In this document: positions 1 to 64,000 of the stretch, piece after piece
How the letters are laid out: every line of letters begins with the position of its first letter
Position numbering within the stretch: the first letter of the stretch is position 1
Source: Bacillota bacterium
Lineage (GTDB): Bacteria > Bacillota > PH28-bin88
NCBI GenBank assembly: GCA_040757295.1
Contig: JBFLXH010000007.1
Coordinates: forward strand, 35,142 to 99,141
Length of the DNA stretch: 64,000 nucleotides
Direction: 5' to 3'
Program-made: the position numbers and the translations under genes
Notes under the pieces: generated by a model
What the model saw: only the letters and a program-made list of their open reading frames with translations
The model's database searches: none
What the model was told of the DNA's origin: nothing

Positions 1-2
1 AT

Positions 3-392
3 TTGGATAAGGTGGTAGAGAAGGCCAAAGCAAATGGATATGTAACGACATTGCTCAATAGACGTCGTTATTTACCAGATTTGTTCAGCTCTAACTTCAG
101 TGTTCGCCGCTTTGGGGAGCGAACCGCAATGAATACCCCCATCCAAGGTAGCGCTGCTGATATTATCAAAATTGCAATGGTTAAAGTAAACCGAGCTTTG
201 AAAGAAAGTGGTTTAAAGGCAAAAATGATATTGCAGGTCCACGATGAACTGATATTTGATCTACCTTTCGTTGAGCTTGAAAAAACTGCCGATTTGGTGA
301 AAGAGTGTATGGAATCGGCATATTCCTTAATAGTTCCTTTGAAGGTTGAAAGAAAAGCTGGTTTTAATTGGTACGATATGAACCCAATTTAG
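3..392 (+). CDS. polA: DNA polymerase I, C-terminal end (5' part outside window)
   Basis: ORF open to the window edge. The translation contains the family-A polymerase motif QVHDELIFD and a typical Pol I C-terminus. Confidence 0.9.
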   Translation: MDKVVEKAKANGYVTTLLNRRRYLPDLFSSNFSVRRFGERTAMNTPIQGSAADIIKIAMVKVNRALKESGLKAKMILQVHDELIFDLPFVELEKTADLVKECMESAYSLIVPLKVERKAGFNWYDMNPI

Positions 393-407
393 AACGGAGG
401 ATTAAAT

Positions 408-1229
408 TTGCCCGAATTGCCGGAAGTAGAAACTGTAAAACGTTCTCTTGCTGATAAAATACTGCATATCCCCATTTTGGACGTTGAAATATTATTTCCT
501 AAAGTAATTAAATTCCCCTCGGCTGAAGATTTTTCTGCCCATTTGCGGGGCAAGCGCTTTGTCAATATTAATCGCAGGGGAAAGTATCTGCTTCTTCACC
601 TGAATGATGAACATATCCTGGTAGTCCACCTGCGGATGACGGGGCGGTTGTTGTGGGTAAAAGGGGAAGAGGCTTTAGCAAAACACACCCATATAGTAAT
701 TGTTTTTGAGAACGGCTACCAATTAAGATTCCAGGATCAGCGCCAGTTTGGCACTTTGCACCTTGTGCATGGCAATCAGCTGCATCTCCTTCCTGGGTTA
801 GAAAGGTTAGGTCCTGAACCCCTTTCCAATTTGTCTGTTTGCGGTCTAAGGGAATCTTTGCATAAGAGTAGAAGAAAAATTAAAGATTTCTTATTGGATC
901 AAACTGTTATTGCAGGTATCGGCAATATTTATGCTGATGAAATATTATTTACAGCCGCCCTCCATCCAGAAAGACCGGCTGCAACATTAACCGAAGAGGA
1001 AGTAGACAAACTGTATAGGGCCATTATTTCCAGGCTGGAAGCCGGCATCCGCCATCGGGGTGCTTCTTTCCGGGATTATGTTGACGGGGAGGGCAGGCAG
1101 GGGGAGTTTCAAACCCTTTTGCAAGTATATGGTAGAGAAGGTCTACAATGCTTTCACTGCGGCAGTCTAATTAGCCGCAAGAAAATCGGGGGCCGTAGTT
1201 CCTGCTTCTGTCCTACCTGCCAAAAATAA
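408..1229 (+). CDS. mutM: formamidopyrimidine-DNA glycosylase
   Basis: N-terminus MPELPEVETV (catalytic Pro2/Glu3) and a C-terminal CxxC..CxxC zinc finger (CFHCGS...CFCPTCQK). It sits directly downstream of polA. Confidence 0.9.
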   Translation: MPELPEVETVKRSLADKILHIPILDVEILFPKVIKFPSAEDFSAHLRGKRFVNINRRGKYLLLHLNDEHILVVHLRMTGRLLWVKGEEALAKHTHIVIVFENGYQLRFQDQRQFGTLHLVHGNQLHLLPGLERLGPEPLSNLSVCGLRESLHKSRRKIKDFLLDQTVIAGIGNIYADEILFTAALHPERPAATLTEEEVDKLYRAIISRLEAGIRHRGASFRDYVDGEGRQGEFQTLLQVYGREGLQCFHCGSLISRKKIGGRSSCFCPTCQK

Positions 1230-1254
1230 GAAGTCTGGGTCAGGCACACCTCTT

Positions 1255-1953
1255 TTGGCCGCTGACATATATAGTATTGGTATTTCGAAGTGGCTAAAGG
1301 AGGGGAATGTATTGCTCCTGTTGTCTGTGTTTCTTTTCTCCATTGCTGTTAGCGCTGACGGTTTTGGAGTTGGCATTGCTTATGGTTTACGGCGAATTTC
1401 CATACCATGGTATTCAATGAGCCTGATCTGCTTTACATCTACTATTGCCATTACTTTCTCAATGGTTTGCGGCCACTTAATCGGCAGCCTTATTAATCCT
1501 GCCTTGGCAAAAAAGCTTGGCGCAGCAATCATGGTAGCTGTAGGGGTCTGGCTTTTGTTACAAGCATATCTAAAGCCAAAGGATAATAAGATAGAAGATG
1601 GTGCTTTGCTAAAAATAAATATCCGCTCATTAGGTATTGTTATCCAGATCCTACGCGAGCCAGTACAGGCTGACTTCGACCGTTCTGGTAAAATCAGCCC
1701 AAAAGAGGCCTTGGCCTTGGGATTTGCCCTGGCAATGGATGCCCTAGGAGCTGGATTTGGTGCGGCAGTTGCAGGTTTAGCAGTATGGTTTTTACCTGTT
1801 GTTGTGGGTATTTGCAAATTTATTTTAATTAGTTTAGGATTTAAACTGGGTGCAATATGGGGCGATAATTGGTCACCTCAAAGGCTTGCTTTTCTGCCAG
1901 GCCTGATTATTGTCAGTCTAGGGGTCTTAAGCGGCATAGGGTTTAGTCTTTAA
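1255..1953 (+). CDS. integral membrane protein, YtaF/MntP-like family (start uncertain)
   Basis: Multi-helix hydrophobic ORF with SADGFGVGIAYGLR, as in YtaF-type proteins. The real start is probably an internal TTG/GTG. Confidence 0.5.
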   Translation: MAADIYSIGISKWLKEGNVLLLLSVFLFSIAVSADGFGVGIAYGLRRISIPWYSMSLICFTSTIAITFSMVCGHLIGSLINPALAKKLGAAIMVAVGVWLLLQAYLKPKDNKIEDGALLKINIRSLGIVIQILREPVQADFDRSGKISPKEALALGFALAMDALGAGFGAAVAGLAVWFLPVVVGICKFILISLGFKLGAIWGDNWSPQRLAFLPGLIIVSLGVLSGIGFSL

Positions 1954-1978
1954 GAGATTTGCCTAACAGGGTGATATA

Positions 1979-2608
1979 ATGATTGTGATAGGGTTAACAG
2001 GCGGGATGGCCAGCGGAAAAACCTCTGTTGCCAAAATGCTTTCAAGATTAGGGGCCCATGTAATTGACGCAGATGCCATCGCAAAAGAACTGGTGGCCCC
2101 TGGTCAGGAAGCTCTTCAGCGCTTGGCAGAGATTTTTGGGCAAAGAATAATACTTTCAGACGGCAATCTTGATCGTGGAGCTTTGGCCGCTATTGTTTTC
2201 AATGATCATGAAAAACTAGAACAGCTTAATGCTGTTTTACACCCGCTGGTAATCCAAAAAACCGTTGAAAAACTGAGAAGCATTAAGGAAACAGAACCTG
2301 ATGCAGTCGTAGTAATTGATGCACCCCTACTGCTGGAGGCGGGCATGGCCGGGCTGGTAGATGAGATTTGGGTAGTAGCGGCAGGTGAAGAAGAGCAAAT
2401 CCAGCGTGCCGCCCTGAGGGACAAGCTTTCCCGGGAGGAAGCTTCGAAACGTCTTGCCGTTCAGATGCCCCTGAAGGAAAAACTTAAACATGCCCACCGG
2501 GTGATCGATAATTCCGGTTCTCTTGCATCCACGGCTGAGCAGGTAAAAAGACTATGGGAAAAAGTTATTCTTTCGGGATGTAGTAATAAAAGGAATATTA
2601 AAACATAA
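1979..2608 (+). CDS. coaE: dephospho-CoA kinase
   Basis: P-loop GLTGGMASGKTSV at the N-terminus; ~200 aa; conserved synteny after mutM. Confidence 0.9.
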   Translation: MIVIGLTGGMASGKTSVAKMLSRLGAHVIDADAIAKELVAPGQEALQRLAEIFGQRIILSDGNLDRGALAAIVFNDHEKLEQLNAVLHPLVIQKTVEKLRSIKETEPDAVVVIDAPLLLEAGMAGLVDEIWVVAAGEEEQIQRAALRDKLSREEASKRLAVQMPLKEKLKHAHRVIDNSGSLASTAEQVKRLWEKVILSGCSNKRNIKT

Positions 2609-2641
2609 ATTATAACCAATCTTTAATGACCGGGGTTAATC

Positions 2642-3199
2642 ATGCTCAAAAGAAGTGTTTTCGGAAAACTTTTAGGAGTTTGCCTTGTTGGAGTACTGTT
2701 TGTGCTTGTTGTTTTAGGGGTTTTGCGTTGGGCATATCCATTGGAATATGTTGATATTATCCGCCTTGAGGCCTGGGAAAAAGGGCTTGATCCTTATTTA
2801 GTGGCCGCTGTTCTACGAGTAGAAAGCAGATTTGATCCTGAAGCTGTTTCTCCTAAAGGAGCAAGGGGTTTGATGCAGTTAATGCCCGAAACGGCCCAGT
2901 GGGTTGCAAAGCAGGCGGGTGTTAAATATCACCCGGACAAATTATTCGACCCGGGATACAATATAAAACTAGGAACTTGGTACTTGTCGGATTTGCTCCA
3001 TGAGTTTAACGGCAATATTTGGCTGGCATTAGCAGCATACAATGGGGGTCGTGGTAACGTCAGGCAGTGGCTTGCTTCCAGACGATGGCTTGGCGATGTG
3101 GAAACGCTTCACAAGATACCTTTTGCTGAAACCAGGCGATTTGTCCAGAAAGTTAGAATTACCTGGATAGTATACAATAACCTCTATCCTTTTTTATAA
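2642..3199 (+). CDS. lytic transglycosylase (SLT domain) with N-terminal membrane anchor
   Basis: SLT catalytic block VESRFDPEAVSPKGARGLMQLMPETA and an N-terminal TM helix. Confidence 0.8.
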   Translation: MLKRSVFGKLLGVCLVGVLFVLVVLGVLRWAYPLEYVDIIRLEAWEKGLDPYLVAAVLRVESRFDPEAVSPKGARGLMQLMPETAQWVAKQAGVKYHPDKLFDPGYNIKLGTWYLSDLLHEFNGNIWLALAAYNGGRGNVRQWLASRRWLGDVETLHKIPFAETRRFVQKVRITWIVYNNLYPFL

Positions 3200-3324
3200 C
3201 GCATAGGAAATCTATGCTCGTTTAAAAAATGTGGATAAGCCATAATTTCCGTAATGCGTTTCAACAAAATCAACCATATTAAGGATTCTTTCAAAACAAA
3301 GATTTTGTTTTTATCAGGTAACAC
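3196..3324 (+). repeat. intergenic repeat family 1, copy 1 (two-hairpin element)
   Basis: About 85-90% identical to elements at 48221, 52308 and 63905. Arms ACGCATAGGAAATCTATG / CATAATTTCCGTAATGCGT form hairpin 1; AACAAAATC / GATTTTGTT form hairpin 2. The 5' end (TTTTTATAAC) supplies the slt stop codon. Confidence 0.8.
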
Positions 3325-3431
3325 TTACTAGGCCAAAATTTGCCGATAAAAAAAGGGATTTAGGACAAAATAACGAATACACTAGACGTCCGGCTTCAAC
3401 CCGGTAAATCCGGCACCGAGGTGATTCGTTT

Positions 3432-4481
3432 TTGAAACTTTCCATCAAAGAAATGTGCAGTCTGGAGGCAGTGGTCAACCTTAAGATAGAATCTGACAGG
3501 CCTTTTTTTTCTGCCACTCATGAAGAAATAGCTAACGGTTCAACAACGGACATTTATTTTATTAGAACCTATGAGATTTTAGAAAACCTGCAGCTAAATG
3601 ATACTGAAGTTACTGCTGAGGTGTTCCCAAGGGGTTCTGGGGTAATGGCCGGTTTGCCTGAAGTGCTCAACTTATTAGCCAACAGAGGGTTGGAGATTTG
3701 GGCCCTTCCTGAGGGTGAAGATTTTTCGCCAAAAGAAGTTGTTTTGCGCATCAGAGGTCCTTATAATCGGTTTGGTTTGTTTGAGACTACTTTGCTTGGT
3801 ATTCTGGCCAGTTCCAGCGGGTGGGCCTCTGCCGCCAAAGCAGCAAAGCTGGCTGCAGGTGATAGGCCTGTCTACTGTTTTGGAGCTCGTCATGTGCATC
3901 CGGCGGTCGCCCCGGCGATGGAGCGGGCTGCCATTGTTGGTGGAGTTGATGGCGCAAGCTGTATTTTGGGTGCCAAGTTAGCAGGGAAGGAGCCTGTAGG
4001 TACGGTTCCTCATGCTGTTTTCCTAATCGCAGGTGACACCTTGAAAGTTGCCAAGACCTACCATGAAATCATGCCTCCTTCTGCCCGCAGGGTGATCCTA
4101 GTAGATACTTTTAAAGATGAGGCGGAGGAAGCTCTTAGGGTTGCTGAGGCTTTAGGACCAAATTTGCACGGGATAAGGCTGGATACCCCGAGTGAGAGAG
4201 GTGGAGTGACCCCTGATTTGGTAAGGGAAGTCCGCTGGAGGTTGAACTTAGCCGGGATGAGCCATGTTAAGATATTTGTATCCGGCGGCTTAACTCCTGA
4301 AAAGATTGTTCTGCTGAAACAGGCCGGGGCGGATGCCTTTGGTGTTGGAAGCTATATCTCAGGAGCAGCTCCTATTGATATGACTATGGATATTAAAGAG
4401 ATAAACGGCCAGCCTATTGCCAAGAGAGGCCGCCTTCCGGGGAGAACAGAGAGCCTGCGGCTGAAAGAGTATAAAGTTTAA
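3432..4481 (+). CDS. pncB: nicotinate phosphoribosyltransferase (NAPRTase family, short type)
   Basis: NAPRTase-like blocks (FGLFETTLLGIL, VDTF, GIRLDTP, SGGL) over ~350 aa. The start may instead be the ATG at 3453. Confidence 0.7.
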   Translation: MKLSIKEMCSLEAVVNLKIESDRPFFSATHEEIANGSTTDIYFIRTYEILENLQLNDTEVTAEVFPRGSGVMAGLPEVLNLLANRGLEIWALPEGEDFSPKEVVLRIRGPYNRFGLFETTLLGILASSSGWASAAKAAKLAAGDRPVYCFGARHVHPAVAPAMERAAIVGGVDGASCILGAKLAGKEPVGTVPHAVFLIAGDTLKVAKTYHEIMPPSARRVILVDTFKDEAEEALRVAEALGPNLHGIRLDTPSERGGVTPDLVREVRWRLNLAGMSHVKIFVSGGLTPEKIVLLKQAGADAFGVGSYISGAAPIDMTMDIKEINGQPIAKRGRLPGRTESLRLKEYKV

Positions 4482-4487
4482 ACGGTT

Positions 4488-4510
4488 AAAGCGACACCGG
4501 TCGCTTTTTC
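4488..4510 (+). terminator. rho-independent terminator after NAPRTase gene
   Basis: Stem AAAGCGAC/GTCGCTTT with loop ACCG, followed by a T-run. Confidence 0.6.
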
Positions 4511-4607
4511 CGTTTGTAGCCTAAGCCGGATCACAATGCCAAAAAAGTAGATTAGATTTTGTCTGCAGAAGGGCAAACGAGTATTAAACAAGCAGAGTAT
4601 ATCTTAG

Positions 4608-4714
4608 TATACTCGACAAGGGATAAAATTGCATTATCATAATGAAGCCGAGTATGAAATTCGCTTTGAGGCCACGGTAAATCAATGAATAATTAGTGGC
4701 CTCGCTCATTATAA
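4608..4714 (+). repeat. intergenic repeat family 2, copy A
   Basis: About 105 nt, near-identical to 59949-60054 (same strand) and to the reverse complement of 58808-58914. Contains the GAGGCCAC...GTGGCCTC hairpin and the outer pairing ATAATGAAGCCGAG / CTCGCTCATTAT. Confidence 0.8.
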
Positions 4715-4797
4715 AATAAGGGCGGTTATTAAATGAATGATAATATAGAAAAAGTTTCTATACTTCTCGTCTTAATTATATTAAGGGGTAGGTTATA

Positions 4798-5778
4798 TTG
4801 ATAGTCGGGAGAAAATGGCTTGCTGCTTTGGTTTTTATTCTTTTAGCTTTTGCTGCTGGTTGCTATGGCAAATCCATCCCAGAAGGACCTCAATCTTCGC
4901 CTGCTTCCCCGGAATATTCTTTGAGGATTTTGCGGGTGGGGCTTGTTGATAAATTATACTCTCTAGATCCTAGCGCTATTGCCACTTGGGATGAATTATT
5001 TGTGGCCACTCAAATTCACGAAGGATTGGTCCTACTAAGCTCTGACGGCTCTATCAAGCCTGGTTTAGCCTCGGCCTGGGAAGTTAATAAAGGCGGAACC
5101 CAGTATGTCTTTCATTTAAGTCCGGAAGCCCGTTTCTCCAACGGCCGCAAAATAACCAGCAGGGATGTCAAGCTCTCCTGGGAGCGCTCTGCTAGGATAC
5201 GCCCTGACACGGTATTACCTCTGCTAAAAAGCGTTAAAGGAATGCCGGCAGGTTTAAACGGTGTCGAAGCAAAGGGTGACAACTCCCTTGTAATTGAGCT
5301 GGAGACGCCGGATCCTTTTTTACTCCATTCTTTGAGCCATCCTCTCCTGGCAGTTGTTGACCTGCAGCCAACCAATACTTCCGTTGGCATTCCGGGATGT
5401 GGGCCTTTTCAGGTTGTGGAGTGGATCCCTGGCGAAATGTTAACTTTAGAAAAAAACCCAGAATACCATGGTCCGCAACAAATAATTGAAAGGATTGAAA
5501 TAAGGTGGGAAGGGACTGCACCGGAGAATGCCCTCGTCGATTTCAGCGCTGGGGATCTAGACCTGGTGGTGGAACTGCCAGCTATGTATTACAGGCATAT
5601 TGTGAAAGAACCTTTTCTCGAAAGTTCTTTGCGCCGTTACCGCCCCTCGGGGTCCAAGGGCAATTGGCCAGCTAACCCTGAACACCCATTTGGGTTGACC
5701 CTTGTGGCGGAAAAAATTGAGGGCTTGGATGCAGATGCCCTGGGCCGGCTGGATCTTCGAGGAATAGTATTTAAATAA
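4798..5778 (+). CDS. family-5 solute-binding lipoprotein (peptide/nickel ABC SBP), apparently truncated
   Basis: Lipobox LAFAAGC and SBP_bac_5-like N-terminal region. Only 326 aa (family norm ~520), with no cognate permease or ATPase adjacent. Confidence 0.5.
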   Translation: MIVGRKWLAALVFILLAFAAGCYGKSIPEGPQSSPASPEYSLRILRVGLVDKLYSLDPSAIATWDELFVATQIHEGLVLLSSDGSIKPGLASAWEVNKGGTQYVFHLSPEARFSNGRKITSRDVKLSWERSARIRPDTVLPLLKSVKGMPAGLNGVEAKGDNSLVIELETPDPFLLHSLSHPLLAVVDLQPTNTSVGIPGCGPFQVVEWIPGEMLTLEKNPEYHGPQQIIERIEIRWEGTAPENALVDFSAGDLDLVVELPAMYYRHIVKEPFLESSLRRYRPSGSKGNWPANPEHPFGLTLVAEKIEGLDADALGRLDLRGIVFK

Positions 5779-5879
5779 GCTTGTTGGCTCTTGTAATGTG
5801 ATTTGCGCATACCTTCCTATAGGGTGAGAATAATAAAAACTGAGCAATCCGCCAACAACCGTGTTGGGAGGGCAGCGCT

Positions 5880-6752
5880 GTGTTTGATGTAAGATATCAC
5901 ATCAGTTCCCTGATGGCGGTTTTCCTAGCCCTAGGCATAGGTATTCTGATTGGCAGTACTTTAATTGGTGATGACCTTTTGATAAATGAGCAAAGACAAA
6001 TGATAGATCGGTTGGAACAGGATTTTGTTTCATTGCGAAAACAAGCAAGAATAGCCCAGGAAGAACTTGCAGTGACACGCCAAATGGTTGGACTGTACGA
6101 GCAGTTTGCCCAGGAGGTCTTTCCCATATTGGCGCAGGGCCGTTTAGAAGGAAGGAACCTTGCAATAATAAAAACCGGAAAATGCGGGGATCTGGAACCC
6201 TTGTTGGCAAATCTGAAATGGACGGGGGCCAGGATAGAATCCGTTACTACCATCAAAAGCGATTTGAATCTAAAAGAAATAGCCACTCTTATGCCTAGCC
6301 CTGATCTTATTGCCGGGGTCCACAGCGCCTCTCAGGTGCCGGCCCATCTCGCTACAATCATAGGGAAAGTAATTCACCAGGGACAAGGAATGGAAATAAT
6401 GCAGTTCCTGCAAAATATTGATTTGGTTGAAACCTCTGGGAATTATGGGAAAAATGTTGACGCGGTAATTTTAATCGGCGGTAGTGCACTGGAAAAGGAC
6501 AATTACTTCCGCGCTTTAGATTTACCGCTAATTAATTATTTTAAAGAGCAAAAAGTAAGGGTAATTGGGACAGAGTTTAGTAATGCAGGGGTTTCCTACA
6601 TCAAGCTGTATCAAAGCCAGAGTTTAACTACGGTTGATAATGTGGATACCGTACTAGGCATAACTGCTTTGGTCATGGCGTTAGCCGGAGGGGAAGGTAA
6701 TTTTGGCATTAAACCTACAGCTGAGCGGTTATTGCCTGTAGCGGTCCAGTAA
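5880..6752 (+). CDS. membrane-anchored coiled-coil protein, uncharacterised (DUF3084/MctB-like from memory)
   Basis: GTG start, a single N-terminal TM helix (LMAVFLALGIGILIGSTLI), then a coiled-coil (RQMIDRLEQDFVSLRKQARIAQEEL); 290 aa. Confidence 0.55.
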   Translation: MFDVRYHISSLMAVFLALGIGILIGSTLIGDDLLINEQRQMIDRLEQDFVSLRKQARIAQEELAVTRQMVGLYEQFAQEVFPILAQGRLEGRNLAIIKTGKCGDLEPLLANLKWTGARIESVTTIKSDLNLKEIATLMPSPDLIAGVHSASQVPAHLATIIGKVIHQGQGMEIMQFLQNIDLVETSGNYGKNVDAVILIGGSALEKDNYFRALDLPLINYFKEQKVRVIGTEFSNAGVSYIKLYQSQSLTTVDNVDTVLGITALVMALAGGEGNFGIKPTAERLLPVAVQ

Positions 6753-6792
6753 GTTAATCCGGTAAGTATAAAAAAAATCAAAAGACCGTGGA

Positions 6793-6830
6793 CGCGGATG
6801 CATCTAGTATCCGCGATTTTTTTGTTTTTT
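6793..6830 (+). terminator. rho-independent terminator
   Basis: CGCGGAT...ATCCGCG hairpin followed by ATTTTTTTTGTTTTTT. Confidence 0.75.
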
Positions 6831-6973
6831 AATTAACTAAATTCCTATAGTTTTTCCGGTAATTATTTTGGAAGATAGGAAGGATTTGTTACCAAGACGT
6901 CGAACCAAAGTATTCAACTGGAAAGTGCGGCATATTATCAAATGTCTGCGATAAGAGGGAGGGGGAAAGACAA

Positions 6974-8044
6974 ATGAAAGGCAAATTCTTTGACTACATG
7001 GAGACTTGGGAGTACGAGAATCTATGGCTTTGTCAGGACAAGGCAATAGGGCTAAAGGCAGTCGTTGCTATTCACGATACTACTCTGGGGCCGGCGACGG
7101 GGGGCTGCCGGATGTGGGTCTATGACCATGAGGAAGACGCTATTATTGATGCCTTACGTCTGGCTAGGGGAATGACCTATAAGTACGCCGCAGCTGGGGT
7201 AAATCTTGGCGGTGGAAAGACTGTTGTCATTGGCAACCCAAAAACAGATAAGTCTGAGGCATTATTCAGGGCTCTTGGAAGATTTATCGACAGATTAGGC
7301 GGGATTTACATAACTGGGCAGGATGTGGGTACAACCCTTGAGGATATGGAGCAAATCCGGATGGAAACTCCCCATGTGGTTACACTGCCTGAACACTTAG
7401 GCGGGGCCGGCCCTATTTCTCCTTACACTGCCTTGGGAACAGTTGAAGGGATGCGGGCGGGCTTAAAGCATATTTATGGGTCTGACAGCTTAGCTGGCGT
7501 TAGAGTTGCTGTTCAGGGCTTAGGTTCTGTTGGCTATCATGTAGTCCGCTTGTTGGTTGAAGGCGGCGCTTCAGTAGTGGTCACCGATATCGACCCTGAG
7601 AAGGTTGAGGAGGTAACCAAGGAATTCAATGTGCAATCTGTAGCTCCGGAAGCCATTTATGGAGTAGACTGTGATGTGTTTTCCCCTTGTGCTTTGGGGG
7701 CTGTGGTCAACGACAATACTTTGACCATGTTTAAATGTAAGATTATCGCAGGAGCCGCCAATAACCAGCTAAAAGAATATCGCCACGGGGATGCTCTTGA
7801 GGCAGCCGGGATTTTGTATTTGCCCGATTATATTCTTAATGCCGGCGGGACTATCTACGACACGGATCGCTTGATGTTTGGACTGCACGACAAGGCGCGG
7901 GCAGAAAGGAATGTGCGTCGGATTTACCAAACAACCGAAAAAGTCCTCGCTATTGCCAAGTTAGAAAAGTTGCCTACCTACCAAGCTGCTGACCTTTTTG
8001 CCGAAAGGAGAATTCAAAGCATCCGGAACGTCAAAAACATTTAG
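6974..8044 (+). CDS. leucine/branched-chain amino acid dehydrogenase (Glu/Leu/Phe/Val DH family)
   Basis: 356 aa, the short LeuDH/ValDH length. Has the catalytic-Lys region NLGGGKTVV and Rossmann GLGSVG. Confidence 0.85.
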   Translation: MKGKFFDYMETWEYENLWLCQDKAIGLKAVVAIHDTTLGPATGGCRMWVYDHEEDAIIDALRLARGMTYKYAAAGVNLGGGKTVVIGNPKTDKSEALFRALGRFIDRLGGIYITGQDVGTTLEDMEQIRMETPHVVTLPEHLGGAGPISPYTALGTVEGMRAGLKHIYGSDSLAGVRVAVQGLGSVGYHVVRLLVEGGASVVVTDIDPEKVEEVTKEFNVQSVAPEAIYGVDCDVFSPCALGAVVNDNTLTMFKCKIIAGAANNQLKEYRHGDALEAAGILYLPDYILNAGGTIYDTDRLMFGLHDKARAERNVRRIYQTTEKVLAIAKLEKLPTYQAADLFAERRIQSIRNVKNI

Positions 8045-8099
8045 TTTTTTTCAGGGCGGAAGGCGCCAAATTAAATAAATTTGTTGGGAGGTAGTTTGA

Positions 8100-9299
8100 A
8101 TGGCAAAGACCAAGGTATCTGTTGTCCGGACTGCCCAAGGGCCCAGCCGGGAAGAGATTCAACGGGCTGTTAGAGAAGCGGTTGCTCTGGCAGGCGGCCT
8201 GGAAGGTATTGTCAATCATGGTAACCTGGTAATTATTAAGCCCAATTTGGTTGCTGTTCCAAAAGAGCCCCATTCAGGAGCTGTTACTAACCCCGAAGTA
8301 TGCAGGGCGTTGGCCGACATGGTACGGGAAATGGGGGCTAGACCGGTTATTGCCGAGTCTGCTGCTGCAGGGGTGGATACGGAAAAGGTAATTGCCAGCG
8401 AAGGCTATGAAGAACTAAGAGCAGATGGCTATGAAGTAATCGACTTAAAAAAGACGCCTAGAGTTACCTTGCCAATACCTGGTGGGGTGGCCATTAGTGA
8501 GTTTGAAACCTTTGAATTGGTAAAAGAGGCTAACGTAATTATTAGTGTCCCGGTAATGAAAACCCATGATCAAACTCAGGCCTCCCTAAGCTTGAAAAAC
8601 CTGAAAGGTTTGGGGACGGATAATGATAAAAAGCATATGCATTCAGTTGGTATCTTTGAGGGAGTCCCGGACATTGTTCAACTTTTCAAGCCTGCTTTTA
8701 CTGTTGTTGATGGGATTTACTGCCAGGAAGGCTTAGGCCCGGTTTTTGGCATCCCGGTAGAAATGGATCTGATCCTTGCTGGCCGGGACCTGGTAGCGGT
8801 AGACACTGTCTGCAGCAAAATAATGGGGTATGAGCCGGGAGAGCTGTTGATCACTGTTAATGCTGCTAACCGGGGATTGGGCACCATGAATATGGAAGAA
8901 ATAGAGGTTGTAGGATGCAGTATCCCTGAGGTTCATCGCCGGTTTAAGCGATCTTCCGAAGACGTGATTGTTGATGTTAAGGATTTCCACCTCCTTTTTG
9001 AAGAGGGAACTTGCACCGGCTGCCACAACACGGTTTTAAGTTCTATTGTGGATATTAAGAATGACGGAAATCTGGATTTCCTTCCAGGCAAATGGGTGGT
9101 GGCGGGTCTCCTCAAGGAAGAGTCCTTGCCTGCAGGCGTTGCCAAGGAGGATCTGGTATTAGTTGGGAAGTGCACCAAGCCGTGGGCTGAACAGGGTATC
9201 CATGTTAAAGGCTGTCCCCCCAATAACATATGGGTTGTTCAGGCGATTTGCGGTGATAAGGCTAAACGCAGGTATGCCACTGAAGACATCAAGGATTAA
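8100..9299 (+). CDS. DUF362 domain-containing protein with C-terminal Cys cluster
   Basis: About 400 aa. DUF362-like region (LVIIKPNLV...) and a C-terminal Cys-rich segment (CTGCHNT, GKCTKPW, GCPPN). Tightly spaced between the ldh and OFOR genes. Confidence 0.65.
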   Translation: MAKTKVSVVRTAQGPSREEIQRAVREAVALAGGLEGIVNHGNLVIIKPNLVAVPKEPHSGAVTNPEVCRALADMVREMGARPVIAESAAAGVDTEKVIASEGYEELRADGYEVIDLKKTPRVTLPIPGGVAISEFETFELVKEANVIISVPVMKTHDQTQASLSLKNLKGLGTDNDKKHMHSVGIFEGVPDIVQLFKPAFTVVDGIYCQEGLGPVFGIPVEMDLILAGRDLVAVDTVCSKIMGYEPGELLITVNAANRGLGTMNMEEIEVVGCSIPEVHRRFKRSSEDVIVDVKDFHLLFEEGTCTGCHNTVLSSIVDIKNDGNLDFLPGKWVVAGLLKEESLPAGVAKEDLVLVGKCTKPWAEQGIHVKGCPPNNIWVVQAICGDKAKRRYATEDIKD

Positions 9300-9331
9300 A
9301 GGACTACTATTTCTGTTAGGAGGTCACGGAT

Positions 9332-9874
9332 TTGAAGGAGATCCGGATTCACGGCCGCGGTGGTCAGGGTTCGGTTGTACTTGCCGAGATGTTTGCTGTT
9401 GCGGCCTTCGCAGGAGGGAAATACAGTCAGGCCTTTCCTTACCTTGGCGGCGGTGGAGAGCGGCGCGGAGCCCCTGTTCAGGCTTTTGCCAGGATCAGCG
9501 ACGACCCTATCCGTTTAAGGAGTAGAATTAAAGACCCTGATTATGTGATTGTCCAAGATGTATCCTTGCTTGGGATTGTAGACGTTTTTAAGGGCCTTAA
9601 ATCGACAGGTATTGTTTTAATTAACAGCGAAAAAGAGGCTAAAGAGCTTGGAGAAAGGGTTATTACCGTCCCGGCGACTCATATTGCGCTGGAGAAACTC
9701 GGGGTGCCAATAACCAACACCGCTATTATGGGCGCCTTTGCCGCAGCTACAGGTGAATTGACTTTAGATGCAGTAGAGAAGGTTATTAGATCACGTTTTC
9801 CGGGAGTACTGGGGGAGCGTAACGCCGAAGCAGCTGCTGCTGCGTATTCCTTAATGAAGAGGTGTGGGGAATGA
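9332..9874 (+). CDS. 2-oxoacid:ferredoxin oxidoreductase gamma subunit
   Basis: POR/VOR gamma family (IHGRGGQGSVVLAEMFA); TTG start with RBS. Confidence 0.85.
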   Translation: MKEIRIHGRGGQGSVVLAEMFAVAAFAGGKYSQAFPYLGGGGERRGAPVQAFARISDDPIRLRSRIKDPDYVIVQDVSLLGIVDVFKGLKSTGIVLINSEKEAKELGERVITVPATHIALEKLGVPITNTAIMGAFAAATGELTLDAVEKVIRSRFPGVLGERNAEAAAAAYSLMKRCGE

Positions 9875-10128
9875 AACTTACTGTAGGTGCCGTTGTTCTA
9901 CCCGGAACATCCAAGAAAACAAAAACCGGATTATGGCGCGCAACACGGCCTTTGGTAAACCCAGAAGCATGTAATGGTTGCGGCGTTTGTGAATTGTTTT
10001 GTCCCGACAGTTCAATTGCGATAATAGATAAAACCTGTCAAATCAATTACGAATACTGCAAAGGTTGTGGAATTTGTGCTTATGAATGCAGCCGGAGAGC
10101 CATTACAATGCAGGAAGAGAGGAAATAG
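9871..10128 (+). CDS. 2-oxoacid:ferredoxin oxidoreductase delta (2x[4Fe-4S] ferredoxin) subunit
   Basis: CNGCGVCELFCP and CKGCGICAYEC motifs. ATG 9871 overlaps the gamma stop (ORF track starts at 9862). Confidence 0.85.
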   Translation: MKLTVGAVVLPGTSKKTKTGLWRATRPLVNPEACNGCGVCELFCPDSSIAIIDKTCQINYEYCKGCGICAYECSRRAITMQEERK

Positions 10129-10131
10129 GAG

Positions 10132-11316
10132 ATGCGTAAAACAGCTGTTTTGGAGGGCTCGGTAGGGGTTGCTGAAGCAGTAAAGGCGTGCCGCCCAAAG
10201 GTAATTTCCGCTTATCCTATCAGCCCTCAGACTCATGTGGTAGAGACTTTGGCTAAAATGGCCGCAGAGGGAGAAATTGATGCCGATTATATTCGAGTTG
10301 AATCAGAATTTTCAGCTGCATCGGTTGTTTATGGCGCTAGCGCTGCCGGTGTCAGGGCATATACCGCTTCTTCTTCCCAAGGTTTGCTGTTGATGACGGA
10401 AGTTATTTATAATATGGCGGGAACTAGGTTGCCTGTCGTTTTGACAGGAATTAACAGAACGGTTTCAGCCCCGATTACAATTCAACCTGACCACCAGGAT
10501 ACAATGGCTTTCCGGGATGCAGGCATCATCCAGTTGTATGTGGAAAGCAATCAGGAGGCATATGCGACCCATATTCAAGCCTTTAAAATTGCCGAAGACC
10601 ATCAAGTGCTTCTGCCGGTAATGGTATGTATGGACGGATGGATTTTGACTCATTGCTATGAGCCGATTGAACTATTAGGACAAGAAGAGGTTGACAGCTT
10701 TTTAGCGCCCTACCGGCCCCTTTACCCCCTTGATCCGCGAAAGCCTGTGACTTATGGTTCATTTGCAGATGAGGAGGTTATGGAATTTCGGTATATGGTT
10801 CATGCGGCAATGGAAAGGGCCAAGGCGAAGATTGTGGATGTGGCGGAGGAGTACCGCCAACGGTTCGGTTATTATTTCGGGGGATTGATTGAAGAGTATT
10901 ACTCCCAAGACGCCGAAATAGTCCTGGTAGCTATGGGTTCTATGGTGGCTACATTGAAAGACGCAGTTGACACATTGAGGAACGAAGGGATAAATATCGG
11001 GCTTTTGAAAATTCGGGCCTATCGCCCTTTTCCTGCCGAAGAGGTGAGACAGGCCTTAGCCAAAGCCAGAATTGTGGCGGTTTTAGATAAAAGCTTGTCT
11101 TGCGGTTATGCCGGGCCTTTGGCCTTGGATCTCAAGGCAGCCATGTATAATGCTGAAGCTCACCCGACCATTTTAAGTTTGATTGCTGGCCTAGGGGGCA
11201 GAGAAGTGGACCTGCAAACAGTGCGGGAAATTGTTAACCGGTGCCGGGCTGCAGCCAAGGCAGTGGACTGCGATTTCTTCCAACTGAGATCAGGACTTGT
11301 TGAATTCCCGGGCTGA
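10132..11316 (+). CDS. 2-oxoacid:ferredoxin oxidoreductase alpha subunit
   Basis: POR/VOR alpha family, 394 aa (AYPISPQT..., GINRTVSAP...). Confidence 0.9.
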   Translation: MRKTAVLEGSVGVAEAVKACRPKVISAYPISPQTHVVETLAKMAAEGEIDADYIRVESEFSAASVVYGASAAGVRAYTASSSQGLLLMTEVIYNMAGTRLPVVLTGINRTVSAPITIQPDHQDTMAFRDAGIIQLYVESNQEAYATHIQAFKIAEDHQVLLPVMVCMDGWILTHCYEPIELLGQEEVDSFLAPYRPLYPLDPRKPVTYGSFADEEVMEFRYMVHAAMERAKAKIVDVAEEYRQRFGYYFGGLIEEYYSQDAEIVLVAMGSMVATLKDAVDTLRNEGINIGLLKIRAYRPFPAEEVRQALAKARIVAVLDKSLSCGYAGPLALDLKAAMYNAEAHPTILSLIAGLGGREVDLQTVREIVNRCRAAAKAVDCDFFQLRSGLVEFPG

Positions 11317-11334
11317 ATTGGGGGAGGAAATAAT

Positions 11335-12225
11335 ATGGAACAACTTTTGGCGCCGGGGCATCGGGCCTGTCCAGGTTGCGGTGTGGCGGTAGCAGTAAGG
11401 CAGATATTGAGCGCAACAGGCCCTAATGTGATTGTTGTATCACCTACAGGCTGCCTGGAGACTTTTACTTCTCCTTATGGTTATTCAGCATGGGAGGTGC
11501 CTTGGATTCATCCCCTTTTTGAAAATGCTGCAGCCGTGGCTTCAGGCGTTGAGGCAGCTCTGAAATACACCGGCCTAAAAGACACACCAGTAGTGGTAAT
11601 GGGCGGTGACGGGGGTACTTTTGATATTGGTTTCGGCGGTCTTTCCGGAATGTTTGAGCGGGGGCATAACGTAACCTATATCTGCTATGACAATGAGGCG
11701 TACATGAATACCGGCATCCAGCGCAGCAGCGCTACCCCTCTAGGGGCTGCCACCACCACCACCCCATCGGGGAAAATATCATTGGGGAAAATGGAGCGGA
11801 AGAAAGATATGCCTGCGATTGCTATTGCCCATGGTCTTGACTATGTGGCCACCGCAGCTATCTGTTATCCCAAAGACCTAATGCACAAGGTAAAAAAGGC
11901 TATTTCCATTGAGGGGCCCAAATATCTTCAGGTGCATACCCCATGCTGCGTTGGCTGGGGTTTTGAACCAGCCCTTACTGTCGAAATGGCACGGTTGGCG
12001 GTGCAAACAGGATTGATGCCTATTTTTGAAGCTGTAAACGGCCAAATATCTGCGGTACGAAAAATTGCTCAGGTCCGGCCTGTTAGGGAATATATCGAAA
12101 AGCAGGCCAGGTTTAAACACCTGTTTAATTCAGGACCAGAGGGTTTGGCAGTCTTAGAACGTATCCAAGAACTGGCCGATAAAAATATTGCTGCTTGGGG
12201 AATGGCGTCAAAGGAGGTAAGCTGA
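11335..12225 (+). CDS. 2-oxoacid:ferredoxin oxidoreductase beta (TPP-binding) subunit
   Basis: ACPGCG Fe-S/TPP region and the GGDGG TPP-binding motif (VVMGGDGGTFDIGF). Confidence 0.9.
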   Translation: MEQLLAPGHRACPGCGVAVAVRQILSATGPNVIVVSPTGCLETFTSPYGYSAWEVPWIHPLFENAAAVASGVEAALKYTGLKDTPVVVMGGDGGTFDIGFGGLSGMFERGHNVTYICYDNEAYMNTGIQRSSATPLGAATTTTPSGKISLGKMERKKDMPAIAIAHGLDYVATAAICYPKDLMHKVKKAISIEGPKYLQVHTPCCVGWGFEPALTVEMARLAVQTGLMPIFEAVNGQISAVRKIAQVRPVREYIEKQARFKHLFNSGPEGLAVLERIQELADKNIAAWGMASKEVS

Positions 12226-13665
12226 ATGAAAACTGCTGCGGAATATTTGGAATCTCTACGTGGGCTGAGACCAAGAGTATATGCCTTTGGGGAGGAAATT
12301 GCTTGTGTAGTAGACCATCCCTTGACAAAGCCCCATGTGGCAGCAGCTGCATTAACATATGAGCTGGCTCATCAACCCGATGCTGAGGACTTGGTAACCG
12401 CCCTTTCCCATCGAAGCGGGCGGGTTATTAACCGTTTTACCCATATCCATCAAAGTACTCAAGACTTAGTAAAAAAAGTAAAAATGCTTAGGATGATTGC
12501 CCAAAAAACCGGTAGCTGTTTTCAGAGATGTGTTGGATTTGACGCGATAAATGCTATATACAGTGTTACCTACGAAATGGACCAGGAACTGGGCACCAGC
12601 TATCACGAGAGGTTTTGCGCTTACCTGGACAGATTGCAGGAAGAAGACCTGATGGTAGCTGGTTCTATGACAGATGCCAAGGGCGACCGCAGTTTAAAGC
12701 CAAGCCAACAGCCAGATCAAGACGTCTATGTCAGGGTGGTGGCAAAAAATGAGAAAGGGATTGTAATTAGAGGAGGGAAAGCTCACCAAACAGGCATTGT
12801 CAACTCTCATGAAATGTTGATCATGCCTACAACTGCTCTAACCGCGGAGGATGCCGACTTTGCCCTGTGCTGTGCGGTCCCGGTTGATGCACCAGGAGTT
12901 ATCCATATTTTTGGCAGGCAAACCAACGACACCCGAAGGCTAGAAGGCGGCAGCATTGACCAGGGCAATGCCCGGTATGCTATCGTTGGCGGCGAGGCTT
13001 TGACGGTCTTGGAGGATGTTTTTGTGCCATGGGAAAAGGTGTTCATGTGCGGCGAGCACCAGTACGCCGGAATGCTGGTTGAGCGTTTTGCCTGTTATCA
13101 CCGGCAAAACTATGGGGGCTGTAAAACGGGGGTTAGTGATATTATTATTGGCGGCGCCTGCGCCTTAGCAGAATATAACGGGGTGGCCAAGGCTTCTCAC
13201 ATCCGGGATAAGATAGCTGAAATGGTTCACCTGGCAGAAACCATGTATTGCGGCTCCATAGCCTGTTCAGCTGAGGGAAGCCCAACCAAGTCAGGGGCTT
13301 ATCTGGTAGAGCCACTATTAGCTAACACGGTGAAACAAAATGTTACCCGGTTTATTTACGAAATTAGCCGTCTAGCCCATGACATTGCGGGTGGATTCCT
13401 TGCTACCCTGCCATCGGAGAAGGATATTGAGCACCAGGAAATTGGACAGTATGTGCTAAAATACTTTGCCGGGACGGCAGGAGTCCCGGTTGAGCACAGG
13501 ATTAGGGTGGCCAGGCTGCTTGAAAACATGACAGGGGGAACCGCCTTGTTAGAGTCCATGCACGGCGCCGGCTCACCCCAAGCACAGCGGGTAATGATCT
13601 TAAGGCAGGCAAACTTGGCCCATAAAAAGAAGCTGGCTGAGCGTTTAGCGGGCGTCTGCTGCTGA
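12226..13665 (+). CDS. abfD: 4-hydroxybutyryl-CoA dehydratase / vinylacetyl-CoA delta-isomerase family (AbfD-like)
   Basis: 479 aa, collinear with AbfD. Hallmark blocks: QKTGSCFQRCVGFDA (cluster Cys pair), HQTGIVNSHE, ESMHGAGSPQAQRVMI. Confidence 0.8.
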   Translation: MKTAAEYLESLRGLRPRVYAFGEEIACVVDHPLTKPHVAAAALTYELAHQPDAEDLVTALSHRSGRVINRFTHIHQSTQDLVKKVKMLRMIAQKTGSCFQRCVGFDAINAIYSVTYEMDQELGTSYHERFCAYLDRLQEEDLMVAGSMTDAKGDRSLKPSQQPDQDVYVRVVAKNEKGIVIRGGKAHQTGIVNSHEMLIMPTTALTAEDADFALCCAVPVDAPGVIHIFGRQTNDTRRLEGGSIDQGNARYAIVGGEALTVLEDVFVPWEKVFMCGEHQYAGMLVERFACYHRQNYGGCKTGVSDIIIGGACALAEYNGVAKASHIRDKIAEMVHLAETMYCGSIACSAEGSPTKSGAYLVEPLLANTVKQNVTRFIYEISRLAHDIAGGFLATLPSEKDIEHQEIGQYVLKYFAGTAGVPVEHRIRVARLLENMTGGTALLESMHGAGSPQAQRVMILRQANLAHKKKLAERLAGVCC

Positions 13666-13666
13666 G

Positions 13667-14011
13667 ATGGTTGCTGAGATGGAGCTTAGCGAGAAGAAGC
13701 CCTTGGTGCTGGTCAAGTTTTGTGGCGGGTGCAATCCGCTAATTGACCGCCAGGCAGTTTTTAATGAATTAAAGGAGCTCCTTTTCAGTACTCACCAGGT
13801 GATTGCTGCCCTTATGCCTGCGGCTGACTGGTTTTTAATTATCAGCGGTTGTAGGGTAAACTGTGCTGGTGTTCCAAAGGAATGGGCAAAGCCGGAGAAA
13901 ACAATCCGAGTTGCGGGAACAGCTGTAAATGGTTGGCTTGTCAATGAGAATGAATTAGCCGATGCCATTGCCCGAATTATTACTGGCTTGCATACTATTA
14001 ATTACGGCTAA
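13667..14011 (+). CDS. small CGGC-motif protein (function unknown)
   Basis: KFCGGCNP motif plus a second Cys pair. Overlaps the abfD stop by 1 nt (operonic). Start may be the ATG at 13676. Confidence 0.5.
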   Translation: MVAEMELSEKKPLVLVKFCGGCNPLIDRQAVFNELKELLFSTHQVIAALMPAADWFLIISGCRVNCAGVPKEWAKPEKTIRVAGTAVNGWLVNENELADAIARIITGLHTINYG

Positions 14012-14070
14012 TTTGCCCCAAAAATCCGTGGTAATGGAGATTGCAATGGTTACCAAGCGGCTGCTTCTTA

Positions 14071-14099
14071 TTGACTTACTTCACTGGCTATGCTATGAT
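14071..14099 (+). promoter_or_regulatory. sigma-A-type promoter for tRNA-Leu(GAG)
   Basis: TTGACT, 17-nt spacer, TATGAT; ends ~16 nt upstream of the tRNA 5' end. Confidence 0.6.
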
Positions 14100-14115
14100 A
14101 TCTCTTGCCAAGAGA

Positions 14116-14200
14116 GCGGAAGTGGCGGAACCGGCAGACGCGTACGTTTGAGGGGCGTATGGGAAATCCCGTGGGGGTTCAAGTCCCCCCTTCCGCACCA
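14116..14200 (+). tRNA. tRNA-Leu (anticodon GAG), type II with long variable arm, encoded CCA
   Basis: Hand-folded. Acceptor GCGGAAG/CTTCCGC; anticodon stem TACGT/GCGTA with loop TTGAGGG; variable arm GGGAAATCCC; T-arm GGGGG-TTCAAGT-CCCCC; 3' ACCA. Confidence 0.75.
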
Positions 14201-14256
14201 ACAAAACAAATTAAGGCGTGCATTAAGTCGATGTGCGCTTTTTGTTTTTGGTTTAC

Positions 14257-14601
14257 TTAGCCAAAAACCCTGTAGGTGATGAAAACGGCGCCTGCGAAAC
14301 CAGCAAAATCGGCAAGCAAACCCACAGGCACGGCATAGGAGAATTTTTTGATGCCAACTGATGCAAAATAGACAGCCAAAATATAAAAGGTGGTGTCGGT
14401 ACTGCCATCCAAGGTGCAGGCTAATCTCCCGATAAAGGAATCAGGCCCGAACCTATCAATAAGTTCTGCAGTCAGACCGAGGGCTGCCGGACCGGAAAGA
14501 GGGCGAACAAGCATGAGGGGAAAGATTTCCCCAGGAATGTTAAAAAGAGATAAGCCCAAGAACCCTTTCCACTGCTGCCCCGGCAGACATTCGCTATTCA
14601 A
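14257..14601 (-). pseudogene. spmB: spore maturation protein B (SpmB) C-terminal two-thirds; N-terminally truncated fragment
   Basis: Aligns to the B. subtilis SpmB C-terminal region (IPGEIFPLMLVRPLSG...TTFYILAVYFASVGIKK). The N-terminal ~60 aa and the expected spmA partner are absent. Confidence 0.6.
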
Positions 14602-14603
14602 TG

Positions 14604-14696
14604 ATTCCTATTATCATGCTGACGGCCAAAGATGATGATATTGACAAAATCTTGGGAATTTAAATGGGGGCAGATGACTATATGACCAAGCCATGA
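14604..14696 (+). pseudogene. remnant of OmpR-family response regulator (end of receiver domain), disrupted by stop
   Basis: Translation [29 protein letters not shown] matches the receiver-domain consensus MLTAKxxxxDxIxGLExGADDYxTKPF, with an in-frame TAA. Confidence 0.55.
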
Positions 14697-14697
14697 A

Positions 14698-14851
14698 GCT
14701 CAAGGATTTGCAGGTCCAACTTGAAGTGCGGGATACTGGCGTTGGAATTCCAGCAGAGGAATTGCCCTTTATTTTCGATCCTTTTTACAGGGTTGACCGA
14801 GCCCGGGCAAGAGCGACCGGCGGTTACGGGCTGGGGCTTGCCAAAAATTAA
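14698..14851 (+). pseudogene. remnant of sensor histidine kinase (C-terminal HATPase_c G-boxes only)
   Basis: Translation LQVQLEVRDTGVGIPAEELPFIFDPFYRVDRARARATGGYGLGLAK covers the G1/G2 boxes. No upstream kinase domains are present. Confidence 0.55.
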
Positions 14852-14879
14852 AACAGGGGCACATGGCCCCTGTGTTTTA

Positions 14880-15749
14880 TTAGTAGGAACGACCAAAGTT
14901 TTGTCCGGCGAAATTGGGGCTGGTGTACTGGCCCCCGAACTGACCGCCAATGTTTTGTCCTCCAAAGGTAGAGAGTCCGCCAAACTGGGCGCCAGCCTGT
15001 TGGGTCAGGCCACTAATCTGCTGCAAGTCCCTGTTTACTTGGTTTGCCATTTGCTGTAGCTGCTGCAGCTGTTGGCTAACTTGACGTTCAGCTTGGGCTA
15101 GCTGCTGGAGCTGTTGAGCCGTGCTGAATTCAGTTTGTTGCAAGCGCTGTAGGGTATTGGCATTGTTTTGCTCTACTTGGGCCATTTGGGAGACCATAGC
15201 CTGTATGCTGTTCAGCTCATCCCTGAAACGCTGGATCTGCTGCTGCAGTTGGAAGGCAGAGGTAATCGGGGCTTGGTATGACTGCTGATAATTAGGGGTA
15301 AACCCTATATTTGTTTGTCCATAGGCTCCGGTTGTAAAGGGAGAGAAACCGCCGAAACCCCCATAAGCGCCTGTGTAACCCAAGGTTGGGCTGATTTGTC
15401 CCGCTGTGTATGCGCTGCTCGCCCACTTATCGCCAACTCCCAAGGTTCTGTAATTGTCGCCGACACCAAGGGTAGTTTGGCTATATGGCTGCTGGGTATA
15501 TGCGCCTGCCCAATTGCTAATAGGCTGGTGTGCGAAGTTTTGACCGTACTGGCTTGCGGCGCTGGCCCATTTGTCCCCGACCCCCAAAGTCCTGGTATTA
15601 TCTCCAACGCCTAGAGTGGTCTGGGCATAGGGTTGGCTAGAAAATCCGCCTGTCGAAAACCCTTGTGACCCGTAGCCGAACGAACCCAACTGAGAACCCT
15701 GCATCCCTGTACCAAGATTTCCTGCTTGATAGCCGAATTGATTGAACAC
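14880..15749 (-). CDS. Gln/Gly/Tyr/Thr-rich low-complexity protein with internal ~45-aa tandem repeat and Q-rich coiled-coil (candidate spore coat/structural protein)
   Basis: 289 aa with GTG start. TTLGVGDNxRTLGVGDKWAS is duplicated. Central QQLQQLAQAERQVSQQLQQLQQ. G/Q/Y-rich termini, no signal peptide. Confidence 0.6.
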   Translation of the reverse strand: MFNQFGYQAGNLGTGMQGSQLGSFGYGSQGFSTGGFSSQPYAQTTLGVGDNTRTLGVGDKWASAASQYGQNFAHQPISNWAGAYTQQPYSQTTLGVGDNYRTLGVGDKWASSAYTAGQISPTLGYTGAYGGFGGFSPFTTGAYGQTNIGFTPNYQQSYQAPITSAFQLQQQIQRFRDELNSIQAMVSQMAQVEQNNANTLQRLQQTEFSTAQQLQQLAQAERQVSQQLQQLQQMANQVNRDLQQISGLTQQAGAQFGGLSTFGGQNIGGQFGGQYTSPNFAGQNFGRSY

Positions 15750-16090
15750 CTAAAAACCGCACCTCCTGGATTGTTATAGTTTTTTCCGCTGTTAGTATGA
15801 CACCGGATTTATTACTTATGCTGGGAATTATTAGAATGCGAGTTGGAATCATATGGGTGTGTTACTATGGCCTTTTCTTTACTCCCTAATCCTGTTAAAC
15901 AGATCAGGTAAAATCCAGATAGGAAATAAATTGCCGTATTTTCCGAACATCCTTTGGAGGAAATCAAAAGTGCTTATAGAATAGATTAAATTAAAACTCC
16001 CAGGAGGTTGTAGTTGTACTTGCAATTTTAGTCACAAAAAGGGTAAGATATTAATAAGTCTTTTTAGGAAAGCAGAAGGAGGCTAAAATA

Positions 16091-16294
16091 ATGTTTGGCT
16101 TAATTCCCAGCATTGGTCCAACTGAACTCATATTGATATTGGCCTTGGCTTTAATTATCTTTGGTCCCGGTAAATTGCCCGATGTAGGGAAATCCTTGGG
16201 CAAGACAATTAGAGAATTTCGCAGCGCAACTAAAGATGAAGCCCCCTCTGCCGCTCAGCTAAAGAATGAAGGGGAGAAGCAGGCAGATTCGTAA
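16091..16294 (+). CDS. tatA: twin-arginine translocase TatA/E-family subunit
   Basis: N-terminal TM plus amphipathic helix (IILALALIIFGPGKLPDVGKSLGKTIREF); 67 aa. Confidence 0.85.
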   Translation: MFGLIPSIGPTELILILALALIIFGPGKLPDVGKSLGKTIREFRSATKDEAPSAAQLKNEGEKQADS

Positions 16295-16323
16295 ATTATT
16301 AGTGGGACAAGAGAGGTGCCAAC

Positions 16324-16518
16324 ATGTTTAATATTGGGCCGTGGGAACTAATCCTGATATTAATTGTTGCGTTGGTTGTTGTAGGTCCGAAAAAGCTGCC
16401 GGAGATGGGCAGGGCTGTTGGGAATGGATTAAAGGAATTCCGAAAAGCTACTTCTGATATCAGAAACCAACTAGATGTCACCAAAGCCGAGCCTCCTGCG
16501 GAAGAAAAGAAAACTTAA
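16324..16518 (+). CDS. tatA: second TatA/B-family subunit
   Basis: ILILIVALVVVGPKKLPEMGRAVGNGLKEFRK; 64 aa. Confidence 0.85.
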   Translation: MFNIGPWELILILIVALVVVGPKKLPEMGRAVGNGLKEFRKATSDIRNQLDVTKAEPPAEEKKT

Positions 16519-16853
16519 GGGAATATCAAATATTTTAATATTCGGTCTCCGAGCTAATACCGCCTAACGGTTTTTCCTATGGGGTTTAAGCCTGAGCTCT
16601 TAGCTCACGGGGTACAATTACCGGAAACGGGTGTGCCTCCATTATTGGGAAGGAGATGCATTAGGTCGTTTATTATTTCGGCCCTGCTAATTCGTTCCTT
16701 AGCAGGGCCATTATTTATAAGCTGGGATGCAAAAATAAGGTTGTTTATCCTTTTATTAGGTTAGCTGCTTATTAGTACTGGGAGCGCCTTACTGCCTCAG
16801 CAAGTATATCCAAGTTATTAACAAAGCATCGTAGAAGCTTTGGGGGTGTTTTC

Positions 16854-17609
16854 GTGGAAGAAAAGTCCATGACTATTGTGGAACACTTAGAAGAATTGAG
16901 GAAGGTTGTCGTGGTTTCAATTATTGCTGTTTTGATTTCAACCATGGCAATTTTTTTCCTATTTCGCGATCTCCTATTTATGGCGGCCATCAAGCCATTA
17001 GCTGATTATGGCATACAGGTTGTTTTCATTGGGCCGACAGAAGCTTTGTTTTCCAAACTAAAAATAAGTATCTTCGCTGGCCTTTTTGTCTCTTTGCCGG
17101 TTATTTTATGGAAGATATGGAGCTTTGTGGTCCCGGCTCTGCATACCAATGAGCGGCGGTATGTTTACTTGTTAGTTCCTACATCCTTGCTGCTATTTCT
17201 GCTGGGAGTTTCTTTTGCTTACTTTACAGTTCTACAAGTCGCCACCAGATTCTTACTCGTAATTGCTGCTGAAGGATTAGAACCCATGATTACTGTAAGT
17301 AAATACATTTCTTTCTTAGTCTCCTTTTTACTCCCATTCGGGGCCGTTTTTGAGCTGCCATTAATAGTCTTTTTTCTGACCCATATTGGTATAATAAACC
17401 ACAGTTTTTTGGCAAGGAATCGTAGATATGCAATACTAATTACCTTTGTTTTAGCCGCTTTGTTAACACCCCCGGATGTAGTGTCCCAAACCCTCTTGGC
17501 TGGGCCAATGGTTATTTTATATGAAATCAGTATTTGGGTTTCCCGTGTGGCAAAACCTAAACCTAAGTTGGAAAATTCCGTTGCAAAAGAAACTTCCTCA
17601 AGGGATTAA
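16854..17609 (+). CDS. tatC: twin-arginine translocase subunit TatC
   Basis: Six-TM TatC family (EHLEELRKVVVVSIIAVLIS..., LTPPDVVSQ). ORF track start is GTG; the ATG at 16869 is also possible. Confidence 0.9.
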   Translation: MEEKSMTIVEHLEELRKVVVVSIIAVLISTMAIFFLFRDLLFMAAIKPLADYGIQVVFIGPTEALFSKLKISIFAGLFVSLPVILWKIWSFVVPALHTNERRYVYLLVPTSLLLFLLGVSFAYFTVLQVATRFLLVIAAEGLEPMITVSKYISFLVSFLLPFGAVFELPLIVFFLTHIGIINHSFLARNRRYAILITFVLAALLTPPDVVSQTLLAGPMVILYEISIWVSRVAKPKPKLENSVAKETSSRD

Positions 17610-17617
17610 AAATAATT

Positions 17618-18271
17618 GTGGAATTATTTAATTACCGCAAGGGAGGAAAGGCAATGCGCGGGGTAAGCGCTATAGTCCTGTCCGGCGGTAGAAGTACCCG
17701 CATGAAAGCAAACAAGGCCTTTATTGAGATCGGAAGTCAACCGCTGCTGGAGAGGATTGTTAATGACTTAAAACAGGAATTTGCTGAAGTGATTCTTTCA
17801 ACAAATGAACCTCATTTGTACCATGGGATTAATGTTAAGCTAGTACAAGACATTATCCCTTATCGCGGCCCTATAAATGGAATCCATGCAGGTCTTTCCG
17901 CCACGGCATATTCCCATGCTTTCGTTGTTGCTTGTGACATGCCCTTTATGGATGTAAAGCTGGCGGCTTTCCTGGCGGATTTGGCAGTGGGATACGATGT
18001 TGTTGTCCCTGTGGTGAATGGGCATTACCAACCCCTTTATGCAGTTTATAGCAAAGCCTGCCTTCCGTATATTGAAGAGAATCTTAAGCAGAACATTTAT
18101 CGAATTGCGGCTTTTTATGACCATGTTAGAGTACGCCGGGTCCAGGCGTCCGAAATTGAGATGCTGGTTGATAAGCACAAGGTATTTTTTAATGTAAACA
18201 CGCCAGAAGACCTTGCTAAGGCTCACGAAATGTCTAAATCAGGAGGTCGAAAAACTGGTGAAAAAAGTTAA
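17618..18271 (+). CDS. mobA: molybdenum cofactor guanylyltransferase
   Basis: LSGGRSTRM nucleotide-binding motif (start likely ATG 17654); MobA-like fold; next to mobB, moeA and moaA. Confidence 0.85.
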   Translation: MELFNYRKGGKAMRGVSAIVLSGGRSTRMKANKAFIEIGSQPLLERIVNDLKQEFAEVILSTNEPHLYHGINVKLVQDIIPYRGPINGIHAGLSATAYSHAFVVACDMPFMDVKLAAFLADLAVGYDVVVPVVNGHYQPLYAVYSKACLPYIEENLKQNIYRIAAFYDHVRVRRVQASEIEMLVDKHKVFFNVNTPEDLAKAHEMSKSGGRKTGEKS

Positions 18272-19283
18272 GGTTGAAGAGGCCATTGGGCAGGTATTAT
18301 GCCATGATATAACCAAAATAGTCCCTGGCGAATTTAAAGGAGCTGCTTTTAAGAAGGGGCACATTGTCCGGGAAGAAGATATTCCCGAGTTATTAAGCTT
18401 AGGCAAGGAGCATTTATTTATTTGGGAGATCAAGGAAGGCTATTTGCATGAAGACCAGGCAGCAGAGCGGATCGCAAGAGCTAGTGGAGGCGAAGGTATA
18501 AGTTTTTCTAGACCGGCAGAAGGCAAAATTAATTTCCGTGCAACCTATCGAGGCCTGTTAAAAGTCAATGTCCAGACCTTATTTCAGATTAACTCTATTT
18601 CCCAGGTGGTTTTGGCTACAAAGCATAACAACCGGGTAGTAGAAGAAGGAGAAATTGTGGCTGGTACTAGGGTAATTCCTATTGTAATTGACGACCAGTC
18701 TATTGAACAGGTAGAACAAATTTGCCATGACGCTGGGCCAGTAGTAGAGGTAAAACCTTTTTTTTCTAAGAAGGTTGGCATAATTACTACAGGAAATGAG
18801 GTTTACCGGGGCCGAATCCAGGATAGGTTTGGGCCTGTCGTTATTAATAAATTAGAACCCTTTGGCGCTACCCTTATCGGGCAAGAAATAGCGCCTGATG
18901 ATCCGGAAACAATTGCGAATAGCGTGAAGAAGTATTTAGCTAAAGGTGCGGAAATGATTTTAGTTACCGGGGGCATGTCTGTTGATCCGGATGATGTAAC
19001 CCCTTTAGGCATAAAACTTGCTGGCGCTCAAATTGTTGCATATGGCGCTCCCGTGTTGCCGGGTTCGATGTTTATGATGGCTTATTTGGGTGAGGTTCCT
19101 GTAATGGGCTTGCCCGGTTGTGTTATGTATGCTCGTACAACTATTTTTGACCTTGTTTTACCAAGGGTTTTAGCCGGTGAGTTTATTTGCCAAAATGATT
19201 TAATCGGTTTAGGGCACGGGGGGTTGTGCCAGGAATGCGCCCAGTGCCAATATCCTACCTGCGCTTTTGGAAAAGGATTTTAG
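18258..19283 (+). CDS. molybdopterin-binding domain protein (MoeA/MogA-like MoCF-biosynthesis domain, N-terminal extension)
   Basis: GTG start after RBS AGGAGG. Central MoCF_biosynth-like region (GIITTGNEVYRG...VTGGMSVDPDD) and a C-terminal Cys-rich tail (CQECAQCQYPTC). Confidence 0.65.
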   Translation: MKKVKVEEAIGQVLCHDITKIVPGEFKGAAFKKGHIVREEDIPELLSLGKEHLFIWEIKEGYLHEDQAAERIARASGGEGISFSRPAEGKINFRATYRGLLKVNVQTLFQINSISQVVLATKHNNRVVEEGEIVAGTRVIPIVIDDQSIEQVEQICHDAGPVVEVKPFFSKKVGIITTGNEVYRGRIQDRFGPVVINKLEPFGATLIGQEIAPDDPETIANSVKKYLAKGAEMILVTGGMSVDPDDVTPLGIKLAGAQIVAYGAPVLPGSMFMMAYLGEVPVMGLPGCVMYARTTIFDLVLPRVLAGEFICQNDLIGLGHGGLCQECAQCQYPTCAFGKGF

Positions 19284-20535
19284 GGGGAATGTAAAATTGT
19301 TTTTCAATATTCCTCTTGAGCAGGCACAAGAACTGCTCTTGTCCTGTGTAAGGCCTCCAGTTGTGGAGGAGGTAGCTTTATTAGAAGCTTTGGGACGGGT
19401 TTTAGCCAGAGATGTTTATTCAGTAGAAGATATTCCCCCCTTTGATCGTTCTCCTTTGGATGGATATGCGGTGAGGGCAAAAGATACTGAAGAAGCGTCT
19501 GCCACCGTTCCTGCACGGCTAAAAGTAATTGCTGAATTACCTGCAGGGTTGGTCTGGCCGGTACCCTTATCTCAAGGGACAGCAATAAAGATAATGACGG
19601 GCGCTCCTATTCCGCCAGGGGCAAATGCAATCATAAAGATAGAAGATGTTCAGCCTCTTGATAATGAAATTCTGATTAGGACGCCGCTGAAGCCTGACAG
19701 CAATATCGTTAAAGCAGGCGAAGACGTAAAAGCAGGAGAATTGGTTTTAAAACGGGGCAGCTTTTTGAATGCCGGTGCGATCGGCATGCTGGCAGCGGTC
19801 AACCGGGAGACGCTCCCGGTTTTCGAAAAACCAAAAATTGCAGTAATTTGTACTGGAGAAGAGCTGGTAGAACTAGGGGCTGTCAGGGGACCAGGAAAGA
19901 TTAGGAATAGCAATTTGTATGCTATAAGCGCTGCAGTTATAGAAGCAGGTGGCCAGCCAATATTAATGGGCACAGTGCCTGATCGGCTGGAAGAGATAAG
20001 TAGGGCCATGGAACAAGGCTTGGAACAGGCTGATTTGATAGTTACTACCGGTGGAGCCTCTGTGGGCGAGTATGACCTGGTTGGTGAGGCTTACAGCAAA
20101 ATAAATTCAGAGATTCTTTTTAGAAGGGTGGCTGTGAAGCCAGGGACCCCCACTCTAGCAGCAAAGAGAAGCTCTCAATTATTAGTTGGTTTATCGGGAA
20201 ACCCTGCGGCTGCTTTGATAGGCTTTGAGTTCCTTGTCCGGCCCCTGATTAAGGTTATGAGCGGCTGGTCTAGTTGTTTCAGGCCAAGAGTGGAAGCTGT
20301 CATGGCCGAGGATTTTAACAAGGCAGGTGGACCCCGCCGGTTTTTGCGGGCTATGGTTAAGAAGCAAGAGGGAAGCTACCGTGTTTTCTTAGCGGGAAAA
20401 CAAAGTCCTGGTATCTTGAAATCCATCCTCCATTGTAATGCTCTGGTAGATGTGCCTGAGGGCAGCGGTCCGTTAAAAGCCGGAGAGAAGGTTGAGGCCA
20501 TAATTCTTGCCGAAAGCGAGGTATTGACCCTGTGA
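19267..20535 (+). CDS. moeA: molybdopterin molybdotransferase
   Basis: MoeA N/linker/MoCF/C domain order; FDRSPLDGYAV, GGASVGEYD. Confidence 0.85.
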   Translation: MEKDFRGNVKLFFNIPLEQAQELLLSCVRPPVVEEVALLEALGRVLARDVYSVEDIPPFDRSPLDGYAVRAKDTEEASATVPARLKVIAELPAGLVWPVPLSQGTAIKIMTGAPIPPGANAIIKIEDVQPLDNEILIRTPLKPDSNIVKAGEDVKAGELVLKRGSFLNAGAIGMLAAVNRETLPVFEKPKIAVICTGEELVELGAVRGPGKIRNSNLYAISAAVIEAGGQPILMGTVPDRLEEISRAMEQGLEQADLIVTTGGASVGEYDLVGEAYSKINSEILFRRVAVKPGTPTLAAKRSSQLLVGLSGNPAAALIGFEFLVRPLIKVMSGWSSCFRPRVEAVMAEDFNKAGGPRRFLRAMVKKQEGSYRVFLAGKQSPGILKSILHCNALVDVPEGSGPLKAGEKVEAIILAESEVLTL

Positions 20536-21026
20536 TACCGGTTATTTCCGTTGTAGGGAAATCTGATATGGGCAAAACTACACTGCTTGAGAAGCTCATT
20601 CCTGAGCTAAAAAACCGGGGTTATCGTGTAGCCGTAATAAAACATGATGCCCATAGCTTTGATATTGACCATCCTGGAAAAGACACTTGGCGTCATGCCA
20701 GGGCAGGAGCCGATGTAGTAGTAATCTCTTCTCCTGCTAAAGTAGCTATGATCTGTAAAGTGGAAGAAGAAAAGAAATTGGATGAGATTGCTGCAATGAT
20801 CCAAGATGTTGATTTAATTATAACAGAGGGTTACAAGAGGGGAAACAAGCCGAAAATTGAAGTTTTTAGGAAAGCCAGGGGCGAAAAAGAATTGTTATGC
20901 CAACCAGAAGAACTAGTCGCCATTGCCACCGATATGCATTTTGACATTGGCGTTCCTGTTTTTTCCCTGGATGATACGGTTGGCTTGGCGCTTTTGATCG
21001 AGAATAAGTTTTTGCGAAAGGTGTGA
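20532..21026 (+). CDS. mobB: molybdopterin-guanine dinucleotide biosynthesis adapter protein
   Basis: P-loop GKSDMGKTTLLEKL; ~160 aa. Confidence 0.85.
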   Translation: MIPVISVVGKSDMGKTTLLEKLIPELKNRGYRVAVIKHDAHSFDIDHPGKDTWRHARAGADVVVISSPAKVAMICKVEEEKKLDEIAAMIQDVDLIITEGYKRGNKPKIEVFRKARGEKELLCQPEELVAIATDMHFDIGVPVFSLDDTVGLALLIENKFLRKV

Positions 21027-22009
21027 ACACCTTGCTGGATCGCTTTGGCAGGATGATTGAGTATCTTAGGGTTTCCGTTACAGATAAATGTAATTTGCGC
21101 TGTATTTACTGCATGCCGGAGCAAGGTATTTGCTCTAAGCCCCAAGAAGAAATACTGCGTTTCGAAGAGATCCTGCGTTTTGTGCAATGCGCTGCAGAAT
21201 TGGGAATTAGTAAAATTCGGGTCACGGGTGGGGAGCCTCTTGTCCGCCGGGGGATTATTGATTTTATTGGGCAGTTATCAAAAGTACCGGGTATAAAAGA
21301 GATATCGATGACTACTAACGGTACCCTCTTAAAAGATGCTGCTTGGCAGTTAAAAGAGAATGGGTTAACCCGGGTTAATGTTAGCCTGGATACCCTTAAT
21401 GCCGAAAAGTTTATGCATATGACGCGCTGGGGCAAACTAGAGGAAGTTTGGAGTGGCATAGAAGCCGCTTTGGAAGCTGGACTTACACCAGTAAAAATTA
21501 ATACGGTCATAATGAGAGGGTTTAATGATCACCAAATAATGGATTTTGTTAATTTGACTATGCGTAAACCTTTGCATGTAAGGTTTATTGAATTAATGCC
21601 TATCGGAGAAAGCGATGGTTGGTGGCAGGATGCTTTCTTGCCTGCGCGGCATGTATTAAGGTTAATTCAAAAACAGTATGACCTCAAGGTTTCTGTCGGA
21701 TTGGCCGGTAACGGGCCAGCTTCCTGCTATCAATTACCAGGCTCCCAGGGCAGTATCGGCTTTATTACGGCCATAAGTGAGCATTTTTGTTCTGCATGTA
21801 ATCGCATGCGGTTAACTTCTGATGGCAAATTGAGACCATGCTTGCAGGATAGCTATGAAGTTGATGTGAAGCCTGCGCTAAGAGGAGACCAGACAGAAGA
21901 AAAACTAAAAGAACTGATCCTGCGGGCTGTTAGCATGAAGCCTGTTCGGCACCACCTGGTTGAAGGCTGGAAAGGACAGGAACGGTTGATGTCGGACATT
22001 GGGGGTTAG
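21023..22009 (+). CDS. moaA: GTP 3',8-cyclase (radical SAM)
   Basis: CNLRCIYCMP radical-SAM cluster motif and C-terminal auxiliary cluster Cys residues; 328 aa. Confidence 0.9.
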   Translation: MNTLLDRFGRMIEYLRVSVTDKCNLRCIYCMPEQGICSKPQEEILRFEEILRFVQCAAELGISKIRVTGGEPLVRRGIIDFIGQLSKVPGIKEISMTTNGTLLKDAAWQLKENGLTRVNVSLDTLNAEKFMHMTRWGKLEEVWSGIEAALEAGLTPVKINTVIMRGFNDHQIMDFVNLTMRKPLHVRFIELMPIGESDGWWQDAFLPARHVLRLIQKQYDLKVSVGLAGNGPASCYQLPGSQGSIGFITAISEHFCSACNRMRLTSDGKLRPCLQDSYEVDVKPALRGDQTEEKLKELILRAVSMKPVRHHLVEGWKGQERLMSDIGG

Positions 22010-22055
22010 ATAAGAAACCAGATAGAACATATATATAAGGGGGGAAAAATCTCCT

Positions 22056-22511
22056 GTGGCTAAGATAGTTGCAGTATGCATAAGCGAAAAAAAAGGCGGT
22101 CGCAAGAAAAATGTTTTTTCGGGTGAACTGGTTGCTGGCCATGGGCTAAAAGGGGACGCTCATGCGGGCCCCTGGCACAGGCAAGTCAGCCTGCTGGCCC
22201 TGGAAAGCATAAAAAAAATGCAGGAAATGGGCTTGCAGGTCGGGCCGGGCGATTTTGCCGAGAATATTACAACTGAAGGGATAGAATTATGCAGCTTGCC
22301 TCTTGGCACTCTTTTACAACTAGGGACTGAGGCTGTAGGGGAAGTAACCCAGATTGGCAAGGAATGTCATACCAGATGCGCCATTTTCTATCAAGCAGGG
22401 GATTGTGTAATGCCGAGGGAGGGTATTTTTATTAAGGTTTTAAAAGGCGGCCACGTTCGGGTAGGCGATGAAGTAGCAATAATTATGGAACAGGATGGAA
22501 GGAAGCCTTAG
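22056..22511 (+). CDS. MOSC domain-containing protein
   Basis: 151 aa with the MOSC-like core (GLKGDAHAGPWHRQVSLLA...GDFAENITT) and a conserved Cys; GTG start. Confidence 0.7.
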   Translation: MAKIVAVCISEKKGGRKKNVFSGELVAGHGLKGDAHAGPWHRQVSLLALESIKKMQEMGLQVGPGDFAENITTEGIELCSLPLGTLLQLGTEAVGEVTQIGKECHTRCAIFYQAGDCVMPREGIFIKVLKGGHVRVGDEVAIIMEQDGRKP

Positions 22512-22513
22512 CC

Positions 22514-23620
22514 ATGGACTTGCTAAAAGCTTCGACATTATTGCAGGGTTTTCGCCAAGTGGTTTTCAATAAACAGCATTGCACACGAAGCATTTCCCCT
22601 CGCTCACAGTGCTCTTGGTGCTCTGATGTATGTCCGGTTAATGGCTTAAGGTTAACTTCTGAGGGGGTCATTATAGAAGACTGCATCGGGTGCGGCTTAT
22701 GTGTTGGAGCCTGTCCGGGCCAGGCTATGGTATTGCCGGCTATTAACTGGTTTGGGAGGAAGTTAGATGGAGCCGGCGATAAGGTTTATTATCACTGCCA
22801 AAAGGTAAAGGCAGAAAGCCAGGCAACTTCTCGCGGGGTTACGGTACCTTGTCTTGGAGCCATTCCTGTTGAAACCATGGTGTCAGTGGCAGCCAATTTT
22901 TCCGCGGTTTATTTTTATCATCCCCAATGCTGCAGTCAATGCGAGATCAAGAATGGTTTGTCTCTGTTTGAGGATAATGTCAAAGGCGCCAAGCGCTTGT
23001 TACAGTTGTTTAACGCCGATGATCGGCTAATTGTCCATTCTAACGAGGCTTTTTCCGGCTATTTGCCAAAACAAGAAGTGGGCCAGGTATTAAATCGTCG
23101 GGGTTTCTTTAGCATGATTGCTCTTAATGTGCGAAAAGCGCCAGCTGCGATAATTGAAGTTGCTGCTCCGGTATCTGATCCCGTTTTATCAGTTAACCAG
23201 CCAAACCGGCGAAGGGAATTAGTTTCTGCCATAAAGCGACTGGCAGTTCAGGCGGGCGGGGCTTTGCCCGAACAACTGCCTGTTATCAGTCATCAAATCG
23301 AGAGGCCCTGTTATTTATGTGGAGCATGCGCCAAGCTTTGCCCTGCTGGGGCATTGCGTTTGAACGAGGCCGAAGTTCCTATTCTTGAAGTTAATCTTTC
23401 CTTGTGTATGGCCTGTAACTTATGTCAAGATATCTGCCCACAGCGAGCAATTGCTTTTTCTTCAGCCGGAGATACTCAGGATTTGCTCAGTGAGAACTTT
23501 AAGGTCCTTGCAGCCGGTGAACAAAAGAAATGCCCCAACTGTGGTGCTGATTATGTTGGAAATTATCTTGCAGAGGTTTGCTTGCGCTGTAGATTTGCCG
23601 CCTTACGACGAGAATTTTAG
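22514..23620 (+). CDS. polyferredoxin-like multi-[4Fe-4S] protein
   Basis: At least four CxxCxxCxxxCP-type motifs (CIGCGLCVGACP, CYLCGACAKLCP, CMACNLCQDICP) plus additional Cys pairs; 368 aa. Confidence 0.75.
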   Translation: MDLLKASTLLQGFRQVVFNKQHCTRSISPRSQCSWCSDVCPVNGLRLTSEGVIIEDCIGCGLCVGACPGQAMVLPAINWFGRKLDGAGDKVYYHCQKVKAESQATSRGVTVPCLGAIPVETMVSVAANFSAVYFYHPQCCSQCEIKNGLSLFEDNVKGAKRLLQLFNADDRLIVHSNEAFSGYLPKQEVGQVLNRRGFFSMIALNVRKAPAAIIEVAAPVSDPVLSVNQPNRRRELVSAIKRLAVQAGGALPEQLPVISHQIERPCYLCGACAKLCPAGALRLNEAEVPILEVNLSLCMACNLCQDICPQRAIAFSSAGDTQDLLSENFKVLAAGEQKKCPNCGADYVGNYLAEVCLRCRFAALRREF

Positions 23621-23621
23621 A

Positions 23622-23658
23622 AACCCTGAGATATAAAGCTCAGGGTTATTATTTTTTC
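23622..23658 (+). terminator. rho-independent terminator ending Moco/ferredoxin operon
   Basis: AACCCTGAG...CTCAGGGTT hairpin followed by ATTATTTTTTC. Confidence 0.8.
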
Positions 23659-23776
23659 TGCATTTTATGGCAGGAATAACAAAATTTCTATCAAATATAT
23701 AAACAAACATTGATTTTCGCCTTTTGTAAGACCTGTACTACAAGCGCCGCTTCTGCAGGCAAGGAGGTTTTTCTCG

Positions 23777-25395
23777 TGAGGTGGAAGAGATATCTTGCAA
23801 TAGTTTTGATCATATTAGCACTTACGGTTACCGCTTGTGGGACAAAGCAACCTGAGATAAAACAACAGTCTGAGGCTGTGTTAATTTATAATTTGGGTAC
23901 TGAACCGGAAATACTTGACCCGGCTAAGGCATCGGGGAGACCGGAAATTACAGTGATGGCGGCATTATTTGACGGTTTAGTAAGGTATAATGAAAAAAAT
24001 GAACTTAATAAAGGCAGTGGAATGGCTGTTGATTGGGCCGTATCCCCTGATGGCTTGAGGTATATTTTTAAGCTGCGTCAAGACGCTAAATGGTCTAACG
24101 GGGATCCGGTGACAGCTGGTGACTTTGAATTCGCATGGAAAAGGCTGCTTGCCCCGGAAACCGGCGCTGAGTACGCATACCAATTGTTTTATTTAAAAAA
24201 TGGTCAGGAGTACAATTCGGGAAAAGTCACCGCCGATCAAGTTGGAGTTAAGGCATTAGATAGCTATACCCTTCAGGTAGATCTTGCGTCTCCGACCCCA
24301 TATTTTATTGCACTAACCGCTACAAGTAATTTGGCTCCTCTCAACAAAAAAGTGGTAGAAGCCAATCCGGATTGGCATAAGGCAGTTGAAACATATGTGT
24401 CCAACGGGCCATTTGAGTTGGTCAGCTGGCAGCACCATCAAAAATTGGAGCTGAAAAAAAATCCCAACTATTGGGATGCATCTTCGGTTAAACTTGATAA
24501 ATTGGTTATGACTATGGTTGAATCTAGAGATACAGAGCTTATTATGTTTCAAAATAATGAAATTGATATTGGGGAGAACCCCCCACTACAGGAAATGAGG
24601 AAGCTTATTTCCGAGGGAGTGGCTACAGTAATCCCTGATCCCAGCACTTATTATTACATTTTTAATACTTCAAAACCTCCCTTTGATGATGTTCGAGTGC
24701 GAAAGGCATTAGCTTACGCCATTGACCGGAAGGCAATAGTTGAAAATGTGCTTCAAGCCGGCCAAAAACCTGCGTTGGCTTTTGTTCCCTTTGGTTTTTC
24801 CGATGCGAGCGCTGAAAAAGACTTTCGTGTTGTAGGAGGTAGTTATTTTAAGGATAATGATGTAAGTGAAGCAAAAGCCCTGTTAGCTGAGGCTGGTTAT
24901 CCCGGAGGGACCGGTTTTCCAGAAATTGAATTTTTGTACAATACCAATGAAAGCCATAAAAAGATTGCCGAAGCTATTGCTCATATGTGGAAGGAAAACC
25001 TGGGAATCAAAGTTAAGCTGGTAAACCAGGAGTGGGGAATTTATTTGAACAACCGTTTTCAGGGGAATTTTCAACTTACGTGGTCCGGTTGGGGTCCAGA
25101 CTATCCGGATCCAATGACTTTTCTAGATGTATATGTATCGGATGGAGGCCATAATGAGACCGCTTGGGGTAGCGCCCAGTATGATGGGTTAATTGGACGG
25201 GCAAAGTTAAGCGGAAATAGCAAGGAACGTTTTGCTCTTATGCATGAGGCAGAAAAGATTTTAATGGATGAAATGCCCATCATGCCAATATATTATTATG
25301 TTAATGTTACCCTTTATAAGCCCTGGGTTAAGGGGGTATTTAGCCCACCCTTCGGCCCTCAGCAAGAGTTTAAGTGGGGATTGATTAAAAAGTAA
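23777..25395 (+). CDS. oligopeptide/dipeptide ABC transporter substrate-binding lipoprotein (SBP family 5)
   Basis: GTG start after AAGGAGG, lipobox LTVTAC, ~540 aa SBP_bac_5. Confidence 0.85.
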
Positions 25396-25473
25396 GCCTT
25401 AAAGGCATGAAGGGTATTTTAATACCCTTCATGTGCTAATTAGCCTAGCCTTACCTGGCCGGAGTGAAAGGTT

Positions 25474-26412
25474 GTGTTAAGGTTGGCCTTTTTTTTGTTG
25501 CGCAGACTTGTTACATGTATTCTAGCAATGCTTTTTGTTGTTACTTTGACCTTTTTTATGATGAAGGCCTTACCCGGCGGGCCTTTTTCTAAAGAGAAAA
25601 AACTGCCGCCAACGGTAATGGCCAACATTGAGGAAAAGTACCGGCTTAATGATCCCATATTTAAACAATATTCTGATTACCTTTGGCGCATCGCAAAGCT
25701 GGACCTAGGCCCTTCGTTTCGGTATCCTGGCAGCTCAGTGAATGACATTATTAAAAGAAGTTTCCCGGTGTCAGCAGCCCTTGGCGCTATTGCAGTCTTT
25801 GTTGCTCTTACTTTAGGCGTCACAACGGGGTTGGTTGCCGGGTTGCGTCCGTGTCAAATGGCTGACCGGATACTAGTCTTTGTTTCCGCTATTGGTTTTT
25901 CCGTACCTAGCTTTGTGTTGGCGGGAATGCTGCAGCATTTTTTCTCATTCCGTTTTAATTTATTGCCGGCTGCTTTGTGGGGTTCTCCACAGCATGCCGT
26001 TATGCCGGTCATCGTCCTTGCAGCCCTACCCACAGCAGTAATATCTAGGCTGGTTCGCATTCAAGTAATGGAAGTTATGCAGCAGGACTATATTATCATG
26101 GCAAAGGCCAAGGGTTTACCGTCTTGGAGGCTTATTTTGTTCCATGTGATGCCAAATGCTCTGCAGCCAGTAATAACATACTTGGGACCGCTGATTGCGG
26201 CTGTTTTCACCGGCAGTTTTGTGGTTGAGCACATTTTTGCCATTCCTGGACTTGGCAAGTATTTCGTGACTAGTATTCATAACCGCGACTATACGTTGAT
26301 AATGGGTGTTACGATTTTTTACAGTGGTTTCCTTATGGCCATGAACCTTATGGTTGACCTGATCTATGCCTTGCTTAATCCGCAGGTAAGATACCCTGGT
26401 TGGGAGGAGTAA
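25474..26412 (+). CDS. ABC transporter permease (OppB/DppB type)
   Basis: Six TM segments and the BPD_transp_1 signature region. Confidence 0.85.
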   Translation: MLRLAFFLLRRLVTCILAMLFVVTLTFFMMKALPGGPFSKEKKLPPTVMANIEEKYRLNDPIFKQYSDYLWRIAKLDLGPSFRYPGSSVNDIIKRSFPVSAALGAIAVFVALTLGVTTGLVAGLRPCQMADRILVFVSAIGFSVPSFVLAGMLQHFFSFRFNLLPAALWGSPQHAVMPVIVLAALPTAVISRLVRIQVMEVMQQDYIIMAKAKGLPSWRLILFHVMPNALQPVITYLGPLIAAVFTGSFVVEHIFAIPGLGKYFVTSIHNRDYTLIMGVTIFYSGFLMAMNLMVDLIYALLNPQVRYPGWEE

Positions 26413-27332
26413 TTCCCATGGAACCAATCACCAAAACCTTTACTCAATCCTATTTCAGGTCCCTTTTTTTACCTTTGCCAAATGCTAATTCCAGACAAGG
26501 CTCTTTTTTTCCCAACCGACCAGCTGTTTTGGGGCTTTGGCTTTTGGCTGTCGTCATAATCATTGTCTTTCTTGGGCCAATGGTCTCTAATCAAATGCCG
26601 GATCAGGTGGACCTTTCCAGGACAAACCAGGCGCCAAGCCAGGAGTATTGGTTTGGCACGGACCAACTAGGGCGAGATTTATTCACAAGGGTGTGCTACG
26701 GTGCCAGGCTGTCATTGTTTGTAGCTCTCTCTACCGCCGTGATAGTTTCATTTATTGGGGTTGTTTATGGGGGTTTTGCGGGATACATGGGTGGTTGGAC
26801 AGATGAGGTGCTGATGAGGGTTCTTGAAATAATTGCCAGCGTTCCATTCTTAATATATGCTATTCTCCTGATGACTGTCTTAGGACCTGGAGTTAATTCC
26901 CTCCTAGTTGCTCTTGCTGCCGTTTATTGGATGCCAATGGCTAGGGTAGTCCGCGGCCAGTTCATAAACCTTAAAGAAGAGGGGTTTGTTATTGCTGCAA
27001 GGGTTTTGGGCTTAAGCAGGTGGAGGATAATTCTAGGCCACATTGTTCCCAATGCTTTGGGGGTCATTATTGTATACGGCACTTTAGTTATTCCGGAGGC
27101 CATCTTTGCTGAAGCTCTATTGAGCTATATTGGCTTGGGTGTCTCTTCCCCACAATCCAGTTTGGGTTCATTGGTAGGAGATGGACTGGGCTCAATACGG
27201 CTATATCCATGGCAGCTTTTCTTCCCTGCTCTGTTTATTATTCTGCTAGTATTATCCTTAAATCTTATTGGCGAGGGTTTGCGGGAGTATTGTGACCCTC
27301 GTTTTTTCAGGCAAGGGGGGAACGGGGAATAG
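26400..27332 (+). CDS. ABC transporter permease (OppC/DppC type)
   Basis: N-terminal OppC-type region; TM-rich; 310 aa. Confidence 0.85.
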   Translation: MGGVIPMEPITKTFTQSYFRSLFLPLPNANSRQGSFFPNRPAVLGLWLLAVVIIIVFLGPMVSNQMPDQVDLSRTNQAPSQEYWFGTDQLGRDLFTRVCYGARLSLFVALSTAVIVSFIGVVYGGFAGYMGGWTDEVLMRVLEIIASVPFLIYAILLMTVLGPGVNSLLVALAAVYWMPMARVVRGQFINLKEEGFVIAARVLGLSRWRIILGHIVPNALGVIIVYGTLVIPEAIFAEALLSYIGLGVSSPQSSLGSLVGDGLGSIRLYPWQLFFPALFIILLVLSLNLIGEGLREYCDPRFFRQGGNGE

Positions 27333-28325
27333 ATGCTTCTTCAGGTTAGAAATCTGGAGGTTAGTTTTTTACAGCAAGGGATTGAGGCTCCCATTGTGAA
27401 AGAAATAGATTTGTCCTTGGAACCCGGGCAAACCCTTGCCTTGATAGGTGAATCTGGAGCCGGGAAAACGGTGACAGCCTTAGCGATAATGGGACTGCTT
27501 TCTCCGTTGAAAACCAGAATCAGAGGTTTAATCTGTTTTGAAGGAATAGAAATCAGCAGCCTTAATTCTAAAGACATGGCTAAAATCAGGGGAAATAAAA
27601 TAGGCTATATTCCTCAAAACTCTACTTCATCCTTGAACCCAGCTCTACCGGTTGGAATGCAAATAATCGAAGGCTTGCTGTTCCATCGTAAAATGTCCTT
27701 TGCGGCTGCTCGTGAACTTTGCATCAGCCTGCTTGAGGCGATAGGAGTAGTCAGGGCAGAGCAATTTTTTTCTGCTTATCCGCATCAATTAAGCGGAGGA
27801 ATGCGTCAACGTGCATTAATAGCTATGGCTTTAGCAATGAAGCCCAGTCTTTTAATTGCTGACGAGCTGACATCGGCGCTAGACGTAACCGTGCAGGCAG
27901 AAGTGTTGACAATTTTGAAGCGAGCGCAAGACAGCCGTGAGTTGGGGATCTTGCTGATTACCCATGATTTGGCGGTAGCTGCCCAAATAGCTGAAACAGT
28001 TGCCATTTATTATGCAGGAAGAATAGTCGAAGGGGGCTTGTTGAAAAGAGTTTTTTCTTCGCCCAGGCACCCCTATACCCAATTGCTGTTGGAAAACACT
28101 TGGCGATTGGAAAAACCAGAAGCCAAAGGAACTCATGGTACTACCAGGATTATTCGGGCTTCTTCTCCAGCAAACGGCATTGAGGGCTGTAGCTTTGCTC
28201 CGAGTTGCGGACTGGTTGTCAGTAAATGCTTAGAAGCAGTCCCGCCTTTTGTTCCAATGGGTTTGGAACATGGAGTTGCATGCTGGCAGGCATTATCAAT
28301 GAAAGGTGATAGAAATGGGGAATGA
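27333..28325 (+). CDS. ABC transporter ATP-binding protein (OppD/DppD type)
   Basis: Walker A GESGAGKT and signature LSGGMRQR. Confidence 0.9.
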   Translation: MLLQVRNLEVSFLQQGIEAPIVKEIDLSLEPGQTLALIGESGAGKTVTALAIMGLLSPLKTRIRGLICFEGIEISSLNSKDMAKIRGNKIGYIPQNSTSSLNPALPVGMQIIEGLLFHRKMSFAAARELCISLLEAIGVVRAEQFFSAYPHQLSGGMRQRALIAMALAMKPSLLIADELTSALDVTVQAEVLTILKRAQDSRELGILLITHDLAVAAQIAETVAIYYAGRIVEGGLLKRVFSSPRHPYTQLLLENTWRLEKPEAKGTHGTTRIIRASSPANGIEGCSFAPSCGLVVSKCLEAVPPFVPMGLEHGVACWQALSMKGDRNGE

Positions 28326-29277
28326 AAGGCCTTTAGTTGAGGTAATGCAACTTAAAAAAGCCTTTCGATTAGGAGGCTTGCATAAGAAAGAACCAATTTT
28401 GGCTTTGGACGGGATAAGCTTTTCCATGTTTCCAAGGCAAATCTTTGGTTTGGTTGGTGAAAGCGGTTGTGGAAAGACAACCCTTGCCAAAACTATGCTA
28501 GCTTTGCATCGACCAACGGCAGGTGAAGTCAGATTTGAAGGGGGCAACATTTTTTCTTATGACCAGAGACAGTTAGAGAGATTTCGCAGTCAGGTACAAA
28601 TGATTTTTCAAGACCCTTATGGCAGCCTTAACCCGAAAATGAGAGTTGCAGATGCACTGGCGGAGGTGTTGTTGAAACACAAGCAAGTTAATGCAAAAGA
28701 ATGTGCAAAAATTATTTTCGAGTTGTTAGAGCAAGTAGGTTTAAACAAAAATCACGCAGACTGTTATCCTTATGAGTTGAGTGGAGGACAGAAGCAAAGA
28801 ATAGCCATCACCAGGGCCCTGGCGGTGGGACCAAGAGTTTTGATTTGTGATGAGCCGGTTTCAGCCTTGGATATGGTCTATCAAACCCAAATTATCGATT
28901 TACTGGAACACCTGCAACAAAGGAAGAAATTGACGCTATTATTGATTTCCCATAATATGATGTTTATTAAGCGACTTAGCCATATTACTGCTGTGATGTA
29001 TAAAGGAAAAATAGTTGAACAGGCGCCTACTTCAAACCTATTTGGAGAGCCCCTGCACCCATACACAAAACTGCTGTTGGCTTCTATTCCAAAAATGAAT
29101 AGCAGAGCTGAGGACTCCTTCCCTCCGAGTATTACGCGGCTGGTTTTATCCGAAAAGGCACAAGGATGCCGCTTTGTCACCAGGTGCTGTATGAGATTGC
29201 AGGATTGTACTGGTGCGGAGCCAAGCCTCAAACCGATAAATGATACCCATTGGGTTGCCTGCCATTTGTACCGCTAA
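28306..29277 (+). CDS. ABC transporter ATP-binding protein (OppF/DppF type)
   Basis: Walker A GESGCGKTT and signature LSGGQKQR. Confidence 0.9.
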   Translation: MIEMGNERPLVEVMQLKKAFRLGGLHKKEPILALDGISFSMFPRQIFGLVGESGCGKTTLAKTMLALHRPTAGEVRFEGGNIFSYDQRQLERFRSQVQMIFQDPYGSLNPKMRVADALAEVLLKHKQVNAKECAKIIFELLEQVGLNKNHADCYPYELSGGQKQRIAITRALAVGPRVLICDEPVSALDMVYQTQIIDLLEHLQQRKKLTLLLISHNMMFIKRLSHITAVMYKGKIVEQAPTSNLFGEPLHPYTKLLLASIPKMNSRAEDSFPPSITRLVLSEKAQGCRFVTRCCMRLQDCTGAEPSLKPINDTHWVACHLYR

Positions 29278-29348
29278 CCGAGAAAAGAGATGCCCTAAGA
29301 AGCATTGAATTCGTTATGTTGCATTAAACGAGGTTTATTCAGCCGGCC

Positions 29349-29582
29349 CTAATCTTGTTTTTCCAAGGCGTCCTCCATCAGGGCTTCACGGTAATGCTCT
29401 TCGTCTTTTGAAGTAATCGGATTAAGGGATAAAGCTTTCTTAAAGCGTTCTATTGCCAGGGTTGCCGAAGAATTGGCATTAATTTTTAGTGGCGCTCTCC
29501 TAGTCTGTTTTTCTTCTCGATGATTTTTGGTCACGAGAATGTCACCTCTACTTTGTTTGTTAAGCTTATTGTGTGCTTTCAT
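29349..29582 (-). CDS. small basic hypothetical protein (77 aa)
   Basis: ORF only; no recognisable family. Confidence 0.3.
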   Translation of the reverse strand: MKAHNKLNKQSRGDILVTKNHREEKQTRRAPLKINANSSATLAIERFKKALSLNPITSKDEEHYREALMEDALEKQD

Positions 29583-29714
29583 GAGCTAATATATTTTAAT
29601 AGGCTAACCTGGCGACATTAACCAAATTAAGGTTTATTTTTATTTTCTTTTTGTTATAATAAACAAGGCAGAATTACCAGTTGTTCCATAAGTTTCGAAA
29701 AAGGAGGCGAGCCA

Positions 29715-30545
29715 ATGCAGGGTGTATGGTTTTCAGAAGCTCAGTCAGCTAATTTAGGTTTTTCCTGCAGAGTAAAATCAGTTTTGCATAAAGAAAAAAC
29801 CGGTTTTCAGGATCTATTAGTGTTAGATACTGAAAGCTTTGGCAGAATGCTGGTTTTAGATGGAGCTATCCAAACAACAATTATTGATGAGTTTGTTTAT
29901 CATGAAATGATCAGTATGGTTGCGGTTAATTCCCACCCTAATCCGAGTAGGGTGTTAGTAATTGGCGGAGGCGATGGGGGAGCTATTAGAGAGATTATTA
30001 AGCATCCTAAAGTTAAAAAAGCTACCTTGGTAGAAATAGACGAGCGAGTTGTGGAATGTGCAAAGAAATATCTGCCAGAGATTTCGGTGGCCCTTGACAA
30101 TGAAAAGGTTGAAGTGCTAATCGAAGATGGTATCAAGCACATTGACGAAAGGTCGGACTATTACGATGTAGTCATTGTTGATTCAACAGATCCGGTTGGC
30201 CCGGCAGTAGGTCTTTTTAACAAAGATTTTTATGGTTCTATTTTTAAAGCCCTCAAAGAGGACGGAATATTTGTTGCTCAAACCGAATCACCATGGTTTA
30301 ATAAAGACTTAATTCGGCGTGTTTATGCTGACATTAAGGACATTTTTCCAATTGCCAAACTTTACACCGCAAATGTGCCAACATATCCAAGCGGTATGTG
30401 GAGCTTTACCATTGGAAGCAAGGTCTATGACCCAGAGAAGGTTGACTTAGATAAGTTGCCTGATACAAGAACCAAATACTATTCGCCAGAGGTCCATCTT
30501 GCAGCCTTTAAGCTGCCTCCCTTTGTTAAGGCTTTGTTGGGCTAA
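29715..30545 (+). CDS. speE: polyamine aminopropyltransferase (spermidine synthase)
   Basis: VLVIGGGDGGAIREI SAM-binding motif; SpeE length and N-terminal tetramerisation region. Confidence 0.9.
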   Translation: MQGVWFSEAQSANLGFSCRVKSVLHKEKTGFQDLLVLDTESFGRMLVLDGAIQTTIIDEFVYHEMISMVAVNSHPNPSRVLVIGGGDGGAIREIIKHPKVKKATLVEIDERVVECAKKYLPEISVALDNEKVEVLIEDGIKHIDERSDYYDVVIVDSTDPVGPAVGLFNKDFYGSIFKALKEDGIFVAQTESPWFNKDLIRRVYADIKDIFPIAKLYTANVPTYPSGMWSFTIGSKVYDPEKVDLDKLPDTRTKYYSPEVHLAAFKLPPFVKALLG

Positions 30546-30558
30546 ATAAGGAGGAACA

Positions 30559-31416
30559 ATGGAGCAATTTTTAGAAAAGCCTGGAGGTTTTCTAGGGTCC
30601 AACGCTGATTATTTAGACGCTGCAATAGTCTTATTGGGCGCTCCAATGGACTTTACCGTAAGTTATCGGCCCGGAACCCGTATGGGGCCTCAGCAAGTCC
30701 GTGCTGTCTCTGTTGGACTGGAAGAGTACAGTATTTATCTTGACAGGGACTTATCAGAAGTGCCTTTTGCAGACTTGGGCGATGTTGCACTACCCTTTGG
30801 GAACGTTACCCAAAGCCTGGAGCTGATAAAACAAGTGGTGGAACGGGTTTTAGAAGACGGGAAAAAACCCTTTGTGATTGGTGGGGAACATTTAATATCC
30901 TACCCTGTTATCCAAGCAGTATATGAAAGATATGCAGATCTAATGGTAGTGCACTTTGATGCCCATGCTGATTTGCGGAAAGATTACATTGGAGAAGCAA
31001 ATTCCCATGCGACAGTAATGCGAAAAGCAACTGAATTGTTGGGACAGAAACGCATTGTGCAGGTAGGTATTAGGTCAGGTATCAAGGAAGAATTTGAATA
31101 TGCCCATGACTATACCTATCTTTTTAGGGATAGAGTTGAGGAAGCAATGCCACGGGTTAAAGAAATTGTTGGCGACCGGCCTTTATATATTTCTTTGGAT
31201 ATTGATGTAGTTGACCCTGCCTTTGCTCCGGGAACCGGAACTCCTGAACCCGGAGGCTGTACTGCAAGAGAGATTATCGGTGCAATTCATTCTTTGAAAG
31301 AGTGCCGGACTGTCGGTTTTGACCTGGTAGAGATTTCTCCGGTCTATGATCCTTCTGAGCGGACAGCCTTGCTAGGCGCAAAACTGTTAAGAGAGGCTAT
31401 TCTTTGTTTTGGTTGA
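30559..31416 (+). CDS. speB: agmatinase (ureohydrolase family)
   Basis: Arginase-fold Mn ligands (GGEHLIS, DAHAD, SLDIDVVDPAFAPGTGTPEPGG); adjacent to speE. Confidence 0.9.
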   Translation: MEQFLEKPGGFLGSNADYLDAAIVLLGAPMDFTVSYRPGTRMGPQQVRAVSVGLEEYSIYLDRDLSEVPFADLGDVALPFGNVTQSLELIKQVVERVLEDGKKPFVIGGEHLISYPVIQAVYERYADLMVVHFDAHADLRKDYIGEANSHATVMRKATELLGQKRIVQVGIRSGIKEEFEYAHDYTYLFRDRVEEAMPRVKEIVGDRPLYISLDIDVVDPAFAPGTGTPEPGGCTAREIIGAIHSLKECRTVGFDLVEISPVYDPSERTALLGAKLLREAILCFG

Positions 31417-31495
31417 CATTAATTTTTTGCCCATGATATAATGAAGGCACTTGCTTCCAGAAGTACACTTATCCCAAAATGGTAAAAAAAACTCT

Positions 31496-31524
31496 TTGAC
31501 TTAAACCTGGTTTTTGTGTATAAT
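31496..31524 (+). promoter_or_regulatory. sigma-A promoter of tRNA cluster
   Basis: TTGACT, 17-nt spacer, TATAAT; ~15 nt upstream of tRNA-Val. Confidence 0.7.
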
Positions 31525-31539
31525 AAATTTTGTCGGTGC

Positions 31540-31615
31540 GGGCGATTAGCTCAGCTGGGAGAGCACCTGCCTTACAAGCAGGGGGTCGGCAGTTCAAACC
31601 TGTCATCGCCCACCA
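31540..31615 (+). tRNA. tRNA-Val (TAC)
   Basis: Hand-folded cloverleaf; anticodon loop CTTACAA; CCA encoded. Confidence 0.85.
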
Positions 31616-31624
31616 AAAAAGTAC

Positions 31625-31701
31625 GGAGCTGTAGTGTAGCGGTCTAACATGCCGGCCTGTCACGCCGGAGATCGCGGGTTCGATTCCCGTCAGCTCCGCC
31701 A
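31625..31701 (+). tRNA. tRNA-Asp (GTC)
   Basis: Acceptor GGAGCTG/CAGCTCC; anticodon loop CTGTCAC; CCA encoded. Confidence 0.85.
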
Positions 31702-31705
31702 TTCT

Positions 31706-31781
<76 letters not shown>

Positions 31782-31784
31782 GTT

Positions 31785-31859
31785 GCGGAAGTAGCTCAGT
31801 GGTAGAGCATCGCCTTGCCAAGGCGAGGGTCGCGGGTTCGAATCCCGTCTTCCGCTCCA
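31785..31859 (+). tRNA. tRNA-Gly (GCC)
   Basis: Acceptor GCGGAAG/CTTCCGC; anticodon loop TTGCCAA; CCA encoded. Confidence 0.85.
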
Positions 31860-31941
31860 TTAAGTTTATACCGTGCAAGTAACGTAAATGATATTATGAA
31901 GCAACACTCGGCCTATGGCCTTTTTTGAGGCATTTTGTGTT

Positions 31942-32017
31942 GGTGCGGTGGCGAAGAGGCTAACGCCGCGGACTGCAAATCCGCTATTCGTGGGTTCAAA
32001 TCCCACCCGCACCTCCA
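31942..32017 (+). tRNA. tRNA-Cys (GCA)
   Basis: Acceptor GGTGCGG/CCGCACC; anticodon loop CTGCAAA; CCA encoded. Confidence 0.85.
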
Positions 32018-32031
32018 AAAAAGAATGAAAA

Positions 32032-32057
32032 GGACTGCCCAAAAGGCGGTCCGTTTT
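32032..32057 (+). terminator. terminator after tRNA-Cys
   Basis: GGACTGCC-CAAAA-GGCGGTCC hairpin followed by GTTTT. Confidence 0.55.
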
Positions 32058-32081
32058 ACTGCAAAAATATAGAGTGATTGG

Positions 32082-32110
32082 TTGCTAATTACAAAGCAGC
32101 GTGATATAAT
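32082..32110 (+). promoter_or_regulatory. sigma-A promoter (extended -10) for tRNA-Leu(TAA)
   Basis: TTGCTA, 17-nt spacer, TGaTATAAT. Confidence 0.6.
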
Positions 32111-32153
32111 TATTTTTGCCTTCGTTAATTACTATAATTACTATTTAAAATGT

Positions 32154-32241
32154 GCCGGAGTGGCGGAATAGGCAGACGCAAGGGACTTAAAATCCCTCGG
32201 GCCACAAGCCCGTACCGGTTCGAGTCCGGTTTCCGGCACCA
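32154..32241 (+). tRNA. tRNA-Leu (TAA), type II
   Basis: Acceptor GCCGGAG/TTCCGGC (G-U); anticodon loop CTTAAAA; long variable arm; CCA encoded. Confidence 0.8.
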
Positions 32242-32347
32242 ATACTTTGTAACAAGGTCAAGTCAAGGTTTTTCCTTGACTTGTTTGCTTTTGTTGGTTA
32301 TGCAAATATGCATAACAGTTCCCTGGTTTTCCAAGGAGCTGTTTGCT

Positions 32348-32689
32348 TTATCCAGGCAGACAGACTTGCTGGCCGATACGCAAGTTGTTTGGATCAATCC
32401 CAGGATTTAATTCTATTAAGCGCTGTACGGTTGTACCGGCTGACCTTGCTATGGCATATAAAGTGTCTCCCGCTGCAACTTCCCAATATACTCCTGAGGG
32501 ACATGGTGGCGTAGCAGGGATGCAGATAATTTGCCCAACCTGCAACCGCCTAGGGTCCACGCCAGGGTTTAGTCTCTTAATTGCATCCACTGTACTATTA
32601 ATATGAGAGGCAATTAAATAAAATGTATCGCCTGGTCTAATCCTCCAGTATCTACCGGTGGGACAAGGTGGCAATTGACGGTTTTCCAT
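32348..32689 (-). CDS. LysM-repeat protein (two LysM domains)
   Basis: Two LysM modules (YWRIRPGDTFYLIA...LNP and YWEVAAGDTLYAIA...LNP); 113 aa. Confidence 0.8.
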   Translation of the reverse strand: MENRQLPPCPTGRYWRIRPGDTFYLIASHINSTVDAIKRLNPGVDPRRLQVGQIICIPATPPCPSGVYWEVAAGDTLYAIARSAGTTVQRLIELNPGIDPNNLRIGQQVCLPG

Positions 32690-32857
32690 GCAAGCCCCCC
32701 TTATAGCTTTTATGTTTCATAATATGTGGAAGAAAATGAGATGTGACAGATTAGTCCTTATATTTGAGAAATTCCGCCAATCTTGACTACAAATGAAGGG
32801 AAATATTCGACAATGGAGAATAATACATGTTGACAATCTGCATAGGGAGGCATAATT

Positions 32858-33730
32858 GTGAGTTACGTAAATGTTGAAAACCAGGAGGCCCAATTAGGCG
32901 TTAATACCCATGCCGATGTTTTAAATTGGTTAGTACAGTTGGCTCCATTTTTTCAACAACTTGTTCCTATTGATTGCATTATCACAGTATCCGATAAGGA
33001 AAAGTTTCTGTTATGTCTCCCTGGTAGGGAACTTGGTTTGGGCGAGTTAAAGGAAGGCATGCCAATTCCTAAAGGGAGTAATACATATCAAGTTCTTAAT
33101 TCGGGCACGGTTTCTCATCGCATCGTTCCTAAGGAGGTTTATGGCGTTCGTTTAAAATCCAGCTGTGTTCCAGTAAAGGATGCTAAAGGAAGTATTATCG
33201 GAGCAATGGCCCTTGGGGTAAGCTTAGGGACTCAGGATGCCTTGTTTGAGGTGGCTCAGACAGTTGCAAACTCCTCCCGCCAAGTTCTAGCCAGCACTGA
33301 AGAGCTACGAGCAGCGGCAGAAAGTTTGGCCAAACAGCAAGATGGTCTTCAAGTATTAGCAAAAGACGCCTTAGATCAAATTAAAAACACTGAAAAAATT
33401 CTAGCTTTCATTAACGACATCTCAACAAACTCGAATTTATTGGGTTTAAATGCCGCTATTGAAGCTGCCAGAGCCGGCGAACATGGCCGTGGTTTTTCGG
33501 TGGTTGCGGAAGAAATTCGCAAAATGGCAGTCAATAGTGCTCGCTCAGTTAATGAGATTAAAGAGATCCTTCATGCTATTAATAACAAACTTCAGATAAT
33601 GGGAGACAGAATAAAAGAAACTGCGGCAATTAGTCAACAGCATGCTGCTGCTACAGAAGAAATTTCCGCTGCAATTCATGAAATTGCGTCTACTGCGAAA
33701 AACTTAGAAAAAGTTGCAGAAGTACTTTAG
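32858..33730 (+). CDS. cytoplasmic methyl-accepting chemotaxis protein (short MA domain, N-terminal sensor of unknown type)
   Basis: MCP signalling core ([31 protein letters not shown]); no TM segments; 290 aa. Confidence 0.75.
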
Positions 33731-33779
33731 GATTGTTTAGTAGCTTTCTTTAACTATATTTTTAAGGGGGGGGTACCGT

Positions 33780-34628
33780 ATGCCAGTAAGGTTAGTAACT
33801 GATGGCACCTGTGATATTGATAGTCGAGTCCTGCAAGAATACGACATCATTATGATTCCGCTAACTGTGAATTTTCCGGATGAATCCTTCAAAAACAACG
33901 AAGTTTCCCTGGATTATTTTTTCTCAAAGCTTGAAACCAAGGGGGTATTTCCTTCTTCTTCGCAACCGTCCCAAGGAGAGATCTGCAGTGTTTTTGAGGA
34001 TTTGATCGCAAAAGGCAATGATGTGGTGGCTATTTTTTTATCCTCAGGGGTTAGTGGTACATTTGAAACAGCTTTAGGCGCGAGGGAAATGGTTTTGCAG
34101 AAGTTTCCAGAAGCTAAGTTAGAGGTCTTAGATTCAAAGGTCACTGCCATGGCGTTAGGATTGGCTGTAATCGAAGCGGCAAAATCGGCAAAAGCCGGAA
34201 AACCATTTGACCAAGTCGTTGCCCAGGCCAAAAATGCGATAGAGAAGGTTCGGTTTTATTTCGCCCCTGCCACTTTGGAGTATTTAAGACGGGGTGGCCG
34301 GATTGGGGGGGCGGCAGCAATACTGGGTTCATTACTCAGCATTAATCCCATTTTGTATTATGTTAATGGGAAAACTGCTGTCAAGGAAAAAGTAAGGGGT
34401 GCTGGTGTTGCGGTTGCCCGCATGCTTAATTTAATGCATGAAGATTTTGAGGCCCACGGGTTGGACAATATTGTCGTTCAGCATATAAGGAATCTGAGCA
34501 AAGCCAAAGAGGTAGCTCAAAAAATATTTGAACGCTATGGTATTGAGCCGCCTATTGTGCCGGTTGGGCCGATTGTTGGTTTGCATGTAGGTCCGGGAAC
34601 CATTGGCATCATATACAAAATAAAATAG
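33780..34628 (+). CDS. DegV family fatty-acid-binding protein
   Basis: DegV/EDD fold hallmarks (LVTDGTCDI, SSQPS, GPGTIGI); 282 aa. Confidence 0.9.
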   Translation: MPVRLVTDGTCDIDSRVLQEYDIIMIPLTVNFPDESFKNNEVSLDYFFSKLETKGVFPSSSQPSQGEICSVFEDLIAKGNDVVAIFLSSGVSGTFETALGAREMVLQKFPEAKLEVLDSKVTAMALGLAVIEAAKSAKAGKPFDQVVAQAKNAIEKVRFYFAPATLEYLRRGGRIGGAAAILGSLLSINPILYYVNGKTAVKEKVRGAGVAVARMLNLMHEDFEAHGLDNIVVQHIRNLSKAKEVAQKIFERYGIEPPIVPVGPIVGLHVGPGTIGIIYKIK

Positions 34629-34639
34629 GTCAATTTAAT

Positions 34640-35815
34640 TTAAGTTATACTATTAATCATTTCCACCAGCTTATTGCTTGTATTGGAGATATTAGATAGT
34701 GACTTGGCAATTGTGGCCACCGCATGTTTCTCATCTTGGGCAGAGCGCACAATCCTGGTTATGCCTGTTTGGTTTTCTTTTATGGCAGAAGCCAGGTTGT
34801 TTAAAGCGGGGGCTAAATTATGGGCTCCTGTTAGCACATCTTCAATTGAATGTTTTATGCTCTCCACTGATTTACGGCTTTCTTCGGCTAATTTCCTGAC
34901 CTCTTGGGCCACAACGGCAAAGCCTCTTCCTTGTGCCCCGGCACGGGCTGCTTCAATGGCCGCATTTAGAGCCAGCAGATTAATTTGACCGGCAATATGT
35001 TTAATTACTTCCACTATCTTGCTTATTTTCTCAGTTGCTTGTGACAAATCTGCGGATAATTCAACTGAATGCTTCACCATGCCCACTTCGTCCTGCATTT
35101 GTTTATCTAGCTGGGTGATGGTCGTGGCAGTAAGATCAATAGAAGCTGATACCTCTTGTGTAATTGCTAGAGTTTCCTCTATCTCGTCATTTAGTATTTT
35201 GGAAATTCGGGCTGCTTCCTTGGATAGCTGTTGATAATTAAATAATGCGAGGCGTTCCATAATATTTTTTATCGAGTCTATTGTTGGGATCCGCTTAGCA
35301 GAAATAATGGTTACATTTTGGGATAAAAAGTTTCGATATTGTGTCCTCAGTACTCCGTGCGGTCCCACCATTGTCTCTGCTCCAATAATAAATCTGGATT
35401 TTGATAACAAGTCTCTAATTTCCTGTTCCCCGAGTTCGTTAAATGGCACTAAGACAAATTTTAAGTGCTTAATATCATTTTCTGTACAGTATTCCGCAAT
35501 TTTTGCTGCCTGGGCAGAGTTGTTATTAAAAATAGCAACTTCTTCTCCCGAAGGAATTCTTGCGACTTGAATATAGAACTTGGTTTCTGGGATTAGTTCC
35601 ATTGGGACAATTTTTTCCCTGGGGATTTTCCTGGCGGCTTCTTCTACTCTGGTTGGTAATGCGATAAAAAGATCTCCAATTGTATTCTCAGTTACTTCTT
35701 TTATATCATAAGCTGTAACAAAGGCAAGTTTTCCCAGGAGCTCTATGGTAGCATCCTTCAATTCGTTAGCAATAGTAGAATTGCTCCCAACCGTTACAAT
35801 CTGGATTTGCCGCAA
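34640..35815 (-). CDS. cytoplasmic methyl-accepting chemotaxis protein with N-terminal uncharacterised domain
   Basis: MCP core ([31 protein letters not shown]). Likely TTG start at 35815 preceded by AAAGGGGG; the ORF track extends to 35860 without an RBS. Confidence 0.8.
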
Positions 35816-36042
35816 AGGCCTTACCCCCTTTTTTTTAATTAGGAAAACGAATAATACCATAAAATAAAATTCTACATAAATTGAGGAAAATCCTGCATTT
35901 CCTTAATAATTAACAATTTTAGAGGTATTTCATGCCTAGACCGCCAAAAAGCAGGCAAGTGGAGAACATTCCTAACAATTATTTTAAGCCGACAGGACTC
36001 CCCTTCTGAAATTGGACGAGTTGTGGCTGTCAAAAATAACCG

Positions 36043-36071
36043 CAAAAAAAACGGGGGGCTCCCCGTTTTTT
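36043..36071. terminator. bidirectional rho-independent terminator
   Basis: AAAAAAAACGGGGGGCTCCCCGTTTTTT; a GC hairpin flanked by an A-run and a T-run. Confidence 0.8.
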
Positions 36072-36315
36072 AGTGGTTTTTCACCATCTTGACCAGCATG
36101 CTGGCCAAGGCCTGTCTTTCCTTTTCGTTTCCCTGCTCCCACAGATTTTTTAACAGCCTGTTTTCTGGAATATCAGGTTCAACATTGGTTGCCAAGAAAT
36201 TCCCCAGTTGAGTGGCTGATTTGGCAATTTCATTATCATTCATTCCCATTGTTTCTGCATGATCCAGGGCACTGGACAAGGTATTTAACCATTGGTCAAA
36301 GCTATTTATTTCCAT
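36070..36315 (-). CDS. small hypothetical protein (81 aa; possibly DUF3243-like)
   Basis: Compact ORF with its own terminator; family assignment from memory is weak. Confidence 0.45.
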   Translation of the reverse strand: MEINSFDQWLNTLSSALDHAETMGMNDNEIAKSATQLGNFLATNVEPDIPENRLLKNLWEQGNEKERQALASMLVKMVKNH

Positions 36316-36755
36316 TTTTTCTCCTCCTTTCGTCTTCTCAATTTTAGATAAGGTTTATCTTCCCTTTGGTTGTTATTATGTTCTTTTTCTATTTTCTTAT
36401 TAATAAGTTTTTTTTGTTTTGGGGCGCAGTGTTGCGAGAAGCCTATGTCATGACAAAATGAAGGAAATTAAGGTTAAAATGTGGAATTACTTATCATCAT
36501 TTTTTGCGAGGTGTTGACCTTGTTATTTTACGGAATAACAGCCTTAGTTTTAAGCTTATTAATCCCTAGTTTCTTCAAAGTAGATTCGTGGACAAAGAAT
36601 CGTTACCGTTTGATTTTTGCGGGTCTTGTGATGCTTTTTTTATCCATTCATGGTGGACGATAATTTATGGTTATTATGTTAGACATCAGACAAAGCTCCA
36701 GGCTGTAAACCTGGACCTAATGAAGAGGGAAAGAAGGACATATAACCGATTGGGG

Positions 36756-38234
36756 TTATATGTTTTTTGTTTGATGCATTAATTCCATGATAGAAGGATG
36801 CTGATAGTATTGCCTATATATTTGATAATAATAAAATTCTTCCTTATTGCGTAGTAAATGACCCTTGAGTTCTTTCTGACTTTTTTCATATTTTTCGGTA
36901 TCCACCAGCTTATCGAACAGTGTTGATGCTGCAATCCCTGAACCAGAGCCTTGGAAGAATTTCTGTTTTACCCTTTCCGTAATTTGCGATGGCAGTGCTT
37001 GGGCAAAAGCTTCTCGAAGGATCCATTTTTCGATCTTGTCTTTACCCCAGATTTTAAGGTCAATAGGAATTGTTAGCGCAAAGCTTAGCAGCTGGCTATC
37101 CATAAAGGGAATTAGAGGTTCGATGGAATTGGCTGCGTTCATCCTGTCGACCCGCTGGAATCCTCCTTTACGACCGCTGTAAATTAAATGTAACAACTCT
37201 GCGTTTACCTGGTCTTTAGGGAGCTCTTTCAGGTAATGATAACCGCCAAACAATTCATCGGCGCCTTCTCCCACGCAAACGACCTTAACCCCGTTCTCTT
37301 TAGCTAATTTGGAAACGAGATAATTTGCCAACGAACTCCGTACTAGGGGTAAGTCGAAAGATTCTAAGTAATAAATTACCTCAGACGCATGGTTGAGCAG
37401 TTCCGTTTCAGAAAATAGAAATTCATGATGCTCGGTTCCCAGGTACTCAGCTACGCTACGGGCAGCCAACAAATCACTTGCTCCAGGCAACCCAACAGTA
37501 AAGGTAGCTACTTTTGGCGATACTTCTGCTGCAAGAGCGGCAATAATTGAGCTGTCTAGACCTCCGCTCAAAAGAATACCGATTTTCTCATTTCCAGGCA
37601 GCCTAATCTTTAACGCTGCATTTAAGTATTGCCTAAGGTTAAACTTAATCTCTTCGATATCGGCATTATCCAATTCAGAAACTGGCCTTAAGCTAAAATA
37701 CCTAACGAAGCCAGTTTGCGGTGTCCAATAGTGACCTGGAGGGAACTCCTTAATCCCCTCAACAACATCTATTAATGCTTTTATTTCTGAAGCGAAATAA
37801 TAAGTATTTTGGTTTCTGCCATAATAAAAGGGTTTGAGGCCAAAAGGATCTCTTGCCAAAAGCAGGTTTTCACCAGTGGAAATAAAGATAACAAACTCCC
37901 CATTAATTTTTGTTATTGCATCAGGCCCTAATGAATGGTAAAGGTCAATCAGCTTTTGTCTTGCTAATGAGGGCTGTAAATTAGAATCTGGCCTCTCGTT
38001 AAAAAAGAAACGACCGTCAGATAAGACATACTCTTTTTTACGAACCAGGTGAACGCCCGAATCATCCGCTGTGGCCAAATGGCAATAACCTACGGCATGA
38101 TTGTGGCCCGAAAAAGCAGTTTCCAGGTCAGGTCCTCTGTGTTTGATTTTTTCCAGCATACCTTTAAGCTGCTCGGCTCTTCCTTCTTTCACCCCATATA
38201 TGAAGGCGATTCCACTCAATTCAACCACCTCCAA
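36756..38234 (-). CDS. asparagine synthetase B family protein with Ser in place of the N-terminal nucleophilic Cys
   Basis: Full GATase-II plus synthetase domains (RDPFGLKPFYY, ILLSGGLDSS PP-loop). The probable start is TTG at 38219 (RBS GGAGGTG 6 nt upstream), giving M-S-GIAFI instead of the canonical M-C-GIAG. Confidence 0.85.
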   Translation of the reverse strand: MEVVELSGIAFIYGVKEGRAEQLKGMLEKIKHRGPDLETAFSGHNHAVGYCHLATADDSGVHLVRKKEYVLSDGRFFFNERPDSNLQPSLARQKLIDLYHSLGPDAITKINGEFVIFISTGENLLLARDPFGLKPFYYGRNQNTYYFASEIKALIDVVEGIKEFPPGHYWTPQTGFVRYFSLRPVSELDNADIEEIKFNLRQYLNAALKIRLPGNEKIGILLSGGLDSSIIAALAAEVSPKVATFTVGLPGASDLLAARSVAEYLGTEHHEFLFSETELLNHASEVIYYLESFDLPLVRSSLANYLVSKLAKENGVKVVCVGEGADELFGGYHYLKELPKDQVNAELLHLIYSGRKGGFQRVDRMNAANSIEPLIPFMDSQLLSFALTIPIDLKIWGKDKIEKWILREAFAQALPSQITERVKQKFFQGSGSGIAASTLFDKLVDTEKYEKSQKELKGHLLRNKEEFYYYQIYRQYYQHPSIMELMHQTKNI

Positions 38235-38420
38235 AAAAATTTTCCTGTAAGTCCAATTGTGTCAAGCCAATAAGAAGTGGAATCCTGGTACTTCGGCTAT
38301 TCTTTTGCTAGGCGGCAATTTCCTGCCTATGGCAAAAATAACTTTGGTGTCACATTTAAATTATTAACTTTCATAGGGCATAATAACCATAAGAACCTTG
38401 CTTTATAGGAGAGGATAAAA

Positions 38421-38918
38421 ATGACGCGCAGGTATCTGATTGCGGCCATAGTCCTAATTTTGGGGGCATTTTTAATCACTTGGGGGGTATCCTTTTTTGA
38501 TCCTGCCCCACCGCAAAAAAAGAAATTGATACCGGAGCACATAATCAATCAGGAACCACAGCCCGAAATCCTTCGTGTCGCAGATGAATACAGCATAGCT
38601 TTAGCATCAAGAAAATATAACAAAGCAAAGCAAATGGGTACACTTGCAAATAGCATAATGATTGATGGAAATATCCGTCCCTATATTGAAAGGCTTTATA
38701 ACAGTAGTGGCAATAGAATTTTGTTTAAGTCTGTGGTCTTTGAGCGGGCGCTGTTAGTTAGCGAAAATATGGAAGATTTGGTTGTATTAGAGATTCTCAA
38801 TTATGACCATCCTGTCGGGAATAGCACTGGAGCCTTCTTGTCGTTCAGGATAAAAAAAATTGGAGAGAATTATCTTGTTGTCAGTACTAGAATAAAAGAT
38901 AAAAAGGATAATAGCTAG
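38421..38918 (+). CDS. membrane-anchored hypothetical protein (165 aa)
   Basis: N-terminal TM helix (LIAAIVLILGAFLITWGV); no recognisable domain. Confidence 0.5.
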   Translation: MTRRYLIAAIVLILGAFLITWGVSFFDPAPPQKKKLIPEHIINQEPQPEILRVADEYSIALASRKYNKAKQMGTLANSIMIDGNIRPYIERLYNSSGNRILFKSVVFERALLVSENMEDLVVLEILNYDHPVGNSTGAFLSFRIKKIGENYLVVSTRIKDKKDNS

Positions 38919-38987
38919 TGGGCAGTTGACACCAAAGGGCCTACTTCCTTCATAGATTATTAAAACAAATTAAGGAGGTAGAGCAAG

Positions 38988-39719
38988 GTGAAAGTCGGGA
39001 TTGATATTGGTCATGGCGGTTCGGATCCTGGTGCAATAGGCCCCAGCGGATTAAAGGAGAAAGATGTTAATCTTTCAGTGGGACTGATTTTGTTGGATTT
39101 ATTGCGTCAGAGAGGGTTTAATGCCATAGCGCCCCGAACTAAAGATGTTTATGTTTCCCTCAAAGAAAGAGTTAAAAGGTTCAACAATGAAAAGCCTGAT
39201 TTGGTTGTTTCGATACATGTTAATGCATTCAGCGATCCTAGCGCAGATTATATAGCAACATTTATTTACCAGCGGGGTGGCGCTGCGGAAAAGGCTGCAA
39301 AACTAGTGCAGGAGCAATTAAGACTGGGGACAAAATGGAGGGGACCGGCATCTCCAAACGGTTTGATAACAAATAATCTATATATTCTAAGAGAAACTAT
39401 ATCTCCTGCCATACTAGTTGAAATGGGTTTTATTACCAATCCCCGTCATGAACAACAGTTAAGAGACCGTGGTTTTCATCAGGTCCTAGCTGAAGCAATA
39501 GCAAAAGGGCTAGCTGCATACTTTGGGAAACCGGCAGTTGGCGAACCTTCTAACGCTGGCAAGGTGAAAATAGTACTGAATGGAAGAGAAATAGCTTTTG
39601 ATGTTGATCCGGTTATTATTGCAGGCCGGGTTGTTGCGCCTGTCCGCCAGCTTGCTGAGGCTTTGGGCGCAAAGGTTATATGGGATGCGGAGCAAATGAC
39701 CGTTTTTCTTGAGAAATAA
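38988..39719 (+). CDS. N-acetylmuramoyl-L-alanine amidase (Amidase_3) with C-terminal Cu-amine-oxidase-N1-like domain
   Basis: MKVGIDIGHGG...SIHVNAF zinc-amidase motifs; C-terminal VAPVRQLAEALGAKV repeat-like segment. Confidence 0.85.
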   Translation: MKVGIDIGHGGSDPGAIGPSGLKEKDVNLSVGLILLDLLRQRGFNAIAPRTKDVYVSLKERVKRFNNEKPDLVVSIHVNAFSDPSADYIATFIYQRGGAAEKAAKLVQEQLRLGTKWRGPASPNGLITNNLYILRETISPAILVEMGFITNPRHEQQLRDRGFHQVLAEAIAKGLAAYFGKPAVGEPSNAGKVKIVLNGREIAFDVDPVIIAGRVVAPVRQLAEALGAKVIWDAEQMTVFLEK

Positions 39720-39877
39720 GAATTATTCTATTCAATTGCCCGTTCGCCAATGTGTAGTTTTTTGTTATTCCGGTAATAATTATATAGACCCCCACGCCGC
39801 TTATCGCGGCACCATCAGAGGGATGAAGAAATATGACAAGCTATTTTCAGGGCAGATAGCTTCTTGTTAATAAAGGG

Positions 39878-41155
39878 GTGAAAATACTTCTAGTGCATGC
39901 AATCAGCCTGTGGGAATGGGCTTTATTATTCTTTTTATTTTTAATGTCCAGTTTTTTTTCGGCAACAGAAACAGCTTTATTTTCAATCGGACCGGTTAAA
40001 GTGAGGCAATTGGTGGAAAAAAAAGTACCCGGTTCGGAGATCGTCGACAGATTAGTCAACAGGCCTAATAACCTATTGGCTACTATCCTTGTGGGAAATA
40101 ATATAGTGAACATTGCCGCCACGGCTATGGCGACCTCTATGGCATTAAGGATTTTTGGCAAGGGCGGAGTAGGGATTGCAGTAGCTGCTTTAACCATAAT
40201 AGTACTGTTATTCGGAGAGTTAACGCCAAAGACCTATGCGGCTAATAATCAGGAAAAAGTCTGCTTAAGGGTGGCTAGGCCATTATCATTACTACAGAAA
40301 ATTTTTTCACCGTTAATAAAGCTTCTAGGTAGCCTTGCTAACCTTTTTGTTATGATTTTGGGTGGAGAGGTGAAAAGCTCCCAAAGTTTTGTATCATCTG
40401 AAGAAATAAAGACTATGGTTAACGTTGGACTTGAGGAAGGAGTTATTCCTCCGCAGCAGTGCAGGATGATTGACAGTATTTTTAATCTAAATAACATTAG
40501 AGTTAGAGAGATGATGGTTCCTAGGGTAGATATAGTAGGAATCGAGGCAGGCACTTCCGTGTCCCGCGTTGGTGAACTTGTTGCTCGGACAGGCCATTCC
40601 CGTTTTCCTGTGTACTTAGAAAACCTAGACAAAGTCCTTGGCCTTATTTATGCTAAAGATATAATAGCCCATGATAGAACAAACAATGAAGATATGCGAG
40701 TAGATGACCTGATGCGGGAGTGTTCTTTTGTCCCGGAAACCAAAACCGCAGGTGAAATGATTAAATATTTCCAGCAAAGAAATACTCATGTTGCAATTGT
40801 AGTAGATGAGTTCGGTGGGACTGCTGGAATGGTGACTTTAGAGGATCTGCTAAAATGTATTGTCGGAGATATTATCTCGGAAAGCCCTCAGGCTGTTAAC
40901 GATAATCAAATTAGCTGGCTTAGCCCTGGGGAAGCGCTAATTAATGCCCGTTTGTCTATCAGCGAGATCAACCATTTGCTGGATATCAATTTGCCGCAAA
41001 AAGACTACGATACGGTAGCCGGATTAGTATTAGGGCTTTTAGGAAATGTGCCCCAAAAAGGGCAAGCGGTAGTTTTTCAAGGCTTGCGCTTTATTATTGA
41101 AGAAACTGAAGGTAACCGTATTAGAAAAGTAAGAATAATAAAAAGAGGCAACTAA
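39878..41155 (+). CDS. CNNM/DUF21-CBS-CorC_HlyC family protein (hemolysin-like, Mg/Co efflux type)
   Basis: DUF21 TM domain, then two CBS motifs and a C-terminal CorC/HlyC transporter-associated domain; 425 aa. Confidence 0.85.
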   Translation: MKILLVHAISLWEWALLFFLFLMSSFFSATETALFSIGPVKVRQLVEKKVPGSEIVDRLVNRPNNLLATILVGNNIVNIAATAMATSMALRIFGKGGVGIAVAALTIIVLLFGELTPKTYAANNQEKVCLRVARPLSLLQKIFSPLIKLLGSLANLFVMILGGEVKSSQSFVSSEEIKTMVNVGLEEGVIPPQQCRMIDSIFNLNNIRVREMMVPRVDIVGIEAGTSVSRVGELVARTGHSRFPVYLENLDKVLGLIYAKDIIAHDRTNNEDMRVDDLMRECSFVPETKTAGEMIKYFQQRNTHVAIVVDEFGGTAGMVTLEDLLKCIVGDIISESPQAVNDNQISWLSPGEALINARLSISEINHLLDINLPQKDYDTVAGLVLGLLGNVPQKGQAVVFQGLRFIIEETEGNRIRKVRIIKRGN

Positions 41156-41299
41156 ACTAAACTCCCATTGGGCACCCTCTGCTGGTGGAACTGCTGAATA
41201 ATATTTGACGCAAAAAATTTTATCTTGCTAATTGGTTATTGAGCAGTGAAAAGAATATTGGTAGAATTGACAAAGGAGCCCATATAGGAGGAAATTTGC

Positions 41300-42103
41300 T
41301 TGCAAAATTTATTTATGGATTACCATGTACACTCGAATTATTCTATTGATGGTGATGGGAAAATAAGGGATTATTGCCGCCGGGCGGTTGAAATTGGCTT
41401 GCAGGAAATCGTCTTCACTGAGCATTTTGATTATCACCCTTCAGATCCGGGAACTGGATATTTTGATTATGCAGGTTACTCTAAAGAAGTCAAACAATGC
41501 AGAGAAGAATTTGGCAGATACTTAACAGTAAAAATGGGGTTGGAGTTGGGGGAATCCCACTTATATAAAGAAAAAACCACAAAGTTTCTGGCAAGTAAAG
41601 ATTTTGATTTTCTAATTGGATCCGTTCATTGGATAGGACAACAAGCCCTTCATATTGATTTCTGCTGTTCTATGAAGGTAGACGAAGCCTTTAAGAACTA
41701 CTTTTACGAAGTGGCAGAATTAATAAAAAGCGGGGGTTTCCATGTTCTTGGTCATTTGGATGTCTTAAAACGTTATACTCCTCCATGGTATCCCCAGTTT
41801 GATGCCGAACGCTACAGAGAAGAGATTTCTACTATTTTAGAGGTTGCGGTAGAAAAAGGCATAGGTCTGGAAATAAATACTTCCGGCTTAAGACATGGCT
41901 TAAAAGAAACCCTTCCTTCCAGGACTATTTTAAGCTGGTATAAAAAAATGGGTGGAGAAATAATTACATTAGGTTCTGACAGCCATCGAGTTCTGGATTT
42001 GGCCAGTGGATTAACGGAAGGGTATGAATTGGCAAAAAGCCTAGGATTCCAGTATGTAGCCAGTTATTCTGAGGGTAAAATTCATTTTCACAGGCTGCAG
42101 TAA
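41300..42103 (+). CDS. PHP-domain histidinol-phosphatase family protein (HisJ-like)
   Basis: DYHVHSNYS...FTEH...GSVHW...GSDSH metal-binding motifs. Start TTG 41300 or ATG 41315. Confidence 0.75.
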   Translation: MQNLFMDYHVHSNYSIDGDGKIRDYCRRAVEIGLQEIVFTEHFDYHPSDPGTGYFDYAGYSKEVKQCREEFGRYLTVKMGLELGESHLYKEKTTKFLASKDFDFLIGSVHWIGQQALHIDFCCSMKVDEAFKNYFYEVAELIKSGGFHVLGHLDVLKRYTPPWYPQFDAERYREEISTILEVAVEKGIGLEINTSGLRHGLKETLPSRTILSWYKKMGGEIITLGSDSHRVLDLASGLTEGYELAKSLGFQYVASYSEGKIHFHRLQ

Positions 42104-42124
42104 CAGAATAGGGGGTGGGGGAGA

Positions 42125-42805
42125 ATGAGTTCCAGCAAGAATCTCGGCTTCTTATTTGTTGTAAGCTTACTGTTTTTTATTGTGCTCGGTTGCGGAAGTA
42201 AAGCAGGTTCTCCATTAAAGCCAGAGGTAAAAAAAGAGCCACAGGCGGCTCAAAAACCAATTAGTGAGAGTGTAATTAATAAAAATCAACCCCCAAAAAA
42301 AGAGGACCCTATTCCAGTTCCAGATAAAACCGTTAATGCCGATAGGAATGTCTCCGAAAAGGATCTGAATACTAAAGAAGCTTACCTGACAGAAAGCGAC
42401 TTAGGGTTAGCAGGTATCATGTTGTACGATAGCCCCGAACGGATAATACAGGTCTGGGGTATCCCCGAAAAGGTCCTGCCTGATGAAGATTACCCTAACA
42501 CCGATATTTACCTATACACCGTTGAAGAGAATATTAAGCTCAATTTCTGGGTGAATAAGGAGCATAATTACATCCTGGCAATTGTAGTCGAACATGAAGG
42601 AGTTATTCCAGCTAGCTTGCCGCCCATTGAGACTCCGCGTGGGTTGCGCTTGGGTCACCCTGTTGAAAAGCTGGCAGAGATGTATGGCCTTTGGATAGAT
42701 GCCGGGGATGGGTTATTGTATTCTACTGAAGATATGATGGTTGGATTAAAGATAGGGGTTACGGATGGCCATGTCTCCCGGATGTTTTTATTTATTGGAG
42801 ACTAG
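42125..42805 (+). CDS. hypothetical lipoprotein (226 aa)
   Basis: Signal peptide with lipobox VLGCGS; Lys/Pro-rich linker; no known domain. Confidence 0.55.
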   Translation: MSSSKNLGFLFVVSLLFFIVLGCGSKAGSPLKPEVKKEPQAAQKPISESVINKNQPPKKEDPIPVPDKTVNADRNVSEKDLNTKEAYLTESDLGLAGIMLYDSPERIIQVWGIPEKVLPDEDYPNTDIYLYTVEENIKLNFWVNKEHNYILAIVVEHEGVIPASLPPIETPRGLRLGHPVEKLAEMYGLWIDAGDGLLYSTEDMMVGLKIGVTDGHVSRMFLFIGD

Positions 42806-43021
42806 CTGGATAAGATAAGTAATAGCCCTCGGAAGTGGGCTAAATTACAATAACAGTTATTTTTTTGGTAAAAAACAGCTAGGGCAGTTTAAGTTACTTC
42901 TATTATATTTGCTTTGAGGAGCTTGTTGGGTGCATAGGCCGTTTAAATACCAGTGGCAATCGTACCTGAAACAAAGATCATTTCTCATGGTCATGCCTCC
43001 CCAACAATTTAAGTTAGTCTA

Positions 43022-43228
43022 TTATTTCATCTTGTACTGGGGTTCTTGTTGCTCAACGTAATTAATTCGACCTTTCAGGTTTTGGGCTATGCTTTCCAGT
43101 TGGCGGGCATAGTTGTTAAATTCTGTTTGAGCGTTTTTGTCTTGGGTATCTAACGCAAAGGTCTTTAGTGAGGCGCTGGCAGTTTCTATGCTTGCTAAGC
43201 ATTGGTGTAGTTTTTGTCCGACAGTCAT
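43022..43228 (-). CDS. DUF1657 family small protein (sporulation-associated)
   Basis: 68 aa; MTVGQKLHQCLASIETASASLKTFALDTQDKNAQ matches the DUF1657 pattern. Confidence 0.7.
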   Translation of the reverse strand: MTVGQKLHQCLASIETASASLKTFALDTQDKNAQTEFNNYARQLESIAQNLKGRINYVEQQEPQYKMK

Positions 43229-43564
43229 TTTTTTACTCCCTTTCTTTTATGAATTAAAACTTAGGACTAGTATTTGTTTTTATTTTAATTATATGCAAAA
43301 AAAACGCTGCGGCCAGGGAAGTGAAGGTGGGAAAAACTGGTTCAGGTTAAGGTGCAAAAGAAAACCAAAAATTTGAGCTGTCCGGTTGAGCAGACTTTCA
43401 AGATAAGTTTATTAACTTTTTTGGTTTTTCCATCTATCTGATTGGAAGTGTAAAAGGAAATTGTCAATTGAAAAAGAATAAAAAGAGGTGCAATAGCCAA
43501 TCCTGTATTGAACACCATATTTTTTCATGGAGATTAACAGGTTAAAGAAAGGAGATACATCGCT

Positions 43565-44836
43565 ATGGCGGGGAAAGAATACACCAATGAAGCCCAAGAA
43601 ATGGTCGAAAAAACCCTTGAGGACTACGGTACATATGTTAACGAAGGGTTAGCGAGAATGTTTCGTTTTTTAGGCTTTACTACTTTGGAATGGGAAAACT
43701 TCGGTGCAGTGGTTAAAGACATTTTTGGTAAAGAGTATATTGACTGCGGCGGATATGGCGTATTTTTTCACGGGCATCGTCATCCCAAAGTGGTAGCAGC
43801 TGTAAAAAATCAGTTAGAGCAATTCCCCCTTTCAAATCGCTTGCTGCCACAAAAGCCGGTAGCCGAATTAGCCCGTTTGTTGGCAGAAGTAACTCCTGGA
43901 AACCTGCAGTACAGCTTCTTTTGTAACAGCGGCGCCGAAGCTGTTGAAGGCGCTTTGAAACTAGCTCGGGCATACACCTTGCGATCCGGTATTGTATCTA
44001 CTTATGGGGCATTTCACGGTAAGACATTTGGGTCACTGTCGGCTAGTGGGCGGGAGCTATATAGGGAACCATTTTACCCTCTTCTACCGGGAGTTGTCCA
44101 CGTTCCATTTGGGGATCTAACAGCCATGGAGAAGGCTGTTAATAGGGAAACTGCAGCTGTCATTTTAGAGCCAATTCAGGGTGAAGGGGGGGTTTTACTC
44201 CCGCCTGATAATTACTTGAACGAGGTTAGAGATTTGTGCGACCGCACAGGGGCTTTGCTGGTATTGGATGAAGTTCAGACAGGCATAGGGAGAACCGGAA
44301 AGATGTTCGCCTGTGAACACTGGCATGTTACGCCCGATATTATCTGCATGGCAAAATCCTTGGGCGGGGGAGTCATGCCTATAGGAGCTTTTACAACTAA
44401 AAAAGAAATATTTGAACCCTTTAACGAGAACCCTTACCTGCATTCTTCTACTTTTGGAGGCAATCCTCTGGCTTGCGCTGCAGGCTATGCGGCTATTGAA
44501 ACCATTCTGCAGGATGGATTGCTGGAAAGGGCGGCTAGGTTGGGGGACTATGCCATCTCAAAACTAAATCTATTAAAAGAGCAGTTCCCGAGGGTGATTG
44601 CCGATGTAAGAGGAAAAGGTCTTTTAATCGGAATTGAGCTGGAGGACGAAGGCTCCGGTGGCTTTCTAGTATCGAGACTGCTGGAGCACGGAGTAATTGT
44701 TGTGGTTTCGCTTAATAAGCCGAAAGTAATTCGATTTATGCCTCCGGCGATAATTTCGGATGAACAACTGGATTTTTCTTTGAGCGCTTTTGCGGAATCA
44801 GTTAGCTATGTTAATGAAATAGTGGCCCAGATTTAA
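43565..44836 (+). CDS. class-III PLP aminotransferase (ornithine/putrescine/acetylornithine aminotransferase-like)
   Basis: PLP Lys region (DIICMAKSLGGG); GAEAVEGALKLAR; 423 aa. Confidence 0.85.
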   Translation: MAGKEYTNEAQEMVEKTLEDYGTYVNEGLARMFRFLGFTTLEWENFGAVVKDIFGKEYIDCGGYGVFFHGHRHPKVVAAVKNQLEQFPLSNRLLPQKPVAELARLLAEVTPGNLQYSFFCNSGAEAVEGALKLARAYTLRSGIVSTYGAFHGKTFGSLSASGRELYREPFYPLLPGVVHVPFGDLTAMEKAVNRETAAVILEPIQGEGGVLLPPDNYLNEVRDLCDRTGALLVLDEVQTGIGRTGKMFACEHWHVTPDIICMAKSLGGGVMPIGAFTTKKEIFEPFNENPYLHSSTFGGNPLACAAGYAAIETILQDGLLERAARLGDYAISKLNLLKEQFPRVIADVRGKGLLIGIELEDEGSGGFLVSRLLEHGVIVVVSLNKPKVIRFMPPAIISDEQLDFSLSAFAESVSYVNEIVAQI

Positions 44837-44850
44837 AGGGGGGAAAACTT

Positions 44851-45291
44851 ATGCCATATATTGAGGTTACTAAAGGTATTGATGCCACACCGGAAATTGT
44901 TTATGACCTGGCAAAAGATATGGAATCCTACCCCAAGTTCATGGAAAGCGTGGAAAAGGTGGAAACCCTCGAACGTGGCGACGGTTATACGATAACCAAG
45001 TGGCATACAAAGCTGCAAGGGCGTCCGGTAGTATGGACTGAGAGAGACGTGTTTGATGATGTTGCCAAGAGAATTGACTATTCTCTGGTTCAGGGAGATC
45101 TAAAAAAATTTGAAGGGGCATGGACTTTTCAGCCCCATGGAGACGGAACGCAGGTTAAGCTTACAGTCGATTTTGAGTTGGGAATACCCATGTTTGCAGC
45201 ATTATTAAATCCTATTGCTGTAATGACAGTAAGACAAAACTGTGAAAGCATGCTGGAAGCCATGAAAAAGCAGCTAGAACAAAATAAATAG
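44851..45291 (+). CDS. SRPBCC (START/polyketide-cyclase-like) domain protein
   Basis: 146 aa; SRPBCC-like beta-grip pattern (YPKFMESVEKVETLE...). Confidence 0.7.
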   Translation: MPYIEVTKGIDATPEIVYDLAKDMESYPKFMESVEKVETLERGDGYTITKWHTKLQGRPVVWTERDVFDDVAKRIDYSLVQGDLKKFEGAWTFQPHGDGTQVKLTVDFELGIPMFAALLNPIAVMTVRQNCESMLEAMKKQLEQNK

Positions 45292-45383
45292 TAAAATAAA
45301 AGGGGTGCCGTCAAGGCGCCCTTTCATATTATCTTCTTTTGTGGACAAAATAAGAGATAGAGCAAAACGCCGGGGGGCCTTTT

Positions 45384-45626
45384 ATGGGAGAAATAACAAT
45401 CTACACTGCTCCTGCTTGACCACTTTGCGCGAAAGTGAAAGAGTATCTTTCAAAGAAGGGTTTGTGCTTCCAGGAAATAGATGTGGTAATAAACTTAGAA
45501 GCTCGGGAACAGATGGTTGCCAAAACAGGAATAATGGCTGTTCCAGCAGTAGACTTGGCCGGGGAGATGGTAGTTGGTTTTAATCGCCACAGGCTTGATC
45601 AATTAATATTTAGGATGATGGAATAA
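45384..45626 (+). CDS. glutaredoxin/NrdH-like redoxin with in-frame TGA at the redox-active position (candidate selenoprotein, U-P-L-C motif)
   Basis: RBS GGGGGG then ATG 45384. Codon 12 is TGA (45417-45419), which lies where the first Cys of CxxC would be (IYTAPA-U-PLC...EIDV...GIMAVPAV...VVGF, a Grx/NrdH fold). Candidate SECIS hairpins lie just downstream. Confidence 0.6.
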
Positions 45627-45681
45627 TCAATAGCCATCGGAGGGAAAATATGCCCGAAGAAAATCGGAAGGGAGGGGTTTT

Positions 45682-45888
45682 ATGCCAAACCTGACTCAAG
45701 CGGAACTAATGCAGTTAAGGGAAGACATAAGTGCTGAAATGCTAATGATTCAAAAATTTGCTGCTTATGCAAACATGTGTAATGACCAACAGGTGAAACA
45801 GGTCATAACCAATGTGCAGCGCACGCACGAAAGACACAGGGACATTTTAATGCGCCATCTAATGGCAGCCGGTCAAGGAATGATGTAG
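45682..45888 (+). CDS. Coat F domain protein (spore coat protein F-like), short
   Basis: AELMQLREDISAEMLMIQKFAAYANMC resembles the Coat_F domain; 68 aa. Confidence 0.55.
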   Translation: MPNLTQAELMQLREDISAEMLMIQKFAAYANMCNDQQVKQVITNVQRTHERHRDILMRHLMAAGQGMM

Positions 45889-45911
45889 TTTATTGCAAAG
45901 GAGGAGTCTAA

Positions 45912-46382
45912 GTGACCCACCATATGGAGCATGCGGGACAAGGAGTCCAAATGCATCAGATGCAGACGGCCGGTGGTGCCAATCTGCTCACTGATAAAAA
46001 CATTTTAAGTGATTGCCTGGCTTCCCAAAAGTTTTTGGCAGCATGTTATAATCATGCTGTAACAGAAAGTGCTAATGAAAGTTTGCGGCGGGATTTCATG
46101 GGTATTTACCAGGAAGAGCAAAACAACCTAAAAGCCGTCTTTGATGTTATGACAAGGCAAGGCTGGTACAACCTGAATTATGCTAACCCTCAGGATATTG
46201 CTCAGGTTCAACATCAATTCCAGCAAGAGATGGCCCAAGGAGGACAGCCTCAAAACTTTACCGCCCAGCACCAATACCAAGCCAATGTACCGGCCCAACA
46301 GTTTAACCAATATGGGGTGCAAGCCGGACAATTTACTCCCCATCATCACCCCGGTTTTCAACAGCCTTACCGGAATTGGTAA
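45912..46382 (+). CDS. Coat F domain protein (spore coat protein F-like) with Q-rich tail
   Basis: NILSDCLASQKFLAACYNHAVTESANESLRRDF Coat_F core; own RBS AAGGAGG; 156 aa. Confidence 0.65.
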   Translation: MTHHMEHAGQGVQMHQMQTAGGANLLTDKNILSDCLASQKFLAACYNHAVTESANESLRRDFMGIYQEEQNNLKAVFDVMTRQGWYNLNYANPQDIAQVQHQFQQEMAQGGQPQNFTAQHQYQANVPAQQFNQYGVQAGQFTPHHHPGFQQPYRNW

Positions 46383-46388
46383 AAAAAA

Positions 46389-46429
46389 GGGCACAAGCTT
46401 GATAAATCAGGTTGTGCCCCTTTTTCTTG
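46389..46429 (+). terminator. terminator after cotF-like genes
   Basis: GGGCACAA...TTGTGCCC hairpin followed by CTTTTTCTT. Confidence 0.6.
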
Positions 46430-46645
46430 GGGGGGGGGGTAAGATGCACGAGAGCGTCACTATTGTCGCTGCAAATTGTCTTAAATATGAAGCCATTACC
46501 TCTGCTCAGGGTTATGGTTTTTCCCTTTTAAATCATTTGCCGTACATTCCCAGATGCGATAGTTGCGTTAATTGGCTTGCTGGGACCTGTAATGAGTATG
46601 TAATTAACCAGCGAAAAATACTAATAACTAGAGTTTATTCGAGTA

Positions 46646-46673
46646 TTGACTTTTCTTCTCACCGTATTATAAT
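46646..46673 (+). promoter_or_regulatory. sigma-A promoter of glnA
   Basis: TTGACT, 16-nt spacer, TATAAT. Confidence 0.65.
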
Positions 46674-46694
46674 AAAGGGGAAAGAATAATAATT

Positions 46695-46771
46695 GGAACA
46701 ATGAAGTTCCTGAAATGAGGGCAAAGGCGCCCTTGGTAGTAAATTTGACTGCCAAGGGCGTTTTGTTTTTT
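46695..46771 (+). promoter_or_regulatory. glnA leader: ANTAR-type dual-hexaloop antiterminator target overlapping an intrinsic terminator
   Basis: Hairpin 1 is GGAAC-AATGAA-GTTCC. Hairpin 2 is GGGC-AAAGGC-GCCC (hexaloops with A1 and G4). The 3' arm of hairpin 2 is the 5' arm of the terminator CGCCCTTGG...CCAAGGGCG plus TTTTGTTTTTT. Confidence 0.6.
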
Positions 46772-46807
46772 GAAATCTGGTTTTAAAACAAAAGAAAGGG
46801 GATTGGC

Positions 46808-48145
46808 ATGAAAGCAAAACCATCAACTAAGCAAGAAGTAATGAGTTTGGCAAAAGAGTATGATGTCCAGTTCGTTCGCCTGCAGTTTACTGACATTTTC
46901 GGTGTGCTAAAAAATGTTGCTATTACCGTTGACCAGTTGGAAAAAGCCCTTGATGGTGAGTTAATGTTTGACGGGTCTTCTATTCATGGCTTTGTCCGAA
47001 TCGAAGAATCAGATATGTATCTTCGACCAGACCCAGCAACCTTCACCCTTTTTCCTTGGCGGCCACAGGAAGGAACAGTTGCTAGGTTAATTTGTGATGT
47101 TTATAATCCTGATGGGTCTCCTTTTGAGGGTTGTCCAAGACACATATTGAAATCCGCATTAGCTGAAGCTTCAGAAATGGGTTATACCATGAATGTGGGG
47201 CCTGAGGCTGAATTCTTTTTATTCCAGACAGACACCCATGGTCGGCCCACCTTAGAAACCCATGACCGTGCAGGCTATTTTGACCTTTCGCCTATTGATC
47301 AAGGGGAAAATGCACGCCGGGAAATCTGTTTGGCTTTACAAAAGATGGGTTTTGAAATTGAGGCTTCCCATCACGAGGTTGCGCCTGGACAGCACGAAAT
47401 TGATTTCAAATATGCAGACGCTTTAACTACAGCGGACAATATCGTGACCTTTAAGTTTGTTGTACGGACCCTCGCCCAACGACATGGACTACACGCCACA
47501 TTTATGCCTAAACCGATTTTTGGAATTAACGGCTCTGGCATGCATACCAATCAATCTTTAAGCAAAGACGGAATGAATGCCTTTTTTGATCCTACAGGTC
47601 CTTTGCAATTAAGCCAAATAGCGTATTATTATATTGGGGGCTTAATGAAACATGCCAGAGGTTTTGCAGCCATTACAAATCCGACTGTCAACTCGTATAA
47701 GCGGTTAGTGCCTGGTTATGAAGCTCCTGTTTATATTGCCTGGTCAGCTAGAAACCGTAGCCCTCTAATCCGTATTCCAGCTAAACGAGGGGCCTCTACC
47801 AGAGTTGAACTTCGCAATCCGGATCCGGCATGCAACCCGTACCTGGCAATTGCCGTAATGCTGAAAGCCGGGCTGGATGGTATTAAGAACCAGATTCAAC
47901 CGCCCCCATCAACAGACCGAAATATCTATCATATGGACGAGGAAGAACGGGTAAAAGCAGGTATCTTGAGCCTTCCTGGCAGTTTGGCAGAAGCGTTGGA
48001 AGAACTTTCTGCCAACGAAGTAATAAAAAGCGCTTTAGGCGAACATGTATTTAACCGGTTTGTTGAGGCGAAGAAGCTGGAATATGACGAATTTAGGATC
48101 CATGTAACCCAATGGGAAATTGATAAATACCTTACATTATTTTAA
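46808..48145 (+). CDS. glnA: glutamine synthetase type I
   Basis: 445 aa; the GSI beta-grasp and catalytic domains with conserved blocks ([42 protein letters not shown]). Confidence 0.95.
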
Positions 48146-48185
48146 ATTTGGTCGGTACATTGAAGTACCATTGAGCAGTGACGCT

Positions 48186-48220
48186 CGGCAAGGTTTTTTA
48201 CCTTGCCGGGCGTCTTTTTT
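48186..48220 (+). terminator. rho-independent terminator after glnA
   Basis: CGGCAAGGT-TTTTT-ACCTTGCCG followed by GGCGTCTTTTTT. Confidence 0.8.
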
Positions 48221-48372
48221 ATAACACATAGGAAATTATGCTCGTTTAAAAAATGTAGATAAGTCATAATTTCCGTAATGTGTTGCAACAAAATCAACCA
48301 CATTAAGTTTTTCAAAAGGAAGATTTTGTTCTAACACATAGGAAATTATGCTCGTTTTAAAAGATGTGGGTT
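48221..48372 (+). repeat. intergenic repeat family 1, copy 2 plus a partial tandem copy
   Basis: Full unit 48221-48330 and a second start (TAACACATAGGAAATTATGCTCGTTTTAAAAGATGTGG) at 48331-48372. Same two hairpins as copy 1, with compensatory substitutions. Confidence 0.8.
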
Positions 48373-48434
48373 CGAAAATACTCTTTAGGAGCATTAACGA
48401 GAAAACTTTAAATCATTGAGGGAGGCTAGATAAG

Positions 48435-49811
48435 ATGTCTAAAAAATGGATTAATCTTATGCGCACAGGTTTGTTAGGGGTGTTATTTTGGGTTCTTGCT
48501 GGGATTGCAGTGGCTGATACAGGGGACATAACTGCTGGGGAAATAGCTTTTGCGGTGGATACCCTTTGGACTCTTTTAGCAGGTTTTATGGTTTTTTTCA
48601 TGCATGCTGGATTTACCATGGTGGAAACCGGTTTTACTCGTGCAAAAAATGCAGTAAATATCATTATGAAAAATATTTTAACTATTTCCTCTGGAGTTAT
48701 TATTTTCTATGCTATTGGCTTTGCCATTGCCTTTGGGCCCTCGTTGGGCGGTTTTATAGGTACCAAGGGATTTGGCCTAATTGGTTTAGAAGGAGCAGAT
48801 TTTGGGGTGCCACTTACTGGCTTTTGGTTTTTCCAGGCAGTTTTCGCGGCTACAGCAGCTACGATTGTTTCCGGTGCTGTGGCTGAAAGAACCAAATTTA
48901 GTGCATATCTTTTATTCACTGTTATTATTACCTCGATAACTTATCCAGTGGTAGTGCATTGGGTATGGGGTGGGGGATGGCTGTCCGAACTTGGATTTGT
49001 TGACTTCGCAGGCTCAACGGTCGTTCATAGTGTTGGCGGGTGGTCTGCTCTGGTAGGCGCAGCTTTGGTTGGGGCAAGGATTGGTAAATATGGAACCAAG
49101 GGAGAGGTAAAAGCAATACCTGGCCATAACATACCTTTTGGCGCCCTGGGCGTGCTGATATTGTGGTTTGGCTGGTTCGGTTTTAATTGTGGTAGCACTT
49201 TGTCTGGGACAGATGAGGCCATTTCAAGCATAGCCGCGACAACAATTTTATCTGCCTCAGCGGCTACTGTTTCTGCCATGGCAATAACCTGGCTTAGGTA
49301 TGGGAAACCTGACATCAGTCTTACATTAAACGGTGCCTTGGGTGGGTTAGTAGGGATTACTGCTGGCGCTGCTTCGGTCACCCTCGGAGGCTCTTTACTG
49401 GTAGGGTTGTTTTCAGGGGCTTTGCTAGTATTGGCAGTAGAGTTTATTGATCAAAAACTAAAAATAGACGATCCCGTAGGGGCTATATCTGTTCATGGTG
49501 TGTGCGGCGCTTTTGGAACATTGGCAGTTGGGCTGTTTTCTTCAGAAGCCGGTTTATTTTACGGTGGTGGTACCAGCCTTTTGGCAATTCAGGCGGCTGG
49601 CGTTTTTGCCGTGGGTATTTGGGTAATTCTGATCAGCTTCTTAGCCTTTAAATTAATTGGCTGGGTAGTAGGGTTAAGGGTATCGCCAGAAGAGGAGATA
49701 GAGGGACTTGATGTGGGAGAACACGGTATTTCGGCTTATGGAAATTTGGCGGGCAAAACTGGCCATCCCATTGGAGAAGCTATTGTTGCAAATACCCCAA
49801 TCAGTATCTAA
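48435..49811 (+). CDS. amt: ammonium transporter (Amt family)
   Basis: 11-TM Amt/MEP signature blocks ([23 protein letters not shown]); 458 aa. Confidence 0.9.
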
Positions 49812-49830
49812 TAGGCGGAGGTGCTTTATA

Positions 49831-50169
49831 ATGAAAAAGATCGAGTGTATTTTTAGGCCTTCGAAACTTGAGCAGGTGAAGGAAGCCTTAAGTATGTATG
49901 GTATCAACGGAATGACTGTAACCCATGTCATTGGATGTGGCATACAGAAAGGTAAAACAGAGCTTTATCGCGGGAGTGAATACAGCCTTGATCTCCTGCC
50001 TAAAGTAAAGATAGAGATAATAATCAAAGACGAATTAGTTAGACAGGTAATTGACATTATTTCTTCTGCGGCAAAGACAGGTCAAATAGGTGATGGGAAA
50101 ATATTTGTGTATGATGTAGAAACAGCTATTCGCATTCGAACGGGAGAAACAGGCGATGATGCCATCTAA
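49831..50169 (+). CDS. glnK: nitrogen regulatory protein P-II
   Basis: 112 aa; [13 protein letters not shown]...[23 protein letters not shown] signatures. ATG 49831 with RBS GGAGGTG (the ORF track start at 49708 is an upstream artefact). Confidence 0.9.
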
Positions 50170-50215
50170 TCGTAAGGAAGACTCTTTGCCATAATAAAAA
50201 TTTCCCATAGACAAA

Positions 50216-50253
50216 AAACGGGCGCACTGGCAATCAGGCGCCCGTTTTTTTTT
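50216..50253 (+). terminator. rho-independent terminator after glnK
   Basis: AACGGGCGC...GCGCCCGTT hairpin followed by TTTTTTTTTG. Confidence 0.8.
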
Positions 50254-50388
50254 GTTGTTTCTGGATAGAATACAAAGAACAAAGTTGTTATTAAGAGAAT
50301 TAACGTAAATTTTATATTTTGGCTTTCCTGGCACAACTATAAATTTAACAATTTGCTGTTATTGTGGTAGTCAAAGGGGGTTTTTTCA

Positions 50389-51096
50389 ATGCATACAGCT
50401 GATGCCCAGAGTCTTTGTTTGTCGTTGAAGTGGGCAGGTATTAAAAAAATAATATTTTCAACCCCTCTTTTTGGCGATGATTGCGAGCAGGAAAATACCC
50501 ATATTTTCTGTAATCATCAAGCGCTTCAAATATTGGCAAATGACGGTTATGAAGGACCTACAAGCCAACTGAAAAAATATTTAATCCAATTAGACAAAGG
50601 AGTACAATGGGCAGATAGAGGAAAAGGAAGTATTAATCACCACTATAATCCAAGTTCTGGTAAAGGGCTGTGGCACTGGGCATCTGCTGCGGCTACCTGT
50701 GCCTTTTTTTACTCAAAAGCCTTTGGGCTGTGGGAAAGAGGATTTTTTGAACAAGCAATGTTTTTTTTAGGAGCCAGTACTCATTTGATACAGGATGTGT
50801 GCGCGCCCCACCATGCCCGCTGCCAAGTTCTAGACGGGCACCAGCGTTTCGAACGTTGGGTAAGCAACAGGGTTCATAGTTTTAGGGTTTTTAGGAATGG
50901 TATTTACCAGTTAAAAAGGCCGCCAGAGGAATGGATATCTATAAATGCCACGGAGGGCTATCAGGGATACTCTCTTGTCAGACTAGGCAACAGTAGCAAG
51001 GACTACCACCAAGCGGCATCTCATTTGCTCGCATTGGCACAGAGAAGCACTGCGGGTTTTTGGCTGTCATTTCTCGAAAAAGCCAGAATAATCTAG
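50389..51096 (+). CDS. zinc-dependent phospholipase C family protein (no signal peptide)
   Basis: Zn_dep_PLPC-like motifs (WHWASAA, HLIQDVCAPHH); 235 aa; cytoplasmic by sequence. Confidence 0.6.
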   Translation: MHTADAQSLCLSLKWAGIKKIIFSTPLFGDDCEQENTHIFCNHQALQILANDGYEGPTSQLKKYLIQLDKGVQWADRGKGSINHHYNPSSGKGLWHWASAAATCAFFYSKAFGLWERGFFEQAMFFLGASTHLIQDVCAPHHARCQVLDGHQRFERWVSNRVHSFRVFRNGIYQLKRPPEEWISINATEGYQGYSLVRLGNSSKDYHQAASHLLALAQRSTAGFWLSFLEKARII

Positions 51097-51132
51097 TGTA
51101 ATTAATTAGTTGCTGGGGAAGAGGGTTAATTT

Positions 51133-52311
51133 ATGCCTTTGGCAGATATTTTACTGCTGACAGCCCCTTTTGGGGGGGGACATCTTCATGCTGGTATGGC
51201 ATTGGAACATGCCTTTCAGCGATTTTTCCCTGAGGTAAAAGTAGCCTCATTTGATTTTGTTAAGGAAATAAGTCCATGGCTGGCAGGGTCCGCTAACTCC
51301 CTGTTGCTTGCTACCATAAGGTTTAAACCGGAATTATACGGGTCTTTTTACAACTATGTAGACAGGCTACCCCATGATTCATCTCTGCAAAAAGGATTGA
51401 ATCGAATAGGCTTAAACAAAGGCGCAAAACTTTTAGAGGATATTCAACCGCAGGTGGTGGTTTCTTTTTATCCGACCCCCTCCCAGGTTGTAGGAGATCT
51501 CAAGGGTAAGGGACAGTTTAAGGGCCAATTGGTGACAGTTATAACTGATTATGCTGTAAATAAGCAATGGATTCATCCGCTGACAGACCTGTACTTGGTT
51601 GCGGCTACTGAGGTAAAAAATGAGCTGACAGCCTGCGGGGTATCCGATGATAAAATCAAAGTGACCGGTATTCCTATTTCTCTGGATTTTGCTCAGGAAA
51701 AGATCAGAAATGAACTTTTAAAAACCCACGGTTTAGATCAGAGCCTCCCTCTTTTGCTGATCTGCTGTGGGGCATTTGGCGTTATCAGAGGTATTGAGGA
51801 GTTATGCAGAGAAATATCCTCTTACAAGGCCTCCCTGCAAAGCGTTATAATTGCTGGTAGGAACTTTCGGTTGCAACGGCGTCTGGAGGCTATTGCCCAA
51901 AGAGCTAAACACCCTTTTTATGTATATGGGTATGTTAAAGATATGGCTGATTGGATGGCAATGGCAGACATTGTTGTTAGTAAATCTGGCGGTTTAACTG
52001 TAAGTGAGGCATTAGCGTGTGAGCTTCCAATGGTAATTATTCCTCCTCTTCCAGGTCAAGAAACAGCTAATGCCCAATACCTTCTTAACTATGGAGCAGC
52101 TGTCTGTTGCGACGATATTTCTCAAATTCCACAAGTAATATTGCATCTGTTGACAAAACCTTCAGAGATGCAAAAAATGCGATGCTCGGCACGAGAGATA
52201 AAAAAACCCTTTGCAGCTAAACATGCGGCTTCAGTGATAGCTGGAATGCTGTCTTGTATTCATTCAGAAAGGGAAGCACAGAAACTGATGGTCGGAGCAT
52301 CTTTTTTATAA
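51133..52311 (+). CDS. diacylglycerol glycosyltransferase (MGDG synthase / UgtP-like, GT28 family)
   Basis: MGDG_synth N-terminal domain (LLLTAPFGGGHLHAG) and a C-terminal GT-B domain; 392 aa. Confidence 0.75.
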   Translation: MPLADILLLTAPFGGGHLHAGMALEHAFQRFFPEVKVASFDFVKEISPWLAGSANSLLLATIRFKPELYGSFYNYVDRLPHDSSLQKGLNRIGLNKGAKLLEDIQPQVVVSFYPTPSQVVGDLKGKGQFKGQLVTVITDYAVNKQWIHPLTDLYLVAATEVKNELTACGVSDDKIKVTGIPISLDFAQEKIRNELLKTHGLDQSLPLLLICCGAFGVIRGIEELCREISSYKASLQSVIIAGRNFRLQRRLEAIAQRAKHPFYVYGYVKDMADWMAMADIVVSKSGGLTVSEALACELPMVIIPPLPGQETANAQYLLNYGAAVCCDDISQIPQVILHLLTKPSEMQKMRCSAREIKKPFAAKHAASVIAGMLSCIHSEREAQKLMVGASFL

Positions 52312-52410
52312 CACAAAGGAAATTAGGCTCGTTTAAAATATTTGGATAAGTCATAATTTCCGTTTCAACAAAATCCACCACACTAAGTGTTCCAAAGGAA
52401 GATTTTGTTC
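52308..52410 (+). repeat. intergenic repeat family 1, copy 3 (hairpin-1 3' arm partly deleted)
   Basis: ATAACACAAAGGAAATTAGGCTCGTTTAAAATATTTGGATAAGTCATAATTTCC ... GATTTTGTTC. The 5' end supplies the stop codon of the glycosyltransferase gene. Confidence 0.75.
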
Positions 52411-52446
52411 TGATATGTTCCTTAATATTTACCTGGAGGTGTTTTT

Positions 52447-52599
52447 ATGAAATTTAATCATGTAAACCTGCTTAACCGGGAAAGGGCGCTGCTATTGGAT
52501 AAATGGCTTTTGGAGCCCCAATCTAGACCAAAAATTTTGGCAAGGATAATGGAGCTAGAAGAAGAGATATCAATACATATGGAGAAGACTAGAAACAGT
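52447..52599 (+). CDS. small hypothetical ORF (50 aa) immediately downstream of repeat copy 3
   Basis: RBS GGAGG 7 nt upstream of the ATG; followed by CGGCTTTGCA...TGCAAAGCCG hairpin; no family recognised. Confidence 0.3.
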
Positions 52600-52785
52600 T
52601 AATAAAAAACAATACGGCTTTGCAAAAGAGGATGCAAAGCCGCAGTGTTTCTTCCAGCAAAAATCATTTTCCTTATCGCAAAAAAATTGTTTCCCCGTAC
52701 CAGCAGGTCTTTTCAAGTCTTTGAGGCTATTGGCTTAATAATTGCTTGGTTATTATAAAAATATTGTCAGAAAGCAGGAGGGGAT

Positions 52786-53748
52786 ATGGAAGTGAAGTCG
52801 CAAGTGATAGTTACTGACTTTCCTTGGAAGGATTTGTCCTGTGAACAAAACATTCTTTTACCTCAGGATATAGAGCTTGTTGGTTTTCAATGTAATACTG
52901 AAGAAGAAGTATTGGCTGCCTGTAAGGATGCGGACGGAGTTATTACCAACCTGAGCCCGATTTCGGCACAGGTCATCCAGGGAATGAAAAAATGCAGGGT
53001 TATTTCCAGATATGGGGTTGGATATAACAATGTGGACATCAAAGCTGCTTCAAATAAAGGTATCATTGTGTGCAATGTTCCAGATTATTGCTTTGATGAA
53101 GTGGCGGATCATGCCTTCGCATTAATGTTAGCTTTGGCAAGAAAATTAAACGCCTGTATTCAAGGTGCTAGGGATGGTTCATGGAATTACTCCTTGTATA
53201 AGCCAATTTTTAGGTTAAGAGGTAAAGTTTTGGGTCTTGTTGGTTTTGGAAGTATTGCTCGTAACCTAGCCCGAAAAGCTCAATCCTTTGGTCTTAAAAT
53301 TGTTGCTTTTGATCCCTATGTTTCCCATGAGAAAATGGAGCAATTAGCAGTTTCCCCTGTTGATTTAGATCACCTGTGCCGTGTATCTGATATTGTTTCC
53401 ATTCATGTGCCTTTGACGGATTCCACCAGGGGCTTAATTGGCCAACGACAGCTTGAAAAAATGAAACCTACTGCTATATTGATTAATACTGCTCGCGGGC
53501 CGGTGGTGGATGAAGACGCCCTAATAAATGCCCTTCAAGCAAAAATGATTGCAGGCGCGGGTTTGGATGTGGTAAAAAAAGAACCGATTGACGTTAATAA
53601 CCCATTACTTATAATGCCTAATGTTATTGTAACTCCCCACATGAGTTGGTATTCTGAAGAGGCAGAAGAAGAATTGCGAATGAAAGCAGCAAATAATGTC
53701 CTTTCCGTTCTAAAGGGGGGCAACCCTAGGTACCGGGTCAACAGCTGA
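52786..53748 (+). CDS. D-isomer-specific 2-hydroxyacid dehydrogenase family protein
   Basis: GLVGFGSIARNLARK NAD-binding motif; catalytic Arg/Glu/His pattern; 320 aa. Confidence 0.85.
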   Translation: MEVKSQVIVTDFPWKDLSCEQNILLPQDIELVGFQCNTEEEVLAACKDADGVITNLSPISAQVIQGMKKCRVISRYGVGYNNVDIKAASNKGIIVCNVPDYCFDEVADHAFALMLALARKLNACIQGARDGSWNYSLYKPIFRLRGKVLGLVGFGSIARNLARKAQSFGLKIVAFDPYVSHEKMEQLAVSPVDLDHLCRVSDIVSIHVPLTDSTRGLIGQRQLEKMKPTAILINTARGPVVDEDALINALQAKMIAGAGLDVVKKEPIDVNNPLLIMPNVIVTPHMSWYSEEAEEELRMKAANNVLSVLKGGNPRYRVNS

Positions 53749-53859
53749 AAAAGGACAGAATTGATTGAGGCGAAAAGCGCGGTTTATTTTGGTGGTGGAC
53801 GAGGTTGGAATTAAATGGAGATATTGACTAAAGCTTATATATTATGATATTATAATTTT

Positions 53860-54133
53860 GAGCTTTGCAAAATATTGGCTGAAACAGTCAATCCATCAGA
53901 TCGCTGAGTTTCCTTTTCTTAAAAAGGAAAGCGGGGGACCTAATTTTTTGGGGCTAATCCGGCGAAAATTGGCCATAAAATGGCCAAAATTGCGCTGGAC
54001 GGGTGAATCCTCTTCGATCCGAGCCCGTCAACTAACCTCGTAAGCGTGGGAGAAGGAGGTGGATTGGGTTTAGCAGCAGCATTGCTTGTCGATGTTGTTT
54101 TGCTGCTTTTCCCACCCAAGGAGATGCCTCCTT
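53860..54133 (+). promoter_or_regulatory. structured ~270-nt leader ending in an intrinsic terminator (54103-54133), immediately upstream of ODH-family/B12-domain operon; candidate riboswitch or attenuator of unknown class
   Basis: Hairpins TTTCCTTTT-CTTA-AAAAGGAAA, TTGGCCAT-AAA-ATGGCCAA and GACGGG..CCCGTC. Then CCCAAGGAG-ATGC-CTCCTTGGG plus TTATTTTTT, 25 nt before the ORF. Confidence 0.5.
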
Positions 54134-54157
54134 GGGTTATTTTTTCCTCCCGATTAG

Positions 54158-55375
54158 ATGGGTGCAAGCATGGAAGAAAAGGAGGGATGTAGGGTGAAAA
54201 ATCAACGGAAACAAAAGCCTGGTGAGCGCAGAGTCAATTTATTTCCGTTAGGTTCCCATCACTCGTTTCCGCGCTTCAGCATTATCGGTGCAGGTAACGG
54301 GGGTATGGCCATGGCAGGGCATTTGGCTTTGGCTGGTTTTCCCGTTAAGCTGTTTAATCGGAATCCGGCTAAACTAGCGGGGGTAATTCATGAGGGAGGT
54401 ATTCGTTTAAAAGGCCAGATTGAAGGTTTTGCTCATATTCCCAAAGTTACGAGCGATCCACGGGAGGCTGTCGCAGATGCAGATGTTTTGATGGTTGTTG
54501 TGCCTGCTTCCGGTCACAGAGTAATAGCAAAAATCCTTGCACCTTATCTAAAGGACGGCCAGATTGTAGTCTTGAACCCCGGGCGTACTCTGGGGGCGTT
54601 GGAGTTTGAGCACATAATTGTCGAAGCAGGATGCCAGGCCAGCGTAGTTGTCGCCGAGGCACAAAGCCTCTTGTATGCCAGTAGGATAACCAATGCGGCG
54701 GAGGTTACTATTTTTGGGATAAAAAATACGGTACCTGTTGCGGCTATACCAGCCTGGCAAACTGAGCGGGTCACCAAAATCCTGAATTTGGCCTTTCCTC
54801 AGTTTATACAGGCTGCCCATGTGCTTCAAACCAGTTTGGACAACGTTGGCGCTGTACTGCATCCCGCCCCGACTATTTTAAATATGGCCAGAATTGAGTC
54901 GGGTGAAACCTTTGAGTATTACCATCAAGGAATTACACCGAGGATTGCTCGGATTGTTGAACAACTGGATCAGGAACGATTATCCATTGCTAAGGCATTA
55001 GGCTTGGAGACAATGAGCACCAAAGAGTGGTTGGAAAAAGCCTATGGAGCAACAGGAGAAGATTTGTACGAGGCAATCCTAAACAATGTTGGTTACAGCG
55101 GGATACTAGCTCCTAGCAGCATGCCAACCAGGTATATTACGGAGGATGTGCCAACTGGTCTTGTGCCTTTGGCAGCCCTTGGCGAATTGACCGGTGTTGC
55201 CACGCCTACTATAAACAGCCTAATCAATATGGCTTCTTTTGCTGAAGGTGCCGATTATTGGACAGAAGGCAGGAGTTTGCAAAACTTAGGGCTTGCCGGT
55301 AAAGGCCTGGAGGAAATCTTTGCATATATTCTGGAAGGGAGGGAAGGCCTATTTCCAAGAGTATCAAACGTCTAA
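54158..55375 (+). CDS. NAD(P)-dependent opine dehydrogenase family oxidoreductase (octopine/nopaline DH-like); start uncertain
   Basis: Rossmann IIGAGNGGMAMAGHLA plus a C-terminal ODH-type domain. Alternative GTG start at 54195 after AAGGAGGG. Confidence 0.65.
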   Translation: MGASMEEKEGCRVKNQRKQKPGERRVNLFPLGSHHSFPRFSIIGAGNGGMAMAGHLALAGFPVKLFNRNPAKLAGVIHEGGIRLKGQIEGFAHIPKVTSDPREAVADADVLMVVVPASGHRVIAKILAPYLKDGQIVVLNPGRTLGALEFEHIIVEAGCQASVVVAEAQSLLYASRITNAAEVTIFGIKNTVPVAAIPAWQTERVTKILNLAFPQFIQAAHVLQTSLDNVGAVLHPAPTILNMARIESGETFEYYHQGITPRIARIVEQLDQERLSIAKALGLETMSTKEWLEKAYGATGEDLYEAILNNVGYSGILAPSSMPTRYITEDVPTGLVPLAALGELTGVATPTINSLINMASFAEGADYWTEGRSLQNLGLAGKGLEEIFAYILEGREGLFPRVSNV

Positions 55376-55404
55376 AAAAGCCAGGCAAATTACTGACCGC
55401 AGCG

Positions 55405-57030
55405 GTGGGCGATTGCGTCCATGTTGCCGGTTTATATAATTTTATGCGGATAGCTGAGAATGAGGGGTATCAGACTGTTTTCCTTGGTCCTGCTGTCGAC
55501 GTAGCGCAGTTGGCCGATGCTTTGATTAAGGAAAAACCGGATATGGTTGGTATCAGCTATCGTTTAACTCCCGAAGCTTTTGAAAAAATGGTCCCTGCAT
55601 TAAAAAGGGCCTTTGAGGGGTACAGCAATTCCAGTTGCACCTATCTTTTTGGAGGGACACCCCCGGTTACGAGGATTGCTGTGCAAAGTGGTCTTTTTGC
55701 AGCATGTTTCGATGGAACAGAAACCGAGGAAGCAATGCTGAATTGTGTTCGGGGCGAAGAAGTGAGTGGGGGACCGGAAAAATACCCAACAGGCCTGGTG
55801 GAGCGTATTAATTGGAAGAGACCTTTTCCGATCATTAGGCATCATTTTGGATTGCCTACTATGCCGGAAAGCCTGCACGATATAGTAAAACTGGCCGAGT
55901 CTTGCGAGCTGGATGTTATCTCGTTAGCTCCAGATCAGAATGCCCAAGAAAGCTTTTTTCGCCCGGAGGAAATGGACCCCCTGCAGGACGGGGCGGGTGG
56001 CATGCCGGTTCGCACAGAAAAGGACTTCTGCCTATTGTATGAGGCAACCAGAATTGGGAATTACCCCTTGCTACGTTCCTACGCAGGTACCCGGGATTTG
56101 CTTCCTATGGGCTCAATGCTGAAAAAAACAATTAACCAGGCATGGGCAGCAATTCCCCTTTGTTGGTACAGTGAATTAGACGGACGAAGTACTAGGCCCT
56201 TGGAAAACGCCATTAGAGAAGCCTTAGCGGTTATTAGATGGCATGGAGAAAATGGAATTCCAGTTGAGGTTAATGAGGCTCATCAATGGAGTTTGCGGGA
56301 TGCGCCAGATACAATTGCGGTTGCAATGGCTTTTCTAGCTGCTTACAATGCAAAAAAAGCCGGGGTCAAGCACTATGTTGCCCAATATATGTTAAATAAT
56401 CCTCCTGGGACTTCGCCCGCCATGGACTTAGCCAAAATGCTGGCAAAGATCGAACTAATTGAATCACTGCACGACGACCAGTTCTGTACTTATCGGCAAA
56501 CTCGCACAGGTTTAACCAGTTTGCCTTCAGATATTGTTTTGGCGAAAGGTCATTTAGCGGCCAGCACAATGCTGCAAATGGCGTTGAGGCCTCATATCGT
56601 ACATGTAGTAGCCCACTGCGAAGCAGACCACGCGGCGCGAGCGGATGATATTATAGAGGCTGTAAAAATCGCTAAAGGAGCTATTAAGCTTGGGCTGTAT
56701 GGATTTGATACTTTAGTAAACAGTCCGGAAGTAAAAGCCCGCAAGGAAGAACTAATTGCAGAGGCTACAATACTTCTTGATGCTATCAAGTCCCTAGCTC
56801 CTGCATCCGTTAATGATCCCTGGGCCGATCCTGCAACTTTGGCCACAGCAGTTCGGTATGGATTATTAGACGCTCCTCATCTCAGAGATCATAAAGTCGC
56901 ACTTGGGTTAGTGAGTACCAGGATTATTGAAGGGGCCTGCCGGGCTATTAATCCCCAATCTGGTAAGCCTTTAAGTGAAGACCAAAGAATAATGTCTTTA
57001 AAACAAATGAAATTTAAGGCAACTATATAA
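55405..57030 (+). CDS. cobalamin-binding-domain protein (DxHxxG at residues 3-9) fused to ~410-aa C-terminal domain of unclear family (mutase- or methyltransferase-like)
   Basis: GTG start; GDCVHVAG matches the B12-binding DxHxxG; ..GISYRL..GG Rossmann-like B12 domain; long C-terminal domain not assignable by eye. Confidence 0.6.
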   Translation: MGDCVHVAGLYNFMRIAENEGYQTVFLGPAVDVAQLADALIKEKPDMVGISYRLTPEAFEKMVPALKRAFEGYSNSSCTYLFGGTPPVTRIAVQSGLFAACFDGTETEEAMLNCVRGEEVSGGPEKYPTGLVERINWKRPFPIIRHHFGLPTMPESLHDIVKLAESCELDVISLAPDQNAQESFFRPEEMDPLQDGAGGMPVRTEKDFCLLYEATRIGNYPLLRSYAGTRDLLPMGSMLKKTINQAWAAIPLCWYSELDGRSTRPLENAIREALAVIRWHGENGIPVEVNEAHQWSLRDAPDTIAVAMAFLAAYNAKKAGVKHYVAQYMLNNPPGTSPAMDLAKMLAKIELIESLHDDQFCTYRQTRTGLTSLPSDIVLAKGHLAASTMLQMALRPHIVHVVAHCEADHAARADDIIEAVKIAKGAIKLGLYGFDTLVNSPEVKARKEELIAEATILLDAIKSLAPASVNDPWADPATLATAVRYGLLDAPHLRDHKVALGLVSTRIIEGACRAINPQSGKPLSEDQRIMSLKQMKFKATI

Positions 57031-57405
57031 CTAAAATAGATTGCCCGGAGCTAAAACTCTCCGGGCAATCTATTTTAATGGGGTTTGTAGTCCTGGTGAT
57101 GCCAGTTAGGGTTATTTCTCTTTGGATCAGGGGCGCCGGGACCGATTTCTTTATGGCCATGAGGGGACGGATCCTTGCCGTATGCTGGGTGGCTGCCATA
57201 CTGCTGAGGGGGCTTTTAATTCTCCATTTGGTCCCCCAAACTGCTGCAGTAAAAGAGTTGCAAATCTAGGATCGGGTTGGCTTACCCTGACATGGTATTC
57301 AGTATCTTTTACGTGTTTAAACAATAAACATATCCCTCCTATTTTAAATATCGAATTTAGGATATGATAACTTATGTTTTTGGATACTAATAAAATCCTG
57401 GAAAA

Positions 57406-58734
57406 TTAATTCGGTTCCATGTTTCTTAGGTTTAACCAAGAGATAATTCGTTGAAGTGTTTTTTCCATTTTACCTTCAGCGAAGGAACCTGTGGTTGGTT
57501 TAGAGGGGAGACCCTTAATGAGCTCTTTTTGGTTTATTAACCAAACGCATAATATGGCGCCAGCCAAAGCTAATAATCCGCCAGCCATTAGCATCACCTG
57601 TTTGCTTACCTCTAATAGAAGGCTGAATGCTGGAGGCCCCAGTGCAACGCCAAAAAAGCGAACACTGCCATAGAGGGCTGTGATCCCGCCCCTTTCTTCC
57701 AGAGGAACAGAACTGGTAACAAGGGTATTAACTGCCGGAAGGACAAGCCCGGTGCCAATCCCCATAATAGTTACGCCGACAAAAAAAATCCAATCCATAG
57801 GAAATATGGCTATTAATAAGAGAGAGGAAGCAACAGAAGCCAGACCAAGAATAACGATAAATTTAAGCAAAAAGCCCCGTTTTTGTAAGAAACGCCCACT
57901 GGCGTACGAGGTTGTGGCCATAGCTAGGACAGGGATGGCTATGGCAAATCCTTTGATAACCCCTTTTAGATTGTACCTGGTTTCTAAAACATCAGACAAA
58001 TATGATAAAACCCCAAAAAGAACCAATAGGACTATGCTACCGGCTAGGTAACAGCCAATAAGGGATTTGCCTTTTTCCATAAAAATTTTTTTTAAGGTTT
58101 TTAAATATTCACCTGCAGTTCTATCCTTGGTTTTTAATGGCGGCTCTATTATTGCAAGCCATATACCCACGGCAATAGGAATAGCGAGAAATGAATATAC
58201 AAAGAACAAGGCAAACCAAGTAATTAAGGCTATAAGGGAACCCAGGATTGGACTGATTACTTTACCTAATCCGTTTGCTGCCTCAATCACACCAAGGGCC
58301 TTGCTGCGTTCTTGGTTTTGGAAAATATCCCCTGCTAAGGCCATCGCAATCGGGGCTGTTCCGGCGGCGCCAATACCTTGAATCACTCTCCCTACTAACA
58401 GTACAATATATGAGTTTGGTAGCAACCAAGCTGCAATTCCTGACAGAAGTCCTCCAAGACCATACATTATGAGGGCGGGGATTAGTATTTTCTTTCTGCC
58501 TATTTTGTCGGATAAGAAACCTAATAGAGGAATGCTGATGCCGGCAGGGATCGAAAAAAGGGTAATAGTCAGCCCCGCTTGAAACTGGGTAATGTTTAAG
58601 GCCTGCTGCATCTGCGGGAATACTGGAATTAACATCGAGTTGCCAAGAACCATAATAAAAGGAACTCCGCTTAAAGCGGCTAATTTCCAAGTTTTGTTGC
58701 TGGCCATCTGTTGCTCCTTTAATCGTTGATGCAT
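57406..58734 (-). CDS. MFS transporter (12 TM)
   Basis: MFS signature GRVIQGIGAAG and 12 predicted TM helices; 442 aa. Confidence 0.85.
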   Translation of the reverse strand: MHQRLKEQQMASNKTWKLAALSGVPFIMVLGNSMLIPVFPQMQQALNITQFQAGLTITLFSIPAGISIPLLGFLSDKIGRKKILIPALIMYGLGGLLSGIAAWLLPNSYIVLLVGRVIQGIGAAGTAPIAMALAGDIFQNQERSKALGVIEAANGLGKVISPILGSLIALITWFALFFVYSFLAIPIAVGIWLAIIEPPLKTKDRTAGEYLKTLKKIFMEKGKSLIGCYLAGSIVLLVLFGVLSYLSDVLETRYNLKGVIKGFAIAIPVLAMATTSYASGRFLQKRGFLLKFIVILGLASVASSLLLIAIFPMDWIFFVGVTIMGIGTGLVLPAVNTLVTSSVPLEERGGITALYGSVRFFGVALGPPAFSLLLEVSKQVMLMAGGLLALAGAILCVWLINQKELIKGLPSKPTTGSFAEGKMEKTLQRIISWLNLRNMEPN

Positions 58735-58807
58735 ATAATGTATGCCTATTATGTGTCTTTTTAAAGGAGTATACGCGTACTGTTCAGAGTAATAATTTGG
58801 CGAGATA

Positions 58808-58914
58808 TTATAATGAGCGAGGCCACTAATTATTCATTGATTTACCGTGGCCTCAAAGCGAATTTCATACTCGGCTTCATTATGATAATGCAATTTTATC
58901 CCTTGCCGAGTATA
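58808..58914 (-). repeat. intergenic repeat family 2, copy B (inverted orientation)
   Basis: The reverse complement matches 4608-4714 almost base-for-base. Confidence 0.8.
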
Positions 58915-59009
58915 TTCCCGCAGATGCTTTATTGTTTAAAAAGGAATTTTGACCTCAACGGAGAACACTAGTTAGCGCGCGAAATTATTCAGCTGTGGAG
59001 GTTATTTAG

Positions 59010-59942
59010 GTGTTAAGCAAAAAATTTAAATTTATTACTGATATGAAATCCGAACTTCCCCCCAAGAGGGTTTGTATTGCGGCTGCGGCTGACAACAAAG
59101 TTTTGGCATCCGTAAAAATGGCATTGGGAGACGGCTTGGGAAGCTTTACCTTAATTGGCGATTGTGACCGCATTACAGAAATAGCTGAGGAAATTGAACT
59201 CGACCTAAAAGGAGTCCGGTTAATTGATCAGCCAAGCCCGGATCAAGCCGCTCAGCATGCCTGCCATCTGGCCGGGGCAGGAGAGGTCGATATTGTCGTA
59301 AAGGGAACTGTTAATACCGCAGATTTTTTGCGGGGAGTGTTAAATCACCATAATGGCCTTAGAACCGGGCGAATATTAAGCCATGTTGGCATTTTTGACA
59401 TTCCTTCTTATGATCGTTTGCTGTACGTGACTGATGCCGGCATTAATATTAAACCTACTTTTGAGGAAAAAAAGCAGATCATTCAAAATGCTGTGGAATT
59501 AGCCGTTTCTCTAGGAATTCAACTGCCCAAAGTTGCACTTTTGGCTGCGGTTGAAACCGTTAATCCAAAAATGGAGGCTACTTTAGAGGCTGCGGCCCTT
59601 GCGAAAATGGCTGAACGGGGGGAACTTCGTGGCGCTATTGTAGACGGGCCTTTAGCTTTAGACAATGCTGTCAGCAGAGATGCAGTTTTAAGTAAGGGGA
59701 TTAAGAGTGAAGTGGCTGGTGCAGCGGATATATTGATTGTACCTAACATTGAGGTTGGAAACGTCCTTGTAAAAAGTCTAACATATTTTGCAGGCGCTAC
59801 GCTGGGAGGAGTTGTGCAAGGGGCTAGAGTTCCAGTCGTGATGACATCCCGGGCTGATTCTGCAGAAACTCGCTATTTATCTTTGATTGTTGCCTGTGTT
59901 AGCAGCCACTTAAACAGCATTAAAAGCGCTATCGGGAAATAG
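59010..59942 (+). CDS. ptb: phosphate butyryltransferase / phosphotransacylase family
   Basis: PTA_PTB family blocks (KGTVNTADFL, SRADSAE); ~310 aa is the Ptb length class; GTG start. Confidence 0.8.
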   Translation: MLSKKFKFITDMKSELPPKRVCIAAAADNKVLASVKMALGDGLGSFTLIGDCDRITEIAEEIELDLKGVRLIDQPSPDQAAQHACHLAGAGEVDIVVKGTVNTADFLRGVLNHHNGLRTGRILSHVGIFDIPSYDRLLYVTDAGINIKPTFEEKKQIIQNAVELAVSLGIQLPKVALLAAVETVNPKMEATLEAAALAKMAERGELRGAIVDGPLALDNAVSRDAVLSKGIKSEVAGAADILIVPNIEVGNVLVKSLTYFAGATLGGVVQGARVPVVMTSRADSAETRYLSLIVACVSSHLNSIKSAIGK

Positions 59943-59948
59943 TAAAAA

Positions 59949-60054
59949 TATACTCGGCAAGGGTAAAATTGCTTTATCTAATGAAGCCGAGTATGAAATT
60001 CGCTTTGAGGCCACGGTAAATCAATGAATAATTAGTGGCCTTGCTCATTATAAA
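59949..60054 (+). repeat. intergenic repeat family 2, copy C
   Basis: TATACTCGGCAAGGGTAAAATTGC...GAGGCCACGGTAAATCAATGAATAATTAGTGGCCTTGCTCATTATAAAA; about 95% identical to copy A. Confidence 0.8.
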
Positions 60055-60155
60055 AGATTAATACACCGAGAATAAAAATAGCAGGAGAAAGAAGTCTACA
60101 GGTCGAATAGGATTGTAAATAATTCCGGACGCCGTTTGGCATCGCCGGACAGGGG

Positions 60156-60941
60156 GTGGGAATTATCAGCAATAAAAGGAGCGGCTATATACAATCAGTA
60201 GATAGAGCCTTATCAATTCTGGAAGCATTTGCACCCGGACAGTGGCTGGGAGTTCGGGAATTGGGTTCCCTTGTTGGATTACCCAAAAGTACTACTTATG
60301 GACTGTTAATCACCCTGACCAAGAGAGGTTATTTGGTGCAAAACCCTGAAAATGGAAAGTATAAACTTGGCTTAAAGCTATTTGAACTGGGCAACAGGTT
60401 TATTGATGGGCTTGATGTGCGCCAAGAAGCGCTTCCCTTTTTAAAGCAGCTTAATGAAAGTTTTCAAGAGACTGTGCACTTAGTAACCCTTGATGCAGAT
60501 GAGGTTGTGTATATTGATAAAGTAGAAGGGCCTCGCAGTATTAGAATGTCTTCCCGGGTTGGCCAGCGGAATCCATTATACTGTACGGCTGTGGGCAAAG
60601 TCCTGATGGCGAATATGCCAGAATCTCTTGTGCTAAATATCATTAATAAAGGCCTGAAAGAATATACTCCTTTCACAATCACTGACCCCCATAAGTTACT
60701 AGCCCACTTAAAAACTGTTAGACAGCAAGGCTATGCGCTAGACGACCAGGAATTGGAGATAGGTCTTCGCTGTGTTGCAGCGCCAATTATGGATCATTTA
60801 GGCAATGCAGTGCTGGCTTTGAGTGTTTCTGCTCCTGTTGACAGACTGGGCGAGGCAAAACTGCAGGAGGTGATTAATTCCTTAAAAAATGTTGCGGCTA
60901 TTATTTCCACAAGACTTGGCCATTTAGGGCCAATAATTTAA
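60156..60941 (+). CDS. IclR family transcriptional regulator
   Basis: N-terminal wHTH (SVDRALSILEAF...LGVRELGSLVGLPKSTTYGLLITL) and C-terminal IclR effector domain; 261 aa. Confidence 0.85.
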   Translation: MGIISNKRSGYIQSVDRALSILEAFAPGQWLGVRELGSLVGLPKSTTYGLLITLTKRGYLVQNPENGKYKLGLKLFELGNRFIDGLDVRQEALPFLKQLNESFQETVHLVTLDADEVVYIDKVEGPRSIRMSSRVGQRNPLYCTAVGKVLMANMPESLVLNIINKGLKEYTPFTITDPHKLLAHLKTVRQQGYALDDQELEIGLRCVAAPIMDHLGNAVLALSVSAPVDRLGEAKLQEVINSLKNVAAIISTRLGHLGPII

Positions 60942-60971
60942 TTTTGCAGGTTCGCGGAAAGGAGCATAGGA

Positions 60972-61868
60972 ATGAATTTAAATGGCAGAATTAGCGTTGC
61001 CATTATTGGCCCTGGCAACATCGGTACTGACCTTATGTATAAAGTTTTACGCAGCAAAAACCTCAAATTAGATTTGGTAGCCGGAGTAATTGAGGCTTCA
61101 GAAGGGCTAGCCTTAGCCCGGAAGGAGGGAGTGCTGACTACTTCCAAAGGTATTGGACCGATTTTGGAAAATCCTGAAATTAAAATTGTATTTGATACAA
61201 CTGGAGCAAAGCCCCATATCATGCATGCGCCCATGCTCGAGGCCGCCGGTAAAATTGCAATTGACCTTACCCCTGCAGCGGTTGGTCCTTATGTTGTCCC
61301 TGCTGTAAATATGGAAGACCATCTGAATAGCCCGAACATCAACTTGATTACGTGTGGTGGGCAGGCAACCATTCCCATTGTTTACGCTATCAACGAGGTA
61401 GCAGGAGTCGAATATGCCGAGATCGTTGCTACTATCAGCAGTAAGAGCGCTGGTCCCGCGACCAGGCAAAACATTGACGAATTTACAAAAACAACTGCTG
61501 CCGGCTTAGTAAAAATCGGCGGTGCTCAAAGGGGAAAGGCAATCATTATCTTGAATCCAGCCGATCCCCCAATTTTGATGCGGAATACCATTTATACCCT
61601 TGTCCGCGAAAGCGATGCCGACAGGATTAGAAAGGCTGTAAATAATATGGTAGCCCGTATCCAGGAATATGTACCGGGGTATCGGCTTAAAGTACCACCT
61701 TTAGTTGAAGGGAACAAGGTTACAACTATGATTGAGGTCAAGGGTGCGGGAGATTACCTGCCTGAATACTCAGGCAATCTAGATATCATTACAGCTGCAG
61801 CAGTTGGGGTAGCTGAGAAATTGGCTGCAAATATTCTGAAACAGTCGGGGGGTGAGGTTGTTGCCTAA
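60972..61868 (+). CDS. mhpF: acetaldehyde dehydrogenase (acetylating), MhpF/DmpF family
   Basis: [13 protein letters not shown]; catalytic Cys in [12 protein letters not shown]; 298 aa. Confidence 0.9.
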
Positions 61869-62874
61869 AAGAATACAAATAATCGATATGACCTTAAGAG
61901 ATGGCAGTCATTCCTTTGACCATCAATATACTCCAGGTCAGATGGCGGCCATATCAAAGGGATTAGATGAAGCAGGGGTAGATTACATTGAGATAGGCCA
62001 TGGGGATGGATTGGGAGCCTCTTCCCTTCAATACGGTTTATCTGCTGCGAAGGATGCAGAATATCTTCAATCGGTTTCTGCTGTAGTAGAGCGAGCAAAA
62101 ATATGTGTCCTTTTAATACCTGGAATTGGCATTAAGGAAGACCTGGAAATGGCCAAGGGCTACGGCGTACGGGCTGCAAAAATTGCCTGCTTGGTGACAG
62201 AAGTTGATATTGGCCAGCAGCATATTGAACTTGCAAAGAGTTTAGGACTAGAAGCCATAGGCTTCATGATGATGTCCCACTTGCTTGAACCGGATAAAGT
62301 TGCGGTCCAGGCTAAGCTTTTTGCCGATTATGGTGCAGATATTGTGTACGTGGTTGACTCGGCAGGAGCCTTGCTGCCTGTTGATGTAAAAGCCCGAATT
62401 ACCAGAGTAATAGAAACGGTAAATATTCCTGTAGGATTCCATGCCCATAACAACTTAGGTTGTGCCGTAGGTAATGCCTTGGCTGCAGTTGAAGCCGGTG
62501 CAACGTACATTGATGTAGCTCTTTGTGGTTTGGGTGCTGGCGCCGGAAATGCTCAGTCCGAGGCGGTAGTTGCATCTTTGATGAAAATGGGTTATATAAC
62601 CGGTGTAGATTTATATAAAATCAGCGATGTTGCCCAGGATATTGCACGACCCTTACTTCGGCGTCCCCAAGAAATTGACCGGGCTGCCTTAATGCTTGGG
62701 TATTCAGGGGTATATTCCAGTTTTCTTTTGCATACTTACCGGGCAGCCGAAAAGTTCGGTGTTGATGCCAGAGATATCCTAGTGGAGTTAGGACGACGCA
62801 AGACTGTTGGCGGCCAAGAAGATATGATTGTGGATGTTGCCTTTGAACTAAGCCAGCGAAGGGCAAGCAAATAG
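61852..62874 (+). CDS. mhpE: 4-hydroxy-2-oxovalerate aldolase, MhpE/DmpG family
   Basis: DMTLRDGSH metal-binding start; HAHNNLG; C-terminal DmpG communication domain; overlaps mhpF by 17 nt. Confidence 0.9.
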
Positions 62875-62883
62875 GTGTAGCAA

Positions 62884-62917
62884 AGAAAAACCGGCAAGGT
62901 AGCTGCCGGTTTTTCTT
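62884..62917. terminator. bidirectional terminator between mhpE and convergent hydratase gene
   Basis: AAAAACCGGCA-AGGTAGC-TGCCGGTTTTT. Confidence 0.75.
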
Positions 62918-62923
62918 TGGTTA

Positions 62924-63832
62924 TTAGAGTTGAAGTGCTGTATTTCGAAGAGTACCAAGGTGATCGATTGTAATCTCAATTATGTCGCCGTCCAGTAATG
63001 TAAAATCGTCAGGCGGGACCAGACAGGTGCCGGTTAATAAAACAGTACCTGCGGGAATTACATTGTCGCGACACAGGTAATCTACCAGTTCTGCAAAAGA
63101 GCGTTTAAGCTGGCTGGTACTGGCGGAATCTTGATAAACTATAATACCCTGACGGATAATCTTACAGTCAATTTTTAGGTTGTTTGCATCTGGGACCTTA
63201 TCTGCGGGGGCGATTACCGGGCCTAGGGCGCAGCTGTTTTTAAAAACTTTTGCTTGGGGCAGGTATAAGGGGTTTTCCCCTTCAATATCCCGGGAGCTCA
63301 TGTCATTGCCAATAATATAACCCAAAATCTCACCGCCATTGCCCAACACTAGCCCCAATTCAGGTTCCGGCACCATCCAGTGGGCATCACTGCGGAGGCA
63401 AACTTTTTCATAGGGGCCGGCAATCCTAGAGGGAGTTGCCTTGAAAAATATTTCTGGCCTTTTTGCTTCGTATACCCGGTCATAGATACTCTTGGCTGTA
63501 GTTTCAAACTCCCTGGCTTCCTGGCTCCGTTTATATGTGACTCCGGCAGCCCATACTTCGGGAGGGTCTAAAGGTGTAAGTAAGTGATTCCTCCCATCAG
63601 CAGGTTCCGCATCCAGAGTTTGATAGCTTTGCCAAGGCGTTGTCTGATTAATCAGCGGTGAGATTTTTTGTTCTATATAGGCGCCAATTCGGCTGCCTCC
63701 GGCGCACTGGACAAGTTCTAAAAAACTGGTGATCCTGCTCCCAGTTAAGTCAGAAAGATCGTAGACCTTTTCATCCAATAACAATCCTAAACGCTGGCCT
63801 CTACTTTGCTCATAATAACGTACAATGCTCAA
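62924..63832 (-). CDS. fumarylacetoacetate hydrolase (FAH) family hydratase/decarboxylase (2-keto-4-pentenoate hydratase-like)
   Basis: FAH-fold blocks (PEIFFKATPS, EPELGLVLGNGG, IGNDMSSRDIEGENPLYLPQAK). Likely TTG start at 63832 after AAAAAGGGGGAGG; ORF track extends to 63910. Confidence 0.8.
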   Translation of the reverse strand: MSIVRYYEQSRGQRLGLLLDEKVYDLSDLTGSRITSFLELVQCAGGSRIGAYIEQKISPLINQTTPWQSYQTLDAEPADGRNHLLTPLDPPEVWAAGVTYKRSQEAREFETTAKSIYDRVYEAKRPEIFFKATPSRIAGPYEKVCLRSDAHWMVPEPELGLVLGNGGEILGYIIGNDMSSRDIEGENPLYLPQAKVFKNSCALGPVIAPADKVPDANNLKIDCKIIRQGIIVYQDSASTSQLKRSFAELVDYLCRDNVIPAGTVLLTGTCLVPPDDFTLLDGDIIEITIDHLGTLRNTALQL

Positions 63833-63904
63833 AACTGCCTCCCCCTTTTTCTCGGTATAAAATAATAATAGCACACCAGCGTTCTTTGACGATAAATTTT
63901 TTTG

Positions 63905-64000
63905 AAACACATAGGAAATTAGGTGCGTTTAAAAATGTGGATAAGTTATAATTTCCGTAATGTGTTTCACCATAATCAACCTTAAATTCTTTCGCAAGGA
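63905..64000 (+). repeat. intergenic repeat family 1, copy 4 (runs off window end)
   Basis: AAACACATAGGAAATTAGGTGCGTTTAAAAATGTGGATAAGTTATAATTTCCGTAATGTGTTTC...; the same hairpin-1 architecture. Confidence 0.7.

What the first reader, a model, noticed from the sequence alone, without database searches (positions are those of the whole stretch)
3196..3324. Novel ~110-nt intergenic repeat family with two conserved hairpins and compensatory base changes (4 copies + partial tandem copy; also 48221-48372, 52308-52410, 63905-64000)
Four copies are 85-90% identical. Each starts with TTTTTTATAAC(A/G)CATAGGAAAT and carries a long imperfect hairpin (ACRCATAGGAAATTATG ... CATAATTTCCGTAATGYGT, 24-nt loop). 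A second hairpin follows (AACAAAATC ... 27-nt loop ... GATTTTGTT). Copy 1 has ACGCAT/ATGCGT where copy 2 has ACACAT/ATGTGT. This G-C to A-T compensatory pair preserves the stem, which points to selection on structure (RNA or cruciform DNA). In copies 1 and 3 the element's first bases provide the last codons and stop (ttt tta TAA) of the upstream gene (slt; glycosyltransferase). Copy 2 follows the glnA terminator T-run and is followed by a partial tandem restart. These are signatures of a small non-autonomous mobile element (MITE/REP-like) with AT-rich target preference, or of a family of small structured RNAs. Three copies sit just upstream of nitrogen/NAD-related genes (pncB, amt-glnK), so a regulatory role is also conceivable. 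No transposase is present in the window.
Basis: seen in the sequence. Interest (0 to 1): 0.65.

Follow-up and report, generated by a model that had tools for sequence, protein, structure and literature searches.

The report
Dispersed two-hairpin intergenic DNA repeat
A roughly 115-base AT-rich sequence that folds into two hairpins is scattered through this uncultured Bacillota genome; it is a previously undescribed member of a familiar class, the small structured interspersed repeats, and is not a nitrogen or NAD regulator.

Summary
The repeat is real. There are four full copies, all on the + strand, plus a 37-nt tandem restart (nhmmer E 1e-28 to 1e-37; covariance model 76-136 bits). No other copy lies in the 64 kb.

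Five homologues were found elsewhere: two on a related 3-kb contig and three on low-GC metagenome contigs. They keep the same architecture: a T-run, a two-part hairpin, a linker and a second hairpin. Of 25 modelled pairs, 6 change on both sides and 97% of cells stay paired.

Both strands fold equally well, so RNA and single-stranded DNA cannot be told apart. Nothing matches in Rfam, in the plasmid or phage collections, or in the paper library.

Genomic contexts are inconsistent: gene ends, divergent promoter regions, and antisense inside operons. About 140 kb from the nearest relatives holds no copy. This argues against a cis-regulator and for a non-autonomous dispersed repeat that sits next to T-tracts.

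It has no terminal inverted repeats and no consistent target duplication, so it is not a classical MITE or REP. The closest analogue is bcr1 of Bacillus cereus.

One unexpected feature is a conserved perfect DnaA box (TTATCCACA) in the hairpin-1 loop. How the element moves is unknown.

The parts
3190..3314 (+). Copy 1. T-run 3190-3195. Outer stem ACGCAT 3199-3204 with ATGCGT 3254-3259. Inner stem 3206-3216 with 3241-3250. DnaA box (TGTGGATAA) 3230-3238. Hairpin 2 is 3263-3271 with 3301-3309, followed by TTTAT 3310-3314. The first bases supply the last codons and the stop of the SLT gene (2642-3199).
   Evidence: (128 bits)
48180..48214 (+). glnA intrinsic terminator stem (15 bp). Its T-tail, TTTTTTATAA, is the first ten bases of copy 2.
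48215..48332 (+). Copy 2, the best match to the family model. Outer stem 48224-48229 with 48278-48283. Inner stem 48231-48240 with 48265-48274. One-mismatch DnaA box (TGTAGATAA) 48254-48262. Hairpin 2 is 48287-48295 with 48322-48330.
   Evidence: (135.6 bits)
48333..48369 (+). Partial head-to-tail second unit (AACACATAGG...GATGTGG). It is truncated inside the hairpin-1 loop. The junction GTTCT|AACACATAGG is the same as in the dimer on L018.
   Evidence: (E 4e-7)
52302..52411 (+). Copy 3. It has a 7-8 nt deletion of GTAATGTG, the 3' arm of the outer stem. One-mismatch DnaA box (TTTGGATAA) 52341-52349. The first bases supply the last codons and the stop of the MGDG-synthase-like glycosyltransferase gene (51133-52311). 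A 51-aa ORF with a ribosome-binding site starts 36 nt downstream.
   Evidence: (107 bits)
63897..64000 (+). Copy 4, cut by the window end. It was completed on L049:3871-3990, which is 100% identical to the window. It has a perfect DnaA box at 63936-63944 and two mismatches in hairpin 2. It lies between two minus-strand genes. One is an NTPase-like ORF whose last ~11 codons and stop fall in hairpin 2. The other is an FAA-hydrolase gene that starts about 65 nt away.
   Evidence: (76 bits)

Best explanation
This is a small, non-autonomous, dispersed DNA repeat of about 110-123 bp and 23-31% G+C, in a window of 44% G+C. Its architecture is T(4-7)ATAA, then a two-part hairpin (6 bp, an A/GTA internal loop, then 10 bp, with a 24-nt loop), then a TTTC linker, then a 9-bp hairpin with a variable 21-29 nt loop, ending in GTT(CT).

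Shown:
- It is multicopy and its flanks are unrelated to each other.
- It abuts T-tracts at gene ends or in divergent promoter regions.
- It can occur as a head-to-tail dimer.
- It is absent from the sampled regions of the closest relatives.
- Its hairpins are kept by compensatory changes across lineages that are only 65-80% identical.

Inferred:
- Copies were spread in trans by an enzyme that is not encoded nearby.
- That enzyme recognises the folded hairpins, most plausibly on single-stranded DNA, and inserts beside a T-rich site without a regular duplication.
- In outline this resembles HUH (Y1) systems such as IS200/IS605 and REP-RAYT, or the unexplained TTTAT-linked spread of bcr1.
- The consequences for the host are probably incidental: new stop codons for three genes, and extra hairpins in mRNA ends and operon spacers.
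For: Repeat family and copy count.

Flanks diverge exactly at the T-run and after GTT(CT).

Short-read Logan contigs of the same organism end inside copies 1 and 2 (L050 ends at window 3270, L038 at 48244). This implies further near-identical copies elsewhere in the genome.

A related contig, L018, carries a dimer split by an unrelated IS.

Distant homologues L039, L048/L057 and the truncated L041 keep the architecture.

Covariation: 6 of 25 pairs change on both sides and 97.4% of cells are paired, against 36-54% when the partner is slid. No shuffle out of 500 reaches the observed value.

Folding z-scores are -3 to -5.5.

The element is absent from about 91 kb around glnA in five relatives (80-85% GlnA identity). 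It is also absent from about 49 kb around the liv operon in three relatives of L048. At the window's density about 6 copies would be expected in the 91 kb.

The liv SBP-livH spacer is 190 nt with the element in L057 and 123 nt without it in L058.

The T-run of copy 2 doubles as the glnA terminator tail.

Contexts and orientation relative to genes are inconsistent.

No Rfam family matches.

bcr1 is a precedent. It has two independent stem-loops, compensatory changes and a TTTAT association: PMC3184786, PMC6542083.
Against: - No filled-versus-empty pair at one precisely alignable site was obtained. The spacers of the relatives are too diverged, so mobility is inferred and not shown.
- Copies within the genome differ by 10-20%, so any spread is not recent. 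Continued pairing in old copies could instead mean that each copy is under selection for a function.
- No partner enzyme was found. There is no Y1 or DnaA_C-like ORF in the window or loci by tblastn, and no transposase among the window ORFs.
- The one IS seen, on L018, has unrelated ends.
- The two hairpins are unlike each other and have large loops, unlike IS200/IS605 ends.
- Four of four copies share one orientation, which by chance alone has p = 0.125.
- The three metagenome homologues were fetched with a pattern that fixed GGAAAT, GATAAG and ATAATTTCC. Invariance of those bases in those three is partly by construction.
Confidence: 0.6

Rival explanations
1. The copies form a family of structured RNA elements. 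They are transcribed as parts of mRNAs or as small RNAs, and the two hairpins act at the RNA level, for example as 3'-end or operon-spacer stabilisers. They are kept by selection in each copy.
For: - Both hairpins covary.
- Three of the four single-base departures that keep or break a pair give G-U on the + strand, and one gives A-C.
- The L048 copy sits between the binding-protein gene and livH of an ABC operon, right after a terminator-like hairpin. This is the classic position of mRNA-stabilising REPs.
- Copies within the genome are 10-20% diverged yet still paired.
- bcr1 is reported to be transcribed (PMC3184786).
Against: - No conserved promoter or intrinsic terminator lies inside the element.
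- Similarity starts at the T-run, so there is no shared upstream promoter.
- Orientation relative to the surrounding genes is mixed. It is sense in copies 1-3 and antisense in copy 4 and L048.
- The minus strand folds as well as the plus strand.
- No Rfam match.
Confidence: 0.2
2. The element is a protein-recognition module built around the conserved DnaA box in the hairpin-1 loop. It would be either a host DnaA-binding or titration site, or the cognate substrate of a Y1 (RAYT-like) transposase that carries a DnaA-domain-IV-like C-terminal HTH.
For: - TGTGGATAA (= TTATCCACA) is perfect in 5 of 9 copies and is the consensus in all four lineages.
- The only two perfect boxes in the 64 kb are in copies 1 and 4.
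- The 5' half of the same loop is not conserved between lineages, while TGTR upstream of GATAAG is. TGTR was not part of the search pattern.
- Quentin et al. 2018 describe a large Y1 subclass (2.1) with Bac_DnaA_C-like C-termini and no known REP partner (PMC6006769).
Against: - Each unit has a single 9-mer, whereas known DnaA regulatory sites are clusters.
- GATAAG was fixed by my metagenome pattern, which biases what was found.
- No Y1 or DnaA_C ORF is in the sequence available.
- DnaA boxes are not enriched in the window overall (22 found against 17 expected).
- The match could be a coincidence among the many motifs one could compare with.
Confidence: 0.12
3. The element is a cis-regulatory leader, riboswitch-like, for nitrogen and NAD metabolism genes (QRPTase, amt-glnK).
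For: Copies 1 and 2 lie 118 and about 100 nt upstream of a QRPTase-family gene and of amt-glnK.
Against: - Copy 3 precedes an unrelated 51-aa ORF.
- Copy 4 and L048 are antisense to their neighbours.
- L018, L039 and L041 have unrelated neighbours.
- The syntenic glnA-amt spacer of Calderihabitans maritimus lacks it, and no copy lies near glnA in the other relatives sampled.
- The loops are as conserved within the genome as the stems, the pattern of a young repeat and not of an aptamer.
Confidence: 0.03

Closest known systems
bcr1 (Group A repeats bcr1-bcr3) of the Bacillus cereus group
   Same: Both are Bacillota chromosomal interspersed repeats of 100-155 bp. Both have a predicted structure of two independent stem-loops kept by compensatory changes. 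Both are associated with a TTTAT motif. Both lack an encoded transposase and terminal inverted repeats, and neither has a known mobilising enzyme (PMC3184786; PMC6542083).
   Different: No sequence similarity was detected. blastn against PLSDB found nothing, and B. cereus-group plasmids are reported to carry bcr1. The host here is an uncultured Bacillota related to Calderihabitans and PH28_bin88, and low-GC Peptococcaceae-like lineages. TTTAT lies 5' of all copies but 3' of copy 1 only. A conserved DnaA box is present. The bcr1 consensus itself could not be obtained for a direct alignment.
REP/BIME elements with their RAYT (TnpA-REP) Y1 transposases
   Same: Both are hairpin-forming extragenic repeats found at gene ends and in operon spacers, including a binding-protein/permease spacer of an ABC operon. 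Both carry no transposase of their own and are presumably recognised as folded single strands.
   Different: REPs are 20-40 nt, usually G+C-rich, with small loops and a GTAG or CGTC tag. They are paired in inverted orientation in BIMEs. This element is about 115 nt and AT-rich, has two dissimilar hairpins with 21-29 nt loops, and forms head-to-tail dimers. No RAYT gene was available to test.
IS200/IS605 family ends and their miniature derivatives (PATEs)
   Same: Both lack terminal inverted repeats and a regular target duplication. Both have a subterminal hairpin near each end and a fixed short sequence on the 5' side only. All window copies lie on one strand, the G-rich leading strand.
   Different: The left and right hairpins of those ISs resemble each other and have short loops, while these two do not. 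No tnpA or tnpB is nearby. The strand bias rests on 4 copies (p = 0.125).
Pneumococcal RUP, BOX and SPRITE, and other small structured repeats
   Same: All are about 100-nt repeats in Bacillota intergenic regions that fold stably and can affect neighbouring gene expression.
   Different: RUP has terminal inverted repeats and a TA duplication linked to IS630-Spn1. BOX is modular. SPRITE is terminator-like. None of those features is seen here, and no sequence match was found.

Membership tests
Classical MITE | Terminal inverted repeats at the two ends | tested here: not met
   The 5' end (T-run-ATAACACATAGG) and the 3' end (GATTTTGTTCT) are not complementary. The inverted repeats are internal and form hairpin 1 and hairpin 2.
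Classical MITE | Fixed-length target-site duplication flanking every copy | tested here: not met
   TTTAT lies on both sides of copy 1 only. The other copies have CTGAT, CTTTT, CATGA, ATAAA, AATAA or ACTTT on the 3' side.
Classical MITE | A parent IS with the same ends | tested here: not met
   The only IS seen is L018:447-2452. It has a DDE_Tnp_1 domain and 19-bp inverted repeats TAACCCGAGTTTGGCGACA, which are unrelated to the element. No such sequence is in the window.
REP/BIME-RAYT | A short (20-40 nt) palindrome with a conserved GTAG or CGTC tag, paired in inverted orientation | tested here: not met
   The unit is 110-123 nt with two different hairpins. The dimers are head-to-tail.
REP/BIME-RAYT | A single-copy Y1 (RAYT) gene in the genome, flanked by the repeats | not testable with these tools
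   Only 64 kb plus about 1 kb of the home genome is readable. tblastn with Y1 and DnaA_C queries found nothing in it.
IS200/IS605-derived miniature element | Similar subterminal hairpins with short loops at both ends, bound by one TnpA | tested here: not met
   The hairpin-1 stem is GGAAATTATG with a 24-nt loop. The hairpin-2 stem is AACAAAATC with a 21-29 nt loop. The two share no similarity.
IS200/IS605-derived miniature element | A conserved target sequence 5' of the left end, no duplication, and an orientation bias towards the lagging-strand template | tested here: inconclusive
   T(4-7)AT precedes all 9 copies in 4 lineages, but it may be part of the element. All four window copies are on the G-rich strand (GC skew +0.05 to +0.16). 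Local skew agrees for L057 and L041 and disagrees for L039. The sample is too small.
bcr1 / Group A bcr repeats | Two independent stem-loops kept by compensatory changes | tested here: met
   compared with the description in PMC3184786.
bcr1 / Group A bcr repeats | Sequence homology to the bcr1 consensus and restriction to the B. cereus group | tested here: not met
   No blastn match in PLSDB. The hosts are not Bacillus. This test is indirect, because the bcr1 consensus was not available.
bcr1 / Group A bcr repeats | Non-conserved chromosomal distribution between related strains | tested here: inconclusive
   The element is absent from the sampled regions of relatives at 73-85% protein identity. 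No strain-level relatives exist in the collections.
Any Rfam 15 RNA family | A covariance-model match at or near the gathering score | tested here: not met
   No gathering-level hit at any copy. In the copy-2 region the best hits at E <= 10 are 12-22 bits against thresholds of 48-211 bits.
DnaA-box cluster / DnaA-binding site | A consensus 9-mer TTATCCACA | tested here: met
   Perfect in copies 1 and 4, L018A, L048 and L041. One mismatch in copies 2 and 3 and L039. Two mismatches in L018B.
DnaA-box cluster / DnaA-binding site | Several boxes clustered, and demonstrated DnaA binding | tested here: not met
   There is one box per unit and no second box within the element. Binding cannot be tested here.

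The most novel reading that the evidence does not exclude
The conserved unit is a hairpin that presents a DnaA box (GGAAATTAT-loop-TGTGGATAAG-ATAATTTCC). It would be the missing DNA partner of the widespread 'orphan' Y1 HUH transposases of subclass 2.1. These carry a DnaA-domain-IV-like C-terminal HTH, and no REP-like substrate has been found for them (PMC6006769). The enzyme would dock on the box and process the adjacent hairpin on single-stranded DNA at the fork, which would explain the one-strand orientation. Alternatively, the host's own DnaA is recruited to these hairpins.
Probability: 0.1. Interest if true: 0.7.

Novelty: new member of a known kind. Interest (0 to 1): 0.4.

Why it matters
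Small structured repeats shape bacterial genomes. They break assemblies, rewrite gene ends, add hairpins to transcripts and attract other insertion sequences. For most families, including the well-studied bcr1, the mobilising enzyme is unknown.

This family has three useful properties. It comes from poorly sampled, uncultured Bacillota. It is conserved across lineages of 31% and 44% G+C with compensatory changes. It carries a recognisable protein-binding motif, a DnaA box, at a fixed place in a hairpin loop. That motif suggests a concrete candidate partner to look for: Y1 transposases with a DnaA-like DNA-binding domain, or DnaA itself.

In practice it also explains why short-read assemblies of this organism fragment at these sites. 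It warns annotators that the last codons of at least three genes here come from a repeat.

Tried and rejected
- **Rfam.** The whole window at gathering threshold and the copy-2 region at E <= 10 gave nothing relevant.
- **Genome-collection pattern scan.** 36 of 37 hits were chance single matches. Only L018 was real. The home species is not among the GTDB representatives.
- **Metagenome pattern scan.** 3 of 10 hits were real (L039, L048, L041). The other 7 were chance matches.
- **Viral contigs.** Three scans gave either nothing or coding-sequence chance matches.
- **blastn, distant mode.** The home and L048 variants against plasmids, and the home variant against phages, found no match.
- **Spurious-ORF trick.** The minus-strand frame of the element is open (..ITEIMTYPHFLNEHNFLCVIKK). 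I searched an alignment of these peptides against 5.8 billion proteins to catch mis-called ORFs over other copies. Nothing scored. This also argues against a conserved small protein, and copies 1 and 4 carry a frameshift or a stop.
- **Search for a partner enzyme.** tblastn with remembered DnaA domain IV, IS608 TnpA and E. coli RAYT sequences found nothing in the window or loci. A plasmid tblastn with DnaA domain IV returned mostly dnaA genes, plus a few other HTH or DnaA/Hda-family proteins and no Y1 fusion.
- **Empty-site reconstruction.** Alignment against Calderihabitans and PH28_bin88 glnA-amt spacers failed because the sequences are too diverged.
- **Promoter and terminator readings.** No sigma-70 or intrinsic terminator match lies inside the element. 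By eye, the sequence did not fit the sigma-54, sporulation-sigma, TnrA/GlnR, CodY, CRP/FNR, Noc, Ter or integron attC consensus sequences recalled from memory.
- **Literature string search.** Core sequences gave no hit.
Full report

Yes. Reading the four places shows the same ~115-nt sequence each time, always on the + strand. A profile HMM built from the copies finds them at E = 5e-37 to 2e-28, and finds a partial fifth match at 48330-48371 (E 4e-7). A covariance model run with filters off gives 136, 128, 107 and 76 bits for the four copies. The next-best matches score 30.5 bits or less, and the top ones are opposite-strand hits over the copies themselves. The window therefore holds exactly four copies and one tandem fragment.

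Copy 4 is cut by the window end. An identical Logan contig of the same organism (L049, 100% over 3,974 nt) supplies its last 16 nt.

Pairwise identity among the window copies is 80-90%. The flanks are unrelated. Similarity begins at a run of 4-7 T and ends after GATTTTGTT(CT).

- The two-part first hairpin and the second hairpin are present.
- Copy 1 has G-C where copy 2 has A-T.
- The ttt-tta-TAA ends of the SLT and glycosyltransferase genes lie inside the element.
- The glnA terminator is a 15-bp stem at 48180-48214, and its T-tail is the element's first ten bases.

Small corrections apply. Copy 3 has lost the 3' arm of the outer stem, and copy 4 has two mismatches in hairpin 2. The ACGCAT/ATGCGT variant is shared with a copy on another contig (L018A), so it marks a subfamily and comes from one event.

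**2. The organism and other copies.**

The window is ordinary chromosome: polA, fpg, coaE, slt, molybdopterin genes, an opp-like transporter, a tRNA cluster, and glnA-amt-glnK. None of the roughly 50 ORFs scanned against Pfam is a transposase or recombinase.

GlnA is 100% identical to a protein of an NCBI 'Bacillota bacterium' MAG. The next relatives are Clostridiales bacterium PH28_bin88 (85%) and Calderihabitans maritimus (82%).

Short-read contigs of the same organism end inside copy 1 (L050) and copy 2 (L038). That is what a multicopy repeat does to an assembly graph.

One scan of the genome collection found a single real relative, L018. It is a 3-kb contig binned as 'Fraserbacteria'. However, it carries a spore-photoproduct-lyase gene and has 46% G+C, so it is probably mis-binned. 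L018 carries two copies in direct orientation (134 and 120 bits). They are separated by a 2,006-bp IS with a DDE_Tnp_1 domain and perfect 19-bp inverted repeats that are unrelated to the element. Without the IS, the junction reads GTTC-TAACACATA. That is the same head-to-tail junction as between copy 2 and its partial neighbour in the window.

One metagenome scan gave three real but distant homologues on low-GC contigs:
- L039 (31% G+C; 111 bits).
- L048/L057 (32% G+C; 105 bits).
- L041 (28% G+C; 29 bits), a shortened version that keeps the T-run, the inner hairpin and the 3' CTTTGTT.

The other seven pattern hits are chance matches.

One caveat applies. These three homologues were fetched with a pattern that fixed GGAAAT, GATAAG and ATAATTTCC. 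Constancy of those bases in them is therefore partly by construction, and more diverged relatives would have been missed. 'Rare' is not established.

**3. Structure.**

I aligned eight full copies from three lineages (A2) and counted pairs on the three-helix model.
- 97.4% of 196 cells form standard pairs. When the 3' partner is slid by 1-3 columns, only 36-54% do.
- 6 of 25 pairs change on both sides. Three are in the outer stem, one is at the top of the inner stem, and two are in hairpin 2.
- None of 500 shuffles reaches the observed value on four of the five measures.
- Examples: ACACAT/ATGTGT, ACGCAT/ATGCGT and ACTAAT/ATTGGT in the outer stem; AAAATC/GATTTT, AAAGCC/GGCTTT and AAAGTC/GACTTT in hairpin 2.

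The covarying helices (outer stem and hairpin 2) were not constrained by the search patterns.

Each copy folds better than its dinucleotide shuffles (z = -3.0 to -5.5), but the minus strand does so equally. The structure is therefore supported, while the molecule in which it matters is not decided. It could be RNA of either strand, single-stranded DNA or a cruciform. Single-base departures give G-U on the + strand three times and A-C once, which is too few to weigh.

**4. Context.**

The 5' (T-run) end abuts one of two things:
- The end of a co-oriented gene: copy 1 (slt), copy 2 (glnA terminator) and copy 3 (glycosyltransferase).
- The start of a divergent gene 12-75 nt away: copy 4, L018A, L039, L041 and L048.

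The 3' end of copy 4 supplies the last ~11 codons and the stop of a minus-strand NTPase-like ORF.

In L048/L057 the element lies antisense inside a liv ABC operon. It sits between a terminator-like hairpin after the binding-protein gene and the ribosome-binding site of livH. A 73%-identical relative (L058) has a 123-nt spacer there without the element, against 190 nt in L057.

Model R1 finds nothing in two sets of relatives:
- About 91 kb around glnA in five relatives with 80-85% GlnA identity (L051, L052, L054, L060, L063).
- About 49 kb around the liv operon in three relatives (L058, L059, L067).

At the window's density about six copies would be expected in the 91 kb. C. maritimus keeps the glnA-amt-glnK order but has no element in the spacer. 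The spacers are too diverged to reconstruct an exact empty site.

No sigma-70-type promoter or intrinsic terminator is predicted inside the element.

**5. What it most likely is.**

Five observations fit a non-autonomous dispersed repeat, and not a cis-regulator or an sRNA gene:
- The element is multicopy, with unrelated flanks.
- Its position and orientation relative to genes vary.
- It is AT-rich (23-31% G+C) in a window of 44% G+C.
- It is absent from the sampled regions of the nearest relatives, yet present in distant lineages.
- It forms head-to-tail dimers and overwrites gene ends.

It is not a MITE in the strict sense, because it has no terminal inverted repeats. TTTAT lies on both sides of copy 1 only. 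The one IS seen has different ends.

It is not a REP, because of its size, composition, large loops and direct dimers.

It shares several traits with IS200/IS605-type ends: no inverted repeats, no regular duplication, a fixed 5' sequence, subterminal hairpins and one-strand orientation. All four window copies are on the G-rich leading strand, where GC skew is +0.05 to +0.16. However, the two hairpins are dissimilar and have large loops, and four of four in one orientation has p = 0.125 by chance.

The closest described analogue is bcr1 of the Bacillus cereus group. It is about 155 bp, has 'two independent stem loops' with compensatory changes, and is associated with TTTAT. It is transcribed, and its mobilising enzyme is unknown (PMC3184786; PMC6542083). 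I found no sequence similarity to bcr1 indirectly and could not obtain its consensus.

I therefore class the element as a new member of a known kind. Mobility itself is inferred, not shown. The 10-20% divergence between copies means that any spread is old, or that each copy is under selection. That keeps the RNA-element rival alive at about 0.2.

**6. An unexpected feature.**

The 3' half of the hairpin-1 loop reads TGTGGATAAG, directly against the stem. Its complement, TTATCCACA, is the consensus DnaA box.
- The box is perfect in 5 of 9 copies and is the consensus in all four lineages.
- The only two perfect boxes in the 64-kb window are those in copies 1 and 4.
- The 5' half of the same loop is unrelated between lineages.
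- GATAAG was fixed by my search pattern, but the preceding TGTR was not.

Quentin et al. (PMC6006769) describe a large subclass of Y1 HUH transposases (2.1; found in 14.9% of strains). These carry a Bac_DnaA_C-like C-terminal HTH, and no REP-like partner could be found for them. A hairpin presenting a DnaA box is what such an enzyme might recognise.

I could not test this. I give it about 0.1 and list the tests that would decide it.

**7. Verdict.**

The repeat family and the structure are real. The strict MITE or REP label and the nitrogen/NAD link are not supported.
- Novelty: an undescribed family of a known kind.
- Interest is moderate (0.4). It rises only if the DnaA-box/Y1 link or a discrete RNA is demonstrated.

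Noticed in passing
window 3230-3238, 63936-63944 (perfect); 48254-48262, 52341-52349 (one mismatch); also L048, L041, L018A: The hairpin-1 loop carries the consensus DnaA box TTATCCACA on the minus strand, directly next to the stem. These are the only two perfect boxes in the window. The box is conserved across lineages while the other half of the loop is not.
   Followed up: partly
L018:447-2452 (IS); inverted repeats at 2434-2452 and 447-465: A 2,006-bp IS sits exactly at the junction of a head-to-tail dimer of the repeat. It encodes a 609-aa DDE_Tnp_1 transposase and has perfect 19-bp inverted repeats TAACCCGAGTTTGGCGACA. A near-tandem duplication, AACACATAAT-AACACATAGG, lies just beside it. 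The IS may target the repeat, or this may be chance.
   Followed up: partly
L018:1-31: The contig ends in Illumina adapter sequence (AGATCGGAAGAGCACACGTCTGAACTCCAGT). It is binned as 'Candidatus Fraserbacteria' although it carries a spore-photoproduct-lyase gene and this Bacillota repeat. It is probably a mis-binned, adapter-contaminated contig.
   Followed up: no
L050 end (= window 3270); L038 end (= window 48244): Short-read Logan contigs of the same organism stop inside copies 1 and 2. The more diverged copy 4 is assembled through (L049). The repeat is fragmenting assemblies of this genome.
   Followed up: yes
minus strand of each copy, e.g. window 48217-48228: Read on the minus strand, the element ends in TGTGTTATAAAAAA, which resembles a Gram-positive extended -10 (TRTGnTATAAT) facing outward. 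In 5 of 9 copies a minus-strand gene starts 12-75 nt beyond it. The motif is mutated in copy 4, and the TG is absent in copy 1, L039 and L048.
   Followed up: no
L057:11200-11390 (= L048:7466-7656): The low-GC homologue sits in the binding-protein/livH spacer of a liv ABC operon, just after a terminator-like hairpin (GGATTACC...GGTAATCC). This is the classic position of mRNA-stabilising REPs in malE-malF and hisJ-hisQ (the last comparison is from memory). The 73%-identical relative L058 has a different G+C-rich hairpin there and no element.
   Followed up: partly
window 48383-48395 and L063:11463-11475: A 13-nt string, CTTTAGGAGCATT, is shared by the glnA-amt spacers of this genome and Calderihabitans maritimus. 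The spacers are otherwise not alignable. It may be a conserved amt leader motif or a chance match.
   Followed up: no
window 52447-52602: A 51-aa ORF (MKFNHVNLLNRERALLLDKWLLEPQSRPKILARIMELEEEISIHMEKTRNS) with a good ribosome-binding site starts 36 nt after copy 3. It looked Spo0E-like by eye but has no Pfam match.
   Followed up: partly
window 16535-16671, 53892-54061, 31540-32238: A Moco riboswitch lies upstream of the tatC/molybdopterin gene cluster. A c-di-AMP riboswitch lies upstream of an octopine-dehydrogenase-family gene. There is also a cluster of six tRNA genes. All are ordinary Rfam matches.
   Followed up: no
window 3330-3431: About 100 nt lies between copy 1 and the QRPTase-family ORF. 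It contains a possible hairpin (CCGG...CCGG region) and has no Rfam match. It was not examined further.
   Followed up: no

What the first reader, a model, noticed from the sequence alone, without database searches (positions are those of the whole stretch)
4608..4714. Second repeat family (~105 nt, 3 copies), two of which form an inverted pair bracketing the ptb gene
Copy A (4608-4714), copy C (59949-60054) and the reverse complement of copy B (58808-58914) are nearly identical. Each contains a strong hairpin, GAGGCCAC-(22 nt)-GTGGCCTC, nested inside a longer pairing, ATAATGAAGCCGAG / CTCGCTCATTAT. Copies B and C lie in opposite orientation on either side of the 933-bp ptb gene (59010-59942), a composite-element-like geometry. 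Copy A lies upstream of a truncated, orphan family-5 SBP gene. The arrangement suggests MITE-mediated capture or rearrangement of ptb, or paired regulatory/terminator elements insulating it from the divergent MFS gene and downstream iclR.
Basis: seen in the sequence. Interest (0 to 1): 0.6.

Follow-up and report, generated by a model that had tools for sequence, protein, structure and literature searches.

The report
Small TA-duplicating mobile repeat (MITE)
The three ~105-nt repeats are copies of a small non-coding jumping element (a MITE) that duplicates a TA on insertion and has at least 15 copies in this uncultured bacterium; it landed next to the ptb gene rather than capturing it, so this is an ordinary kind of element in a new lineage.

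Summary
There are three near-identical copies: A 4610-4711 (+), B 58811-58912 (-) and C 59951-60050 (+). Each is flanked by TA on both sides and contains two hairpins.

The element is a miniature non-autonomous transposable element (MITE).
- A related genome (L026, collinear with the window at 80-92% DNA identity) has an exact empty site for B: GAGATAT[TA]TTC against GAGATAT[TA]{102 nt}[TA]TTC, a 104-nt gain.
- Another copy in the same MAG (L024) interrupts a helicase gene. Deleting 104 nt restores a continuous 1,510-aa ORF that aligns without gaps to intact homologues.
- The MAG holds at least 15 copies, 80-100% identical. These include head-to-tail pairs, a 5'-truncated copy in an IS-rich region, and seven copies within 4.3 kb.
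- All 11 full copies with resolved ends have TA on both sides.

In the relative, ptb lies at the same MFS<->ptb->dmpF locus without B, so the composite-transposon (ptb capture) idea is refuted. The terminator/insulator idea has no support: there is no U-tract and the relative lacks the element.

The transposase is unknown. The TA duplication points to an IS630/Tc1-mariner type, but the terminal inverted repeats are weak and no parent IS was found.

Both hairpin stems are conserved, with two compensatory changes, and an outward-facing promoter-like motif is present in all copies. This is a new member of a known kind, of low to moderate interest.

The parts
4608..4609 (.). TA flanking copy A on its 5' side (putative target-site duplication)
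   Evidence: All 11 full copies with resolved ends have TA on both sides.
4610..4711 (+). MITE copy A, 102 nt, TACTCGAC...CGCTCATTA
   Evidence: It is 99% identical to B.
4608..4656 (+). Hairpin 1 of copy A: arms 4608-4617 and 4647-4656 (TATACTCGAC / GCCGAGTATG; one A.C mismatch in this copy), loop 30 nt
   Evidence: Fold. Pair counts over 13 copies (helix 1: 96.6% of cells paired; the pair at columns 17/60 is A-U in 6 copies, G-C in 3, unpaired in 3).
4668..4703 (+). Hairpin 2 of copy A: GAGGCCAC (4668-4675), 20-nt loop, GTGGCCTC (4696-4703)
   Evidence: helix 3: 100% paired; the closing pair is G-C in 7 copies, G-U in 4, C-G in 2.
4666..4693 (+). Outward-facing sigma-70-like motif inside the element: TTGAGG, 16 nt, AATAAT (9 of 12 matches to consensus)
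   Evidence: Scans. The motif is present in all 11 full copies, including the diverged subfamilies. Its function has not been tested.
4712..4713 (.). TA flanking copy A on its 3' side
4798..5778 (+). Truncated SBP_bac_5 ORF, starting 84 nt downstream of copy A
   Evidence: Pfam, profile positions 2-194 of 368.
57406..58707 (-). MFS transporter gene. The likely start is the ATG at 58707, which has an AAGGAG RBS (the ORF lister begins at 58734). It starts 101 nt downstream of copy B, in the element's own orientation.
   Evidence: The L026 orthologue is 433 aa.
58809..58810 (.). TA flanking copy B (one of the two copies of the duplicated target)
   Evidence: The empty site in L026/L027 has a single TA here.
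58811..58912 (-). MITE copy B, 102 nt. It is an insertion relative to the orthologous site in L026/L027.
   Evidence: The alignment gap is exactly 104 columns.
58913..58914 (.). TA flanking copy B (second copy of the duplicated target)
59010..59942 (+). ptb (PTA_PTB family). It is resident at this locus and was not captured.
   Evidence: The orthologue is at the same MFS<->ptb->dmpF locus in L026.
59949..59950 (.). TA flanking copy C on its 5' side
59951..60050 (+). MITE copy C, 100 nt (two 1-nt deletions; the hairpin-2 closing pair is G.T)
60051..60052 (.). TA flanking copy C on its 3' side
60156..62874 (+). iclR (60156-60941), dmpF-like acetaldehyde dehydrogenase (60972-61868) and dmpG-like aldolase (61852-62874), starting 103 nt downstream of copy C
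   Evidence: Pfam.

Best explanation
[quoted passage not shown] It is a 102-bp, A+T-rich, non-coding, non-autonomous DNA transposon that inserts at TA dinucleotides and duplicates the TA. A transposase encoded elsewhere in the genome mobilises it in trans.

Copies A, B and C are three independent simple insertions into A+T-rich intergenic DNA. B landed in the divergent MFS/ptb promoter region. C landed 6 nt after the ptb stop codon.

Shown here: insertion polymorphism, the TA duplication, multiple copies, an insertion into a gene, and head-to-tail arrays that share a TA.

Inferred: the enzyme. An IS630/Tc1-mariner-type DDE transposase is the most likely candidate, because TA duplication is the hallmark of that group (as for RUP and IS630-Spn1). 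I put about 45% on that sub-claim. Also inferred: the two conserved hairpins and the invariant core are what the enzyme recognises.

Possible side effects on neighbouring genes, not tested: the element may displace native promoters or operators, and it carries an outward-facing promoter-like motif.
For: (1) Orthologous empty site. L026 and L027 (ptb 91% identical at protein level; DNA collinear with the window at 80-92%) read GAGATAT[TA]TTCTTG where the window reads GAGATAT[TA]{58811-58912}[TA]TTCCCG. The gap is exactly 104 nt.

(2) Copy L024 lies inside a helicase gene. Homologues P0004 and P0005 read through the junction. Deleting 104 nt restores one continuous 1,510-aa ORF, whereas deleting 102 or 106 nt does not. 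The restored ADL-SF-FIRS aligns without gaps to ADLAPFIGS and ADFGLFLDR.

(3) A paralogous empty site. The window reads ...GACAAGC[TA]TTTT at 39836-39850. L032 has a copy inserted at that TA after the same sequence.

(4) At least 15 copies in one MAG. Thirteen have DNA in hand, at 80-100% identity in several subfamilies. All 11 full copies with resolved ends are flanked TA...TA.

(5) Contexts are heterogeneous: upstream of genes, between convergent genes, antisense, inside a CDS, and in an IS-rich region.

(6) Short-read assemblies break at every copy.

(7) The element is A+T-rich, at 38-43% GC against 44-52% for the contigs. It folds stably, z = -3 to -4. It has no Rfam match.

(8) These features match the published definition of bacterial MITEs and RUP (PMC2229807; PMC10969869).
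Against: The terminal inverted repeats are weak: 8 of 12 matches, shuffle p about 0.03.

No autonomous IS with matching ends was found. I looked in the window, in 32 fetched loci, in the JGI metagenomes, in viral contigs and among plasmids and phages.

A 2-bp 'duplication' cannot be formally distinguished from an element that carries one TA and inserts next to a TA.

Only one orthologous empty site (B) is available. A and C have none.

All copies come from a single MAG deposited twice. Contig GC varies from 44% to 52%, so mis-binning of the short contigs cannot be excluded.
Confidence: 0.85

Rival explanations
1. The element is mobile but is not moved by a DDE transposase acting on inverted repeats. 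Instead its two conserved hairpins are recognised on single-stranded DNA by an HUH/Y1 transposase (an IS200/IS605-type 'PATE'). Alternatively, a serine transposase of the IS607 type exchanges strands at a TA core. In either case the flanking TAs are a target or crossover dinucleotide and not a true duplication.
For: The TIRs are weak, while both hairpin stems are conserved with one compensatory pair each. Stems, spacer and tail vary in 7 of 55 columns, against 21 of 51 in the loops (Fisher p = 0.001). The same MAG carries an intact IS605-type element with Y1 TnpA and TnpB. Seven copies in L032 all point the same way, as expected for strand-biased ssDNA transposition.
Against: The ends of the IS605-type element in L018 show no similarity to the MITE (scores within the shuffle range). 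The bases preceding the left TA vary (AG, AA, AA, TA, AC, AA, GA), so there is no conserved 4-5-nt target of the kind IS200/IS605 members need. The hairpin loops are 20-30 nt, unlike the tight IS608-type hairpins (this comparison is from my own knowledge). B and C lie in opposite orientations 1 kb apart. Part of the L032 array is a segmental duplication, so its orientations are not independent.
Confidence: 0.15
2. The repeat is primarily a cis-regulatory module (a promoter/operator or 5' leader RNA). It would put the SBP, MFS and iclR-dmpFG units under common control, for example by the adjacent IclR regulator.
For: In the window all three copies are co-oriented with the next gene and end 84, 101 and 103 nt before its start. 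L032 copy 3277-3175 ends about 100 nt before an acetyltransferase gene. The promoter-like motif TT[G/C]AGG, 16-17 nt, AATAAT points outward and is kept in all 11 copies. Promoters are known in Correia and other MITEs (PMC10969869).
Against: Copy B lies between divergent genes, so co-orientation of the three window copies has a chance probability of about 0.25. Other copies lie inside a CDS in antisense (L024), between convergent gene ends (L032 1056-850), antisense to both neighbours (L032 5107-4797), or in front of a minus-strand terminator (L018). The relative L026 has the same MFS and ptb genes without the element. Copies that are 95-100% identical with unrelated flanks point to recent spread, not to a conserved operator. 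There is no Rfam match.
Confidence: 0.08
3. B and C form the inverted ends of a composite transposon that captured and moved ptb.
For: B and C are inverted, 96% identical, and bracket ptb with 96 nt and 6 nt to spare.
Against: ptb sits at the same MFS<->ptb->dmpF locus in L026/L027 without B. DNA collinearity continues through ptb, and the only difference at B's site is the 104-nt single-element insertion with its own TA on both sides. The next relative (L030) also has ptb without any repeat.
Confidence: 0.02
4. The hairpins are paired transcription terminators or insulators around ptb.
For: Hairpin 2 has 8 G+C-rich base pairs.
Against: The loop is 20 nt, and no T-run follows the stem on either strand. 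The terminator scan finds nothing in any copy. The element also occurs where no terminator would be needed (inside a CDS, L024).
Confidence: 0.03
5. The antisense ORF (MSEATNYSLIYRGLKANFILGFIMIMQFYPLPSI...) encodes a small hydrophobic protein, for example a type I toxin.
For: The ORF is open through the whole element in A, B, L018 and L024, and annotators have called it as a gene.
Against: Indels break the frame in C and in the diverged subfamilies. The ATG sits at the element terminus, so any RBS would have to come from the unrelated flank. The C-termini run into the flanking DNA and all differ.
Confidence: 0.02

Closest known systems
RUP (repeat unit of pneumococcus), Streptococcus pneumoniae, thought to be mobilised by IS630-Spn1
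   Same: Length of about 105 bp (RUP is 107 bp). Non-coding and A+T-rich. Inserts at TA, with TA at both termini. Copies are highly similar, which implies recent activity. Tends to sit in or next to IS elements (L009). Found in a Gram-positive (Bacillota) host. (RUP features from PMC2229807.)
   Different: There is no detectable sequence similarity. RUP has clear TIRs that match its parent IS. Here the TIRs are weak (8 of 12) and no parent was found. This element folds into two separate hairpins with large loops instead of one long stem. Its copy number is far lower (at least 15 against 108).
Correia / NEMIS elements of Neisseria (107- and 155-bp forms)
   Same: TA duplication. Filled and empty sites are visible between related genomes. 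Frequently located just upstream of genes. Carries sigma-70-like promoter motifs. (PMC2229807, PMC10969869.)
   Different: Correia elements have 24-26-bp near-perfect TIRs, and the long form has an IHF-binding site; neither is seen here. Promoter activity has been shown experimentally for Correia and has not been tested here.
IS200/IS605-derived palindrome-associated elements (PATEs) and REP/REPIN sequences
   Same: The ends are dominated by hairpins, not TIRs. The stems are conserved by compensatory change. An IS605-type element is present in the same MAG.
   Different: There is no conserved 4-5-nt target on the left flank and no similarity to the resident IS605 ends. The hairpin loops are 20-30 nt. 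TA is present on both sides.

Membership tests
Bacterial MITE (as defined in Delihas 2008, PMC2229807) | Small (<200 bp) and present in multiple copies | tested here: met
   100-103 bp. At least 15 copies in one MAG.
Bacterial MITE (as defined in Delihas 2008, PMC2229807) | Evidence of mobility: filled versus empty sites and a target-site duplication | tested here: met
   Orthologous empty site for B with a single TA. Insertion inside a CDS, restored by deleting 104 nt. Paralogous empty site at window 39844.
Bacterial MITE (as defined in Delihas 2008, PMC2229807) | 5'-TA-3' at the termini; A+T-rich | tested here: met
   TA on both sides of all 11 full copies with resolved ends. GC is 38-43%, against 44-52% for the host contigs.
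Bacterial MITE (as defined in Delihas 2008, PMC2229807) | Terminal inverted repeats | tested here: inconclusive
   TACTCGGCAAGG against TAATGAGCGAGG: 8 of 12 matches, shuffle p = 0.03. The match is weaker in the diverged subfamily (TGCTC... / ...CATTT). The published table of bacterial MITEs also includes families without TIRs (CIR, YPAL).
Bacterial MITE (as defined in Delihas 2008, PMC2229807) | No protein-coding capacity | tested here: met
   The only open frame (antisense) is broken in C and in the diverged copies.
Bacterial MITE (as defined in Delihas 2008, PMC2229807) | Stable secondary structure of the transcript or single strand | tested here: met
   MFE of -30 kcal/mol, z = -3.0 to -4.1. 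97.7% of cells are paired across 13 copies.
IS630/Tc1-mariner-derived MITE (RUP-like) | TA target and TA duplication | tested here: met
IS630/Tc1-mariner-derived MITE (RUP-like) | Termini match those of an IS630-family IS in the same genome | not testable with these tools
   No IS with these ends was found in the window, in 32 loci, or in the metagenome, viral, plasmid and phage collections.
IS200/IS605-derived PATE | Insertion 3' of a conserved tetra- or pentanucleotide, without duplication | tested here: not met
   Only TA is constant. Positions -3 and -4 vary among the copies.
IS200/IS605-derived PATE | Ends homologous to the LE and RE of a resident IS200/IS605 element | tested here: not met
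   The ends of the L018 TnpA/TnpB element are unrelated to the MITE.
Composite transposon | The passenger gene is absent from this locus in relatives, and the duplication flanks only the outer ends | tested here: not met
   ptb is present at the same locus in L026/L027. B alone accounts for the 104-nt difference and has TA on both of its own sides.
Described RNA families (Rfam 15), including riboswitches and leaders | Match to a covariance model | tested here: not met
   No hit at gathering threshold, or at E <= 10, over the copies.
Intrinsic terminator | G+C-rich hairpin with a short loop, followed by a U-tract | tested here: not met
   The loop is 20 nt and there is no T-run. The scans are negative.

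The most novel reading that the evidence does not exclude
The element may be a TIR-poor, hairpin-defined MITE. On this reading its two conserved stems and its invariant 11-nt spacer are recognised as folded single-stranded DNA or RNA by a non-DDE enzyme (a Y1/HUH or serine transposase) that targets a bare TA. That would be a hybrid between the IS630-like target rule and IS200/IS605-like end recognition, which has not been described. The same invariant core may also act as an outward-facing mobile promoter that now drives the SBP, MFS and iclR-dmpFG units.
Probability: 0.1. Interest if true: 0.55.

Novelty: new member of a known kind. Interest (0 to 1): 0.25.

Why it matters
For annotation, these repeats should be masked as a MITE family. 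They should not be read as regulatory RNAs, small genes (they have already been called as 'hypothetical proteins' ACOY9Y_04125, _09380 and _11795) or signs of gene capture.

The family fragments short-read assemblies of this organism. It has inactivated or truncated at least one gene (a large helicase). It has also been inserted into the MFS/ptb divergent promoter region and in front of the iclR-dmpFG operon, so it may alter expression of a fermentation and aromatic-degradation locus.

Beyond this, it adds one more lineage-specific MITE to a well-known class. The only unusual points are the weak TIRs, the strongly conserved internal hairpins and the conserved outward promoter-like motif.

Tried and rejected
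- Sigma-54 promoter in the element. The GG-to-GC spacing is wrong by 4 nt (read from the sequence). Rejected.
- Rfam, at gathering threshold and at E <= 10. Nothing matched.
- BLASTN of the element against plasmid and phage records in distant mode. No match.
- JGI metagenome scans with a 27-mer from the core and a 23-mer from the 5' terminus. No match.
- Viral-contig scans with both termini. No match.
- Genome-collection scan with the hairpin-2 pattern. It gave 17 chance hits in high-GC genomes and only 2 real ones. It did not return other copies now known to match the pattern, so it cannot be used to count copies.
- I first thought the 44%-GC window and the 52%-GC loci were different organisms sharing the element by horizontal transfer. 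I withdrew this after the accession series showed one MAG deposited twice.
- L025 as an empty site for the helicase insertion. It is not one: a different IS4-like element sits about 20 nt away.
- L009 DDE_5 / DDE_Tnp_1_assoc IS as the parent. Its inverted repeats (CTTGAGAGTCAAAAGTT / CTTTAGAGTTAAAAGTT) are unrelated to the MITE. It simply abuts the truncated copy.
- L018 IS605-type element as the parent. Its ends are unrelated.
- Empty site for C. It cannot be decided, because L026 has a deletion of iclR at that place and keeps about 17 nt of the iclR 3' end. L030 has a different gene context.
- Empty site for A. No relative's contig covering that region could be fetched.

Full report
OBSERVATION

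The three copies are real. They are A 4608-4714 (+), B 58808-58914 (-) and C 59949-60054 (+), and they align over about 106 nt with unrelated flanks. A and B are 99% identical. C is 95-96% identical to them and has two single-base deletions. A profile of the three finds them at E = 1e-43 to 4e-39 and finds nothing else in the window. Each 19-nt terminus occurs three times, against 0.01 expected by chance.

The hairpin GAGGCCAC/GTGGCCTC is present, but its loop is 20 nt, not 22. There is a second, 10-bp hairpin at the 5' end, TATACTCGGC...GCCGAGTATG. Rfam has no match.

FIRST LEAD AND WHY IT WAS NOT ENOUGH

All three copies are co-oriented with the next gene and end 84-103 nt before its start:
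- A precedes a truncated SBP_bac_5 ORF.
- B precedes an MFS transporter.
- C precedes iclR-dmpF-dmpG.

This looks like a leader or promoter module. However, B lies between divergent genes, so the chance probability of the pattern is only about 0.25. Near-identity of 100 nt with unrelated flanks is also not how paralogous regulatory sites usually look.

MORE COPIES

An independent short-read assembly (SRR32167787) breaks exactly inside A, B and C, and ptb lies alone on a 1,117-nt contig. This is typical of a dispersed repeat.

The genome-collection scan found two copies in 'Bacillota bacterium MAG124'. One is full-length (L018). The other is a 5'-truncated 75-nt copy (L009) in a nest of IS elements.

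DNA scans were capped, so I used the element's antisense ORF as a protein handle. It retrieved annotated 'hypothetical proteins' made from further copies:
- P0001 contains two adjacent copies.
- P0002 led to L024.
- P0137 led to L032.

L032 carries seven copies within 4.3 kb, all in one orientation, at 80-99% identity to the window copies. They include two head-to-tail pairs that share a TA.

Accession series show that the window and all these contigs belong to one MAG deposited twice. I therefore withdrew an earlier idea of transfer between genomes. The total is at least 15 copies, 13 of them with DNA in hand.

PROOF OF INSERTION

(a) Orthologous empty site. ptb homologues gave L026 and L027, from a relative whose DNA is collinear with window 46935-62855 at 80-92% identity and which has no copy of the repeat. 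At B's site the relative reads GAGATAT[TA]TTCTTG. The window reads GAGATAT[TA]{102 nt}[TA]TTCCCG. The gap is exactly 104 columns.

(b) Insertion in a gene. In L024 the element sits inside a large helicase gene (AAA_11/AAA_12). The first 44 codons, which have a good RBS, run into the element, and the rest of the gene continues in another frame. Homologues P0004 and P0005 read straight through the junction. Deleting 104 nt restores a single continuous 1,510-aa ORF, whereas deleting 102 or 106 nt does not. The restored ADL-SF-FIRS aligns without gaps to ADLAPFIGS and ADFGLFLDR.

(c) Paralogous empty site. A short sequence at window 39786-39844 ends ...GACAAGC[TA]TTTT. In L032 the same sequence has a copy inserted at that TA.

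(d) All 11 full copies with resolved ends are flanked by TA on both sides.

Together these results show a mobile element of 102 bp that gains 104 bp per insertion. The simplest reading is a TA target-site duplication.

ptb lies at the same MFS<->ptb->dmpF locus in the relative, without B. B is therefore a simple insertion next to a resident gene, and the B...C pair is not a composite transposon.

C cannot be judged. The relative has lost iclR at that spot and retains about 17 nt of its 3' end. The next relative has ptb in a different operon, with no repeats.

No copy has a U-tract after a hairpin, so the terminator/insulator idea has no support.

MECHANISM

The features match the published definition of bacterial MITEs: under 200 bp, non-coding, A+T-rich (38-43% GC), TA termini, a target duplication and a stable fold (PMC2229807). 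RUP (107 bp, TA targets, IS630-Spn1, frequent in IS elements) and the 107-bp Correia form are the closest analogues.

The TA duplication points to an IS630/Tc1-mariner-type transposase. That step is inference only. The TIRs are weak (8 of 12), and no parent IS was found anywhere I could search.

The diverged copies show that both hairpin stems are maintained. Across 13 copies, 97.7% of cells are paired, against 29-45% for slid controls. One pair in each stem has changed on both sides (A-U to G-C, and G-C to C-G). Stems, spacer and tail vary in 7 of 55 columns, against 21 of 51 in the loops (Fisher p = 0.001). These are only two events within clear subfamilies, so the evidence is suggestive and not conclusive.

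This keeps a rival alive, namely hairpin recognition by an IS200/IS605-type or IS607-type enzyme. The MAG does carry an intact Y1 TnpA/TnpB element. However, its ends are unrelated to the MITE, and the bases before the left TA are not conserved. Both points count against an IS608-like target rule.

POSSIBLE EFFECTS ON THE HOST

A promoter-like motif, TT[G/C]AGG, 16-17 nt, AATAAT, faces out of the 3' end and is present in all 11 full copies. Such promoters are known in Correia and other MITEs (PMC10969869).

In the window it would point at the SBP fragment, the MFS gene and iclR-dmpFG. Elsewhere, though, copies lie antisense, between convergent genes, or inside a gene. Any regulatory role is therefore at most a by-product. 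It has not been tested.

VERDICT

The finding is a genuine repeat family, and it is a lineage-specific MITE: a new member of a well-known kind. The ptb capture and insulator parts do not. Interest is low to moderate. The only unusual features are the weak TIRs combined with strongly conserved internal hairpins and core.

Noticed in passing
window 3190-3315, 48215-48332, 52302-52411, 63898-64000; L032 5153-5258: A separate repeat family of about 120 nt (77-86% identical between copies). It contains the inverted repeat AACACATAGGAAATTATG...CATAATTTCCGTAATGTGTT. At 52308-52426 the relative L026 has only about 17 nt.
   Followed up: partly
window 39786-39844; L032 792-850 and 3125-3160: A third short repeat (36-59 nt, 97-100% identical) with the hairpin GCCGC-TTATC-GCGGC. 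In L032 it lies directly next to MITE copies. I used it only as a paralogous empty site, and its nature is unknown.
   Followed up: partly
window 48163-50193, 52606-57033, ~57034-57221; L026 3751-4296: Relative to the collinear relative L026, the window has an extra 2-kb block, which starts with a family-1 repeat. It also has an extra 4.4-kb block carrying the c-di-AMP riboswitch (53892-54061) and two genes. It has lost most of a Mn-catalase gene.
   Followed up: no
window 59933-60909 vs L026 6924-6945 and 9178-9948: iclR lies between ptb and dmpF in the window. In L026 only about 17 nt of its 3' end remain there, and a different IclR gene follows dmpG. The regulator has been lost or replaced in one lineage.
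   Followed up: partly
L018 2130-3639 and 3628-4107: A complete IS200/IS605-type element (Y1 TnpA of 134 aa plus TnpB of 380 aa) is inserted into a dmpG-like gene, of which only the C-terminal DmpG_comm part remains.
   Followed up: partly
L018 6729-6553 (minus strand): A near-consensus promoter (TTGACT, 17 nt, TATAAT) is followed after about 100 nt by a hairpin and a T-run. No ORF is listed and there is no Rfam match. It may be a small RNA gene.
   Followed up: no
L009 128-2658: An IS of about 2.5 kb with inverted repeats CTTGAGAGTCAAAAGTT / CTTTAGAGTTAAAAGTT and a possible ATAA duplication. It encodes a DruA-like/DDE_Tnp_1_assoc ORF and a frameshifted DDE_5 ORF. It abuts the truncated MITE copy and an ISL3 transposase gene.
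   Followed up: partly
L025 1-420 vs L024 10240-10258: In a relative (helicase 86% identical), a different IS with an IS4-like transposase C-terminus is inserted about 20 nt from the MITE site in the same helicase gene. This may be an insertion hot spot, or the gene may be decaying.
   Followed up: no
L032 4900-5000: A run of 100 N separates two identical copies of the element. This is probably a scaffolding artefact at a tandem pair, so these may count as one or two copies.
   Followed up: no
window vs L009, L018, L024, L032: Contigs attributed to one MAG differ in GC: 44% for the window, 49% for L032 and 52% for L009, L018 and L024. The high-GC contigs are rich in IS, restriction-modification and defence genes. 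They may be genomic islands or mis-binned contigs.
   Followed up: no
Genome-contig scan: The scan returned two MAG124 contigs. It did not return the window's own copies A and B or the L024 copy, although these match the pattern and appear to belong to the same assembly. Copy counts taken from that scan are lower bounds.
   Followed up: no
window 16535-16671, 31540-32238, 14116-14197: A Moco/tungsten riboswitch, a cluster of six tRNA genes and a further tRNA gene. These are ordinary features unrelated to the finding.
   Followed up: no

What the first reader, a model, noticed from the sequence alone, without database searches (positions are those of the whole stretch)
6974..14011. Unusual operon: LeuDH - DUF362 - 2-oxoacid:ferredoxin oxidoreductase (gamma/delta/alpha/beta) - AbfD-like dehydratase - CGGC protein
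Eight co-directional, tightly packed (often overlapping) genes sit between two terminators. They link an amino-acid dehydrogenase of the short LeuDH/ValDH type, a four-subunit ferredoxin-dependent 2-oxoacid oxidoreductase, and a clear 4-hydroxybutyryl-CoA dehydratase/vinylacetyl-CoA isomerase homolog (FAD/[4Fe-4S] radical enzyme; CFQRC pair conserved). The classical AbfD context (4-hydroxybutyrate dehydrogenase, CoA transferase) is absent. Instead AbfD follows an amino acid -> 2-oxoacid -> acyl-CoA route, with an uncharacterised DUF362 Fe-S protein and a small CGGC protein. This suggests either a non-canonical substrate for the AbfD homolog (e.g. acting on a branched or hydroxy acyl-CoA derived from the OFOR product) or a glutamate/2-oxoglutarate-to-crotonyl-CoA variant.
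Basis: partly seen in the sequence, partly recalled or inferred. Interest (0 to 1): 0.55.

Follow-up and report, generated by a model that had tools for sequence, protein, structure and literature searches.

The report
Uncharacterised amino-acid-to-crotonyl-CoA operon
Eight real, tightly packed genes form a conserved but unstudied operon that probably turns a proline- or ornithine-derived amino acid into crotonyl-CoA, using a protein with the lactate-racemase (nickel-pincer enzyme) fold whose function nobody has tested.

Summary
The labels need correcting.

- **Dehydrogenase:** it is not a normal leucine dehydrogenase. All four hydrophobic specificity residues are replaced (L40T, A113G, V291T, V294D). 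The 120 closest homologues share G113, T291 and D294.
- **Oxidoreductase:** it is pyruvate-type (POR-like), not 2-oxoglutarate-type.
- **AbfD:** it is an orthodox 4-hydroxybutyryl-CoA dehydratase, nested among AbfDs from 4-hydroxybutyrate clusters.
- **Small protein:** it belongs to family AF_0334 and follows AbfD in 45 loci. It is not a Pfam CGGC-domain protein.

The same gene set recurs across Bacillota, Synergistota and Deltaproteobacteria. An aminotransferase (in some loci with a glutamate dehydrogenase) often replaces the dehydrogenase. Proline- and ornithine-related genes, thiolase, Hbd and crotonase often lie nearby.

Best reading (confidence about 0.4): a C5 amino acid gives 5-hydroxy-2-oxopentanoate, then 4-hydroxybutyryl-CoA, then crotonyl-CoA. 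DUF362 would supply the hydroxylated intermediate. I found no published characterisation.

The parts
6793..6825 (+). Terminator-like hairpin plus T-run that ends the upstream MctB-like gene. It marks the 5' boundary of the operon.
   Evidence: 9-bp stem with 6 GC pairs, then ATTTTTTTGT; sequence read.
6974..8044 (+). Short-type Glu/Leu/Phe/Val-family amino-acid dehydrogenase (356 aa) with a non-LeuDH, polar substrate pocket (T, G, T, D at LeuDH positions 40, 113, 291, 294).
   Evidence: - Pfam ELFV_dehydrog_N and ELFV_dehydrog.
- LeuDH structure 6acf matches at E 3e-128, with K68, K80 and D115 conserved.
- G113, T291, [YF]293 and D294 are shared by all 120 closest homologues.
- The gene is absent from the sister MAG operon.
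8100..9299 (+). DUF362 protein (399 aa): a LarA-fold domain plus a C-terminal four-cysteine Fe-S domain of the NuoB / hydrogenase small-subunit type. Candidate nickel-pincer enzyme.
   Evidence: - Pfam PF04015, E 3e-48.
- AlphaFold model with pLDDT 88.
- Invariant H156, K166, H181, C305, C308, C358 and C372.
- larB/C/E genes lie beside homologues.
9332..9874 (+). 2-oxoacid:ferredoxin oxidoreductase gamma subunit (180 aa).
   Evidence: Pfam POR. NCBIfam POR gamma model scores 241 bits against a cutoff of 225.
9862..10128 (+). OFOR delta subunit, a 2x[4Fe-4S] ferredoxin-like protein. The likely start is the ATG at 9871 (85 aa), which overlaps the gamma stop codon by 4 nt.
   Evidence: Pfam Fer4 families. 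PorD/KorD subfamily model scores 89.8 bits against a cutoff of 60. Gene call on the identical contig.
10132..11316 (+). OFOR alpha subunit (394 aa), POR-like.
   Evidence: - Pfam POR_N and PFOR_II.
- PorA_Arch model scores 492 bits, below its cutoff of 550.
- The best solved structure is the four-subunit PFOR alpha chain 9bt4_B, E 2e-119.
11335..12225 (+). OFOR beta subunit (296 aa), the thiamine-diphosphate-binding subunit.
   Evidence: Pfam TPP_enzyme_C. PorB model scores 384 bits, below its cutoff of 405.
12226..13665 (+). 4-hydroxybutyryl-CoA dehydratase / vinylacetyl-CoA isomerase (AbfD, 479 aa).
   Evidence: - Structure 1u8v matches at E 8e-175 and 6vjr at E 4.5e-167, against at best E 5e-38 for HpaB monooxygenases.
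- C99, C103, H292 and C299 are conserved.
- It is 56.5% identical to 1U8V and nests among AbfDs of 4-hydroxybutyrate-type clusters.
13667..14011 (+). Small four-cysteine protein of family AF_0334 (110-114 aa). It is a constant downstream partner of AbfD.
   Evidence: - Precomputed Pfam PF27236 hit.
- Motif K[FY]CGxCNP ... GCxxxC.
- tblastn finds relatives of it in 45 loci fetched through AbfD or DUF362; where AbfD is also in the locus, the relative lies just downstream.
- No hit to the Pfam CGGC domain.
14116..14200 (+). tRNA-Leu(GAG) gene directly downstream, followed by a terminator-like hairpin at 14213-14241. Together they form the 3' boundary. The tRNA is probably not part of the pathway.

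Best explanation
The operon is a catabolic module that feeds a C5 alpha-amino acid into the crotonyl-CoA / butyrate beta-oxidation hub of a strictly anaerobic, Syntrophomonadaceae-like Bacillota bacterium.

Proposed steps:
1. The LarA-fold DUF362 enzyme makes or processes an omega-hydroxylated C5 intermediate from a common imino or amino acid. This is inferred. The enzyme probably carries a nickel-pincer nucleotide and an Fe-S cluster. The most likely reaction is L-proline (or ornithine, or P5C/glutamate semialdehyde) -> 5-hydroxy-L-norvaline by hydride borrowing.
2. The atypical ELFV dehydrogenase oxidatively deaminates that amino acid to 5-hydroxy-2-oxopentanoate. The enzyme class is shown; the substrate is inferred. 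In many relatives a class I/II aminotransferase replaces it, in some with a glutamate dehydrogenase alongside.
3. The POR-like four-subunit OFOR converts the 2-oxoacid to 4-hydroxybutyryl-CoA, CO2 and reduced ferredoxin. The enzyme class is shown; the substrate is inferred.
4. AbfD dehydrates 4-hydroxybutyryl-CoA to crotonyl-CoA. The enzyme family is shown. The small AF_0334 four-cysteine protein is an AbfD accessory or redox partner (inferred).
5. Crotonyl-CoA enters housekeeping beta-oxidation or butyrate formation. These genes are clustered with the module in relatives and must lie elsewhere in this genome.
For: - **Recurring OFOR-AbfD coupling.** An OFOR lies immediately upstream of AbfD in 21 of 80 AbfD-anchored genome loci. 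These include Sporomusa aerivorans, Eubacterium callanderi, Megasphaera hexanoica, Clostridium aromativorans and gut MAGs. Two different OFOR clades (about 60% and 42% identity) are involved.
- **DUF362-anchored sample.** Among 35 metagenome loci of at least 8 kb, the D294-type ELFV lies in the same locus, almost always directly next to DUF362, in 22. An OFOR is present in 10 and AbfD in 9.
- **Synergistota locus L088.** It carries PpnP-aminotransferase-LarB-LarC-LarE divergent from OFORgdab-Hbd-AbfD-crotonase-DUF362-thiolase-GntR. L039 carries DUF362, ELFV, OFOR, AbfD, the small protein, thiolase, Hbd, a CoA-transferase, Bcd, EtfBA and LarB/E/C.
- **AbfD is orthodox**, so its substrate should be 4-hydroxybutyryl-CoA. 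Ligands are conserved. It nests with AbfDs of clusters carrying a CoA ligase, an MFS transporter and thiolase-Hbd-crotonase. The OFOR substrate must therefore be the C5 acid 5-hydroxy-2-oxopentanoate. This is a chemical inference.
- **The ELFV pocket is polar.** LeuDH positions 40, 113, 291 and 294 carry T, G, T and D; G, T and D are invariant in 120 homologues. These are the known specificity positions (PMC2723916).
- **Proline and ornithine theme around the module.**
  - ProC lies in-operon in L136 and L169, and nearby in L040, L048, L053 and L058-L061.
  - OCD/mu-crystallin genes occur in five loci.
  - Proline-dehydrogenase-like DAO plus Pyr_redox_2 genes also occur.
- **Other DUF362 contexts.** The same subfamily is paired with pyruvate aldolases that cleave 4-hydroxy-2-oxoacids plus an aminotransferase (L089, L110, L145, L146). 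This would fit hydroxyproline if the same chemistry applies.
Against: - No enzyme activity was tested, and 5-hydroxynorvaline is not an established bacterial intermediate. I found no paper on it in this context.
- The window and its 64 kb contain no larBCE, ProC, OCD or aminotransferase.
- The sister MAG operon lacks the ELFV gene altogether.
- LarA's R75, D72 and second catalytic His (H108) have no conserved counterpart. This was judged by eye on an unaligned printout. The H/K motif match is not significant by sequence alone: 680 of 5000 shuffles reach its score, and hhalign gives probability 0.25.
- The four-cysteine Fe-S domain hints at external electron transfer rather than pure hydride borrowing.
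- Asp294 would suit a cationic side chain such as ornithine at least as well as a hydroxyl group.
- The OFOR scores closest to genuine pyruvate enzymes.
- An NPAD-dependent ornithine cyclodeaminase has been reported (cited in PMC13524815; that paper was not available to me). The lar genes in some clusters might serve that enzyme rather than DUF362.
Confidence: 0.4

Rival explanations
1. Pyruvate hub. The OFOR is simply a pyruvate:ferredoxin oxidoreductase that makes acetyl-CoA. AbfD independently converts 4-hydroxybutyryl-CoA from another source. The genes cluster only because both products feed the acetoacetyl-CoA / crotonyl-CoA / butyrate node. ELFV and DUF362 form a separate two-gene amino-acid module.
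For: - The OFOR is closest to PorCDAB models, and its gamma subunit passes the POR cutoff.
- The best solved structure is a four-subunit PFOR.
- Thiolase, Hbd and crotonase lie adjacent in relatives.
- The ELFV-DUF362 pair occurs without OFOR or AbfD in most metagenome loci.
Against: - The alpha, beta and delta subunits fall below the POR equivalog cutoffs.
- OFOR-beta abuts AbfD in almost all OFOR-linked loci, across two OFOR clades and several phyla.
- The window holds no source of 4-hydroxybutyryl-CoA: no CoA ligase, CoA-transferase or 4-hydroxybutyrate dehydrogenase.
Confidence: 0.15
2. Glutamate route. Glutamate -> 2-oxoglutarate -> succinyl-CoA -> succinate semialdehyde -> 4-hydroxybutyrate -> 4-hydroxybutyryl-CoA -> crotonyl-CoA. 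DUF362 or unlinked enzymes would perform the reductions.
For: - GDH-type ELFV genes lie in gut-type loci L041, L047 and L064.
- An aldehyde:ferredoxin oxidoreductase, an SDR or an Fe-ADH lies near some clusters.
- The DUF362 Fe-S domain could accept ferredoxin electrons.
Against: - The window ELFV has Thr and Asp where GluDH has K89 and S380 (PMC2723916).
- The alpha subunit scores at most about 134 bits on the generic or 2-oxoglutarate-type alpha models, against 492 for PorA. The other three subunits also score far lower on OorC/OorD/KorB-type models than on Por models.
- No succinyl-CoA reductase, 4-hydroxybutyrate dehydrogenase or CoA-transferase was found in the window.
- In the gut loci the GDH sits next to an aminotransferase, which fits 2-oxoglutarate recycling.
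Confidence: 0.1
3. Ornithine alpha-deamination route. The ELFV (Asp294 binding the delta-ammonium group) oxidises ornithine to 5-amino-2-oxopentanoate / pyrroline-2-carboxylate. The OFOR makes 4-aminobutyryl-CoA. The AbfD homologue eliminates ammonia instead of water.
For: - An invariant Asp sits in the side-chain pocket.
- OCD, ProC and other ornithine/proline genes lie around the module.
Against: - AbfD nests among AbfDs of 4-hydroxybutyrate clusters and has an unchanged active site.
- 5-amino-2-oxopentanoate cyclises, and 4-aminobutyryl-CoA lactamises to 2-pyrrolidone. This is established chemistry and was not tested here.
- The route leaves DUF362 without a role.
Confidence: 0.08
4. Ordinary branched-chain amino-acid oxidation (LeuDH plus VOR giving isovaleryl- or isobutyryl-CoA), with AbfD and the other genes as unrelated passengers.
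For: - The best solved relatives of the dehydrogenase are leucine dehydrogenases.
- Liv-type ABC transporters often follow the ELFV-DUF362 pair.
Against: - All four hydrophobic LeuDH specificity residues are replaced.
- The VOR models score lower than the POR models.
- The conserved OFOR-AbfD adjacency and the C4 beta-oxidation genes next to it argue against it.
Confidence: 0.06
5. Reverse, biosynthetic direction. Crotonyl-CoA -> 4-hydroxybutyryl-CoA -> reductive carboxylation by the OFOR -> 5-hydroxy-2-oxopentanoate -> amination -> 5-hydroxynorvaline -> (DUF362, ProC) -> proline or ornithine.
For: - All the steps are in principle reversible.
- Rumen and syntrophic anaerobes do make amino acids by reductive carboxylation of acyl-CoAs (general knowledge).
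- ProC works in the proline-forming direction.
Against: - Uptake transporters (Liv-type ABC, TRAP, SNF) and GntR/IclR catabolic-type regulators are clustered with the module.
- Thiolase, Hbd and crotonase in the same operons fit degradation.
- Glutamate-based proline synthesis is cheaper.
Confidence: 0.06

Closest known systems
4-aminobutyrate / succinate fermentation to butyrate (Clostridium aminobutyricum AbfH-AbfT-AbfD; C. kluyveri Cat1-SucD-4HbD-Cat2-AbfD)
   Same: Same key enzyme. AbfD has its [4Fe-4S] ligands and is 56.5% identical to the solved C. aminobutyricum enzyme. The fate of crotonyl-CoA is the same: thiolase, Hbd, crotonase and Bcd/Etf lie next to the module in relatives.
   Different: In the known pathways 4-hydroxybutyryl-CoA comes from free 4-hydroxybutyrate via a CoA-transferase, after a 4-hydroxybutyrate dehydrogenase. 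Neither gene is in the window. Here a four-subunit OFOR abuts AbfD, implying direct formation of the thioester from a C5 2-oxoacid.
Oxidative amino-acid fermentation modules (amino-acid dehydrogenase or aminotransferase plus 2-oxoacid:ferredoxin oxidoreductase, POR/VOR/IOR/KOR type)
   Same: The first two chemical steps and the enzyme families match. The gamma-delta-alpha-beta OFOR architecture matches too.
   Different: The dehydrogenase pocket is polar, not hydrophobic. The acyl-CoA is not used for substrate-level phosphorylation; it is passed to a radical dehydratase. A LarA-fold protein is an integral member.
LarA superfamily of nickel-pincer nucleotide 2-hydroxyacid racemases and epimerases
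   Same: - Pfam places DUF362 and DUF2088 in the same clan (PMC11770544).
- There is a His-x9-Lys...His motif in the same register as LarA H174, K184 and H200.
- larB/C/E are neighbours in relatives.
   Different: - There is no detectable sequence homology.
- No counterparts of R75 or H108 are visible.
- It carries an extra C-terminal four-cysteine Fe-S domain.
- The genomic partners are amino-acid catabolic enzymes, not hydroxyacid genes.
- Cofactor use is unproven.
Ornithine / proline metabolism of anaerobes (ornithine cyclodeaminase, P5C reductase, Stickland ornithine and proline pathways)
   Same: OCD/mu-crystallin, ProC and proline-dehydrogenase-like genes flank the DUF362-ELFV module in relatives.
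   Different: The known routes end in 5-aminovalerate (reductive branch) or in alanine plus acetyl-CoA via 2,4-diaminopentanoate (oxidative branch). None of them uses an OFOR plus AbfD.
Archaeal dicarboxylate/4-hydroxybutyrate CO2-fixation cycle
   Same: Both contain a pyruvate-type OFOR and AbfD with the crotonyl-CoA to acetyl-CoA steps (general knowledge; compare 6vjr).
   Different: The cycle needs PEP carboxylase, succinyl-CoA reductase and a 4-hydroxybutyrate-CoA ligase. None of these is here. This cluster carries amino-acid enzymes and uptake systems instead.

Membership tests
4-hydroxybutyryl-CoA dehydratase (AbfD) | [4Fe-4S] ligands Cys99, Cys103, His292 and Cys299 (1U8V numbering). 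| tested here: met
   The alignment to 1u8v shows CFQRC and H-RQ-YGG-C conserved.
4-hydroxybutyryl-CoA dehydratase (AbfD) | Full-length similarity to solved AbfDs far above that to HpaB-type flavin monooxygenases. | tested here: met
   585 and 560 bits to 1u8v and 6vjr, against at most 135 bits to HpaB and chlorophenol monooxygenases.
4-hydroxybutyryl-CoA dehydratase (AbfD) | Clusters with AbfDs that sit in 4-hydroxybutyrate-type contexts rather than forming a separate clade. | tested here: met
   In an NJ tree of 100 AbfDs the OFOR/DUF362-linked ones are polyphyletic. The window groups with L002, L003, L006, L007 and L009. The L002 context is sigma54 activator, AbfD, small protein, CoA ligase, SDR, MFS, thiolase, Hbd, crotonase.
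4-hydroxybutyryl-CoA dehydratase (AbfD) | Dehydration of 4-hydroxybutyryl-CoA to crotonyl-CoA. | not testable with these tools
   This needs an anaerobic enzyme assay.
Leucine/valine dehydrogenase | Catalytic Lys68, Lys80 and Asp115, and a short (about 360 aa) ELFV architecture. | tested here: met
   Alignment to 6acf and Pfam.
Leucine/valine dehydrogenase | Hydrophobic side-chain pocket Leu40, Ala113, Val291 and Val294. | tested here: not met
   The window has T, G, T and D at these positions. G, T and D are invariant in the 120 closest homologues. The role of these positions is described in PMC2723916.
Glutamate dehydrogenase | Lys89 and Ser380 (C. symbiosum numbering) binding the gamma-carboxylate. 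| tested here: not met
   The equivalent positions (LeuDH 40 and 294) are Thr and Asp (PMC2723916). GDH NCBIfam models score at most 63 bits.
Pyruvate:ferredoxin oxidoreductase, four-subunit PorCDAB type | Gamma, delta, alpha and beta subunits with POR, 2x[4Fe-4S], POR_N/PFOR_II and TPP-binding domains. | tested here: met
Pyruvate:ferredoxin oxidoreductase, four-subunit PorCDAB type | Scores above the curated equivalog cutoffs for all subunits. | tested here: inconclusive
   Gamma scores 241 against a cutoff of 225 (passes). Delta scores 90 against 120, alpha 492 against 550 and beta 384 against 405 (all fail narrowly). The best solved structure is PFOR alpha 9bt4_B.
2-oxoglutarate:ferredoxin oxidoreductase (KOR/OGOR) | Similarity to Kor/Oor subunit models. 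| tested here: not met
   Generic and 2-oxoglutarate-type models score at most about 134 bits for alpha, against cutoffs of 411-579. They score well below the Por-type models for the other three subunits as well.
LarA superfamily (nickel-pincer nucleotide enzymes) | LarA alpha/beta fold. | tested here: met
   [not shown]
LarA superfamily (nickel-pincer nucleotide enzymes) | Cofactor-tethering Lys184 and Ni-binding His200, with catalytic His174. | tested here: inconclusive
   - Invariant H156, K166 and H181 have LarA-like spacing.
- The best ungapped placement of the motif on LarA puts H156 on H174 and K166 on K184.
- The score is reached by 680 of 5000 shuffles.
- hhalign is not significant.
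- No residue-level structural superposition was available.
LarA superfamily (nickel-pincer nucleotide enzymes) | Second catalytic His108 and phosphate-binding Arg75. | tested here: inconclusive
   H156 and H181 are the only invariant histidines in the DUF362 alignment. By eye, on a side-by-side printout of the two segments, the corresponding positions carry Ala or Asn. This would argue against a racemase, but the correspondence rests on inspection only.
LarA superfamily (nickel-pincer nucleotide enzymes) | larB, larC and larE present to make the cofactor. | tested here: inconclusive
   They are absent from the 64 kb window, and the rest of the genome was not available. They are adjacent to DUF362 homologues in L039, L041, L058, L060, L061 and L088.
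Pfam CGGC domain (PF08821) | Match to the family profile. | tested here: not met
   No hit even at E 10. The protein belongs to PF27236 AF_0334 according to precomputed hits.

The most novel reading that the evidence does not exclude
This DUF362 subfamily would be a new class of nickel-pincer enzyme: a LarA fold fused to a [4Fe-4S] domain. It would open the proline ring, or remove the omega-amino group of ornithine, by hydride borrowing to give 5-hydroxynorvaline.

Together with a dedicated 5-hydroxy-2-oxopentanoate:ferredoxin oxidoreductase and AbfD, this would define a previously unknown and widespread anaerobic route from proline or ornithine to crotonyl-CoA, butyrate or acetate. It would need no high-potential electron acceptor.

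The cluster-linked MetRS copies would then be self-protection against a methionine-sized toxic intermediate.
Probability: 0.18. Interest if true: 0.88.

Novelty: new variant of a known kind. Interest (0 to 1): 0.68.

Why it matters
- **A new source of 4-hydroxybutyryl-CoA.** If the reading is right, the substrate of a well-known radical enzyme has a second natural source. That source is a ferredoxin-dependent oxidative decarboxylation, not a CoA transfer.
- **A missing step for anaerobes.** Strict anaerobes, including abundant gut Oscillospiraceae, acetogens, Synergistota and syntrophs, would have a way to oxidise proline-family amino acids to butyrate or acetate. Textbook pathways lack this.
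- **A lead on DUF362.** The work gives the first concrete functional lead for this large unknown family. The evidence is a LarA fold, lar-gene neighbours, an Fe-S domain and constant pairing with an atypical amino-acid dehydrogenase. It may also explain why many genomes carry nickel-pincer cofactor genes without LarA.
- **Annotation.** The 'leucine dehydrogenase' label on thousands of D294-type proteins is probably wrong.

Tried and rejected
- **Riboswitch or T-box in the 220-nt leader:** Rfam finds nothing there at gathering thresholds.
- **Sequence search of DUF362 and the small protein against PDB:** no hits, either as single sequences or as a profile.
- **hhalign of the DUF362 profile against the LarA sequence:** not significant.
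- **Motif-level H/K match:** not significant on its own.
- **AlphaFold model of the small protein:** pLDDT 45 from only three homologues, so unusable and not searched.
- **Shared substrate-pocket signature in OFOR alpha:** the two AbfD-linked OFOR clades carry different motifs near the YPI(S/T)P and NR...D(H/Q) segments. Nothing could be concluded.
- **Literature searches:** I searched DUF362, PF04015, AbfD with OFOR, 5-hydroxynorvaline, and nickel-pincer ornithine cyclodeaminase. No paper characterises this cluster. The Desguin 2025 NPAD-OCD paper is not held, so I could not learn which protein family that enzyme belongs to.
- **Methionine as substrate:** prompted by MetRS copies next to four clusters. 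Rejected because the thioether chemistry does not lead to a C4 AbfD substrate.
- **tRNA downstream:** it is tRNA-Leu, not tRNA-Met, and was judged incidental.
- **afdb50 fold library:** unavailable.

Full report
**1.

The window carries eight co-directional ORFs between 6974 and 14011. The same eight genes are called on an identical public contig. Pfam and NCBIfam give these identities:
- a short Glu/Leu/Phe/Val-family dehydrogenase (ELFV);
- a DUF362 protein;
- the gamma, delta, alpha and beta subunits of a 2-oxoacid:ferredoxin oxidoreductase (OFOR);
- an HpaB-fold protein;
- a small Cys-rich protein.

The HpaB-fold protein is an AbfD. It matches the solved 4-hydroxybutyryl-CoA dehydratases 1u8v (E 8e-175) and 6vjr (E 4.5e-167), against E 5e-38 at best for true hydroxylases. 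It keeps the CFQRC and H-x6-C cluster ligands.

Gene spacing is 55, 32, -4, 3, 18, 0 and 1 nt. A terminator-like hairpin precedes the operon at 6793-6815. Downstream come a tRNA-Leu(GAG) gene and only then a terminator-like hairpin. No riboswitch sits in the leader.

The proteins occur in NCBI as a 'Bacillota bacterium' MAG. A Syntrophomonadaceae MAG carries the same locus (DUF362 92% and AbfD 96% identical), but without the dehydrogenase gene.

**2. The dehydrogenase is not a leucine dehydrogenase in specificity**

Against Geobacillus LeuDH (6acf), the catalytic K68, K80 and D115 are kept. The four pocket residues that define LeuDH specificity are all changed: L40T, A113G, V291T and V294D. 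The role of positions 40, 113, 291 and 294 is described in PMC2723916.

All 120 closest database homologues share G113, T291, Y/F293 and D294. Position 40 is T, V, A or G. This is therefore a large, distinct subfamily, currently named 'leucine dehydrogenase' by annotation transfer. It also lacks the K89 and S380 equivalents of glutamate dehydrogenase.

**3. DUF362 has the LarA fold and keeps nickel-pincer company**

- No solved structure matches by sequence.
- The C-terminal 90 residues or so resemble the Fe-S domain of NuoB and hydrogenase small subunits. They carry four invariant cysteines.
- Invariant H156-x9-K166-x14-H181 mirrors LarA's catalytic H174, cofactor-tethering K184 and Ni-binding H200 (PMC7583248).
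- The best ungapped placement of this segment on LarA falls in exactly that register. The match is not significant by sequence alone.
- By eye, LarA's R75 and H108 have no conserved counterpart.
- Pfam places DUF362 and LarA's DUF2088 in one clan (PMC11770544).
- In relatives, larB/larE/larC lie in the same locus as DUF362:
  - Sporomusa aerivorans L039 has all three; L041 has LarB.
  - Three gut MAGs have LarC directly after DUF362, one of them with a ZIP metal transporter.
  - Synergistota L088 has LarB, LarC and LarE.
  - The annotated loci L088 and L039 carry no LarA gene.

Nickel-pincer enzymes outside the LarA family were reported only recently: an aldo-keto-reductase-fold hydride transferase and an ornithine cyclodeaminase (PMC13524815). 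I found nothing on DUF362.

**4. The gene association is conserved, which is the main argument for a pathway**

*AbfD-anchored sample.* Among 80 species-representative genomes, 21 have a four-subunit OFOR directly upstream of AbfD. The OFORs belong to two clades:
- about 60% identical to the window, sometimes with gamma-beta-delta-alpha gene order;
- about 42% identical, in acetogens, Megasphaera and gut Oscillospiraceae.

In the second group a class I/II aminotransferase follows AbfD in most loci. A glutamate-dehydrogenase-type ELFV sits with it in L041, L047 and L064. DUF362 (47-54% identical) is nearby, usually in the array P5C reductase - SNF transporter - PpnP-like cupin - DUF362 - LarC. 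An aminotransferase, with a GDH in some loci, is the functional equivalent of the window's single dehydrogenase.

*DUF362-anchored sample.* Among 80 metagenome loci, 35 are at least 8 kb long. Of these:
- 22 have the D294-type ELFV in the same locus, almost always directly next to DUF362;
- 10 have an OFOR;
- 9 have AbfD;
- 10 have the PpnP-like gene.

Liv-type ABC or TRAP uptake systems and GntR regulators are common.

*The most complete example* is Synergistota locus L088. It carries PpnP-aminotransferase-LarB-LarC-LarE divergent from OFORgdab-Hbd-AbfD-crotonase-DUF362-thiolase-GntR.

The small protein's relatives turn up in 45 of the fetched loci. Where AbfD is present they follow it, including loci with no OFOR. 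They share K[FY]CGxCNP...GCxxxC. I therefore treat the small protein as an AbfD accessory, not a pathway-specific enzyme.

**5. AbfD is orthodox, so the unusual substrate belongs to the OFOR**

In a tree of 100 AbfDs, the OFOR- or DUF362-linked ones are scattered. The window's enzyme groups with those of Desulfofundulus, Pelotomaculum and related loci. Their context is sigma-54 activator - AbfD - small protein - CoA ligase - SDR - MFS transporter - thiolase - Hbd - crotonase, which is a plain hydroxy-acid utilisation cluster.

If AbfD takes 4-hydroxybutyryl-CoA and the adjacent OFOR supplies it, the OFOR substrate must be 5-hydroxy-2-oxopentanoate. The amino acid handled by the ELFV or aminotransferase would then be 5-hydroxynorvaline. 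This step is inference from chemistry. The polar ELFV pocket is compatible with it, but an Asp would also suit ornithine.

The OFOR itself is POR-like:
- gamma passes the POR cutoff;
- alpha (492 against 550), beta (384 against 405) and delta (90 against 120) fall just short;
- the best solved structure is a four-subunit PFOR.

It is far from 2-oxoglutarate enzymes.

**6. Where the C5 skeleton comes from**

Genes around the module in relatives point to the proline and ornithine family:
- P5C reductase, inside the operon in L136 and L169 and nearby in at least seven gut or acetogen loci;
- OCD/mu-crystallin genes in five loci;
- DAO plus Pyr_redox_2/Fe-S proteins resembling archaeal proline dehydrogenase;
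- an Fe-alcohol dehydrogenase;
- a prolidase-like M24 peptidase next to an ELFV in an aerobe.

Other members of the same DUF362 subfamily sit with an aminotransferase and pyruvate aldolases that cleave 4-hydroxy-2-oxoacids. One would expect this if the same chemistry were applied to hydroxyproline.

My preferred reading is that DUF362 converts proline, or ornithine or P5C, into the omega-hydroxy amino acid by nickel-pincer hydride borrowing. That would let strict anaerobes bypass the high-potential proline dehydrogenase step. This is the least secure part of the model. The Fe-S domain could instead mean ferredoxin-linked reduction of glutamate semialdehyde. Alternatively the enzyme could act at the 2-oxoacid level.

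**7. Rivals**

- *Pure pyruvate hub.* The OFOR would be POR, and AbfD would be fed from elsewhere. This fits the HMM scores. It does not explain the conserved abutment of OFOR-beta and AbfD, or the lack of any 4-hydroxybutyrate-activating gene in the window.
- *Glutamate / 2-oxoglutarate route.* The ELFV pocket, the OFOR scores and the missing succinyl-CoA reductase contradict it.
- *Ornithine to 4-aminobutyryl-CoA.* AbfD's orthodoxy and intermediate instability argue against it.
- *Branched-chain oxidation.* The pocket contradicts it.
- *Biosynthetic direction.* The uptake systems, catabolic-type regulators and beta-oxidation genes make it unlikely.

**8. Verdict**

The finding is real and more interesting than a curiosity of gene order. 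It is one compact version of a widespread module that, as far as I could find, has not been characterised. The unusual specificity most likely lies in the dehydrogenase, the OFOR and DUF362.

I classify it as a new variant of known kinds of system (amino-acid oxidation plus the AbfD route). There is a realistic chance that DUF362 is a new nickel-pincer enzyme type.

Noticed in passing
window 3432-4481: A 349-aa QRPTase-family (nicotinate-nucleotide / nicotinate phosphoribosyltransferase-like) gene lies just upstream of the operon (one gene away from DUF362 in the sister MAG L170, three in the window). Nicotinic-acid nucleotides are the precursors of the nickel-pincer cofactor, so the neighbourhood may not be accidental.
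   Followed up: partly
window 4798-5778 and 6974-8044, compared with L170 7545-10001: Relative to the closest MAG (QRPTase-MctB-DUF362-OFOR-AbfD-AF_0334), the window has two extra genes. One is an SBP_bac_5 solute-binding protein between QRPTase and MctB. The other is the ELFV dehydrogenase in front of DUF362. This is a recent gain here or a loss in the sister.
   Followed up: partly
L036, L039 (3919-5541), L041, L064: A full-length methionyl-tRNA synthetase gene (766 bits against a cutoff of 598 in L039) sits directly next to the cluster in four unrelated lineages, at four different positions. It could be a resistant copy protecting against a methionine-sized intermediate, or it could be coincidence.
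   Followed up: partly
L047 14340-17493; L078 547-5611: In Eubacterium callanderi and Megasphaera hexanoica the cluster also carries a GlmL-like mutase reactivase. With it are one or two proteins of about 585 aa that have a C-terminal B12-binding domain and an N-terminal part with no family match. This may be an undescribed B12 mutase feeding the pathway.
   Followed up: no
L039 953-1330 and many loci (e.g. L088, L092, L116, L121): A small PpnP-family cupin (annotated pyrimidine/purine nucleoside phosphorylase) lies immediately upstream of DUF362 in many loci (10 of the 35 long metagenome loci). It is absent from the window operon. It may be a subunit or a cofactor-handling partner.
   Followed up: partly
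L039 1351-2499; L053, L057, L061: A conserved protein of about 385 aa next to DUF362 has no Pfam, NCBIfam or PDB match.
   Followed up: partly
L089 10001-13282; L110, L145, L146: The same DUF362 subfamily also occurs as DUF362 - HpcH/HpaI aldolase - aminotransferase, and as KHG/KDPG aldolase - D-2-hydroxyacid dehydrogenase - DUF362. This suggests a parallel pathway for a 4-hydroxylated substrate such as hydroxyproline.
   Followed up: partly
window 14880-15749 (- strand): A 289-aa ORF encodes a highly repetitive Gln/Gly/Tyr/Ser-rich protein (repeats of TLGVGD...WAS... and QQLQQ). It is a low-complexity protein of unknown role.
   Followed up: no
window 16091-17609: A molybdenum-cofactor riboswitch (16535-16671, 63 bits) lies between two TatA-like small ORFs (16091-16294, 16324-16518) and a TatC-like ORF (16854-17609). 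The Tat assignments were made by eye from the translations.
   Followed up: no
window 31540-32241 and 53892-54061: A cluster of six tRNA genes (Val, Asp, Phe, Gly, Cys, Leu), and a c-di-AMP riboswitch (76 bits) upstream of the ORF at 54158-55375.
   Followed up: no
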